Shown here: positions 1 through 64,000 of the stretch, piece by piece | Numbering within the stretch: position 1 is the stretch's first letter | How the letters are laid out: the number at the start of each line of letters is the position of its first letter | Assembly: GCA_951406725.2 (NCBI GenBank) | Contig: OX597819.1 | Span: 2,542,001-2,606,000, forward strand | Length of the DNA: 64,000 nucleotides | Direction of reading: 5' to 3' | From: Octopus vulgaris | Lineage: Eukaryota | Translations under genes and position numbers: made by a program | Notes under the pieces: generated by a model | What the model was told of the DNA's origin: nothing | What the model saw: only the letters and a program-made list of their open reading frames with translations | The model's database searches: none

Positions 1-76
1 ATGTTTGATATCACATACAATAATTCATTTTTAATTCGTGTAATTTTTTCAGCAAACCTCTTTATCAGATAGTCTT

Positions 77-165
77 TTATTCAACATCAGTGAGATTTCG
101 TGGAAAGAAAGAACTTCTCCGCCCCAATGAATGAGAACGTTGTTGAAGACGATGCGCAGTTACAT
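77..165 (-). CDS. Shaw: Shaw/Kv3 channel, probable last coding exon
   Basis: Acceptor atctatttcag| at 166/165. The phase-1 join gives DVTAHRLQQRSHSLGRRSSFFPRNLTDVE then TAA (79-77), including an RRSS kinase-type site. Confidence 0.7.
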
Positions 166-254
166 CTGAAATAGATATAAATTAAATTATAATCGCTTAT
201 AAAACTTATAACACAGGTACACCGTAGGGTTACGGTGATAAACGATTAAATCAA

Positions 255-370
255 ACCCAATATTTGTGCATATTTTTATCGACTTCGGTTACATGAAATA
301 CAATTTCGAACTTGACGAAATTTTGACTCAGAACATAATGAAATGTAAATAGATATCGCAGGTCGTTTTC
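255..370 (-). mobile_element. Degenerate tRNA-derived SINE (family A) fragment
   Basis: Reverse complement resembles the ttctgagttcaaat...gtcgataaa segment of the copy at 16685. Confidence 0.4.
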
Positions 371-3075
371 TTCTACCACGTTCTACCTACACAAGCTGAT
401 GACAAGTTAACCTTCAGAATAACAAAATAACGGTTTCCCCTTCATCTGTTTGTTGAAACCTCATTCCACTCACCACAGATACTGTGAATATCAATCTTTG
501 GAAATTCATCTAGAAAACGGCATATCTTTACGGCAAGAAATATAGTAACCTGCTTTTGCAACACAACAGCTTTGAGCTGATACAAATGAACAATCGAAAA
601 AAACTGATCCCACATTGAAAATGGGACACGCTCTAAGATTATACCTATAAAAAGTAATCGTCCTTATCAAAAAAATCTCTTTGTCGACTCGAGAAAACGG
701 AGAAGCTTCTGTATAATCATAAAGAAATCGAATCAAACCTTTCTTAGCACACGTATCATATTGACTGAATGCCAATATTTTGAGCCAGTACTGCACACAA
801 TAAAAAATGAATATTTATGATCGAAAATATCTGTAGTATACTTTGCTTAATCAACTGTCACCGCATCATAGATTTGATCCTGTAGAAATAACCAGAATAA
901 TCCAGCATCAATTTTCACGTTTACTATAGAAATGTAGCAACAGTAAAATCAGTTAGAAACTAAGCATTTGAGAATATATACCCATGGGAAAGCTACAGGT
1001 TGACGTAGGGAAAATATTTTTGAGATTATAGAGAAAGAAGAACTGCTTTGGGAAAAGAAGAGAAATATAAACAAATAGAAACTTGTGAAATTCTTCCGGA
1101 ATATATTAATATTAGTTGCAACATGCAGTATCAGATCAAATTTCTTGCAATACAAATTCAAAATTTAAAAAAACTCACTTTCACTTACCCCAACACCATT
1201 ACCACCCCACCCCCACACCAAAAAACACACACACACACCGACTTAATAATCTCGTGAACTGTTCGACAATCGTCCTTTACTTCTTGCTTTACATATTATG
1301 TATTTCACAATACATCTTGCAAATTTTTCTCCAGTAAATAGTTTCTCTGAAAAATTCAACAACAGAAAGGTAATTTTCTCTAACCTTTCATTCATCCTCC
1401 TCTAGAATGGTCTATACAAATACTTGACACCATATTTTCCATTCTGGAGCACCAAATATAAAAGGCTAATTAATTTTGTTCACTAAAGGGGTACGCACAA
1501 GGCAGAAAGTTCACCTAATTCGTAGAGGGTTAGACAAAGTATCTGTGTTATTTAGTGATGGCCCTTTAACTTTTGACTTCAAATCAAATCGATGGAGACT
1601 TCTCCCTTTCTTGCTGCTAAAATCGATAAAACTATTACTAGTTCAATATCTTCAGTGTATGTCCCCCAGAAATCAATAGATTTGGTAACCAATTGATGGA
1701 TACTTCAGATGAACTAAAGATCAAACAGTTAACTCTATTCACTTTGGTGCGTTTATAATAAATTGTGTAGTAGTAAAGTTATATGCAACTTGATTTAGGG
1801 CAAATGGTATTTCATATAGAATGCATTTTGTATTTTATCACATATTTAATAGAATTTATGAGAATAGATAAGGTGTCAATCATAGATCGCTAGTTCACTC
1901 ACTTTTATTAGTACTGCGTTGTCTTTGTGAAAGATATCGTCATTTTTAACCTCACTCTACCTTGGTAGCCGTCTGCTATTATGGCCATTTATCTTTTAGC
2001 ATTGACTATAAATCCGCTGATAACTGATCGTAGAGCAACAACAAAAAAATGACAATCAATGAGTTAAAATTTTTATAATAGTGTTGTACTATGCCGCTTA
2101 AAAGATATGACTTTGTGTTATATAAAATACCAAGGAATGACGTAATATAGATGCACTGTAATTTAATTGCTGTAATCTTGTTATTCACGCGTTCATACCT
2201 TACCAAGGCAACAACATTTTGTTATGCAAAGAATTGGCTTAAATCTACCTAACCAGAAATCTAGATGGTACAGTTTGCAGAGTTTATATTTCTGAGTGGG
2301 GTGGTCAATGACAATAATTGAGCCAAAGAAAAGGAAATATACAGAGGGAATTTTACTTTGAAGGGATGGCGTATTCACTCGAGTACTGGGGTTAATATAA
2401 TTGACCAATCCCCAGAATTCAATAGGGGTAATCACGCATTGATGAATACTTCTGATCACCAAAAGATCAAGCAATCGACATTATTCCGCAAGAGTGAGTG
2501 GGAAAATAATAGTATTTCAGCAGTGACATTGTAAAGAGAAAATAAAGACATAAATACGGCTCACATTAGGTGTTCAGCAAAAACCCAATAATATGAATGC
2601 GTTATTGTCCAATAGTCATCAACCACGTTATGATTATAAACCATCAATGTTACAAAGTTGCCCATCTATATCCATATGGACAGTGAATTCACTTAACGTC
2701 AGTCCGAAACTATACATGCGTAGTTGCACATCAACCAACAAATAGCCACATATAGTTTATCCAGGGAGTAACAGAAGGCAGAATTTATCTCGGTGCTAGA
2801 AACAAATTAAGATAATGATTTACTTCTGACAATACGAAACACATTTTTATAGCAGTAGATATTTGCTGTATGTCGCTAATGGCGTTCATAGACTGCAGTG
2901 TGCCAAAAATACTAACAGAAAGTATCAATGTTCTTCTATTAGTTCACAGTTAAGTTTCTACTATCCTTGGAAACTCTTAAATATATTTGTAAAGAAATAA
3001 TTAATTCTACTCTAATTTAATATTTTAGCAGGAAAGAGAGTAAATACTTTCTTACAGTTTGTCTATTTCTATTAC

Positions 3076-3237
3076 CTGAAGTCTGTTCAACCCTTTCTTG
3101 TAATGGGTGAACACTGTTTCTCTTCTCTAGATTTTTCTTAGAAGACTGCTTTCTGTTCGCTCGATTTTCGTCAGTTCCCTCAGCTACTTCATCGACGTAA
3201 ATAACACGAATTCCCACTACTTCGTTTGAATTGGTTT
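3076..3237 (-). CDS. Shaw: Shaw/Kv3 channel, probable coding exon 3 (C-terminal tail)
   Basis: Strong acceptor ttttttctttcttctgcag| at 3238/3237. The phase-1 join with exon 2 continues the open frame (QTNSNEVVGIRVIYVDE...RNSVHPLQERVEQTS). Donor CAG|GTAATA at 3076, phase 1. Confidence 0.75.
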
Positions 3238-4913
3238 CTGCAGAAGAAAGAAAAAACTAATAGTAGTAGGAAGAAAAAACGGAGATGGAGAGCAATGGAA
3301 GAGTGTCAATCGCAATTGATGTTGGCAGTTTACCAAATCGACGTAGAATGCGCCAAATTACTTGATAACAATATATTGCTACCAGTTTTTAAAAGGAATT
3401 AAAAATGGAAAGTAAATGTTATTCGTAGTGTGTTGCCAGGTTTTTAAATGTTCGCAAGGAATTCGATTTAATATAATTTGCAGCTCAATTAAACATTAAT
3501 TGATGTATACACTGTTAGTATTACTATTTCATTGAAAATGTGGCAAACACCCCGGAGGAAAAGATAAGTTCCCAGTTTACGATTTCTTACTGAATCCGTT
3601 TTATTGGTCTCCCGCTACCTTGGGAAAACGCTTAGGGGTCACAGTATCCATTTTTCCTGTCTATAAAGCTGAGGCCTTGAATTTAGCTCCCAGTAATCAA
3701 TATATCGCGATTAAGATGTAAGAGCAACAGTGTAAAGGCAAAGCCCCTGGTGAATCAAGATTGTAAGCTTATTTCAATTTCTAATTCGTGTTATTCAAAT
3801 TTACATATTTCTAATTCTCTTAAAAAAACACATGAGCGAAATAACACCGAATTCTTTCTGGCTAGAGTATTTTCGATATCGTCCCTGGACGTATAATTTA
3901 ATTAGAAAATATTGGTGAAAGGGACTTTACGGTATCCTGTTTGGTACTTAACTGAGTTCGAAAGATGCTATGCTTTAATTTGTCTGCATCCTTCGAAGGC
4001 CAGTAACAGAACTGTTTCAGTCTATCAACTCTAGCTTTATACATCATCAGAGGAAAACTATATCCCAATACAACATTACCTTAAAACTGCAAATCACAAC
4101 GGGATATCTTAAGGTAACCTACTGGAAGAACAGTTGTGATTTTAAATTTACTTCATTTCAAAAACAAATTACTCATTCTCACATCATGTTGTAATCAACT
4201 ATGATCCAAACTTGTTGATAGATTAAATATGTTGAAGAACCTTAACTTTTCCTTCCTGAATAGTTTAAACTGTATAAACTAAAAGTATCTTCATAGAGAA
4301 ATAAACAAAACGACACTTTATAGCAGTTTGTCGTTGCTATGTACTGAGAATGTTTTTGTTCACCTAGCAAAGCACTTGTTAATTATATTGGAAACACTTG
4401 TTAATTATACTGGAAACTCTACTTATGATGTCCTCTTAAAGTTGAGTTTTCTGGATTACTGTAAGTAGATTTCTCATCAATACAGTACCGATGCACATAA
4501 CTCAATAGTAAACCTCAATTATCTGTGGAGTAACTGACACTATATCCTCTCACAAGTACTTACATTTTACCATTTATTGTGGATGGGGCCATAGAAAAGA
4601 TATTTACTTCCATTCTACGAGGATAAAAAAAAAAGAGGGAAATTGGACTTGACACTGCATGCCAACAAAATTCCCGTCCATTTTATATTGTTGCTACTTC
4701 TTACTATGAACAAGATACACCACATAATGTCGTAACTACTTGCACTTAAATGCAGTCATGTGTCGAGTACTGCCATGGCCAAAGACAAAGCTCGGAACCG
4801 GTGATAAAATACTAACGACTAGTATTCAGGTAAGTTTTCGGAAAGCTATTAGTTTCGACAGAGTAAATGAGTTATGTTGAAAACATTTCGTATATATTGA
4901 AAATGTTACGCAC

Positions 4914-5835
4914 GTGTTTTGGAGGAACTGTCTGTACTGTCAATTGCGCTGTCCTGACTAGTTTTACCATATATAGATGTGATGCTGGTAGAAAGTGACT
5001 CCTGCTTTTCCGATAGCTGATCTTCACTAAACACCATTTCTTTTAAGGCATCGGCCGCACCTACAAGAACTTTCTTTGTCTTTTTTGGTAGTTTCAGCTT
5101 TGCTTGAGCATGTGAGTAATAAAGTGTAAAATTATTGACAATAACTGGTACTGGAAGCGCCAGCATAAGAACACCACAAAGTGAGCATATTGCTCCAATA
5201 ATGTAACCGAGTAGGGTGTCAGGAACATAGTCACCATATCCAAGAGTTGTTATAGTAACGAGAGCCCACCAAAATCCGATGGGAATATTCAAAAATTTGT
5301 TGCTAGCTGTTTCATCTATTTGCTGGGCGTAATAGATAAGGCATGCGAATATGGTTATTCCCATAAAGACAACAATTATCAATAGAAGTAGTTCTTTTGC
5401 ACTCGCCTTCACTGTGTGAGCTAATATTCGTATACCACTGACATGTCGTGTCAAACGTAAAATTCGAAAAATACGTATGAGACGCAACATATTGACATAA
5501 TATGAAACTTCTGTTTTCATTCCAACAAATCTATCCACGATTTCACGTAAATAAAATGGTATTAATGAGAAAACGTCAATCCAATTGAGAAAATTTTTAA
5601 AAAAGATTAATCGGTTGGGACAAAATATTAATCGGATAACTAATTCAAATGTAAAGTAAGCTATGCATGTTATCTCGAGGATTTTAAATACTGTCAAAGG
5701 ATTTGTTTTCATGATTTTTTGCCGGACATTAAGTGTAGAGTTGTGTAATACTGGTACACGAAAATCTTCAAGTGATTCCAAAGTGAAAGATACAATTGAC
5801 ATCAAAACGAAGAAGACAGAAATTCCCTCCATGAT
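4914..5835 (-). CDS. Shaw: Shaw/Kv3 channel, coding exon 2 (S1-S6, pore, proximal C-terminus)
   Basis: Acceptor ttttctag|ATC at 5836/5835, phase 0, matching exon 1. S4 MLRLIRIFRILRLTRH, pore WWALVTITTLGYGD, S6 LPVPVIVNNF, Shaw-type YYSHAQAKLKLPKK, and an NST sequon in the S1-S2 loop. Donor C|GTGCGT at 4914, phase 1. Confidence 0.95.
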
Positions 5836-8489
5836 CTAGAAAACATAAAAAAAGTTTTAATAACATAGGGTTCTTGCACATTGTCAAGGATTATGGAAAA
5901 TATATCATAAAGTACATACTCCAAAGCAAATAAGTTTTTTCTCATATTGACTCTCATTCCTTCTCATAGCAATTCGTGTGAGACCGAAATGCATTGAGTT
6001 TTGCAGCTCGTTCATCAAAATAAAAGTATACAGTAAAACAATTGTGAATTACCCAGAAATTTGCCCTGTAATTATTGCTGTGTATATTTCTTGAAAGTAC
6101 GGCTTCAATTACACAAAGATTTCTATGATAAACCCTTGCAATAAGGATTAATATATTCCGTTATATAGATACGTATATAATTTTGTTCTTTTTCATCCTT
6201 GTTGTTTAGCTCCAGTTCAACCGTGTTTTAGTGGCCCAATGTTCAAAGATATTTCAATCGGGACTCTACTGTTTCGAAAGAAATGGTATCTGAATGAATA
6301 AATTTAGAAAGATAGCACTTTACGTTAGCGCACATGCAGCAATATTAGCGTATAAAGTAATCATTTCGATAGATAAAAAATTTGAGAGGCAGGGCTTTCC
6401 AGAGAAATGTTGCTCAAAAATGCTGTGGTTTATAGAGCCATCCTAACACTGCTTTCGGGATACCCTCGGTATCGGAAATTCTCGTTATCTCTTGTTTCTC
6501 GATTATTGTGATACTAGTGATATGGTTCCGAGATCAAGAAATTTACTTCCACAATATTATATGCAGCATTCTTGACAGACATGCTCATTACTCATGAGGA
6601 GGCTCTAATTCCCAGTTCTACCTTGGCTAATTGTTTAAGTCAAGCAATAGTTTTGTTGTCATCAACGAACCACTCTGTTAATGAACTTCAAACTATTGGC
6701 CGCTAATATACTAGATATACCCCTTAACTCTAGTTGGTTAACATGTAAATTCAGGGAAGATTAACTTCTAATTGCTCAAATTGAGATTGTTCCCTCTGCT
6801 AGCTTCCATTGTTAACACCTAGCAACGAATGCATCAAATATAATTTCGCACATAACGTCATCAAGTAACCTCGTACAGCAGACACATGTTTCCATCCAGG
6901 TGAAAGAACATATACACCGTCAGATTGTCCTTTCTACCACGTGTAACAACAAACGAGAAAATCAGTATACTTTCAATTCCAACACGTAACTTGAGCGGAC
7001 CAATAGAGGATCCTAATATTCTCATTTGAAAGCAATTTTTATTCATCTTCACTCTGTTCCCATGCATTCGATGAGCTCGACATGCTTTGACGTCTATGAA
7101 GTTTCAGTCAGCTGGTTGATAAATACATATAGCTTCTAGAATATGGATTGGGTGCTTTTCAGCTCGTTGCACATCTACTTGTATGCACACGCATACCTAC
7201 ATATACACATATATAACCAATTGAAATAAACGAATATAAACGGACAACATGAGGATGTACACAAGAAATGTATTAGCCTAACGTTCAGTGAAAGGAGAGA
7301 GTGTATCCTACATTTCTGAAGAAGAAAGGATTGCAGAGACCAACTCTCGAAAGCGATCTTAGTAATGCTAAATTGGGAACAACATAGGTTAGCTTCGAAG
7401 TTATATAGAGCACTCCATTACAAACAGCAGAATCAATTCTACGTTTGAATGTCATGCTGTCAGAACTGTCCTCCCAAATATTATTAAATAGCTTTGCTCA
7501 TATGAAACAACTTCTGACTTGGCGTGCTTCTCTTAATTTAGCAATATCAACACCAACACTTTTTAGGTTTCTATCAGTCATTAATGATTTTTGATGCTGC
7601 TGTCAAATAGCATAAAGCAAAATGTGTAGAAAAAGGAACACAATTCTTGCAATTTCGAAGAAGAGATTTTTTTATTTGCTTCTTTTGAATGATAACTGCT
7701 GTATGTGGGAAACAGTTACGTTACATCGAATCAGTATAGCTTTGTAATGTGCCTCTTATCAGACGCAGTCAGATTAAAATCTCAACAACCATAGCAGAGC
7801 TACGTCGCTTATGCGTCTAACAATGTCAATATCCTGTACTTTCCTACTTTGAAGAGTTAAAATTTACCCATAAAATCAGAACGCAAAGCATTTCTGTTGA
7901 AGATGATTTTGAAAGAACGAGAATTTTAAAACTGTTTTCAGTTTTTCAGTAGCACTAACCGTTTCTTTTTTGATAATTATATTTAAAATACTTTATATTT
8001 TTTTAATATTTGTTCAGATCATTGCTGGTTAGTCAGCGTGCCTAGGGAATGTATAATCATCCAGACATAACGGTAAACTGCCACAACTGAGCTTATGAAT
8101 ACTTGCCAGATATATATTTGGTTTCCAATATATAGCCAAAACAATCAGTGGGTACCAGGTCGAATCTGTTGCGCTTTTTAATATGATTGGTTCAACGAAA
8201 AGAAATGCGACTTTTGTGAAACTCATCATATGAGGAATTTAAAAGATTGTCATAATAATTGATATTCTGATATTTTTGTGGGGCTAACATCATTCATTTC
8301 AAGTCCTTCTTCAATTCCACTATAAACCAGTCCAATTTGATGGAACACTATAAATTCTCTGTCCTCGTATAAATAGCTAGTTTCTATAAATGAGGAAGTA
8401 AACAATGAGAATGTGTAATAAGTAGAACTGCTTGATCTACATATCCTGAATAAAAACCTAAAGGAAATTTGGAACCAAAGTTATTTACT

Positions 8490-9420
8490 GAAGAGTGTTT
8501 GGATGATCTTGCTAAAGACATCGCTACCTGAAGAAAAACCAGAGCTTCTCGCCTCAAGACTGAAACGGGGTAAGTTAACTGACAAAAATTAACAAGCTTT
8601 ACGGTTGACGGGCTTCTGTGCTATTGTAGTTGCATCCATGTGCCTTTCACAAATTTGTCTCTGACTCATCTACCATCCGACTGATGTCTCTTCATCAAAG
8701 CAGTTCTACTACTTGGCAGGAATGTAAAGCTATGTAATCCTATTGCCCACTTCGACTCTAAATTGAACATATGATAGTATGTTCATGCGTAGTTGATAAT
8801 ATTCAATACAATGTTCATTATAGATATCTTTGTTGGAATCTGAAAGTTACTGGCATACCAATGAACATGCAAGCAAGATTAGCAAAATATTGTTGCTTCT
8901 TATGTCTATAGAGCAGTCTTGCTACCACGGATTACTATAATAACCGTGATTAGCCCCTAACGTCGACATATATCGCAAGAATGAGCTACATTCAGCTATA
9001 TTCAAGCTGTTGTTTTAGTTAATACTCAAAACACATTTCTACCATCTCTTCGTATTGAACTTTGTTTAACGAAAACTTTGTTTAATAATGAATAAAGATA
9101 ATTCAAGAGGATCTCAATACCTTTCAAAAGAATGCTCAGGTGTAAGACAAAGTATAGGAAGAAATGTTTGCGTGACCGTAAATCAGGAAGGTATTAAAAG
9201 ATATTGAATTTAATCAAACTCTCAATACACTGTAATTAAAATCTTGATGGGCTTTTAAGTCGTTATGCGAAAACTTTCTAAAGAATAATAAGCGGGTTTA
9301 GAATTGAAATTATTGGTTGACTATTTTGTTATATTATATCGGAACTTAGACCATTTTCATATTAGAAAATCATATTCACTACACCTTTCAGAACTTGCCT
9401 AATGTATATTCTTTTCAATT
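8490..9420 (+). mobile_element. Heavily decayed DNA-transposon transposase remnant (superfamily not assigned)
   Basis: Frameshifted motifs in the expected order: ELLASRLK, AKYCCFLCL, LPSLRIELCLTK, WAFKSLCENFL. These recall a widespread invertebrate transposase family (ELLASRL...YTKYCCFLC...LPPLHIKLGLMK). Confidence 0.55.
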
Positions 9421-10029
9421 ACTGTTTTTTATATAAACATCGAGTGTTGGAAAACAAAAGTGTAACATATTTCCCAAGCCTATTTGCAACAGAATTGATA
9501 TAGTTCCAAACAGAAATCCAAATTTCTATGTAAGTTCAGCTCTATGAAACTTGCTACTCGTTATAGTATCGCAAAACTAATTATTTCTCAATTAGGCATC
9601 ATCCAAACGTATCGATTCCACATTGCTATAAAATATTAATGGCAATAAAATTGGTTGAGATAGAAGTGTGAGCTATACTGTCGAAAGTTAAGGTCCCCAT
9701 GACGTGTTCAGTTCGGCATTAATTGTAACCTCTTAAAGTGTACCCTTCGAATAACTGCAGAGTTTTGCCAACGAGTGATAGCTATTTCCGTTTATGGAGA
9801 AGAGTAGGTATGAATTTATGCATTCACATTCAAGATATACTAATGGTTACACATTTAACTTCAAAAGTGGAGAAAAAAATAGACTAATATCCTGTCGACA
9901 TTGTTATATTCTGACAGTATATATATGAAGCACCTGCTTTATAAAGCAACATATTTCTAAAACTATGGCATAAATTATACATTCTAACCTCTACAATATG
10001 AATTTAACCGCTATTCTTAGGAATCTTAA

Positions 10030-11080
10030 TATATAGAAGTTTATAGACATTATATATAATAGAGATTGCTTTAATAGATATGGGGAATAGAGAGTGTGAG
10101 TTTGTATTGATCGATATTATATATAGTAGAAGTAATATTGATAGCTGTTATATGCAGTAGGGATAATGTTAGAAAATATGCGAGCGGTGGCTAAGTAGAT
10201 AGACATTATATGTAGTAGAAGTTGTTTTGATACGCAATATTTCTAGTAACGTGTGTAATGATATATTATTCAGAAGGGTTTCTACAGATATGTTATGTGT
10301 AGTACATATTGTATTAATGGACGTTATGAATAGTGGAACTTGCATTGCTAGACATTTCGTAGTCAAGATAGTATTGTGTTAATAATTATTACAATTATGT
10401 GTTGTAGAGATTATACTGATAGATATTATGTGCAGTAGTTATTCGTAGAGATGTTATGCTGTACACATTGTACTAAGAGATATTATATGTCTAGTAGTTT
10501 GTGTATAGTAGAGGCTGTAGACATACATTATTTGTAGTAGAGATTGTAATGGTCGATATTTTGAACAGTGGAATTTTCATTGAGAAACCTTATGTTTACA
10601 GGAGTACAGGAGGTGTAATTATTCTAGAAAGATAGTTACATGTATTCAAGAATTTTATAAGAGACTTTGTGGCGTAGATGTTATAGAAGATTTTTGTATA
10701 GTAAATATTTCATTGATAAGTCTAATAAAGATTGTATTCATTAACATTATGTGTTGGAAGAGATTATATATACAGACATTACGAGCAGGAGAGACTAAAT
10801 TGACAGGCGTTTTATAAAATATCACATTTAGTGTTAATAGACATTATGGGTAGTAGATATCATAGCAAGATATATTGTGTGGTATAGATCGTATTGGTAG
10901 ATATTTATGAACACTAGCTATTATATCGTTAGACATTATGTGTTGTACATTTTTGCAATGTGAGACATTGTGAGTAGTAGATATTCCAGTCAGACATTAT
11001 CAGTGATAGATATTGCATATTGATATCTTGTGCTGAAGAGAATGTTACACTAAGAACAGACGGTATATTAATAACATTTG
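10030..11080 (+). repeat. Degenerate ~31-bp tandem repeat, forward block A1
   Basis: Recurring unit close to ATAGACATTATGTGTAGTAGAGATTGTATTG, e.g. near 10199, 10837 and 10930. Confidence 0.8.
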
Positions 11081-12099
11081 GCTGCATTTTGGGAAAAGTT
11101 TATCGTTTTCATGAAAAGTGTTCCTTGTCTATAATTTTGTCAGAATTTATTTATCAATTCAAGTTTCCATTTTCTCTTTTTCCTTTCAGAAACGCATTTT
11201 CACATAGTAGCGATATAGTGTGAATAAAGTTTGTTTATTAGTGAAACATAAGCTGCAATTATATAGTAGTCAATTTAGCCTTTTAATGAGAGGATAGCTC
11301 TTATATTCATTTCAACTATCTCATTTTAGATCTCATTTTATGAGATCTGACACTTTTCATCTATTTTAGACTAATTTTATGATTTTTTAAATTTGGCATA
11401 TTTTATCATACAAATACATGAAAGTATCACCGAAATGACGCACTTTATTGTAAACAGTGACATATTATAGAAAGAAGTGCATCACACAGGTAATAAATTC
11501 CGTCTGTTCAACGCCTGAAAACGTAGAATAAATATAAGAACAGGTTTGGCTTCTGTTTTCTTTCTTTTGTAAGTTTTCTTTTAATAGTCTGCCAACATAT
11601 ATGCATGCATTCCACATTCCCTGCTATCTTTTATTCATAGTTTTCATGTCTTGGTAGAAATGCTCTCTTTGCTTCTCCTAAATTAGCTGTGGTTAGTCTA
11701 AATTGTTGCGGAGGAAATGCGCTTTAATACTTGTATTACAACCTAGCTTGTGAAAAGAAGAAAGTAATACAGTCACCAGATCTTCAGAGTTTTCAGTTTT
11801 GTGGTTATCTACAAATATTTTTCACGGCTGGGAATGTCATTCATGTATGTTTCTTAACTGGTTAAAGTAAACTCACAAACAGACCATTTTTTCTTAATGT
11901 TCTTATCATCAAAGATACTTGACTTCAATTTCTATTGACTTAGAATTTAATTGTAGGATGTTTGAGACGTGTTTTCGACTGTTGGTGACCTGAAATCTCC
12001 TCCCAAAACTACCTGCCTATGAAATGCCTTCGTCTTACAATCTCCAGAATTAATAGCTTGTTACATAGATTGCATTATCACAGCATGCTGACGGAAATC

Positions 12100-12400
12100 T
12101 GGCGTATCTTTGGGTTTGGATTACTATTCCACTCCCTTTCTTTTATACATCAAGGACATACTTGCCGTTACGTCCAATAACACCCACTCTTACGCAGATA
12201 ATACAATTCTTCATTCTTCTCTAACCTTCTCCAGTCAGACACCTTTCACGCGCAACCTACAAAATACCACACCAAACATGCACTGGTTCCATGAAAATAT
12301 ACTTCAAAAGCATCTTTCAATGATCATATGCCAATATTATCTTATCAATAGTAAGAAAACACAAACGCTACTCATATGAAAACATCATGGCACCATGCTC
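12100..12400 (+). mobile_element. CR1/Jockey-like LINE reverse transcriptase fragment
   Basis: ORF 12110-12379 reads FLLYIKDI...HSYADNTIL (YADD-like)...INSKKTQ. Confidence 0.6.
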
Positions 12401-13639
12401 TCTCTTAAACATGAGCAGAATGCAACTTAGAACCCTCACTTACACAACCTTAATATAAATTAGAATCACATCCCAAAGTCTTACCCTTCTGTTCAGGTAA
12501 GTCCCACAATGGTGTGTTGCCCTCATATCTAGGATACATCTTCACATACAGACATCCTATACTGCACCCGAAATAAGGGTCACTGACTGGCATAAATTCA
12601 GTCATAGATCCTCTCAAGCCTCTAACCCACAAGCGTTCTATGGACCAGAGGTTGCTTTTTCTGTCGTAACTATGATAGTCTTTGCTCCTTGGAGTTTGCT
12701 GAGCTCATGCTGCCTCCACTCAGACATTTTTATTCAGCCGTTTTTCCATCCCTTATCACCCTTGTTAGATCCAGCCTCTCACAGGCCCCGCGCTATCTAC
12801 TATGCCCAAGTCTTCTATCTCAAAACATCATCTCACCCTGTAATCTCTTTTAGATGGACAAAACGGAGAATTTAGTGTAAGTACTTTGTTAGCCAAAGCA
12901 ATATTGAAATCACTTTCAAATTTCCACAAATAATCTAAATGTATTCGAAGTATTTGAACACTTTTTTCAGTTTTATTTTCATGGTTTTATGATTATTTAT
13001 AAGATATACTGAGTGGCTAACAGGTACAGAATCAAAAACATTTCCATTCTCAATTGAAACGTTATCTTTAGAACCTATGCCAGAGACTTTCTCTGTTTTA
13101 AAGATTTAATCTGAGAAATATTTTCTGGCAATATATTGTATTATATGTTTTATGATAGTTCGTGCAGTTATCTCTCTGTCATTAATCTATTACCATACCA
13201 TCTGATTGTATTCTTTTTTCCCTGTCACAAAGCAAGTGGATTGTTGTGGCATACAGGTTTTGTAGGAAATTAACTTAACCTTCGTCTTAAAAAGGTTTTC
13301 TAGATATTTTTTTTAAATAAAGAGAGTGGTTTGAATCGAAGATTTAATATCATTGACAATTTTCCAAAGCTACAAAAACAAGGTGAATTTTTGCACCTCT
13401 ATCCCTATAGTACTTAACAACTAAATTTGACGCACATATTGGGGAAAAAATAGATATCACATTGTGCATCCGTGAATCAAAGTTAGCCTAAAATACACTT
13501 CACCTTCAAACAAGTAAAATTATTGGAGATGAGTGAAATTATTACGCTTAGTATATAATAGTTATTGTATTCATAGTCACAGCGTGTAGTATTATGAGTA
13601 GTATATTGAAAAGATTATATTGTTGTTCTTTAGCGAGCC

Positions 13640-13960
13640 AACCCATCCAGCATTGAGATACTCCTCATATGCAATCAGATGCGTTGGGCAGAATACCTTA
13701 CTAGGATGGAGGATAACAAGTTACCTAAGCATTTTTCTACGGGGAGTTGCAACATGGTAACACACTAGATATAAACCCATATTAGGGTTGTCATCAAAAA
13801 CAACTCGTAGAGTAGATGTTGGACACTGGGAGCAGATGACAGAAAATCGATCGATTTGGAAAGAATGTATCTGCAACGGTTGTAAAGCATTTTGAAACAC
13901 AGAAAATTGAACGCTCTCTCTTGAAACGAGCGCTTCGTAAACCACCCCAAACACTTTTCT
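13640..13960 (+). mobile_element. RTE-clade LINE 3' fragment
   Basis: Translates, with frameshifts, to QMRWAEYLTRMEDNKLPK..FYGELQHG, the typical RTE C-terminal motif. Confidence 0.65.
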
Positions 13961-14074
13961 ACCTGAAAATGTTTGTAACATCTTCAGTAAAACTTACTAG
14001 GCATCTGAGATCTCATGGCGGCATTTACTAACTGAAGAGATGATCTTTTTCTATAAAGAAGTGGCAACCGCCAT

Positions 14075-14692
14075 ATTGACAGGTACTGTATGAAGTAAAG
14101 ATGGTATGCAGATATTATGTATAGTTGATGTTGAGTTGATGGACATTATGTATAGTAGCGACTGTGTATATACATTACAGGCCGTAGATATTTAAGTGCG
14201 AAAGGTTTCAAATTTACATGAGTTAGACATATATATTTTTAGTGTTACATATGTGTAATATACATTGTATTGATAAAAATGTTTGAAGTAGAGATTGTAT
14301 TGAATACCTTATGTAGTGTAGAGATAGTAGATAAATATGTTTTGGAGAGATTTTTATTATAGACATTGATAGATATTATGTGCTGCGAGTATTATGTGTA
14401 GTAGTAACGATTGCAGATAAACATTGTGCGCTGGAGAAATTGAATTAATTGGACATTATGTGCAATAGATGTATATTGATAGCTTATCTGTAGTTGAGGA
14501 GTACTATGGTAAAAAACTCAAGAGTGTATGATGTAGAGAATTATATTGAGATATTATGTATTATAGATGTAACATTGAACGATATTGTATGTGGTAGAAG
14601 TAGGGATATAGGTATTTTATGGAGCAGCGTTTGCAAACAGTCATTATATGAAGAAGACTTTGTAGATGGAAAAATGTAATAAAGTTTGTAAT

Positions 14693-14734
<42 letters not shown>

Positions 14735-16670
14735 TAGATAGATAGATATAGCTGATGTTGCATTGTGTGTGCTAGGTAGTAGAAATGAAATTATAAACAT
14801 TGTTTAGTATGTTTTATTGATATACAATAATATAGGTAAAAGAATTTACGTAGACACTGTGTGTAGTAGAGATTAAATTTATAGAAATAATATATAGTGG
14901 AGGTTTTATTGATAAATACGGTGCTGTTGAGAATGTATTAATTCGAAATATAATGTGTATTTATAGACGATATATATATTGTGGAGATTCAGTTGTTAAA
15001 CATCATACCCAGTAAAGTTTGTATTGGAGGACAGTAGGCGTAGTAGAATTTGTAAACATCATGTATAATACAGAGTATACTAATAAACTTTATCTGCAGG
15101 TGAGATTATTTGAAGTTATAAGACATGTGTAATAGAAATTGTAGATAATGTGTAGCGGAGATTGTTTCGAGAGCTACTATAAAAAGTAGATGTTTTAGCG
15201 TTAAAATCTATGTATACTAAAGATTACATTATATGTATTTTATATTGTAAATAGATATTATGAATTGCATGTATTTTGTAGATTGGCACTATGTGTATTA
15301 GAGGTTGTATACGTAGTCACTACATGGAAGAAAGTTTATGTTGATTGTCATTAGAATTTATGTACAAATAGAATTTGTACTCAGACACACTGCATATTGT
15401 GGATATTGTAGAGAGACATTAAGTGCAGCAGAGGTTTTAACTAATGGACACTATGTGAAATACAGATTTGATAGACATTATGTGAAGTTGAGATTGTATT
15501 GATAGATTTTAGGGTGGCAGACATGGTAGTGTTTTATGGAATAAAGTTTCTATTAATAGTGTAGCACAGAAAATTGATGAACACTATTTGTAGTAGAAAT
15601 TTTATTGTTAGACATATGTCGTGGAGGTTGTATTGATCGATATTATGTGTAGCAGAGGTTGCATTAATAGTCACTCTGCGTAGTGAGTCGTTGAAATTCT
15701 TTTAGAAGACATGGTGTGTATTCGAAATTATAGATAGACATTGCGTGTTGCAGAGATTTTATTGACATAAATGATATGTAGTAGAGTTTGTGAAAATAAA
15801 TATTGTTAGAGCAAGAGATAGTATTATTAGAGGCTATGCGTAGTAGATTTTATATTGCGTGATACTATATGTAGTTGAAATTGTTGATAGAAGATATGAG
15901 TAGTAAGAGTGGTATTGGTAGGCATTATAGCATGACGAGTAATAGGGTAGTTATTAGTAGATTGTATTGCGGATATTTTGTGTAGTAGTAACAGTGTGTG
16001 TGTGTGCGTATGTGTGAACAGCTTATATTGACGATATATCTTATGTATAATATAAATTGTGTAGTACACGTTGTAAATAGACGTGTATAGTGAGAGTTGT
16101 TTTGATAAACATTATGGACTGTGTATAATACAGGTTGTAGATATTAAGTGTTATAGAGTTCCTATCGATATTAACTATGTAGAGTTTATGTAGAGAGATT
16201 TGTGTACAAGAGGTTATAATGATAATATACCTATATCGCATTGGTAGTTATATGTAGTAGAGATTTTATTGATAGCATTAGGAGTATTTTATGAGTACTA
16301 TATATTGTAGTCATTGCCATTATTGTGGTAGATGTTAAAATAGTATAGTTAATGATTGGTAGAAATTGAAGTTGAAAACTTTGTTGAATGTGACATAGCA
16401 ATAAACATTATAAGTAGTCGATGATAAACGGGCGTTGTGTTGTGTTATTATACGTTATATTTAATAGGTTGTACAGATAGTTATTAAGTTTAGTATTATG
16501 TTAGTATCCATAGACATGCTATTTGAAGGGAGTATTGCGGAGGCATTGCTTTAGTGATTACCTGTATTAGATACGGTGTTAATGAAAATCACCGCTAAAA
16601 GTTATATATACAGTACAGGTAGTAGGAAAAATATAGACATTACGTTAAGTAGATACTTTTACTGATTATA
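14075..16670 (+). repeat. Degenerate ~31-bp tandem repeat, forward block A2
   Basis: Same unit as A1, e.g. 15471 atagacattatgtgaagttgagattgtattg and 15734 atagacattgcgtgttgcagagattttattg. Interrupted by (AT)n at about 14694-14750. Confidence 0.85.
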
Positions 16671-16684
16671 TATAATTATAAAAA

Positions 16685-16915
16685 GGCGGCGAGCTGGCAG
16701 AAAGGTTAGCACGCCGGGCGAAATGCGCAGCCGTATTTCGTCTCCCGTTACATTCTGAGTTCAAATTCCGCCGAGGTCGACTTTGCCTTTCATCCTTTCG
16801 GGGTCGATAAATTAAGTACCAGTTACGCACTGGGGTCGATGTAATCGACTTAATCCGTTTGTCTGTCCTTGTTTGTCCCCTCTGTGTTTAGCCCCTTGTG
16901 GGTAGTAAAGAAATA
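16685..16915 (+). mobile_element. tRNA-derived SINE, family A
   Basis: A-box-like TGGCAGAAAGG, B-box-like GAGTTCAAATTCC, microsatellite tail. Related copies at 36203, 46436, 61640 and 61868. Confidence 0.85.
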
Positions 16916-16938
16916 TATATATAATTATAAATAGTATG

Positions 16939-16971
<33 letters not shown>

Positions 16972-17061
16972 TATATATACACATATATATACATATATAT
17001 ATACATTTATGTATATATATATGTATGTATATATATATATTATATTTGTATATGTGCGTGA

Positions 17062-17340
17062 AGGCTCGCGTGGCCTAGTGGTGTTGCACATTGCACTCAC
17101 AATCACGCGGTAGTGGTTTCGATTCCCGGACCGGCGGTGCTTTGTGTTCTATTGCAAGGTATTTCATTTCATGTTGCTCCTGTTCACTCTACTGTAAATG
17201 GGTAAATATGCGACGGACTGGCGTTTCGGTCAGGAGGAACGTTGGCCTGCCCGCCTAGCCAGCGAGCTGGCATCATCTGAAAGTCACAATAATGTCAGGA
17301 AGCGCATCGTGACTAACGGTATATAACATAATACGATATT
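17062..17340 (+). mobile_element. tRNA/CORE-like SINE, family B
   Basis: TGGCCTAGTGG A box, GGTTTCGATTCCC B box, and body shared with the 30729 copy. Confidence 0.75.
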
Positions 17341-17495
17341 CTGGTCAGCACAGGGACATATATATATATATATATATTGAGAAAAAAGAGGCAGTCAGAA
17401 TTTTGGATAATTGTTTATTAGCGCTTTCGTTCGTTAACAGAGCTCTTCAAGACAAAACTTAAAACCTTTTTCTCAATATCTGTACACCACTTCAA

Positions 17496-17499
<4 letters not shown>

Positions 17500-17591
<92 letters not shown>

Positions 17592-17593
17592 TA

Positions 17594-17656
<63 letters not shown>

Positions 17657-17730
17657 GTATGATGTGTATATATATGTATGAATCCATATATATGGTGTAT
17701 GGATGGATGTGTGTATGAGTGTGTGTGTAT
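17500..17730. repeat. Compound microsatellite (AT)n(GT)n(AT)n
   Basis: Directly visible. Confidence 0.95.
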
Positions 17731-18632
17731 ACAGTATTATGTGTAAAATATATTGATAAATCGTCTTTCTATTTCTTTTGTAATACTCTTGATGTGAAAT
17801 TATGTTTAGGTGTGATGGTAATTTTGCTAATAAAGTACTCGCACATGTTCTCTTTCATTTTTTAATTATTATTTGTCAACTAATTAATCATTTAACTAAT
17901 CGATGGCTTAAAATCAGCAAGTGCGTAAAAATGACAAGTGTTCTACTATAAGAATTAAAAATTACCTTCACAATATCAAAGAGAGTGATACTCGTGTTTG
18001 TTATCCCGCTGAGTAAACCATATGTGTAACAGAGACTTAATTATCAAATAAGGTGAATGAAACAACCAGAGCTAAGTAAGAAAAAAAATACCATTCTTAG
18101 AATTATTATACTGTCTGCACACTACTGAACAACTTCAACATGGACACACAAACAACCCCATCAAAATATATAGCTTGTACAAGTGTCATACGAATTATCT
18201 GTCCTTAATCCTTTACTTGTCTTGTGTGCCACATGAGATGCACAGGACATATCTCCCTGGTAGCCATGTATCATATACGATACGCATTCCCAATTTATTT
18301 TCCAACCACCAGAGAGTAACTTAGGACTTAAGACTGGAAAGCTTTGTATTATTCAAGATGTATGAAACAAAGGCCAACTAAATGTTTGAAAATAAGCATG
18401 GACACTTAAGACAAACTTACAAAACTGCTTTGGACAGGCAAATGGTTAGATTACCATAGAATTACGCCATATCTAAGAAGATTAGCACTATTAATTGTCC
18501 GAATGAAATAGGGGGGGAAAACCTTCGCTAAAATTGGGAACTAGGAAATAACAGAAGCAATAACAACATGAACGATCACTGAGCAACAGCAATAACGACA
18601 ACAGGAACAACAGCTGCAGCAGCAACAGCAAG

Positions 18633-18985
18633 TGGAGGGGCAATAGCCCAATGGTTAGGGCAGCGGACTCGCGGTCGGAGGATCGCGGTTTCGATTCCCA
18701 GACCGGGCGTCGTCTGTGTTTATTGAGCAAAAACACCTAAAGCTCCACGAGGCTCCGGCACGGTGGGGGCGACCCCTGTTGTACTCTTTCACTCCAACTT
18801 TCTCTCACTCTTTCTTCCTTTTTCTTGTCCCCGACTTCCTAGGCAACCGCTGAGCCTGGATGCGCATTCATCCATCCGTCGATGCTCTCGGTGTCGGGGG
18901 TTGACCTGCTTTGTCTTCCTCAGGTCTTACGAATAGCAAAGGACCACGTTTCGGACTTCTCCCACTGGACGGAGACCGCTACGCT
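18633..18985 (+). mobile_element. tRNA-derived SINE, family B' (head shared with 30986), inserted in a CAA/CAG-rich tract
   Basis: Head ggttagggcagcggactcgcggtcggaggatcgcggtttcgattcccagaccgggcg is nearly identical to 31008-31063. Confidence 0.8.
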
Positions 18986-19679
18986 CAACAGCAACAGAAG
19001 TAACAGCAAAAACAATAAAAGCAACAGCAACCACAAACACAACAACAGTACATATCCTGGCTAATAAATACAAATGTGGCTCTAACTAAGCTATTAACCC
19101 AAATCTTACTACCACCATGAACGTTAGCAATAGCAGAGGCAGTAATAACGGTATCAGATATGACGAGGAAGCAAGCAATAACAATGACGTCAAACGTTCA
19201 ACTTGCTGTTACTTGAGGTCTTTTAGTGAGGCTTGGAACAGCTCATATAAAGCACACCAACAATAATGTAAACAAGAATAACGACGACGGCGACTTCTTT
19301 TATTTGACACAGCATTGTCTATTGAAAGGAAACATCACAAAGGCAAGTTACATTTTTATTTTGTGGGGCTTTAGATAAAAACGGAGGAGTAGAGTTTGGA
19401 AAAGGGGAAGGGAAATAAGAAAAAAGTATATATAGTATCAAAAATATGTGAATACATGGATGATGCAGTCCTCCTCGTACAGGGAAACCTTCAACTAGAA
19501 CCAGTCACAGTATCCTACGGATCCAGGAACTGTGCCATTCGAACGATTATGTCAACTGTTCCTCTCCTACAGAACTTAATACTGAGAGAATTTGAGGGGC
19601 ATTTGAGGTAATGGAAAATTTTGTGACATCACTTAAATATGATTCACGCAAACTAATAGGGGAGGCTACTGAAATTCCA

Positions 19680-20500
19680 CGTTCAGATCATACTATGGCA
19701 TGAATTAAAAGAAATGTAGGGATCCCATATGCAACCAGTTAAAGAAGAAAAAGGCGCGAAGACGCTCAGCGGATTTGTTGCAATGTAACTAACAGAGTTA
19801 GAGACTTTGTAGTAAAGTGGAAAATAGGATGGAAAGAACTTTGGTCCTGTGAGACGACCAGAAGCAGTCTTTTGATTCGCTTCTTCTACGACATGCTTTC
19901 TAATCCCGCAAACCTAAAGCGTTGGGAAATATAGAAGAATGACCTGTGCAGATGTGGGGTGGTTGGAATGGTGAGGCACATATTCTCCAACTCCAGTCTA
20001 AAATAGATACTCGTAGCGGCATAATCAAGCGCTTAGAGTACTGACTAGTGTGGTGAAGGAGAAGGTCAAGAGAATTAATAGCGGAAAACCACAAGTATTG
20101 AAGAATGGAAGGATATAGTTTTTCACGGAAGACGAACGTTCCAAGGCATCGATTGTGAGAATGGAGACCAATCCAAAGTGGTAAGAGGCGTAGACAGTGT
20201 CAGTTGTAAACACTGCTCCCACCTTTTTACCCCCAAAATGCCTGACCTTATTATGTGATGCAGAGGAAGGAAGTCTCCTGGGAAGCGAACATCTCAGGAA
20301 CAGCCGCCTGGAAAACATATATATGACATGAAGGACAGAATGTATAGTGCTGGTTAAACTCTTCAAAAATACAGGATTGGAGAAATATGCCTTCCTGTGG
20401 AAGATTTATTGGAACCAGGACTCGCTCAGAAACCTTGGAAAAAGACAAAGAAAAAAACACTTTTAGAGGAAACTGTCAGAAGCCGCAGAAAAAACTAACG
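19680..20500 (+). mobile_element. Decayed HERO-like non-LTR retrotransposon (restriction-like endonuclease type) fragment
   Basis: Frameshifted motifs LIRFFYDMLSNPANLKRW and AHILS, typical of the HERO C-terminal region. Confidence 0.5.
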
Positions 20501-20754
20501 TCAGATTCAAAACAAAGACATTTTGTATGTTTAGTACAGAGAACTTCTATTCAATAGAATCTAGAATGGAATTGGCTTATAGTCACAACGTCTAACTCAA
20601 CTATTTTTCCCTGTTGTGCAAGAGTTACGCCATCTACATGAGTGGATGGCCCCGGTGAGCTTTTGTGTTGCAGTGGAAGGGACCGGACACTTACAGATCT
20701 GCTACATCATCGCCTGACTCTCGCATTCAGAAATGGTTAACAGCAGCATCTTCA

Positions 20755-21690
20755 GCACATTGTATATTTGTCTTACACATCATGTCTATCGACATCATTT
20801 CTGCTATAAATTTATGTCATTTAATACAATTTCAACAACACATAATGTCTAATTACAGTTTTTATGATATAAAGTGTCTCTGAACACAAATTCTTTCTAT
20901 ACATAAGGTCTATCTACAATAGCTATATTTATCTATCTGCACAGACTATATTAAACATAATATCTAAAGGAAATTTCTTCTGTATTTAATGTCTTTGAAT
21001 ACAATCCCTTGTACATTACCACATACCGACTAAGAATAAATGTTCTTCTAAACATCTATTAGCCGGAATACCTATCTGTACATTGACTATAACGTATAAT
21101 ATCTGTCAACACAAACGCTCTTACGCATAATGAACATCAATATACACACAATATCGATCTGCATTCAGGGTTACAATCTCTAATAACACACAACACATAT
21201 CTATCTACATATTTTCTACACATAATTCCTGCTACAAATATTTATTGAATATACCCTACTACACTGACTGTTTATCTGCTTCCTCTACTAAACACATCTG
21301 TCAAATATCGACTATCCATAATATAGTAAATTTCTACAACACCAAATATCTATGAAAGCATTCTCTACTGCATACAGTGTCTATCAGTGCATCATCTGTA
21401 CATAAGGCTTATTAATACAATCTTTAAAACATATAATCACTCACTCCCTTCTACACGTATCTGTTAATATAATATCTACATCATATAGTGATTATCAAAA
21501 CAATATCTACTATACACATATCTACTATACAACATAACCAACATCTACTAATCTGCTATAACTAATATCAATTAATACACCCTCTTCTCCTGTACTACAA
21601 TCTTTTTTACAAGTAACATCTATCATTATAACCTCTACTACACATAACATCTATGAATACAACCTCTGTTGAACATAATATATGCGTAAT
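20755..21690 (-). repeat. Degenerate ~31-bp tandem repeat, reverse block B1
   Basis: Reverse complement of the A unit, e.g. 21631 acctctactacacataacatctatgaataca. Confidence 0.8.
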
Positions 21691-22629
21691 TTCTGTAAAA
21701 TAAGACTAGCAATATAAATGCAAATTCCACGGTTATTTTGAAATTTCTAAGATGCTTATAAGTTTATAGAGAGCCATGAAATACATAATTTCTTTTGAAA
21801 GTGTATCTCTTTTGAAACATTTGATTCTTCAGTTGATGCAGAAATCCACATATGTAGAGTTGAATTTGTAGTTTCAGGACACGCCATCTTTGAATACTAC
21901 ATCCCTTGTTATACATTTGTCTTTTCGAACTTGAGAGTTGATATCTTTTTTTTTTATCATGAAATAAACATGCCATGAAGTAAATATGGAATGAGACCGA
22001 AAACATGACTTATCTATAATATCATTTTGCTACTGCATAACAATGTTAGTAAAACTTTAGTAAGTCTTGATACACTGTATTCTACCCTTATTTTCAAATC
22101 AGAGATAAGTACATATTGTCAGGCTTGAACCCACATCCCCATTGAGTGAAGCTGCCCTACTGAGCTGTGACCAACTAAAAAAAAAACATATCAGTAATGT
22201 AAGATAATCATAGCTCTGGTCGTTGAAGAAAAGTGACACGGATTAAATCAAGTGAAAAATATTTAACAGTAGCAGAAAGTGCAGACTATGCCTATCTAAG
22301 AAAAAGCATTGTTAAAGACCCTCCCCTTATCTGTCTTTTAGGATTTCTCTCTCCTCTCTCTCTCTCTTTGTCTCTTTCTCTAACGTTTCTATGATCATTG
22401 CCTGCCACCAAGCTACATATGAGCACTTACCCTACACCTCTTATGTTACCTTTCTCTACTTCTCTTCTACTCTTCCCGCTTATGTTCGTTGATTTCTCCA
22501 TCTACTGTTTACATCGTAAGGAGAGAAATCAACCAGCCAGATAACATTTATATTGGTTGTTGCTGTTGTTGTGTCGCTGCTGCTGCTGATGCTGCTGTTA
22601 CTACTGTCATTATTATCATGGGGGAGCTA

Positions 22630-23320
22630 ACTGACAGTGTAGTTAGATCGTCTAATTGATCACTTTACAGTAATTGTTCTCGCTTGATACTCAATATTCT
22701 TGCATGTGTGTGTGTATGTATGTATGTATGTATGTATGTATGTATGTATGTATGTATGTATGTACGTACGTATGTACGTACGAACATACATACATACATA
22801 CATACATACATACATACATACATACATACATACATACATACATACATACATACATACATACACGATGTTGTTGCTAAGACAATTTACAATGCCATCCGCA
22901 AAAAAGACTGTCCTGAAATAAACTTAGAAAATCCCTCTGTTATGGAATACATTCATAAACACCAACTCAAGGAATACTGGTGGAATATTCCCCTCAAAAC
23001 CTCTGCCAAATGTAAACATAACAGGCCGAAAATTGTTTTTGGGACAGAGGAGCAAAGGTATGTAGCATCATAGAGGTTAGATACCCTGCAGATATAAATA
23101 TCTCTTTGAAAATCCAAGAAAAGGAGGATATCTATGGACAACTGCTTCGAAACCTCCAGCTTCTATATCCAGACTATGAATTCATATTCATTCCAATAAT
23201 AATTGGAGCACTAGGTTTTGTTAGTAAAATTCTTAAAGGAGAATCTGGTTAATTCGTGCATTACAAATGCAATCTGTGAGTGGAACAGTAAAAATATGCA
23301 AGACTTTCTCAAGTTCCAAA
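22630..23320 (+). mobile_element. R4/Dong-clade non-LTR retrotransposon 3' fragment, interrupted by a microsatellite
   Basis: HDVVAKTIY...EYWWNIPLKTSAKCKHNRPKIV (RH and HNRPD motifs of the restriction-like endonuclease), followed by IPIIIGALG. Confidence 0.7.
22705..22862. repeat. Inverted microsatellite (GTAT)n-(CATA)n
   Basis: Directly visible; the two halves are reverse complements. Confidence 0.95.
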
Positions 23321-23452
23321 TGTGAATTTGTCTGTGTTAACTACATCCCAAGGATGGAGCCTTTGTGTCTTTGCTGGAAACCGGCTCCCACCTCAGTATA
23401 ATAATCAAAAAAACAGAAGAGACATACATACATACATACATACATACATACA

Positions 23453-23485
<33 letters not shown>

Positions 23486-23692
23486 TTCATACATACATAC
23501 GTATAGGTATATTGAAAATCTTAGCATTTTCCCGTTTTTGCAGAAAAATAGTTTTTTTAATACTAAGATACAATTCAAAAATACTGTGAAGTCAGAGAAA
23601 GAGAGAAAAAAAGAAAGGGATTAAGAAAATGAGATAACTAAAGACGCAGTGACGTCACAAACCTTACTATTTTTTATATACTTTCTTCTCTT

Positions 23693-23739
<47 letters not shown>

Positions 23740-23909
23740 CTATTTATCTATCTATCATCGTGATTTAATCTCAGCATCATTTTCTTGCATGTATCTATTT
23801 GTATCTCTGTTTCTATTTACCACCGTCTCTTACCTTATCTTTCTTCTTTCGAGTTACTTCCCTTAGCGTTACGCAAATGATGGGTAGATAGGAACAATAT
23901 GCTAATGTA

Positions 23910-25050
23910 TTACTATACAAGTGTATATCGATAGAAATTCTGCTAAACGCAATACAACAAAATATGCTGTTTATCTATAAGATTCACTGTGTATAGTGTT
24001 GAGTCGTACAATCTCTGCAACATAATACGTTAATCTTGAAATTCTGCCACATATCTATCAAACAACCTCCATTACAGTAATATTTGTAAATCCTGCCTCC
24101 ACTCCATAAACGCTTTATCAATGAAATTAATTTATACACTTAATTTTAATAATATAAAACTCAGCTGCACATTGTATCTAGAATGTCTAGTATACATGAT
24201 GTTTAGGTATATAATGTCCCGTACACTAATGTTTATCTATAAACATTACGCGTGTCTGTAATACATGTCTATAATACAGTTTCCACTATATATAATGTTT
24301 ATCAAAAATCTGTTAGACTTTCCATACAACATATAATAATGCCTACCAGCACAATTTCTACAATGTTTAGTATTTGTCTCCAATTTTTACTACTTACGAT
24401 GACTATCAATACGTTCCCTACTAGATATAATGTATGTTAATTAAATCCCTACAAAGCAATGTATGTCTACACAAAATTCCCAGCTATACAGAATATCTAT
24501 CCATATAACCTCTCCTACATGTTCATATGATATCTATCAACACAATGTCTAGTCTATATAATGTCTATGAATACAATTAAGTTATATATAATATCCATTG
24601 ATACAATTTCTACGAAATATAATGTTTCAATGCGATTTATCCAGCTCATAATTATCTAAAATCTGTACTATGATATGCATAGTGTTAATATAATCGCTAT
24701 TGCAAATAATGTCTATCTCTTCAATTTCTACTAAATATAATACCTATCAATAAAATCTATACAGCATATAACGATTATTTAAAATCTCTACTCTTCAATC
24801 TCAACTCTATAATAACTAGGAATACAATTTTTATAACATAACTGTCTGTCTACAATCGCTATTACACAAGATATTCATCAATAAAAAGTCTACTACTTAT
24901 AACGCCTAGTCACTCTTACGCATAACGTTTATCTATAATCTCTCCATAAAATTATTAATAACAATATAAACTATACCAAATATAATATGTATCGATAATC
25001 TCTACTACATACTATGTCTGTCTATAATTGCTACAAGACATAATATCTCT
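23910..25050 (-). repeat. Degenerate ~31-bp tandem repeat, reverse block B2
   Basis: e.g. caatttctactaaatataatacctatcaata near 24723 and aatctctactacatactatgtctg near 24997. Confidence 0.8.
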
Positions 25051-25099
25051 CCGCAAGTTTTGTCATGAAATTTCCGCAGACACGGTCAGAAACTTTACT

Positions 25100-25460
25100 G
25101 ATGTCGTGAGCAACAACACTATTTTCACCGAATGTTTCAAAGAAGGGAACCCATTTGTGAATGAATGAGGGACAAGTATCCATGAGTACTGGCTCTACGA
25201 AACTGTAGTGGTCAGCAAAGAAAAAAAAATAGTTAGTGTGATGGATAAGTCTGTCTCTGTAGTCTTTAAGATGTTGGGAGTGAGTACAATAGGGTTATGG
25301 TTGGCAGAATCAAAGGAGTTGTCCTTTTTGGTAATAGGACTCACTGTAACGTTTTTCTAAAATCCTGCAACTATCCTTTTAGAGAGAGAAATTGATAAGT
25401 TTTGCGTGGGGTGAAGTTAGCTCTAGCATGTTGCACCTCTTCACATAAAAATATGGAAAA
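25100..25460 (-). mobile_element. CR1/Jockey-like LINE RT fragment
   Basis: Minus-strand VSPITKKDNSFDSANHNPIVLTPNILK resembles VxPIxKKG...NYRPIxLTS. Confidence 0.55.
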
Positions 25461-28399
25461 GAGCGAGAGTGTAACAAAGATCTATTTTAGTATGTGTACG
25501 CAGAGGAAATTCCAAATTTTGTATGGTATTTAAGGAAGACCTTAAACTCTTGAAGAAAATATACAAAGTGAATGTTGCATCGTTTTTAAGATTGGAAGAT
25601 ATACCAATGTTGATTTGTATATAAATATCTTTCATTTGAACTTGTTCAGATAGCACTCAGTGATTAGCTGTCTCTGTCCAACCAGCCTCATTTATTATAT
25701 TTTTCTTCTATAATTTCTGGAAAGCACTAAAATAATCAAGTTCTTGATTCTTTAGAGTTCGTACACAGTTGCTACTGCTAGCTCACTCTCATAGTTTTAT
25801 GTCATAATTGCTCCTGCGTCTCTTCAGAAGTAAGATTATTATCACATCAACCTTTTATTAGCATATATTGTCTTACATTTATTTTCTATTAATGTGATGA
25901 ATAAAACAATTATGTTTCATGCTGTATTTAGTGTCAATCAGTAATTTAATCCCATTTATTACCCAGCTTTTCTAAGTATGCATCTACGGCGGAATATCAG
26001 TACCTAAGTAGCACTTAGTTCGTGGTTCACGGGAGGACAAAAAGCAATGTTGACAGCGGGAACTGAATTTAAAAGCTTAAGAAACATAAACAAATGTCAC
26101 GAGATATTTTGTCCAACCCTGTCCCGACACTTCCAATGCACTCCACCCATTATCAACATTATCAACATTATCAACCCCATGTAATTCCTTAAAATATCTA
26201 TACCTAATAACTCTGAATTTTATCTGAAAGATTCTATGTTTATGTCTTTGGCTCCTCTGTTTCATCAAGTAAAGTATATTTTTCTTGTTGTTATATATAT
26301 ATATATATATATTACGATTAACTTTTTCTTAATTACAGAATTAGTTTTATAGACATACAATTATTACTGCCAAGTGTTATTTTCAAATAATCAATAAAAC
26401 ATCAACTGGAAAACACTGGTTGCCAATCATTTACACATGAGCCCATCACCAAACTACTGCCTCTCGCTTTTTATTTGCGAAGCTATCAATTTCTTGTTAG
26501 AATTTTTCCTCTGATATTTGTCATAAAAATCTTCCTTTTAAATTTAGTACTAAAATAAAATCTTCATTGTAGTTCTTAATGATTGCGTTTTGAGTTATTG
26601 CCAGGAAATTAACATATTTTTATAAATCCTGTTCAATTTAAAATTATCTAAATTTCCATATGTTTGCCAGTTCCAGGACGCAGCTATTATCTTGCCAATT
26701 AAATTGAAAACAAATCTTGTAGAGGAAGATACATTTATCTATGCCGAGCCCTTGTCTGACAATTACGTGTAGAATTATATGATGAAGACTTATTAAACAT
26801 TCATTCCTGATATTTAACTTATTGTATTATTAAACAACTCCTGGTTGAATATTTTTAATTGGATTCTGTAATAAAATAAATGATACCAGCCTATTTACTG
26901 ACAGTAATCCCATGAGAAATGATCTGAAAGGGGGCTTCTGAGAATAAAAAAGGTCTGGTCTGGTCTGGTTTGGTCTGGTCTGGTACTTCCGATAAACAAT
27001 TGATGTTATCTTGAATGGTAAATGGCAACGTGACAGCTATCATATTTTGTAATTTATAACTCAAGCTAGACAATACATTTGTACAAATGTCGGATAGAGA
27101 ACTGTAACAGCTATTATTCTTCCATCGTTTTAGTCTTTAATAAATTATTTTGTGAACGCAACGATGCATTACATCAACTAACAATTTTAATAGTTTAGTT
27201 GTTCCTATTTAGATTTTAATAGTCAGACACTAAGCAAAACTGATCTTGTCCAAAATATTATATGCAAACGGTAGTCAATTACAAGTAAGCAATATATTAA
27301 TGTTTACCTATTTCTTTTATGATGAAAGCCGAAGAAAGTTCAGTAACGAGATGGCTTCCTTGATCTCTAGGTAACTGTCGTTATATGAAAGATGACTTCT
27401 CTTTAAAATATAACTTCTTATGAATCATGCACCTTTCATGAGTGAATGACATCATTCTGTCATAAATAAATAAATCATGTACCTCGAATCAAGGTCACAT
27501 ATTCAGAAGATTTAACACTACAAAGATTTTCGCCACAGAAATAACTCTAGCTGAAAACATACCGTGGATTTAAATGTACTGCAATAATAATGAATTGAAT
27601 TGTACTTATGTATGAATGTGAACTTGGGTGTACTTGATTACTTAAATTAGTGTTAGCAATTTTAATGTATGAAGCTTTAAAGTTAACTGGAAATAATTAA
27701 CACCTACACGTACGAGAGGAAATTCCAGACACGTTTCAGTATTATTCTAACCTCATCAGCAAACTATTATTTTTGCTATACTTGCATCAGTGGTGGTAAA
27801 TGATGCAGCAGCGCCATCTATGAAAAACAATTGTTAAATCAGTGTTAACCTAGATAATTCAGAGAGAATTAAACAACTTAAAATGCTTAATCGGGGAGAA
27901 AAACTATTATTTGCTGATGAAACCAGAATAAAACAGAAATCCTAGGTCGTTGTTTTCAGTACTTCTGAAAATTTGAAACAACATTAACTATTGATTAACA
28001 TTGTTTTTTTTACATCTGCACAAAATTATTTGTTTAATTGTTTTCATAAGTAGTTAACAAATTTTGATATACCTAGAAGTTTATTCTTCAGATGAAAAAC
28101 CTGTGAAAATGCATTTTATTCCACTTAAGTATGTGTATTTTAAATGCTGTTCCAGTACTTTGTATATTCAAAACATTGTGTTCTTTTTGGAGCTGGGGAT
28201 TCCTTAGGAATTTCTCTTAATACACCCAAAGCGTTTTTCTCCGTTCTTCTGGCATTTTGGCGAGCCACTATGCTGGCATGGGGTGGACGGTTTGACTGAG
28301 AACTGGAAAGCCGGGAGGCTGTACCAGGCTCCAATCTGATTTAGCAAGGTTTCTACAGCTGGATGCCCTTCGTAACGCCAACTACTCCGAGAGTGTAGT

Positions 28400-28720
28400 G
28401 GGTGCTTTTACATACCACTGGCATGAGTGCCAGTCAGACGGTACTGAACATTGGTCACGCTCAATGGTGCTTTTTACATGTCACAGCACGGGTCAGATGG
28501 GTGTCATCGACCACGCTCGAATATGCTTCTTGCGTGCCATCGGCACGGGTGCCAGTCAAGCAGCACTGGCATCGGCCACGCTTGAATGGTGCTTTTTACG
28601 TGCCACCGGCACGGGTGCCAGTCAGGCGGCACTGTCATTGACCACGCTCGAATGGTCCTTTTTACGTGCCACCGGCAAGGGTGCCAGTCAGGTAGCACAG
28701 GCATTGGCCACGACTACGAT
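28400..28720. repeat. 66-bp tandem repeat, about 5 copies
   Basis: gtgccagtca recurs at 28427, 28549, 28615 and 28681 (last spacings 66 bp). Confidence 0.9.
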
Positions 28721-29504
28721 TTCACTCGGTTCAACAAGTCTTCGCAAGCACGGCATATTACCCAACGATTGAAGGGTGCTTTTAAACGGGTCAGTTATGC
28801 GACATCCATGTAGACACATTTCTCTCCTATGACATCGTGATTTTCTCTCACACACTTGTCATGCAATTCGAAACACTTCAAGTCTCTGGTCCTCACGACG
28901 CAGAACATTGGCAAATTTCTTCTTATCTGTTTCCTCTCTGACAAAGTAAACATGTCTCCTAGCTTCCCTTCTGGCGATCTTATGCAGTTCTCTGCTACCA
29001 CCACACTTCCAGTCCTTCCATGCCTGTTTCTTTTCAACTACACTGTTCCACCACCATGTCACCTTAGGTTGAGAGGGGACTTTGCACCACCACAGATCTG
29101 GTCAGTAGCCCTCAACAGGTTGTCCCGTAGGAACCTCCAGTTGTCCTCCACATTACGTGATGCTATAACCTCCTCTTTCTCGTCAAATCCGTTGCCACCA
29201 TGCACACCATGGAAGCTCCCTGTACGTTGTCCAGCATTCCCATTGAAGTCGCCAGCTACAAAGAGAGGGTCCCTGTTATTCGTCTGCAAGAGGGTGTCAT
29301 AAAATCGGTCTTTCTGTTCGAGGTAGCCCTAGCTGAATGGCATAGGCCGAGATAATGGTTGCTAATCCATGTTGCAGCACTAGTCTAAGCTTAAGTATTC
29401 TATCACAGACGGACTACCTCGATTATCTTATCAACCCGTTCTTCGGCAAGGAGTATACCCATGCCCCCAACGCCATCGGAGTTCCATACCCAGAAAATCT
29501 TATA

Positions 29505-29732
29505 CAGTAATCCCTCGACTATTGCGGGTGTATCGTTCCAAACCTCTTCCTCCTCCCGCGTTAAGTGAAAATCCGCGAAGTAGAAACAGTACTGTACTGT
29601 ACATTTTTTATTATTTTTATAATTTATATATATTTATTTTATAATAAATGCAAAACAACACCACGGAGGAATCAATGTAAGCTTAAATAATAAACCGCGA
29701 TAGGTGAATCGCGATATGACAAGTGATTACTG
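29505..29732. mobile_element. Tigger/pogo-like MITE nested in the RTE element
   Basis: Imperfect terminal inverted repeats cagtaatccctcgactattgcg / cgcgatatgacaagtgattactg, preceded by TA. Splits the endonuclease coding region at YKIFW. Confidence 0.75.
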
Positions 29733-30319
29733 TCCTCTTTGCTTGTGAAGAACCTAGCAGAACTTCCTTTCCACCTTCTTGGATGCAGCACAAATCTACA
29801 CGTCTCCCTTCAAGCATCTCAACAATCTCACCAGACCTACCTTTCAATGTGCCAACTCTGAGGGTGTGGAAGGTGTGTGCCAGCGAGACCCTGGGGATGG
29901 GGGACAGCAGCATTATGCACCTGAAAAGAAAGCTCACATGTGTGTTTGGCAGACCTGGTAAATATACAAATAGGCTTCAACCTGCATACACTTGACCATC
30001 AATATATTCGCTTCATAGTCATTACGTTCAACGGGAGATAGACATTAGATAGGGATGGATGGGGAAGAGGGGAAGCATTCCGTATAGTTAACCGTCAGAG
30101 GTGCTCAGGAGAAAGACTTCCGGTAGAGATGGCGGGTGGGGTATGGAAGGGTGCACTGCGAACAGCAAAACCCTATGGCTGCCCTATTCTCTAGCTACAA
30201 CCGATGAGGCATAGCTACAGACAAAGCAAGCCACTAATTAAACAATCAACATCAGAAAACAAATGGTTAGCAAAACAGAGAGAGAGAGAGAGACAGAGAG
30301 AGAGAGAGTGTGTGTGTGT

Positions 30320-30357
<38 letters not shown>

Positions 30358-30728
30358 TGAAATTTTCGAGAATTGGGGCTAGTCGAAAAAACAATGGAAC
30401 ATTTGGATAAGAGAGCAGGTAACATAATAAAACAAAGGAAGAGATGGAATTTTCGAGATTTAGAGCAAAGAGTACACAGAACTGAACAACTGTATTTCTT
30501 CACTTAGCTACAACATGCTGCTAAACAGTTAGCTAAATGAATAACAATAATAATTATAATGAGCGCTATAGAGTGAAACATAAGTGAATATTTGCGTTCT
30601 TAACTTTAACTATGGCTATAAAATACAGCATGGAGTAAGCCAAACTATGTGACAAAATAGATAAATAAATGAATAACAATAATAATTATAATGAGAGAAT
30701 GGAATACAGGATTTCTTAAGTTTACTAT

Positions 30729-31301
30729 GTGGAGACGCGTGGTTTAGTGGTTAGGGTGTCAGTATCATGATCGTAAGAGTGTGATTTCGATTCCTGGACC
30801 GGGCGACGCGTTGTGTTCTTGAGCAAAACATTTCATTTCACGTTGCTCCAGTCCACTCAGCTGGCAAAAATGAGTAACGCTGCGATGGAGTGGTGTCCTG
30901 TCCAGCTGGGAAACATATACGCCATTGAAACCGGGAGACCGGGCCCATGAGCCTGGCTAAGCTTTAAAAGGGCATATTTATTTTTGTGGAGGCGCAATGG
31001 TCCAGTGGTTAGGGCAGCGAACTCGCGGTCGGATGATCGCGGTTTCGATTCCCAGACCGGGCGTTGTGTGTGTTTATTGAGTGAAAACGCCTAAAGCTCA
31101 ACGAGGCTCCGGCAGAGGGTGGTGGTGACCCCTGTTGTACTCTTTAACCCCAACTTTTTCTCACTCTTTCTTCCTGTTTCTTGAGTAACGCTGCGATGGA
31201 CTGGCGTCTCGTCCAGCTGGGGGGAACACATACGCCACACAAACAGGGAAATTGGGCCCATGAACCTGGCTAGGCTTGAAAAGGGCGCATAAATAAAATA
31301 A
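30729..31301 (+). mobile_element. Head-to-tail pair of tRNA-derived SINEs (B then B') with shared tail and one 12-bp TSD
   Basis: Two A/B-box heads (about 30729 and 30986), both ending in tgagtaacgctgcgatgga...gggcccatga..ctggcta..gctt..aaagggc. taagtttactat occurs at 30717-30728 and 31302-31313. Confidence 0.85.
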
Positions 31302-32345
31302 TAAGTTTACTATAACATATTGCATGGAATAAACGATACTGAGTGGGTACCTAGATAAATTAATGAATAATAATAGTAATTATAATTAGCGCTATAAAAT
31401 GAGGATTAGATGTGTGCCAGGTTGGAAAAAAGAAATTTGACACCCACAACCCCTTTATGGTCAGTGGCAGGCTTTTGGCGAGTACTACTATATTTGTTTT
31501 GGAAACTGTGAGCGGAGGAAGTATTTACAAATATACAAACCAAAAGGTACCAACAGCATTGCTAATTATTTTAAACCTGAAGTATCAGCATCAATCTAAT
31601 TAGTTTCCATGTATTCATATAAATACAAAACAGTTTGCAGAAATAGTTAGAACAAGCACTCGGGGACTATAGATTAATAAACTATTACAGTTAAAACTAC
31701 AATATGACTAAGACTACACTTAATCCTAAATTATAGGACTGGGTATCATTGGTACCACTACAATAATAGGCCGCTAAGATATAATTCTTGAATAGGGTGG
31801 TAGAGTAAATTAGACAAATGCTAAGGGAAGAAGATAAACCCAAAACAAAATCAAATAAAAGCAAGGCAAAACAAAAGCAACAAAAACAAAAGGAAAATAA
31901 AAAAGAAAAATAAGGGAATGGATATATGAAACGTAAGAAATAAAAAGTGAAAAAGATATCTTCCTATCATCAAATAAACAGAGAGAAGAAGCAAGGAAAG
32001 GAAATCTATAATTCAAGCAATTAAGAAAATTGACAAGCATCAATTAATTTAAATATGCATTATCTCTAATTTTGACTAGGAAGGTGTACAGGTGTTATCA
32101 TATCCTTTTATTTGTTCACATGATTAATTATCGAGAGAATGATGAAAAGGTTTTGTTCTGAATTTGTTTACATCTTGCTGCTAGTTCTTGCCTCTTATTC
32201 GGAATGTTTTACTCTGGCATAAGTATTAACAATGACTCCTCCGGGCAAAGTTCACATCTAGTTTTCTCTATGTCGTAAAGAAGTCTACTGCTCAGTATTG
32301 ACCACTTACTTTATACTGTTAACTTTGATTTCCAAATTAGCTTGC

Positions 32346-32416
<71 letters not shown>

Positions 32417-32999
32417 TGTGTGTGCGCGTGCGTGTGTGCGTGTGTGTATAACGAGAGAAAATGGGGAGAGGGGCACAAGCATGATGGCATTGTATTGAGA
32501 AGTTCGCACCTCCATGATTCTGGCTTCGATTACACTGCCGGGCACCTTGGGCAAGTGTCTGGGTTGGACATGTGTTTGCACCCCTTAGCAAATTTAAACC
32601 GTATAAAAGACAATTTTTCAAATGTTCTTAAATTGAATGAAATGCTTCTTAAATCTTTTTATCTAGTTTCTGTCTGACGCTCAAAGTCAAAATCCGTATC
32701 GTTTCATATTCGACATGTGGATTGTCACTGATGACGGGTCAACGAGATCATGTGAAAAATGAAAAGTTATATGTTAAAGAAATTTGTGCTGAGTCTAATA
32801 AAATATTTTATTTATGACTGCGTGTACGTATGAGCATGCGTGGATGCCCGAATTCGCACACATGTATGCACATGGACCACTGATACACACTACACACACA
32901 TGCACATACGTACATAAATATATATACGCATACACTCATGTACGCACGCAAATAATGTATATACATACATGTATGTATAGACTGAACCAAAAAGCTCTC

Positions 33000-33412
33000 G
33001 GTCTTATACAAAACGAGCAAAACGCCCCCCCCCCCCCCCGTTCAATGGACGGTGCTGAGTTGTCAAACATTTAAACCAAATTTTCTCAAAACAGCTTGTC
33101 CGACCGTCCCATAGTCCTCCCCTTTGAGAAACACTGATTTAACCTAAATCTGAGACACCAGCAAAAGGAGAAATAAAGATAGACTTTTTTCTATTCCTAA
33201 GAAAAACGATTTTACTGCGCGTGAAAATGCACGTTCCCAGGCTTTATAGATCGCATTCTCACCTGGAATCGATTTTTGTAATTTCTACAAGACTTATACA
33301 CGCCCTGATACCGTCGGTATCTACATATCAAATTTGAGCGCAATCGGATGGAGGATACCCGAGATCATAGAAGACACACACACACAAACAGAACGGATTT
33401 TATATAATAGAT
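33000..33412 (+). mobile_element. Probable non-autonomous Helentron/HINE-like element end
   Basis: caaatttgagcgcaatcgg...acacacaaacaga...ttttatataatagat terminus, similar in form to the element ending at 63921. Confidence 0.45.
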
Positions 33413-34019
33413 TACTAATAAAAAAAAAATAAAGATGTGGTAAAGAAAAAAAGGAAATCCAGTTTCCACCAATTTTCATAAAAATGAAAGAAAGAAAAAC
33501 GAGAAAGTAAGAGAAATACTAGGAATTACAACCGTGTTTCGTGGTCTGCTACCACAACAGCTCCTTTATAGGATCGAGTTAGCTCAAGGAGGAACCACCT
33601 CCGGTTTCGGCCCTACTCCTCTACCGTTTTGACGTGGCGGGCCCCACTCCCTTTCGGAGGTGTCTTCAGCTCTGGTGTTGGGTGCATGTCTTCTTTCTTC
33701 TTCTTTCTTCTGTTCCCTGGCCTCTTCGATGTATCGTCAGTGAGTGTCAGCCGGTGACTGACTGATTGTCAAATTTTTCCCTTTAAATACCTGCCACGAG
33801 GCTCCAGCAGGCAGCCCCAGCAAGTTGTCACGTGACACTGTCTCACCTTAACTGACTAGTGAAGGTGCGTAGGTTTAGCCCGCGCATTCTCTAAATGACT
33901 GGCACCTGTCAGTCAGCGAAACTGATTCAGTGTCAGCTTGTCTCACCTAATAATGTTATTTCCCGCCGGCATGTTATGACATTCAAGCCAATTTTGGTCT
34001 TCCTACTTCGGCCATATAT

Positions 34020-34440
34020 ATAGAAGCTGGTTTTTTCGACCGATTCCTGTACTCTCCTTATTAGTTTTCGCAGCTCGGAGCTAGAAAAACACAAATCTTC
34101 TTTTGAAAAGCGTTGTCATTTTCCTTTCAATGAAGCCTCTAGCCCCACTGCCAGGTGATAATATTCGACATTCCATCCCTGTTCTCTGAATTCTTCGATT
34201 AGCTTTTCGTACCTCTTCTTCTTTCGTTCCTCTGCATTGCCGATGTTCTCTTCCGAAGGTACTGTCAGATCTAGTAAAATTCCTATTCTCCGGTCTCTGT
34301 TCCATAGGACTAAATCTGGTCTTTTTGTCGTTGTTATTAGTGGAAATATTACTTGTCTTTCCAAGTCCGTGGCCACCTTCCAGTCTAATGGTTTCATTCC
34401 AGCCCAAGATAACTTTTCAAGACATAATTCTTTTTTCTAT
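34020..34440 (-). mobile_element. HERO-like non-LTR retrotransposon restriction-like endonuclease fragment
   Basis: DWKVATDLERQVIFPLITTTKRPDLVLW...LDLTVPSEEN...ERKKKRYEKL...AVG(A)RGF. Confidence 0.8.
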
Positions 34441-34723
34441 TGGTAATATTGGTGTTCGTTCTTTTGTTGTTTTTTTAAGCAGAATTATCAGTTTCGGAAT
34501 TTTAAAATTTTAATGAAATAACTTATTTAAAAAATGAACAGTCAAGTCCTCTATATCGCCTGATGAAATTGTGTTGTTACGTAGCAGAGTAACATAATAT
34601 TATGTATTATTATGCATTATTGAATAAATGACTACGTTATGGAGACACATGTAACAAAAATTTAAGTTGTCCATTTTTGTTCCTTTATTATATATCTCTC
34701 TCTTACTCTCTCTCTCTCTCTCT

Positions 34724-35099
34724 CTTACTTGTTTCAGTCATTTGACTGCGGCCATACTGGAGCACCGCCTTTAGTCGAGCAAATCGACCCCGGGACTTAT
34801 TCTTTGTAAGCCTAGTACTTATTCTATCGGTCTCTTTTGCCGAACCGCTAAGTTACGAGGACGTAAACATACCAGCATCGGGTGTCAAGCGATGCTGGGG
34901 GAGACAAACACACACATATATATATACATATATACGATGAGCTTCTTTCAGTTTCTGTCTACCAAATCCACTCACAAGGCTTTGGTCGGCCCGAGGCTAT
35001 AGTCGAAGACACTTGCCCAAGGTGCCACGCAATGGGACTGGACCTGGAACCATGTGGTTGGTAAGCAAGCTACATACTACACAGCCACTCCTGCGCCTA
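34724..35099 (-). mobile_element. tRNA/CORE-like SINE, family C (near full length)
   Basis: Minus-strand head aggcgcaggagtggctgtgtagt..., CORE-like caccttgggcaagtgtctt, internal microsatellite, tail ...gactgaaacaagtaa. Confidence 0.85.
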
Positions 35100-35104
35100 T
35101 ACCG

Positions 35105-35880
35105 GGAATTAATCACAACAACCGATATGCAAATGAGACTACATTATTAACAGTGAGTACAAATGAGTTACAGCAAATGACCGATGCAATTAATGGAAAG
35201 GGAGATCCATACGGAATAGAAATACACACCAAAAAGACGAAAACTATGGCACTCAGTAAGAAACAGACACCTCCCACCTTCAATATAATCATAAATGGAA
35301 TACCAATAGAACAAATTTTAAATATAGTATCTCTTGGCTTTATGTAATGTGAAAATGGTAAAAGTAAAACTGAAATTAGACGAAAATAGAAATTGCAAGA
35401 AAACATTCGAAAATATGTCAAAAGCTTTAACATCAAATAATATACTGGCAAAAAACAAGCAAAAACAGGCCGTGTAAATGCGACATATGGGGTAGAAACA
35501 TGGACATTGACGAAAACTGTATTTGACAAACTAGTAACTTTTTCAAATGAAGACAGAGAAGAATGTTAAGAATATCTTGGAAGAAACATAAACCTAATGG
35601 ACTAGCAAATGCAAAAAGATCATTATTCTCAGTTATTAAACAAAAGAAGCTAAAGTATTTTGGTCACATAGTAAGAGCACAAGGTATAGAAAAACTATTT
35701 ACTAGAAAGAAAGATAAATGGAAAACGCTCGTGAGGAAGAACTAGAATAAATTGATTTAATAACATCAAGTACTGGACCGAACTATCGTATGATGAATGT
35801 TTAAGAATGGCAGAGAAAAGACACGAATGGAGATACTTGATATTCAAACTGCTAACAGCTGATGACACTGAGTGAGGATG
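35105..35880 (+). mobile_element. RTE-clade LINE 3' fragment
   Basis: NNRYANETTL (RYADD-like), YGVETWTL, MLRISW, KLKYFGHIVR, then a (TGA)-like tail. Confidence 0.75.
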
Positions 35881-36018
35881 ATGAGTGATGTATGGATGTA
35901 TGTGTGTGTAGTATGTAAGTATATATACACATATGCATATATAATTTAAAATTCTATGAATATATATGTGTGTGTATACATATGTATATATGTATATAAT
36001 ATTTATACGTATTACGTA

Positions 36019-36072
<54 letters not shown>

Positions 36073-36202
36073 CATGTAATGTGCTTGTGTGTGTGTGTCT
36101 GTGTGTGTGTCTGTGTATGTGTGCGTATGAGTATGTGTGACGTGATGTAACAGTTACGAGTCCGACAGAGACTACACTTCATATTAATATTACCTTAACC
36201 CA

Positions 36203-36400
36203 AGGTGGCGATTTGGCAGAACCGTTAGCACGCCGGACAAAATGCTTAGCGGCGTTTCGATCGACTTTAGATTCTGAGTTCAAATTCCGCCGAGGTTGAC
36301 TTTGCCATTCATCCTTTCGGGATTGATAAAATAAGTTCCATTTGAGTACTGGGGTCGATTTAATCAACCTATCTCTCCCCCGAAATCGCTGGCCTTGGTT
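36203..36400 (+). mobile_element. SINE family A copy
   Basis: Aligns by eye with 16685-16850. Confidence 0.8.
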
Positions 36401-39153
36401 CGTATAGAAGGTTATCAGGAAAGTAAGTACTTCTTTAGGGACTCACTACCGACCTGTAAGATGTTGATATCTTATTTTTATTGTTTAGCTGATGTTGTCT
36501 GAATAATACTCAAAGACTTCTGCACTGATCTTTAGCCTTTTCTTTCCTTTTTTCATTCGAGATAGAGTTTATAAATATCACCGTTTCTATGGAAGTTTAC
36601 AATGATGTCAAGATCTTTCGGCTTTTAAAATTCTATGGAATGGATTTCCTCTATAAACCAGTCAATTTTTGAATTTGTACAAAAGTTTACAGTAAAGCTG
36701 TGAATGCCATATTTTTTCACTTCTGATATTTTAATATTCTTTGTTTCGTAGCATCATTGTAAGATATAGATTCATCAATACATAGATATTTGCAGCACAG
36801 ATTCTGTGGAATAAGGGAGATCGAGAGACCAATGATGCAAACTTTTGGAAATAGTCTTATTTTCGTTTTCAGCTGTCAAATATGAATATTTCTTTTGACC
36901 AAATTCCATTCATATTTTAGCAGAAAATGTTACTAAATTCAGCTGTGTCGTCAGCATGTACGTATGCCAGCTCGAAGACAGAAATGTTCCCAATACTTTA
37001 AGACAGACATTGTAGGCGTTTCTATTTCATTAAATCAATTAAGTTGGTATATAAATTATTACCAACGCTGTTTTTAGCATATTTATATAATAACCACTTC
37101 AAAGCATGTTTGGCAGTCTAACATTAAATATCAAATTCATTAAATAATATTTGCTTTATAGATAACATTATAGCCTAAAAATATATTTTCTAAAATATAT
37201 AATCTAAAATATATTTAAAATAACTAATGCTATTGCCGTAAAATACATGATTATATAACATTAATGCAAATTAACCGATCTTACACATAAACAATTTTTT
37301 TGAAAATTAATTCGTGAAGGCATATCTATGTGAATGCGTGAATAATATTTATTTAAAAGTAATTACCTGCGCATATGTAATTGTATAGCTTTACTAAGAG
37401 TTGCGAGCATAAAGGATATTCTGTTATTTGTGAATTTGTCAGTGTTGGAAAGAAATATTATGAAAGCAAAACTGAGGTTGAACATGTTTCTTTGACAGTT
37501 GTAAGAATCTTCACTTCAAATGCAGGTGATAGGGTAACTTAATGGACGGCAATTGTGAGATGATAGTCAATACGATCGAACAAACGGAACTGAATATGAA
37601 AGTTGAATTCTGAAAATGATGTCTATTCTGATCCACTCACTTGGAACTTAACTTTCACAATGATAAAATATGGCATGAAAATAGAAAGGCTAGATATTTA
37701 TAATAAAAGAACGCAAAAAGCTGCAACGTATAGACATCTAAACTCAAACTACAGTTAAAATGTGTCTGAATAAAAAGCTATAATAAAATACTAATGTACA
37801 AAAATGTCAAAGCTTCGAAAGAGACATAAAGAAATGCCAAAATAAGCAATTCAGCGCCAGAATATAAAATTATAAAAGCCAATGGAAGATAAAATATCCT
37901 ATCAGGTGAATGGTTTGATTGGAGCTAATGGACATTATAGAGAACATAAATAGTTATGAAAACTATTCTTTGTGAAATTTATCAATAAATTACGTTCGTA
38001 TTTTCCTTAATTCTTCTCTTTTTGTATTTAAATATACTTGTTAATTTTAATACTTTTTTATAGATATTACAAGTATTACGCTATTTAGATGGTTTAATGA
38101 TATAAAGTGATGTGCGAGATCACTATAAGCAACTATCTCGCAGGCACCTTGGTAACCACATTTACAAATACTTGATTGTTCGAATTAAAATACCAATCAC
38201 AACTTATACGCACACATGCTCACACAAACATACACATTACATACATAAGTACACATTTTTATCTTACAAGAAGATTATCCAAACAGTTATAATCTTCGAA
38301 ATGTTCTTGATGATTCTGTTGCTTGTTGTTGTAACTATATTTTCATTATTTTCTTAATACAGATTTTTATCACTGCACCACAAAATACACTTCAAAGTGA
38401 CTCAGATCTGTGTAATACTTTTACTTGTATATGTAAATGTTTATAAGTGTTTTTATTTCTTTTTTAATTGATCCAACGATATCTGGTATTTATATATATT
38501 TGTAGTCGAGTAGATTAGGATAGAAATAATTTGAAACATAAACTGATATTTTGACATAATATTTCAAAATGCAGATCATTGAAGTGCCTGAGTTTGGTCA
38601 TGTGATTAAATGTTCAAAATTAAAATTTAATGCTAAATGTTATATTCAAATTACATATTGAACCCCGTTGTTTCGTAAATAATTTTAGAGTTTCATTAGT
38701 ACAGATACTTTTCAATTAATGTTGTTAAACCTCTAGACTATGCATGATAAAGATAGTGGATTCAAATAATAACATTTCACCCCGGACCAATATCACCCTC
38801 GTTTAATGCACCTTTTATGCAGATTTTGTTTTCCTAGTAGCTTACAACTCTATGGTGTTTTGGTTGACTGTATACATAAGTATTGACATAGTGTTTAAGA
38901 CTTAAGTTTAGGGATTACCTCCCTAAGATCATCTAGAACGCTTTTATTCATCTGGCAAGCCATTTCTCCTTTAAAAGTTTTCAGAATACAGGCGTGCAGA
39001 TATTTTGTTCCTTTTCGTTGGGGTGGATGGATGTTTTATACATACATGTGTATGCGTGATTGTGTGCATGTACATATGTGTGTGCCTGTGTGTGTATGTA
39101 TGTATGTATTTATATATATATATATATATAGTATAATATATCATTGATATATG

Positions 39154-39195
<42 letters not shown>

Positions 39196-39394
39196 ATTAT
39201 TTATATGTATGTGTGTGTATATTTTTTTCAGTACAAGCAAACAAAGCACGAGAAACAAAATGATGCATGCGTTTATTTTTAACATATTCCTGCACACTCG
39301 AATGTGAATGGCATTAGTTGAAAGGTTTTACTTCGAAGAACATTTCTCCCTACAGACTTTATATATGAAAGCACTCCAAGCTCCAAATGACGTC

Positions 39395-39427
<33 letters not shown>

Positions 39428-39444
39428 TGTATGTATGTATGTAT

Positions 39445-39494
<50 letters not shown>

Positions 39495-41235
39495 AGTTCC
39501 CAAAGGGTCTATCACAAAATTCTGAAACTGAACGCTATACCAGTCTCCGAAGTGGATACCACAATAGTGCCAAAATTACTCCCGTCTCGAATTAGCACCA
39601 GATATTGTAACAGCTTAGGAGTCAAATATTTACAACTCTTCCATATCTTCAAACTTACGCTTTGGATGTGGATATCTTCAAAAAATATAAAAACATCTTT
39701 TTAGTTGAGATCCCAGAAGAACGTACGGCAAGAAACACATGAAACTTCTTAATTTTTCAAAAAACAACCTCTGAGAGTGGTTGCTATGTCTCAGCATTTA
39801 GTTCCTTGTTTCTTCATTTTCTGTAGATTTTTTTCATATTCAGTTTGAATGTATGTTTTTGTATCGTTTTCGTATCGGGTTTTTTACTTTCTCTTAACGA
39901 TAACTAATTCTATATATCTTTACAAGGATTAACTTGGCAAAGAACAGTTTTTAGTTGCTGTTTTGCTATGAAGGATATCCTATTTCTGTTTTTTAATAAC
40001 TTGCTTTCCATACGGCTCGTATTGCTCTGTTTCCGTGTGCATAGCTGTTTTATGTCTGTAATTTCACTTCTTCATGTATTGTTGTATTTATTGGTCTTGT
40101 AGTACCTATCACTATTGGGATTGTTTATAGAGTCGATTCGCATATTCGATACAATTCGATTTCTAAGCTCCCACTACCTAGGTCTTTATAATGCAGCCAA
40201 ATTTCTTTTTATCAGATACAAATCCTTATATTTAACTTATAAGTACTAACATGTTTTCTTGGATCGCTTTATCATTCTCAACTAAGCCTTGTGGATGTAG
40301 TTGCAGTAATCCTCACTGTACCAGTTCTCTATGCTTCATCACCTTCACCATCATCTTCAGCGTTGACAGTTACTGCTAAAGAATATTTGAGGCTAAAAAG
40401 TTAAATGAAAACTTAATCGTCAAAAAATATATATTATGAAATACCACACTGGTCTTCAAACTAAAAAAAAAGGAAATTGTTTGAGAGGTTGGATCTGTTG
40501 TGAGGTTTGTCCACTAATGCGATGCAGTTTCTTTCTCAAACTTCTACAGCTACAATAACAACATCAGTTAATGTGGCTGTTAACAGTTTAAAACACAATC
40601 ACTTAAACTCATTTTTTATTCCTCTTTTGTCTCTCAACCCCATTATTTCTCGATCTCATATTCTTTGCTTTGCAATTCACACAATCCTTCTGCATCCCTC
40701 TGCAATTCCCACTCAATCTATTTTTCTCTTGAACTACAAATATACTGCTTTACAAACTAAACATTATCCCGGCCACGTAACAAAATATTTTTTTTAAAAA
40801 AAGGACATGATTGGCAAGCCATTAATCTAACCGAGTCGGTATCAAATCTCCTTCAGCGGAAGCTTCTTTAAATTGCATTACATTTAAGGGGGTTAAGACA
40901 GATTTTATAAGATAACTGATTCTTGTAAGATATCGATTAGTTATTCAATACCTTCTTGACATTTAACGGTAACATTCAGATTCTAAAGCTGAAATTATCT
41001 CCAAAGACTGCAAGCTTAACTCCATATACTAAGGAGTCTGTTCACTTAAACACATTACGAATGATCAGCATACGCTGTAACTGGAATGATAAACGTTTAA
41101 TTAAGAAATTCTAATATTATCAAAGCAAAAAACAAAATCTCCATTAACGTGGTTGAAAATATTTAGATAAATAATTTTGGTAATTTATTTAATCTTATAA
41201 ATTATACATATATCTTTCATCTTTTATCTTTCATC

Positions 41236-41285
41236 TTTTACTTGTTTCAGTCGTTAGACTGCGACCTTGCTGGGGTACCGTCTTG

Positions 41286-41382
<97 letters not shown>

Positions 41383-42160
41383 TAGATAGATAATTCAAAT
41401 AAACGAATAAAATTAACGGAAAACAAGAGGACGTGCACAAGGAATTATTAGCTTGACACTCAGGGAAAAGAGAGTTTGACGTTTTGAGCATAGCTCTCTG
41501 TCGGAAAGAAGCAAGGTAGAAGTCCAAAGAAGGTAAATAAATCACCAGCAGTACATGTGTAGTTACATCGCTGTATATATATATATATACAACGGGCTTC
41601 TTTCAGTTTCCCTCTACCTAATCCACTCACAAAGCTTTGATCAGCCTGAAGCTGATAGAAGACACTTGTCCAAGGTACCCCGCAGCGGAACTGAACCCAG
41701 AACCATGTGGTTGGGAAGCAAGCTTCTTACCACACAGGCACGCCTTATACTGTTCATATAATCCTTTTCTTGTTTCAGTCATTAGACTGCAGCCATGCTG
41801 AGGAATCGCCTTGTAGGGTTTAGTCGAAGCCTGGTAATTATTTAATTGATCTCTTTTGCCAAACCACTGGTTACAGGGACGTAAACAAACCAGCATCGGC
41901 TGCCATGCTGTGGTGGGGACAAACACAAGCACACATATACACATGTGTGTGTGTAGGTGTGTGTGTGTGTGTGTAGGTGCCAGTGTGTGTACATATATAT
42001 TTATAAATAGCAGGCTTATTGCAGTTTCCGGCTACCAAATCCACTCAAAAAGGTCTGTATGAGGCTATAGTAGAAAACACTTGCTCAACGTGCCACGTAG
42101 TCAAACAAAACCCAGAACGGTGGGGTTGGGGTGTAAACTCCTTATTACACAGCCACGACT
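41236..42160 (-). mobile_element. Two tandem SINE family C copies, the first interrupted by (GATA)n and other repeat sequence
   Basis: Tails cttgtttcagtc at about 41240 and 41769; heads end near 41745 and 42158. (GATA)n at about 41288-41380. Confidence 0.75.
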
Positions 42161-42497
42161 ACACATATTTATATAATTTTGATAAAGCATATTTGATAAA
42201 TTATAATTTAATTAAATTATATTGGAATTATATATAATTGCAATATAAGACACACGGTCGTAAGGTAATACAAAAGTCTAACACATACCCGGCTTTTGAT
42301 GAACATTAAAGGTATTTCGTAAAGTACAAACTCAAAACAAAACTGTCATAAACTGGTTGTAAATATCAGAAATATACAGTTTTGGTGATTTTAATTCCAA
42401 TTAATTTGTGACAAACACTGAGCTGCAAAAACATAGAACTTTCATTAATGAAGCAAAAAAAAAATGTGAAGTTGTTAAAAATAGAAAATGATCTTAC

Positions 42498-43058
42498 TTT
42501 AGCTGGTATAGAAGAATTGGGATATTCCATTATTCTCCAAATTTTTGGTTTCCAGTTTTGCCAAAATGTTCTTTCACTGACATCATCACTAATACCAAAT
42601 ATATTTGGTACTTCGTCTTCATGGATATCTTCATCTCCGTTATCCAATTCAGTGACAGTCTGCTGGGCTTCTCGGTGTGCACGGTAATTTGACCAACAAC
42701 AAGGTTCTATTTGTTTTTCGTCAAGACCCCAAAAGTTTAATTCATTTTCAAAAAGTGGACCACATACATCTGTAGGAACATGAAGAAATCCCGTTCTGTA
42801 ATAGTTCAGAATCATAGAGAATACTCCGGGATGACGATCAAAGAAAAATTCGTCTGTTACAGGATCGTAATCAGGGTTACTAGCGGTTGTCTCAGTTAGC
42901 CAAGACAATCGAGTATCAGGAATATTTTTTAACGTCGATTTGTAAGTTTCATAACGAATACCACTGACATTTATTATTATCCGGTTGTCAAATCGTCTTG
43001 ATGGCATCATAGAAACTTTTGGTATTAGCGACGTGCACAAAGTACGTTCTTTCTCCAT
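42498..43058 (-). CDS. Shaw: Shaw/Kv3-type voltage-gated K+ channel, coding exon 1 (N-terminus and T1/BTB tetramerisation domain)
   Basis: Translation contains [35 protein letters not shown], the Zn-site pattern [11 protein letters not shown]...EPCCW and WKPKIW...PNSSIPAK, typical of Kv3/Shaw. ATG context is ACAATGG. Donor AAA|GTAAGA at 42498/42497, phase 0 (187 codons). Confidence 0.95.
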
Positions 43059-44287
43059 TGTATCTTTAAAATGCTTTCAACGCCAGAACCATTAATAAAT
43101 ATCAATTTCTACGGAGAATTAGCAAAAGCACTTCACGGAGCAAAACAATGATAGAACAGGTTCCAAAATTCTTCAGAAAATTTTTATGCTTGAGGTAGAA
43201 AAATGTTTACATTTTAAATGAAATTCACTTGAAAATATTCAGCTTCCTACTTTCTCTGGAAACAAGCGTAATTCCACACTCGAAATGTTCCACTACTTCT
43301 ATTTGATTCATTCCATCTTAGTAATTGAAACTCGTAATACATTTCGTCAATTCATACCAAGTCAGCATAATACTATCGCTTTTCTCATTACGTATTAGGT
43401 TTGTACACAATCCAATATTTTAAAATAGGGTACAGGGCTTCAATTTTTTTAAGATTTACTTCGCAAATTTGCATACTCAAAACAAAATAATGCGCAGGAC
43501 AGATCGCTTGTTATACAAAATTATATCCTATTATGATACAGAAATCGTCTTTCAGCTTTCACTTTCGGTTTTCATTTTCAGTTCCGCATTCGATGTTTTG
43601 ATGTTTGCTTTAGATTCAAAACTCGGGTATTTGCTTGAATTCAAAGTACATTCACGGTTCATGAATATTACCCGAGAGATTCAAGATATTTTCAGAAAAA
43701 CACATATTCCTGCCCATCTTTTTTATTAAAATATATAGATATCGAAAATAGGGACTTCTTTCATTATATGTTTAGGTGTGTATGAGTATATTTGTGTGTG
43801 CTTGTGTGTGTGTGTGTGCGTGTGTGTGTATGTGTGTGTATGTGTGTGTATAAGTCTCTGTGTGCGTATATATGTTCACATAATGCTCTTTCCAGCTTGC
43901 TATTACTTGTGCAGCCTTTCAGCGATTTATTTTAAGTGTCACTCCGTGATGTCACTCAGAAGAAGAACCTATTAACGTTATCAGTGTGCTTTATTAAGTG
44001 AGAAAAGGACACTATTGAGATTGCTACAGGTGAATGCAACAGAATAAACATGTAAACACTCAGCTACATTAATGAAATTTGCTGTGCAGCCTAAAACAAT
44101 CTATATTAAAATCACAGATGAAAACAGAAAACAAATATCTAATGAAGAACTTGTAATACCGGTTAGTTTCTATTTGTACATGTGTGCCTGTCTTCCTTTC
44201 TTTAAACATATCCTGATTTATCTGTAGCTCTATATATCAATTTCTCAATCTCTGTATTTTTCTCACTATATGCTTGTATGCATTCTT

Positions 44288-44289
<2 letters not shown>

Positions 44290-44329
<40 letters not shown>

Positions 44330-44347
44330 TCATATATATATATACAT

Positions 44348-44396
<49 letters not shown>

Positions 44397-44490
44397 CTCA
44401 TATACATATATACATATATGAGCATATATGCATGTATTCATAAACATATATATGTGTGTGTGTATACATAAATACAAATACACTACACAC

Positions 44491-44550
<60 letters not shown>
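44290..44550. repeat. Compound AT/CA microsatellite
   Basis: Directly visible. Confidence 0.95.
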
Positions 44551-45819
44551 AAATTTCTTTCAGACATGTATTGGACATGAAATACGACTATATTCCTGTA
44601 TTTCGGCTTTATCTTTTCTCTCCTGATGTTTCCATGTCTTCATAATAGTTTCTTGTAGTTTATTTGAAGCGGTAATGTTACTGCAAATACATCCTCAACG
44701 CTTTTAGAGTCTCGTAGCCTCGTTTTGAATAAGTAATGTCATCGTGTGTTGCTGCCTTTTTACGAATGTGAATGGTGTCGGCACTTCTACCGAAAGTTTA
44801 ATTCTCGGTCGTTAGATTTACGCATTATAAGTAAGCTTCTTTTTTTGTTTCTAAAATCTATTCATATGCGTGATGGTTGTATTGTGTTATGAGTATTGCC
44901 TCTATAATAAATAAAGAAGGAACAACACACACCATCTCCTCACTCAGAAGATATAATAATGAAGGTCTAGAAATGTCAACGAGGGATTTGGGAGCCGTAC
45001 AGCTACAGAGAAACGGCGAGGAACTCTTGCGGGAATATGCAAAAAAAGATACAAGAACTCTATGTTCAATAATGTCACCTGGCAGCATACTGTATCCTTA
45101 AGCAAGGCGCTTTAATTCAAGCTGTTCTAGTCTACTCAATTGAAATGAGTTCCTGCAGTAATATAATTAACATTACGATAGACTAGCGTCGCATCCAGAG
45201 GAGTCTTGTACACTCACTGACTTATGCGTCTCGGAACTATAACCTGTTTAAATTGACAACTGTGAATCACGCCTTCTTTCCCCTCCACTTCTCACGTCTG
45301 CTTAGCTGCTTCCTACTCTTCAGCATGCTGACAATACGCGAACGTGTTACCATCCTGTTGTTACCCTCCCTTCACCATCCACAAATCTCCCAAAAATATT
45401 CTCACAAACCACCATTTTCTGTACGTCGCATCTAGCTTTAGGTTTTTCCTGTCGATTTCTCAACTTCGTCACAGTTATATTTTTTTCCTTCGTGGATTTT
45501 ACCAGTTTCTTTATAATTCTCTGGACACTTTACTAAACTTTATGGACCACCATTACATACACAACACCACCTTATGCCCATATTCTTATACTTGACCTGG
45601 CCTCTGCAGCAAAAGCTCATCATAGTTTGCTTGTGTTACCCTTACTACATGCGATTGTTGGTGATTAACGGGACCGGCTCTAGAAAGCAATACTTTGTTG
45701 CATACATTGAATTTAAATTCTAGAGTGAATTCTGAAATATTTCTGTTTTCTCCCTTTCGCCATGATCTCTTGAACCCTGCATGTAAATACGTTTTGCCAC
45801 AAACTCCTCGCAAACTTCT

Positions 45820-46095
45820 TTAATCATACGAAGCCAGCCTGTTCTGCTCTTTGCAAAGGATTCTAATTTCTAATATAAAATCCAGGATATTAAAACTATT
45901 CTTAACCACATCTTCGAATCGCTTCTTTGGTTTATGATTTGGCCTCTTTTTATTGGAAAGCCGTCCATAAAGCGATCTCTTGGGTAATCTGGTATCGTCT
46001 ATCCTGACACAACCAGTCCAATGCATTTCATTGTTAGTAATCATCTCAATACTTTCACAGCCGGCTCTCCTCAGTACATCGCTATCTGGTTTCAA
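45820..46095 (-). mobile_element. RTE-clade LINE fragment
   Basis: MHWTGCVRIDDTRLPKRSLYGRLS..KRPNHKPKKRFED. Confidence 0.7.
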
Positions 46096-46435
46096 AAAAG
46101 TTCACTACAGTTGAATGCGATTCATACATGCAGCTAAGGATAACTTGAAGATTCTGAAGACATCAGAAATTGGAATCCTTAGTAAAGAACATAACAGGCT
46201 GCCGTTGTATAATTAAAGTTAGATGCGGGGAGTTTGAAGCAAATATTGAACATGTAGAGCTCAAATGACCCTTGCGAAAGGAAGACAACAGAGAAATTCC
46301 AGAAGATTTCAATCTAGAATTAAGATTCAATGTGAAGCCTTTCAGGCCATTTTGTGTGCCACCTGAAGCTTGTCCTCCACCTCAGATACACACAACAATA
46401 CAGTTAGTATGCATGATCTGTATGCAATATAGTTA

Positions 46436-46634
46436 TTTCTTTACTACCCACAAGGGGCTAAACACAGAGGGACAAATAAGGACAGATAGACGAATTAAGT
46501 TGATTATATCGACCCCCGAAAGGATGAAAGGCAAAGTCGACCCCGACGGAATTTGAACTCAGAACGTAGCGGCAGACGAAATACCGCTGATCATTTCGCC
46601 CGATGTGCTAACGCTTTTGCCAGCTTGCCGCCTT
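46436..46634 (-). mobile_element. SINE family A copy with 20-bp target-site duplication
   Basis: Reverse complement of the 16685 element, with an internal deletion. atctgtatgcaatatagtta at 46416-46435 and 46635-46654. Confidence 0.9.
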
Positions 46635-48499
46635 ATCTGTATGCAATATAGTTACAAGTTGAAAACCCGATTCTCCGTTGCTTTTTCTTTAGATTTCCAA
46701 ATGTTAAAGTATCATTTTGAATTCTCTGAGTGATTTCTGTATCAAGTGATCAGTATTTACCGATAATACTTTCAAGATATGGAAACCTATCGAACTGTAT
46801 ACCGTCAACTGTTATATTTGAATCGACATGAGACTAACCTGGAAGAGGAGTAAATATTACTCTGGCTTTTGTGAGGCTAATGGTAACCCATACATACGTA
46901 CTTACGTATCGGTCTATTAGTTTCAGTCATTCAACTAAGGCCATGCTGGGGCACTGTCTTCGAAAGTATTATATCAAGTTAGTCTGGTATTAATTTTAGT
47001 AATTCTGTCAAATTACAAAGTTTGCCTCATTATTGAATTACAACTCTTTAGACTAGTAAGTACCACACTACATTTACACTGATTTGCAATCCGAGATTAT
47101 TGTAAATGCCATGAGCGCAGTGTGCCGAAATGATGATGAGTTTTGCAATTGTTCTATCATCTCCCTACCTGCTCATTGTAATAAATGTAAGATGTGGCTG
47201 ATTATTTCCTTTGTATTCTTAATGTAGTTCTCTACGCAGCTGACAAGTTTCCATGGGCCTATACAGTTGTTTTTATCTATTCTGTTTCAAACAAAAGGGT
47301 GGAACGAACACGAAGCCATCACCGAACAGTGATGTGAAACACGGGGCTTCATGATTACGAAACAAATTACTAGCTATTCCGTCTTGCCTGTTGCAATCAA
47401 ATAGTTTGGGGTTCGTTTCTTGTTGCTGTAGCCTGCATAGCGTGAAACATTCCATGGTTTTATTGTCTCAGCCATAGCTGTAAGATAATTAGATTTGCCG
47501 TTAATTTATAAATTATACATATTTATAGGGTTCATAGATCGAACGGGGGTAGAACACTTGAAAGGGGCTATTATCACTTGTTGAATAGGTTACTGAGCAA
47601 GTGATAAGTGGCTGACAAATTATATATGAAACAAGTGATATTTATGTTGAGCTGAAAAGCACTTATAGTTGTTAATTTGATAGAGATAATGGTAGCCATT
47701 CTGTAACACAGGAGTTGAACCGCTTCAGGGATCTTGTTCCCCTTTTTCTGTCTCAGATGCGTATTTATAATGTGCAATACCATTACATTAAAATCTTAGT
47801 CCGTAATTACAACCAAAAGTTATAAAAGTTAATCATCATCATACAAGTCGAAAAACATACTTCGATTAACAGTATCGTAACTGCACAAACTTATTGATCC
47901 AGCAGGACCAATCAGACGAACCTCCACCTCGTGTTGGTACACTGTGGGGCTGGTTTAATTAACATATAGCTTTAAAAGAAATTTAATACCTTTGGATCCG
48001 TAAAAATTCATTCGCCGAGCTGCTCACGGGCGTTTAGTGGCAATCGTTAAGGTAATCCTGTTCGAAAAGCATATTTAAACATTAGGTGGCATCTTTGTCG
48101 TTTAGTGTCACAAAGCGAATTCGATGGAAATGTTCCAACACCTATGTGTTTTTGAAACGTTGTCCCTTACTTAGAAATTTGAAATGAGATGAGATATATA
48201 AAGGTTGGAGACGGGTGGGAAAATAAGTGACCCGTGTGTGCATAGGTGTAGATAGAATACGAATAGCTAGCTCTGAGGAGCAGAAGTCGTTATATTTGTA
48301 TAAAAGGCTGACTGCAGGGCTAGCATGTTTGTGGTAAGCGGTTGAAGTATGTTAAATTACTTTTATTCAATAAGCGTAATGGTTTTGTTTTCGATGAGGC
48401 CTTGAATTTTTCTGTGAGCAGCAGCACCCCCATCTCAGATGCTTGGGCAGTACTCCAACGTGCAACTTCAACTATGAAGAAAGTTGGCAACAGTTCTGA

Positions 48500-49620
48500 G
48501 CACAAATACTTACTAAATTTGTATTTAGGGTGCAGATTTGATTGTTCCTACTTGGAAATATTTCGTCTAGGCAGAGAAATACCTCGAGTAAAATACCTCT
48601 TTACAAAAGTGTTAAGAAAACAAGAAAGGAAACATCCGTTTGCGTGGCATCTGTTTCTGAACATTCCAGGCGAACGGACGTATTTCTCTCTTTTTCTTAA
48701 CATTTTTCAAAACGTCTATTATACCGGAAATATCAGGATGAATTAAATATTGTGCTGAGTAAAAAGTTTTGCAATATTCTAGTAACTTATTTACTTTATT
48801 CAGGTTACAACAGAAGCAACCTAGCATTTAATGAAGAGGTCATCGTGTTGCACCGTCTGAAGCTACCTTTCTGCCAGTTCTTTGATCCCACACTGACACC
48901 AGTTCTTGTCCTTCGACGCGAAGAACTCCTTCACTGAAGCTTCCACGTCTTCTTGGTTGATGAAGCGTCGCGATCGGAGGAAGTGAGACATGGATTGGAA
49001 CAAGTAATATAATACAAGGAAAATATTTTTCCGTTTTCATTTCTGACCGGGTATTTGGACAATGTACATAAGGTGTTACTTTGTCTCGGTCCGTTTTCAA
49101 TAAGGAACCTCAGGTTGTATATTCAATTACTCCTTACAGGTCGCAAAGCGGATTGCAACAGTTATTTGTTCGTTAAAATGTGGCAAGTTCAAAAAACACG
49201 TTATCCTTGAATATGTGGATTTTGTTAAGTGATCTAGCGATGCCCTAGTATTTAATGAAAGAGTATGAATAGTCATCAGAATTTTCCAAAATCGTATGGA
49301 GTTGGTGCGTTTGCTTCCTGCATCGCTGCATCTACAAAGCATCCTGTGGATTTCATTCCTAATGTAGGCTATCGCTGCTCTGATGAGCAAGGGTGAATTA
49401 TAATGTAAAAATAGGCCCCTGCATGCCGCTTTTCTGTAATGTTTGTGGAAATCGATACGTTCTCTGTGGTTTGTAGTTCAAAATCAAGCAGAGATAAGGA
49501 ATCGGTGTTATTAGGGTGTTCCACTTCAAATTTTATATGTTCATTGATATTGTATACTCCGAACCTTTCCTGAGGATCCTTACTAAAAACAGACTGCGAC
49601 AAAGAAACACCTTATGGACA
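48500..49620 (-). mobile_element. Decayed Penelope-like element
   Basis: NEHIKFEVEHPNNTDSLSLLDF (Penelope RT IKFTxE...FLD motif), then IRNEIHRMLCRCS; downstream Cys-rich remnants are compatible with GIY-YIG. Confidence 0.6.
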
Positions 49621-50149
49621 TTGTCCAACTTCAGGATCAGAGATGAATATATATTCTGAGTGGTGTATATGAATATATATTCTGAGTGGTGTATATAATC
49701 AGGTGTAGCAAATGTATTGAATTTTACACTAGAAAGTATCATCAGACAAGTTCACATACGGGCTAAAGAACATTCCCATGCAAATGCTCCTTCCGTCATA
49801 AAACACCTACAGAAATATCACTCCTAAGACATCCAAGTTTCCATTAAAACTACTGGAATAGACACTGGAAGCTTGAGAATAAATTAAGTTATTTTAATTA
49901 ACAAGTATAGCCCGCGAATTAATGAGGGGTCTGAACAGCACGCAGCTGATTGCATATTATAGCAACGCAAAACAACACTTCCTACACACACACTAGAGAG
50001 GAGAGAAGTCAGCTATCAACACCTTTTCCTTCCTAAATTTCTCGAAGAAGGGGTCCTAATCTTGAAATATTGAAATACCAGGTAACAGTAGTAACCACAT
50101 ACGTGCATTATTACAGTTTTCGTTTTAAAAAAAGTTTAAAGCATTTGCA

Positions 50150-50437
50150 TAGGCGCTGGCGTGGCTGTGTGGTAAGCAGCTTGCTTTCCAACCACATGGT
50201 TCTGGGTTCATATATTATGTGTGTGTGTGTGTGTGTGTGTGTTTTCCCCCCACCATCGCTTGACAACCGATGTTGATGTGTTTACGTCTCTGTAACTTAG
50301 CAGTTCGGTGAAAATTACCGATAGAATAAGTACTAGGCTTAAAAGAATAAGTCCTGGGGTCGATTTCTTCGACTAAAAACCCTTTAAGACGGTGCTCCAG
50401 CATGGTCACAGTCAAATGACTGAAACAAGTGAAAGAA
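50150..50437 (+). mobile_element. SINE family C copy lacking the central segment
   Basis: Head aggcgctggcgtggctgtgtggtaagc and tail atgactgaaacaagt. Confidence 0.8.
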
Positions 50438-50461
50438 TAGAAGAAGAATATATGAACCAAT

Positions 50462-50619
50462 GTGAAGTATATTTGCCACCAAAACGTGGCAGACCCATAT
50501 GGGACGATGCTACTATAGTTTATAGCCCCAGGAAGACATTTCCTCCAGATGGCTAACGACACACTGTCTATCCCCGATCAGTATTTGCGGAGGGAAATCA
50601 TCGTTCCCATCTCTAGCCT
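50462..50619. repeat. ~155-bp direct repeat, copy 1
   Basis: gtgaagtatatttgcc...tctctagcct matches 55669-55823. Confidence 0.9.
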
Positions 50620-50879
50620 GACGTGATACACATGGACCCAGGTTTCTGAGTAGTAACCCGTTATCAGCGTGTGACAATCACAGGCTAGGGATAAATTATT
50701 TATTATGATCAAATGATCTAACATAGAGGGATCAGCACAGGACGTTAGAAACATGTAAAGTTCATGAGTTCGTTTAATTTATGCAGTTAAAAATATAAAA
50801 TGATTTATATATCTATGATGAGCTTTAATAACAATTAATTAATTCACATTTTGGCCGGGAAGTGCACCGGCTACACCGT

Positions 50880-53800
50880 ACGAACTTATGGATTTAAACA
50901 GGGTTATTCATACCCAACTTCCTCGCCACATCCTTCCATCTTTTCCCGTATACTCTTTTCCTTTCCCCAGCCCTATCTTGCTCAGCAGATGATATCTGAA
51001 GTAGTACAGCAAACCAGGGCTGGAGATGAAGCTTCCCGTCCCAACTCCTTTCATCCTCGTTTTTTCCTTATGCACTCTTTCAAAATCGCAACTGTGCATA
51101 ATAAACATACCGCACCTTCTTTTGACAGTCCAGGTGGCGGTACAATCTTATTCATACACTCAGCTTATAGGTGTACTCTTCCTAAATGTGACAGCACGTG
51201 TTGCGCGTAAACTATCAAGCCCGAAATCTCCGGAAACTGAACAAGGGCACGCAGTACAGAAGGGTTTCATCATCCTACCCGCACCTTGGGCATGCCGGTT
51301 GCACAGACATCCCATGTCTAGACAGTTTATCAGGAACAGGTAAAGCGCTCCTATAGGACTATTAGATTAGGGATTTCTGGTAGTTATCCCTAACCCGACC
51401 CGAAAGTTCTTTTAAACAGGTTGGCTAGCTGATCCTCATCGAGCCCCAGGGCTTCTCTCTGACCCACTCTTTAGCGGGTTTTGGCAGCAGACACAGCGCC
51501 TCACAAACGGTTTTCCTCCCTTCCACAAAAGCGAAAGAGGAGGCGTTCCAGCCTTTTTAGCCACGAATCAGGGCAAGGGACAACGGTCAGATGGTAGGTG
51601 ATAACAGATGCAATATACACCAGCACCATCTCCGCCCTTCCTTTCAGGGATAGCTCCTTTCCAGACCAGGTCCGGATTAGGGCCGCCACACTGTCACCTC
51701 ACTCCAGTTCTTCTCTGTCTGGGAATCCGGTCCAAACCAGACTCTAAGCAACTTAAAAGGACCTTCCGTCCAATGCCCTACGGCATTGGACGGTATCGTC
51801 TTGCTACTCCGGGTACCGAGCCGCAAGCCGATGGACTTGTCCTTGTTAATTTTTGCTCCTGCCACCGCCTCATAACCTTTGATTGTCTCCTCTACATAAG
51901 AGAGCTGAGCTTCATCAGTTACGGTGATGGTGACGTCATCCGCGTAAGCAGAAACAGACTTACCACATCCCAGTTCATTGGAGATGCCTCCCAAATTCTC
52001 CAACCTCTGCAGCAATGGCTCCAGAGCCAGTACATACAGAAGCGGAGACAGGAGGCACCCCTGACAAACGGAGCGCTCGATCTTAAATGGCACCGACAGG
52101 TAACCGTTTATCTGAACTGTAGATTCGATACCACCATAAATGGCAGTGATCCAGCCAAGGAAGTCTGGGCCCAGCCCAGCTGCCTCGAGGACTGCTGTCA
52201 GGATCTGGTGGTCTACCCTATCAAAAGCTTTACTTTGGTCTAAATGAACCAGTGCTCCACCTTTACCGGATAACTAACCCACCCTGTCTAAGGTGTAGCG
52301 CAGGAGATGGAGATTTCCTGGATCGACCTGCCTGGGATGGCACATGTCTGCGCCCTCCCAATAAGTTTCTCCGCGACACGCACCAACCTCTTAGCTAGCA
52401 CCTTGGCCAAAATCTTTAACTCTACATTAAGTAGAGTTACGGACCTAAAATTACTGATATGATCCCCCTTGTTCGGGTCTTTTCTGATCAGCGTCACCAT
52501 TCCCCGACTCACAGAACTGGGAATCCTCCCATTCTGTTGCCAGTTTATGTAGACGCAAGCCAGCAAGTGCCCAAACAAGTCCGGCATACAACAAAAAAAT
52601 CATAGGGCAGACCATCCAGTCCTGGCGATTTGTCCCTGGCACACTCAGCCAGTACCCCTTCAACCTCCGTAGCCGTAATCGACCCTTCACAGCATTCCGC
52701 CTCTCGTACCGAGAGTCGCGGCCCACCGGCGAGGAAGCCCCTTAGGGGCTCCCCACGGTCCAGTTCGCCGCTCCTCCTGAACAACCGAGCGAAATGATGT
52801 TGAAAATTCCTTCGCATCTCCTCATGTCCTTACATCGAATCTGTTAATAGAAGCTTCTCTTCCTCCCCGACTTTCCACACGATGTGCCCATAAGGCAACG
52901 TTAATACTTTCTCTTCCCACCGCACGAAGTTTAGTTCTGACCCTACATCCTTCGTATTTGGTCGCCAACACTCTAGACGCAGAGCCAGTCTCCATGGCCT
53001 CATCTAATTCCTTAATTAACGTCCCTTCTATTCTAGTCTTATCTAGACTTAACTGCTTGCTAAATCTAATAGACTCAGAACGAATGGCTCGTTTGAGGGC
53101 GCACCACCACCTATTTTTGATAATGGTACTTGTTAATGCCCTCTGCACCAACTCCTTGACCCGAACACGGAAGGTTTTACAAATCAAAATAGAGTTGTTC
53201 ATCTTCCAGTACCCAGGTCCCTGTCTATGACACTTAACTAGGTAAACCTTACACGTCACAAACTTGTGATCTGTGTAGGGGGCACAACAAAAGCGTGGGC
53301 AACTAACAGTATCCTTATCTGTATCTCTAACAACAATCCTATCTAAATAAGATATGTATGAACCGTTGTTATTAGACCACGTCCACTGTGGAACGAATAG
53401 CTCATCCAGTATGTACCAGTCTACTAGATTATAGCTCTCTAGTAGCCTTTTGAGGTCAGGATTTCCCCTTCTATCAGCCGAGCCAACACTATCCACCCGT
53501 GCGTCGAGAATAGTGTTAATGTCTCCTAGCACAACTAGAGTTTTTGACGTCACAAAGGAACTCACCAGGTCCCGGTAAAAACCAGCTTGCCTTCACTTAT
53601 TTGGAGCATAGAAAGGTACCAATCTGAAGGACTGTTTGCTCGCGTGTGTCACATCTAGAACGACCAACCTACCTTCTGGGTCTAGAAAAACTGCACTTAC
53701 CTGCACGTCTAAGTTTTTCCTGAATATGACCACCACGCCACCGCCCCGCCGACTAGGAGAAATAAATTTCTCGTAGCCATTTAGAAGGGGTGTGAACGCC

Positions 53801-55200
53801 TGTAGCCCACTCAGCTTTGGCTCAGTTACAACACATATCAATTTCTAGTGACCTAAGGTTGTCCAGGAGACAGGTTTGCTTCTATTTCGACCCTAGGCCA
53901 CTCACATTAATACATCTAACTTAAATTCCATAGAAATTCTTACTTACATTTTGATCTTGGGGAGCGGCTGAACGAATTCAGTCCCCCCCCCCACACACAC
54001 ACACACATGCTCCTTCTTCTTTGGTGGAGCCGCTGGACTCACGATGAAGCTCTTGCCGGCCACATCTGCGCTTATGTCCTTTGTGTCTTCTTTATATCTT
54101 TGTTGTTTGTGTTAGTTCATTGAATGAACTCACCTCCATTCTGACCATCCGAATGTGAGGTGGCAAGTCCTGGTTTGCTTTGTACACTTGCGCTTTATGG
54201 TGTGCACTTATAATTCGTGACAAAGCTTCATTGCTTTCTTTGAATGATACAATTTTGTATTGTACTTTCTGTGTCTGCGGTTGCTTTGTTATTGTATGGG
54301 GGGGGGGGAGTCTGGGACTGGGGCCTATTTTTCTTTTTGTGATTTCGCTAATGTAAATCCTGTTTCTTCTGTGTTTGGAGTTTCTTGCCTTGTTGGTTCG
54401 CTTTCCCTGGGCACTTCTGTTTGTTTTTTTCTTTCTTTGGTTGTTTTTCTTTTTCTGTTATGTCTTTGGATATTCGTTGAGGAGGGGCTTCGTTCTTTTT
54501 CTCTTGACATCCTGAGTGGAGGTGGCTTTTTTCGCCGCACTTAAAACAGCGTGGCCTACGTCTCTCAACGCTCACTCTCACGCTTAGCCCCTCACCTATG
54601 AACACCCTATCGGGAAGTCCTTCGAAGATTTCCGGGCCTCCTTTTCTGTATTTGCAGCATTGACATTTGTTGTACGGCTGCTGCAATCCACAATACGTCC
54701 AAATCAGCTGGAATTTCCTCCACTTCAATTTTCGCCGTTCTCCTGCCTAGATAAGTTGTCAGGAGAATTAATTCGTCATTTTTTCAGTGTTAGTGTCGAC
54801 AGCTCTTTTGCTGTACTTTCGTCGAAGAATTGTGCCTCCACTGTAGCACTTCTTATCTCGCGTCCAACATATTTTATTTTGTTCCAAATGGGTTGCATAC
54901 ACTTTTCAACTACTTCATTTCTGACCGACATTATTCGCATTTCTTTAAGACTGTACATCTTAAAGAACACAATCTTGGCAGCTATATTCTGCAGTATACC
55001 TTGCGGAGGAAGTAACTTGGTATCATTTCTTGTTTTCTTTATCATATTTCGATATTTAAACAATTCCGCCATAGACACGTTCAAGTTTACCATATTGCCG
55101 CCAACAGCTGCTGAAAAACTAGTTTTTTTTCCCCTTCTGAACCTGTTTTGCACTTTCTTTTCCGTTTTCTTTTACCTTTTCTATCACTGGGAAGTCCGAA
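50880..55200 (-). mobile_element. Near-full-length, frameshifted Tx1/L1-clade LINE
   Basis: ORF1 remnant (55153-54348) with CFKCGEKSHLHSGC zinc knuckle. ORF2 remnant (about 53931-50890) with endonuclease YAPN, LGDIN, SYLDR, TDHK, YWKMNNS; RT KSPGLDGLP, QGCLLSPLLY, AYADD; C-terminal CPRC motif. Confidence 0.9.
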
Positions 55201-55668
55201 ATTGACTCAAATTTTATATTAATACAAAAAAATTCCTCGCAAATTTTCAGAAAATTGTTTTCAAAATGACAAAAATGTTTTTCACAAAAATAATTATTAA
55301 ACACTATCATTTTTACCCTGTAAAGGGGTAAAAATTAAAGTTCGTAGTTCGCAGACAATAAAATAATTTTCTGCTCTGCTGGGCGAAAATAACTGTTAAT
55401 AAAACAACTGAGGTTCAAATTTCACAGGTTCAACAATTCAACGAAATAACAATATAACAAATACAATAGAAGTATAACATTAGAACAAAACGAACTCATT
55501 CAGGCAGCAACCGAATAATCCAACAAGAAGCAGCTAGAGATGAGAAGTGATTCCGAACGCAAAATTCTATATGCTTTTTCCAATGACAAACCGTCGTTGA
55601 TCTCGAAAAAGGAGAATCAAGCAATAATAAATCTCTGAGCGAGATGTAAACAGCAGCAGCAGGACATC

Positions 55669-55823
55669 GTGAAGTATATTTGCCGCTTAAATGTGGTTGA
55701 CCTATATGGGACGATGCTACTGTAGTTTATAGCCCCAGGAAGACATCTCCAGCTGGCTAACGACACACTGTCTGCGCCCGATCAGTATTTGCGAAGGAAA
55801 ATCACCGTTCCAATCTCTAGCCT
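55669..55823. repeat. ~155-bp direct repeat, copy 2
   Basis: Colinear with 50462-50619, with scattered substitutions. Confidence 0.9.
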
Positions 55824-57529
55824 ACATGCGTGTGTGTGCGCGTGCGTAAGAGAGAGAGAGGGGGAGGTGACTCTTGGTGCTGCTGATGACACGTAACCTG
55901 GTACTTGTCACGTGTTCAGGCCGTTGGCGAGTAGATCGTCAACCCACTAAGCTTTGTTTGGTGAGGTGGGTGGCTTTCGTTGGACATCCTGCTGGTTGAA
56001 AGTAAAACCTGTTAAAGAGTGGATGAACTCAACAAAGTTAACGGCCATCCTACACCAGGGTGTGAGAGACTTGTAGTATTTGTTTAGGTATCCCTCTAGA
56101 AGGAAAACTCTAATGTAACATCTGCGACTTCATTGACATCCAATGATGCTAACAAGTTTTTTTTTTCTTTTCAGACAAATGCACGAGTTGCTTAGAGAGT
56201 AGGATTGGCCTCGTTCAAGGTCTTCCCTCACTTTAAAAAGGCTCAGGCAGAGGCATTGCTTGGTTTTTAGAATCTCTACTATGTGTTGCATATAGTGGAT
56301 GGCCGTAGTTAAAAAAAAAAGGAAAAACATTCAATGAAAAGTTACACGACGATAAAAGGCATAGGTCAACGTGAACGGTAGCTCTGTGAACACCTGTCTG
56401 CGGCAAGAAGCAAGCATCGTTCCTACGTCTGTGAAAAAGAGAAAAAGCCACATCCGAGTTGTTTTAGGAGAGCAACCAAAGGTAGCATTGCTCAAATGGA
56501 GTTGCAGCTATCATATGTGTGTTTATGTATGTATGTTTGTATGTATGTCTGTATTTCTCTATGCTCCAAGATGTAGGTCACAGTTCTGCACCAAAGTAGC
56601 TGAACTTTTGCACCGGGCACATCTTTCTTCAGTGGGAAGGTCATTAGTTATGTAACTTTCTTTGATAACTTTGAAACACGTTTATTAATAATAGTGTATG
56701 CTTACAAGAGAAGAAAATGGTTTTGTAATGAAAAAGGAAAAACAGGAGAATGGCTGTGTATATATTCAAGTGGTAGTAGGAAGAAAATTACTACTAATCG
56801 TATTCTATGTTGGTATCCCTTGCCTATTTATGCATGTGACTATGTATATAAACTCAGGAAATTGATTTTGTATGCATATAAATATAGGAAATTGTTTTCG
56901 CTTGTGTATTTTCTATAAATGAAAATTGATTTTTGTGTTTTAAAAACTTAAAAGTGTCGGAAGTTCAAATGGCCTTTATATAAATGCAATAGATGTGAGA
57001 AAAGTTATTTTTTACGAATAATATAGACATTGAATTCATTTTATTCCATTTGTGCTTCTATATTATTCACATGAATAACATCCTTTCATAAAGAATTTTG
57101 ATTCCTTTAACACATGTATGTTTGTTGTCTGTACTGGGACTCATTGCATGCAGAATATATCATCTGCGCATGTTTGGCAGGTTTAAGTTACTTTTCATGA
57201 CCTTTGCTCCTAACTTCAAAGTTTTAATTTTTAAAGTAAGAGTTTTATTAACTATCATATTAATTATCGTCTAATTTAGAACCTATAGGCAATTCTTATG
57301 CATGCATACATACATGATACATACATATATACATGCATATTAATTAATGTCGCACGAAACAGCGTTGAATAAAACATGCTTGTGCCAAGTTATACTTAAC
57401 ATATTCGAGTGTATTTTGCTGTATAAATAGTCCCAGAAGGAAATTCTCCACCCAGCCATGTACGGAAACATAATTTGTGGATCAGGATACTGCGAGCGAA
57501 ATAACTAGAATGAATGGCGTCACTCTCAG

Positions 57530-57575
57530 CACACACACATGCGCGCGCACGCACACACACACACACACACGCACG

Positions 57576-57622
<47 letters not shown>

Positions 57623-57782
57623 ATACACTCACACGCGCGCGCAATCACGCACAAAATATGTTTTCACACATATCTAAAATTTTCTCAAGGATATAATAGG
57701 ACCTTTTCGCAGCGAAAGGTCTTATTATGTCCGAATGCGCTCACACGTGTGTTAAACATCACTTTATGCGAATATATAGATG

Positions 57783-57819
<37 letters not shown>

Positions 57820-57825
57820 GGGGGG
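57530..57825. repeat. CA/CG, AT and GA microsatellites
   Basis: Directly visible. Confidence 0.9.
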
Positions 57826-57999
57826 CAGGCAGACAAAGAAGAAGAGAGAAGTATATATGTATACATATTGTTTTGAAAGTTTGTGAAGAGTAGCTACGAG
57901 AGTTTGAAACAATCATTAGCAATGATGTAAATGGAGTGCGTCCCATGTGCCAGACCAAATTCTTGGATATAATGGGGGGAAAAAAAAGAAAAGAAGTTA

Positions 58000-60430
58000 A
58001 CCAAGAAAATTGCTTGGTGCCAGCAGCAAATTCCTAACCATATTGATCGTCGATGCTTTGTTTTGAGGTTAATCAGTCCACAAAGAAGAATGTAAAGCGG
58101 AAAAACTGAACTCTCTAACATTAGCTAAAAACGGTGACTGTTTAGAAAAATATACAAAACCGAACTCAAAAGGGAACACGTTTGCAACAAGTTTTTCCTG
58201 AAGGAAAGAAAATCACAAATACCAAAGTGTTGTAAAAATAACCAGAAAACAAAATGAGATTTGATCTGAACAATATGATAATAAAAGACCAATCTTATCA
58301 GTCCTCAAATCAGTAAAAGAATCAGTAAGAGAATTACCTCACAAAGTAGAAATAAACCAAGAAAAAAACTTACTTTCGATGTGACATTACAACTTTCTTC
58401 CTACAGTAGAAATAACTGGCGAGATCTCCCCGAAACTCGCCAACGAACCAAAAATCGAAAAGATATCCAACAATCCCGAACAACAAAACTACACCCTAAA
58501 TTATAACAATAGAAGGTACACACATAACTTAAATAAACCCAATTATAATAAAATCCTGTGCAGAGCAACAGAAACACTCGGCATACCAAACAATAAGAAT
58601 CATAAATTTATCAAAGAAAGTACACATGACAAATTATCCAAAGGACTTAGATTTACATAAGCCCCGAAAAGACTACGAAATTAAAGATAACATTTCAAAA
58701 CTATGCAGAAAGTTGCAAGTCGCAGAAGAGCTATGAGATAGGAATAACGGTGATGAATCAACAATAAAGAACAAAAGCAACTATACTTCGGCAAAATTTG
58801 GGAACAAAACCTTTGATGATCCTTGTGACTACATTTTAAATTATTCACATGAACACACATGCAAACAAAAAGTCAAATCAAACTTCAGCCTCACTGAATG
58901 GGACAATGTAACCAGGTGAAAAATATGATAACAAAGTAACAATCCTGTATCTTCAAGGATAAGAATACAACAAGAATATTGTGTAATCTATGCAAGAAAA
59001 CAATAAATACTACGAAAAGATTCAAAATCATAACTAACAGAAAATAATGAGAAACCTTATAGTATCAATGATGGAGTACTGAAGCGGCACACTGACAAAG
59101 TACAGATATAAGTTTCAATATATACCCAGCCTTTTATTTCTCTAAGTTCACAAACGCAAAAACAAGTGAAGTCTGTAGAGAAACTACTGACATTAACGAC
59201 AAATAATATATTTAATTAATATAATTATTTGGCGGCAAATAATTTGAAATTAAAATTAATAATAGCTTATCCAGTATGTGAAACTTTTTCGAGTGCTACT
59301 GGTAACATGTAACCCAGTACAACCTGTTGCATGGTCGGGTCGTCGGCGACTAAACCGGCAACCCCACCAAGCTTGAGTGACATTTTAGACGTCTTCTTTA
59401 GACAATTCCTCAAATAAGAGTTAGATTTGTTAAATCAACTTCCCGAAGCAGTTAATGGACAAACTCTGTATATTTCGATGTTGTGAATCTATATACATAC
59501 TCCCTCATGATTATTGCGCTGAAATCATTAAATTCTGGTTAGTTAACTATACAGCTGAACTACCGCAATGTATGGAAAAGGAATAAATCATTGAAAAGCT
59601 AAAATTAATACTGCAAAGCAACTATTATCGACAAACTGAAAGAATTTAAAATACTACTCAATGAAATAAACGAAAATATACAGTTCACAATGGAATCCAA
59701 CCAAAACAAACATCTTAAGGAAGGAAATCAACGACCGAATATAGTAAGAATTATATACCATAAAGCTACCGACTCTAAATGATATTTATTTTACAATTCG
59801 TACCATCTGAGACATAGCATAGTAGATTTCTCTTATAATTTAGTCAAAAGAATCTGCATAATAGTTTCCGATGAAAATATTCGCGACATTTATGACTTCA
59901 GTGCTCGACAGAAAATTTTCACTATCCTTAACAGATAATAGAATACAACGAATCAAGAAAATGAATATCCAACAAAGCAAAGAAAGTTTTGCCATGTATC
60001 TCTACCTACAATCCTAAAAACAATCAGAACAGCAATATATATTTCAAATCAGGCCAACAGTGGAAAAGGACGCAAGGATGGATCACATTTTACAAACACA
60101 TAACATTATAAAAATAAAGACAACTCAAATCAATGAAAATATTAACTAGTGCCATATTATACACAATAACAACAGAACCGGCTGTAAAAGAAAATAAAAA
60201 CAGCCCAGCTGTGGTATATATTTAAGTTTATCAGAAGAATCGGAGATCGTTTTTTTAAAGGGCGACGTTTTCAAAATTAAAAGCAAAAACTATATAAAAT
60301 AGGGATGTCCTTAAGGCTACGAATGACTCTACACAAACAACATATTTCAACACAATAGTACAGACAAAGAGGCCTCGGTGAATATATAAGCACATGTGTT
60401 AGTAAGAAACAACCAAATTTTACGATCTCC
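58000..60430 (+). mobile_element. Heavily decayed Penelope-like element
   Basis: FDVVNLYT (about 59474), ENIQFTMES, YHKATDS..YL..NSYH and LRLRMTLHKQH appear in Penelope RT then GIY-YIG order; strongly A-rich strand. Confidence 0.65.
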
Positions 60431-60619
60431 GAGTATCAATATATTGCTATCATTGGTTCAACTTGCTGCTTGGCTAATACAGTCACTAACACGACCATTA
60501 GTACGAATAACACTACGATCATTAACATTGCTGCTACTATTACTGCTAAACGATGCTTCTCCTAAATAATACTAAATTGTTTTTCCATGTTGATTTTGTT
60601 TTGATATGATTGTAGGCAC

Positions 60620-60636
60620 ATTATTATTATTATTAC

Positions 60637-60717
<81 letters not shown>

Positions 60718-60735
60718 CATCATTATTATTATTAT
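60620..60735. repeat. (ATT)n microsatellite
   Basis: Directly visible. Confidence 0.95.
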
Positions 60736-60739
60736 TTCT

Positions 60740-61440
60740 TTTTATCACAGGTTTTGTTGGAATTCCTGGTGCTTGCATGCGCAGCGGGCTTGCTGCCTGC
60801 AGCCTACGGTACAATGCTACCCGTTCTTTTCAACTATTATACTTTCCTGATTATTCTGGCCGTGCCACAGAGGCAAACCTTTTATAATACTTCTACTCGA
60901 CACTCCATTCCGCTTTCCTTTATATTTCTCTTGATACTATCCTCAAGAACCTATCTTCGCCTTCTTCATTTTCCATATTTCGTGGTTGTATTTATCTATT
61001 TTTTCGCTTTGCTTCTTGACTATTCGTGAGTCAAAGGAGCACGCAACATCAACTATATAGCACATGTGGTGCATCTTGTCGACTGCCACTAGGTCCGGTC
61101 TGTTATGCTCTAGCACCTGATCTGTTTGGATTAGGAAATCCCAGAGGATTTTGCTAGCCACCGACTCCACCATGTCTTGCCTCTCCCTAGCTCCCATGTT
61201 TCACACAATTTCCAATGTAGCACGTTCGCTACCTGGTCGTGTCCCCACAACTTGTAATGGTTTGGGGCAAGTCTAGAGCATTCGTTCGCGACATGGGCAA
61301 TGGTTTCGTCTACTCTGTTACAGATGCGGCACAGCGGAGACACTTGCTCATTTTTGGGGTTGACCCTCCAGTTCGTGGCCAAAGCTTGGTTCTCAGCATT
61401 TTTTTCAGTGTTCCTTTCCAATCTCACCTCTGCTTTCCAG
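60740..61440 (-). mobile_element. R4/Dong-clade non-LTR retrotransposon 3' fragment
   Basis: CRIC...ETIAHVANEC...HDQVA zinc motif and KILWDF.IQTD..LEHNRPDLV...IVDVA endonuclease motif. The 3' end abuts (TAA)n, the known Dong target. Confidence 0.85.
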
Positions 61441-61574
61441 CAACATCTGTTGTTGTAATTATTCTGAACAGCAATATATATTTCAAATCAGACCAACAGT
61501 GGAAAAGGACGCAAGGAGGAATCACATATTACAAACACATAACATTATAAAAATTAAAAGACAACTCATTATCA

Positions 61575-61639
<65 letters not shown>

Positions 61640-61640
<1 letters not shown>

Positions 61641-61827
61641 GGTGGCGAGCTGACAGAATCGTTAGCATGCCAGGAAAAATATTTAGCAGCTTTTCGTCCT
61701 AAGTTCAAATTCCGCCAAGGTTAATTTTGCCTTTCATCTTTTTGGAGTCGATAAAATAAGTACCAGTCGATGTATCCGACTTAGCCCCTCTCCCGAAATT
61801 GCTGGCTTTGTGCCAAAATTTGAAACC

Positions 61828-61868
<41 letters not shown>

Positions 61869-62080
61869 GGCGGCGATCGGCAGAATGGTTGCACTCTGGG
61901 CGAAATTCTTAGCGGTATTTTGCCCGTCGCTACGTTCTGAGTTCAAATTCTGCCGAGATCGACTTTGCCTTTCATCCTTTTAGAGTTGATAAATTAAGTA
62001 CCAGTGAAACACTGGGGTCAATGTAATTGACTAGTCCCCTCCCCAAAATTTCAGGCCTTGTGCCTATAGTAGAAAGGATT
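61640..62080 (+). mobile_element. Two tandem SINE family A copies separated by (AGT)n
   Basis: Heads at about 61640 and 61868, each with agttcaaattc..cc and gtcgataaa/gttgataaa. Confidence 0.8.
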
Positions 62081-62371
62081 ATTACTATTATTATTTGATG
62101 AAAACTCTCCGCTTATTTTGCTCTGTGTGATGGAAAGTTCACAGCCAGCAGACTAAAGTGACACTTGTTTACTGATCATGCTTCAAAAACTGCGGAGAAC
62201 TCTTGCAGTTCCAAGCAACAGTGAGTTTTGTAGGTATTCTATCTTTACATATTTCTACCAATCTTTTTGAACCATGCTGGTAGATGAGTGCTGATACTTC
62301 AAAGCGCGCCAATTGCTACTGATATCACGCCCACTCTCCTCATTTCCTACAACATGCGTACTTTGCACGGA

Positions 62372-62765
62372 TCTTTTCGGTTTGAACGGCAGTTTTTAAC
62401 ATAATTTCTAGGCAACTAAAAAATTTTAAACTTCGTATACTGGTAGAATGTGTTTATAAAACATCTTTTTCTCTTGGCTTTATTGAGAAAATTCTATAGT
62501 TTGTATGATATTTGTTTTTTTTTTCTTCAATTTCTGCAATTTCAACCAATCAATGACGTGTATTGAGGTTATAAACATTCTGTGCCGTATGAATATGTCC
62601 CTCGTTTAAGAACCAGATTGGGTTTATTTACATTTGTGAAGAAAAAAAGATACCCTTTCCCCCACCCCTAACTCTAACCCTAAAATAGATTGAAATGCAA
62701 TAGATCGATACTAGGGTCATAATTATGGGTGACAATTTCATATGACACCGCTAGAAAAAACTGCT
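62372..62765. mobile_element. Probable non-autonomous DNA element (MITE-like)
   Basis: Short inverted ends gcagttttt / aaaaactgc; no coding signal. Confidence 0.4.
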
Positions 62766-62769
62766 GAAG

Positions 62770-63054
62770 ATACGCAAAAGCAGAAATTTAATCTACTGCA
62801 CCAAATGCCTGAATTGTGAAGAACTGTATATTAGCTAGACAGGCAATGCACTATCAGAACGCACACGTGTGCACCGACAACAAATTAAAAATCCAGAAGT
62901 CTGCCAAATACCGTTGAGTAACCACCTAGCAACATGCGGTCGGAAAATATTTATATTTCCATTTCATAAACTATACAATCCGAATGAAATCGAGAGAAAA
63001 CTGAGAGAGAAGGACTTTATTAATAAATTCAAATCCAAGCTTAATAAACAATGA
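62770..63054 (+). mobile_element. Penelope-like GIY-YIG endonuclease fragment
   Basis: NLIYCTKCLNCEELYIS*TGNALSERTRVHRQQI...LSNHL...REKDFINKFKSKLN. Confidence 0.8.
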
Positions 63055-63416
63055 TAAAAAATTATCTTATTTAAGGTTTAAAAGTCTTATCCTCATATCT
63101 AAAAAATAAAAATCTCTAAAAGGTACTGCTGTCATCATTTCTAAAAATAAACACTGAAAAACGGTATGGCATCATTTCTAAAAATAGGCGAGCAACTACT
63201 ACTTCTATCCACAGGAATGTATATAAAGGATAAAATTTAACCAGTCAACCACAGCTGTAACCAATGGCCACAACTGTCATCACAACCATATGAACCTGAA
63301 GACTGCATAAATGGAAGAAAGTTCAATATGAATGGACATTTAATATTTCATTTGTTCAATAAGAATAGACAATTAATACTCCATTTCATTTCTTTTTACT
63401 ATATTATTTTATATCC

Positions 63417-63921
63417 TACTAGCAGTATCGCCCGGCGTTGCTCGGGTTTGTAAGGGAAATAACTATATAAGCATTTTTAGTGAGTTATAGCAAAAAATTA
63501 GCAAAAAAATGCATTAAAAATGGAATAAAAAATGATGGTGATTTTTTTTTTTAAATCGTTGACTCATCGTAGACATTTTTAGAGAGTTACTTCCCTTATA
63601 TAATAGCGAAAAATGCATTAAAATGGAATAAAAAATTATGGTAATTTTTTTTTTAAATCGTTGACTCATCGTAGACATTTTTAGAGAGTTACTTCCCTTA
63701 TATAATAGCGAAAAATGCATTAAAATGGAATAAAAAATGATGGTAATTTTTTTTTAAATCGTAGACTCATCGTAGACGCGCGCTAATACCCAGAAGGGCT
63801 CGATATGAATCACGACTATAAGATACCCGGTTTTGGTTACACTGCACCGCAAAATGTGGGAGTAGTTAGGAATCTAAATCGTAGGAGACAGACACACAAC
63901 CTTACTTTTATATATAAAGAT
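63417..63921 (+). mobile_element. Non-autonomous Helentron/HINE-like element with internal ~103-bp tandem repeat
   Basis: Starts tactag with a GC hairpin (cccggc gtt gctcggg) and ends ttttatatataaagat. Repeat units start near 63511, 63615 and 63717. Confidence 0.65.
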
Positions 63922-64000
63922 TTGTGCAACAACTAAAACATTCGGTTGTGCAAATTGTTTGCACAGGAAACCTGCCCTGTGTGGCGGTAATTGCCGTTTT

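Follow-up and report, generated by a model that had tools for sequence, protein, structure and literature searches.

Within an intron of an octopus potassium channel gene, a decayed short tandem repeat lies in two opposed arms, and the locus raises the question of whether this arrangement is the relic of a transposon, the basis of a functional pre-mRNA duplex, or an array that grew where it now stands. In the window (the whole stretch of Octopus vulgaris DNA analysed, 64,000 nt), about 188 units of a 31-bp repeat were recognised, 69–73% like their consensus. The hidden periodicity claimed in a preliminary description was recovered, with lag 31 as the top autocorrelation peak in four of five array pieces (z 5.4 at 10030–11080, 5.0 at 14760–16670, 5.7 at 20755–21690 and 6.2 at 23910–25050, relative to 100 dinucleotide shuffles). 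The short piece at 14075–14690 had its top lag at 16 (z 3.2), with lag 31 outside its top eight, and lag 31 was the top lag in none of five control stretches, one of which had it at z 2.1. Iterative refinement yielded exactly the consensus already proposed, and cyclic profile scores of the blocks were 490, 1006, 395 and 491, whereas shuffled sequence scored −28 to −84 and the opposite strand −128 to −392. A profile of 20 two-unit pieces, which themselves match by construction, gave 55 matches in the window, with all 33 on the plus strand falling within 10043–16467 and all 22 on the minus strand within 20772–25048. The forward arm (10030–16670) and the reverse arm (20755–25060) hold as described, with a single switch of orientation. 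TRF detected mere fragments of the array. A coding repeat could be ruled out, since neither 31 nor 29 is divisible by three and no block contains a 100-aa ORF; a mirror symmetry hinted at by the majority bases of a single column did not hold up.

A second unit length, 29 bp, is interspersed with the 31-bp units in all four blocks (Table 1), with unit spacings of 31 bp in 25 cases, 29 bp in 14 and 30 bp in one. Among the 188 units, 56 were called short and 117 long, to be read beside 21 false short calls among 180 simulated pure 31-mers. Interspersed variant units are known by the established term minisatellite variant repeats, to which the array is likened because of this mixture. Decay is equal across the four blocks.

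Table 1. Features of the repeat array and of its host gene, in window positions.
Feature	Position	Strand	Description
Host exon 2	4906..5835	-	transmembrane and pore region; PF00520, PF07885
Host intron	5836..42497	-	36,662 nt, GT-AG, phase 0
Block A1	10030..11080	+	~34 decayed 31/29-bp units, 72% like consensus
Small forward array remnant	13546..13630	+	split from A2 by interspersed repeat
Interspersed repeat fragment	13622..14077	.	inserted in array
Block A2	14069..16670	+	~84 units, 71% like consensus
(TA)n run	14695-14750		within block A2
Centre	16671..20754	.	mainly interspersed repeats and microsatellites
Block B1	20755..21690	-	~31 units, 69% like consensus
B1-B2 gap	21691..23909	.	repeat-derived pieces and microsatellites
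Block B2	23910..25060	-	~38 units, 73% like consensus
Host coding exon 1	42498..43058	-	T1 domain; PF02214

The assignment to a K+ channel intron proved correct, the array lying inside the single intron (36.7 kb) of a Kv3/Shaw gene on the minus strand, whose coding exon 1 has human Kv3.1 as its best match (E 4.5e-54). Equally correct was the claim of insertions, since interspersed repeats interrupt both arms and occupy much of the centre. The fragment inserted ahead of A2, which we take to be LINE-like, received 40 of the 41 non-self matches of the search (65–80% identity) and has ATATTG on either side, with the repeat phase continuous across the insertion. Repeat-derived pieces of the centre were found at 16654–17378, 18205–18450 and 18580–19050, together with a LINE-like remnant around 19887–20133; the first SINE-like element of the centre is flanked by a 16-bp direct repeat. 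Further repeat-derived pieces, at 21698–22110, 22763–23503 and 23667–23756, fill parts of the gap between B1 and B2.

The array appears confined to this locus. In the 2.8-Gb genome, two 25-mer searches (up to 3 mismatches) placed 7 of 9 and 7 of 8 matches inside the window, which leaves outside matches at the chance level of ~2.2 per 25-mer, and the only match of a 31-mer search also lay inside; none of the three outside matches had a neighbour spaced 29 or 31 bp from it. Nor did a matrix scan, which covered 864 kb, reveal another array. These pattern searches cover patterns near this consensus, and are blind to arrays of another consensus or of fewer than ~45 units (a hand estimate). BLAST of an array piece against its own genome returned the self-match alone and missed the sister blocks, and is thus blind here; an exact degenerate 24-mer gave no match in the genome, in a search run without a positive control, and a generic periodicity scan of the same 864 kb was too noisy for counting other fossil arrays. 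A literature search found no paper on the 31-bp repeat, although repeat tables of octopus genome papers could name it. The suggestion of an inverted satellite came close, but the array, at 5.7 kb in total and at one locus, is a minisatellite of a single locus rather than a member of a satellite DNA family, which would be abundant and multi-locus or form very long homogenised arrays.

Taken together, the data are best explained by a single-locus minisatellite, now dead, which expanded where it stands to ~188 units of 31 and 29 bp and was then partly inverted, a reading to which we give a probability of roughly 0.65. Head-to-tail units of 10–100 bp, a single locus and interspersed variant units, as found here, are what define a minisatellite. 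A 15/16-bp motif would have doubled to give the 31-mer, and unequal exchange or slippage may have spread 31- and 29-bp variants quickly to ~6 kb. A single inversion or template switch that broke within or beside the array would have reversed ~2 kb, turnover would then have ceased, and point mutations, indels and transposon insertions would have eroded the array afterwards. Today's array would be neutral intron filler, with a pre-mRNA that probably forms only short, scattered helices. A living analogue is a 37-bp repeat at 135 kb past the window, which has expanded to 171 copies over 6.3 kb. Inversions within tandem arrays are described as common in PMC2588610, where human satellites likewise have one unit-orientation switch inside the array; these are, however, large multi-locus families, as opposed to the short octopus array.

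Current copy-number variation among individuals was not observed in A1, and for this lack of length variation the minisatellite is called fossil: the length of A1 is identical in sequencing runs X1 and X2, which are near-identical in A1, stem from one study and are possibly related to the sequenced source, and three single-base gaps occur in run X4. The 30-bp repeat in intron 3 of human CACNA1C, a single-locus VNTR, resembles the octopus array in having a unit of ~30 bp in hundreds of copies at a single locus, within an intron of a voltage-gated channel and with mixed unit variants (10.1101/311795). In contrast to that VNTR, the octopus array has decayed to ~70%, is broken by insertions and is internally inverted, its block A1 bears no sign of current length turnover, and any activity would be hypothetical. 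As best read, the locus is an ordinary fossil minisatellite, and it offers a clean case of repeat death, in which the intron looks unique and standard repeat finders miss the array.

Counting against a dead, partly inverted minisatellite are the slow change of A1 with its skew towards the consensus, the match in 29/31 order between A2 and B1, and the above-chance pairing of the arms.

An unlikely origin is a transposon of foldback, Mutator or Helitron type, of which this would be the last or a locally enlarged remnant; its inverted arms or its internal region would have held some 31-bp units, which expanded only here. Such a remnant would fit the tail-to-tail arms around a centre made mostly of later insertions, and it has precedents in Tetris (PMC4079207) and in oyster Helitron arrays (PMC8268682). 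The nearby 37-bp repeat is such a case, occurring as 2–6 units with common flanks at at least nine other places and as arrays of 1.45 kb and 6.3 kb at two. Both it and the oyster arrays (PMC8268682) share with the octopus locus a multi-kb short-unit array in euchromatin, whereas for the 31-bp unit neither a carrier element nor short sister copies turned up. Similarly, the foldback transposons FB, Galileo and Tetris share long inverted short-unit arms around a non-coding middle (PMC4079207), and the octopus locus does have long inverted arms of tandem units; in contrast to those elements, no other copies, flanking domain, TSD or arm-specific identity were found for the array. The dispersed family typical of foldback elements is missing, as the genome searches returned no second copy. 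None of six block pairs clearly beat unit-order shuffles in register (best z 1.9), a position-by-position likeness that would also fail if the arms were homogeneous when formed, and the outer arms A1 and B2 matched no better than shuffles in five of six settings. The 29/31 order of A2 relative to B1 was better than 497 of 500 shuffles (one of the six pairs), but this shared order failed at the base level. Flanks of the outer ends gave no homology, in a test that would detect 200 bp in 16 of 30 simulations and 300 bp in 24 of 30, and that seldom detects a shared short domain (3 of 30 for 50 bp, 2 of 30 for 100 bp); the flank matches seen were of low complexity or off-register. No direct repeat of at least 8 bp was present within 120-bp end windows, though decay would erase any TSD at such age, and the centre contains no transposase ORF of at least 100 aa. 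The idea of an ancient foldback element therefore found no support: searches near this consensus gave no other arrays, the arms share no register, and neither flank homology nor a TSD was detected, in tests that are weak for short domains and at such age.

That a one-off inverted minisatellite was co-opted at Kv3, either as an ADAR-edited, register-free duplex across 4–15 kb or through a constrained regulatory A1, is distinctly improbable. The same degree of doubt applies to A1 as a duplex-independent cis-regulatory element, for example a Kv3 enhancer, with the remainder of the array neutral. Contigs of four sequencing runs were examined on 4700–14690 and on A1. A1 is present and colinear in a related species (organism D), from which it differs at 35 of 1051 bases (3.3%), compared to 123 of 2657 in the flanks of the same contig (p = 0.086) and to a rate of 5.2% (289 of 5506) over the remaining intron pieces (p = 0.008); the two array pieces together differ at 81 of 1670 bases (4.9%), which is not distinguishable from the other intron pieces (p = 0.57) and speaks for the minisatellite reading. 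In run X1, A1 showed one difference, whereas its flanks had 28 over 3726 bases (p = 0.012 if the list is complete to 12029), and among the 32 differences listed for A1 the consensus was kept by the window in 21 and by organism D in 5, a skew equalled in 1 of 150 symmetric simulations. An intronic 30-bp repeat acting as an enhancer is also reported from CACNA1C (10.1101/311795). Against a regulatory role stand the reliance on one outgroup species and one block, the modest p-value versus A1's own flanks, and the similar difference rates at consensus and non-consensus sites of A1 (2.8% versus 3.7%). Haplotype patchiness can moreover explain the low differences in X1, where the low-difference stretch spans 9623–11205, beyond A1, and 4700–7281 is also low (7 in 2582). 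The slow change of A1 is a single lead against neutrality of the array, the importance of which rises if that slow change holds.

Highly improbable is an insertion-tolerant, register-free pre-mRNA duplex between the arms, edited by ADAR or looping out 15 kb and hence kept. The pairing in many registers claimed for the arms is real, exceeding shuffles, but it is weak, long-range and without sign of selection. Arm–arm binding was −27.1 ± 8.4 versus −17.5 ± 6.1 kcal/mol per 155 nt for shuffles (30 pairs each), and helices of at least 15 bp numbered 62, versus 2–6 in three shuffles, with six of at least 20 bp and a longest of 25 bp, G-U included. A true complement reached −63 kcal/mol with 30% substitutions and −117 with 20%; with binding far below these benchmarks and such short helices, the arms do not provide the stable long duplex of an ADAR substrate. 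The antisense strand pairs about equally (−24.0 versus −16.9), and on the pre-mRNA strand G-U-tolerated transitions are rarer than disruptive ones (odds ratio 0.82, p = 0.012), a direction opposite to that of a maintained duplex, which argues against selection for pairing. Inverted Alu pairs, which are ADAR substrates, are likewise reverse-oriented repeats within one intron, and similarity is of little importance in them (PMC4066801); squid introns with repeats are also edited (PMC9068888). The octopus arms, however, have ~58–62% identity and are at least 4.1 kb apart at their nearest, beyond the appreciable editing range in the human data of PMC4066801, where editing of Alu pairs falls off over about 800 bp. 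Among the intron pieces, the one that spans the start of A2 diverges most in organism D (46/619), and in four of four tests the array was no more complementary to either exon than shuffles were. The proposed shortening of the effective intron is unsupported, as an intron of ~41 kb occupies the corresponding position in the closest Shaw paralog and lacks such an array. A functional duplex is thus not supported; if so poor and distant a duplex were edited, cephalopod ADAR would accept a wider range of substrates.

Insertion in a single step of two arms lying back to back, both copied from a small circle (Penelope-like twin priming), would account for a sudden uniform array, one switch and the lack of neighbour similarity, but is barely credible given two unit lengths in an irregular order that does not fit one template, no family elsewhere in the genome, and the absence from the arrays of any ribozyme or other Rfam hit (46 weak ones were returned, all below gathering score). 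A retrozyme, with its hammerhead ribozyme, 170–500-nt unit and many copies, is likewise at odds with a 31-bp unit at one locus without an Rfam match. Carrying one unit in both orientations, the array lends itself naturally to tests of strand-specific mutation.

The decayed 31-bp repeat claimed in the preliminary description proved real, since lag 31 gave the top autocorrelation peak in four of five array pieces, with z 5.0-6.2 relative to 100 dinucleotide shuffles, and in none of five control stretches; the short piece 14075-14690 peaked at lag 16. Refinement yielded the proposed consensus again, and the claimed change of orientation was confirmed, all profile matches (n = 55) lying on the plus strand up to 16467 and on the minus strand from 20772. 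Tandem Repeats Finder, suggested as a check, saw the array as scraps only.

Layout of the 31-bp array in the window
Feature	Position	Strand	Units	Identity to consensus
Block A1	10030-11080	+	34	72%
Small remnant (profile matches)	about 13546-13630	+		
Block A2	14069-16670	+	84	71%
Centre	16671-20754			
Block B1	20755-21690	-	31	69%
B1-B2 gap	21691-23909			
Block B2	23910-25060	-	38	73%

The unit looks like a 15+16 dimer, and lags 15 and 16 appear in the autocorrelation. Units were spaced by 31 bp (25 times), 29 bp (14) or 30 bp (once), whereas simulated random indels made 30 at least as frequent as 29. A two-state model classified 117 of 188 units as long, 56 as short and 15 as unclear, with 21 false short calls per 180 units in simulated pure 31-mers. 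Two unit lengths in irregular order are the pattern called minisatellite variant repeats, and this pattern argues for growth via exchange between units. Adjacent units were not more alike than remote ones, thus the growth phase was short relative to decay. The raw divergence of the units, 27-31%, translates into 0.34-0.40 substitutions per site, more than 10 times the per-lineage distance to a related species (organism D). At unit columns 6, 12, 14 and 26, CA/TG to TA transitions reached 26-40%, about twice the G to A changes after A (9-19%).

The repeat is confined to a single locus. The window spans 2.54-2.61 Mb on a contig of 135.6 Mb, and the whole genome measures 2.8 Gb. Allowing up to three mismatches, the 31-mer had one genome match, inside the window, and two 25-mers had nine and eight, seven of each inside (chance expectation about 2.2 per pattern; reversed controls one each). 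None of the three outside matches adjoined a further unit and, against 4.4 expected, they leave space, by hand estimate, for some 45 units of equal decay elsewhere, for families sharing this consensus; one with another consensus would escape these searches. No further array emerged when 664 kb surrounding the locus and 200 kb surrounding the closest paralog were scanned with a weight matrix; two isolated bins scored at single-unit level.

Most probably the array is a fossil minisatellite, neutral and with an inversion inside it. It matches a single-locus minisatellite in kind, except that its length, as judged from A1, no longer varies, and inversions within tandem arrays are described as common in PMC2588610. 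Local growth to this size is demonstrated in the same genome by a young 37-bp array 135 kb beyond the window (C6:2740082-2746421; 171 copies, 6.3 kb, one direction, 89% matches). A title-level literature survey returned no publication on the 31-bp repeat.

Slow change of A1 and a skew towards the consensus speak against neutrality. Contigs from four sequencing runs covered the region. In organism D, A1 is colinear with its own left flank and exon 2 and differed at 35 of 1051 bases, 13941-14559 (mostly A2) at 46 of 619, and the remaining intron pieces at 289 of 5506. Pooled, the two array pieces (4.9%) resembled other intron (5.2%, p 0.57), but A1 alone was low (p 0.086 against the flanks of its own contig, 0.008 against all other intron pieces). 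Among the differences listed for run X1, one fell in A1 and 28 among the 3726 bases of its flanks (p 0.012, presuming the list complete to 12029). In 32 listed differences the window kept the consensus base in 21 and D in five, a skew reached in one of 150 simulations. Alternative explanations are a faster D lineage or haplotype patchiness. The closest functional precedent, judging from 10.1101/311795, is the CACNA1C 30-bp enhancer repeat. Beside exon 2, the D contig carries 387 other bases instead of the 1358 intron bases at 5939-7298. Short, deep X2 contigs at 5230-5275 (within exon 2) and 7004-7042 have long unrelated tails on both sides, perhaps from another organism or a paralog.

The other functional possibility is an edited duplex; that either this duplex or co-option of A1 is real is improbable. 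The host is a minus-strand Kv3/Shaw channel gene with a single intron (5836-42497), in whose pre-mRNA the B blocks come first, in consensus sense, and the A blocks form the complement. The proposed many-register pairing of the arms exceeded shuffles, yet it was weak: in 30 pairs each, 155-nt pieces bound at -27.1 +/- 8.4 kcal/mol and shuffled ones at -17.5 +/- 6.1, compared with -63 and -117 for benchmark complements with 30% and 20% substitutions, and the antisense strand gave -24.0 against -16.9. Whole arms formed 62 helices of at least 15 bp and six of at least 20 bp (2-6 and 0 in three shuffles). The closest arms are 4.1 kb apart; for human Alu pairs, PMC4066801 reports that editing drops over a scale of about 800 bp, with similarity a small effect. 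By analogy with squid intronic repeats, reported as edited in PMC9068888, low-level editing of the arms is conceivable. Under selection for pairing, G-U-tolerated transitions should be enriched; they were depleted (odds ratio 0.82, p 0.012; three of four classes), a small asymmetry that would fit strand-biased mutation following an old inversion. No pairing of the array with either host exon was found. In the closest paralog, a second Shaw/Kv3 gene at C4:10287167-10329800, the identical position holds an intron of about 41 kb that lacks such an array. Within the host intron, (ATGT)n with (ACAT)n immediately after it at 22698-22865 forms 82-nt arms, 91% complementary, around a 4-nt loop, a far better predicted ADAR substrate than the 31-bp arms.

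As regards origin, the 37-bp unit is part of a dispersed element, with 2-6 copies at at least nine other places and a second large array of 1.45 kb (C17:11299285-11300739), and by analogy the 31-mer may also derive from a transposon. On contig C3, short 37-bp arrays stand in opposed orientations 2.3 kb apart (L100:3940-4066, minus; 6403-6498, plus), and a tandem array of about 62 bp adjoins the C17 array (L101:6242-7191). Younger tandem repeats of 66, 102, 42, 166 and 184 bp occur at 28505-28712 and 63505-63777 of the window and at C6:2810171-2810633 and 2895696-2896616, with several 184-bp periodic spots. An origin as twin-primed inverted arrays is at odds with both the two unit lengths and the single locus. 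The array looks like a foldback element as depicted in PMC4079207, but the suggested ancient foldback origin failed both the family test and the arm-identity test.

All block pairs aligned at 57-62%, in many offsets and on both strands, and none of six was distinct from unit-order shuffles under four gap settings or shared-rare-base weighting (best A1-B1, z 1.1-1.9). A contrary result was the 29/31 order of A2 and B1, equalled by just three of 500 shuffles, while base-level tests of this pair gave z -1.1 to 0.9. The arms thus have no detectable shared register and are not detectable duplicates; duplication of still-uniform units would escape these tests. Flank comparison, well powered only where a shared domain measures 200-300 bp, gave no credible similarity, and no direct repeat of at least 8 bp flanks the outer ends.

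The insertions said to break the array were recovered: a dispersed repeat, matched at least 40 times in the genome, occupies 13622-14077, with ATATTG at both edges and the 31-bp phase carrying on across it. Interspersed repeats and microsatellites make up most of the centre and of the B1-B2 gap, whereas most of 11080-13545 carries no repeat assignment. The inserted repeats are presumably LINEs and SINEs, labels taken from characteristic motifs and copy number. Given these later insertions, the original array may have comprised about 3.7 kb in forward beside about 2.1 kb in reverse orientation, and the centre may be old flank (simple inversion) or insertions alone (fold-back junction). Non-LTR retrotransposon remnants, with what we take to be restriction-like endonuclease motifs, lie at 22860-23420, 61131-61487, 34116-34436 and 19400-20750, two of the four bordered by runs of (ACAT)n or (ATT)n. 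A broken LINE at 51677-55171 on the minus strand, whose frames include reverse transcriptase and endonuclease-like ones, lies upstream of the channel gene.
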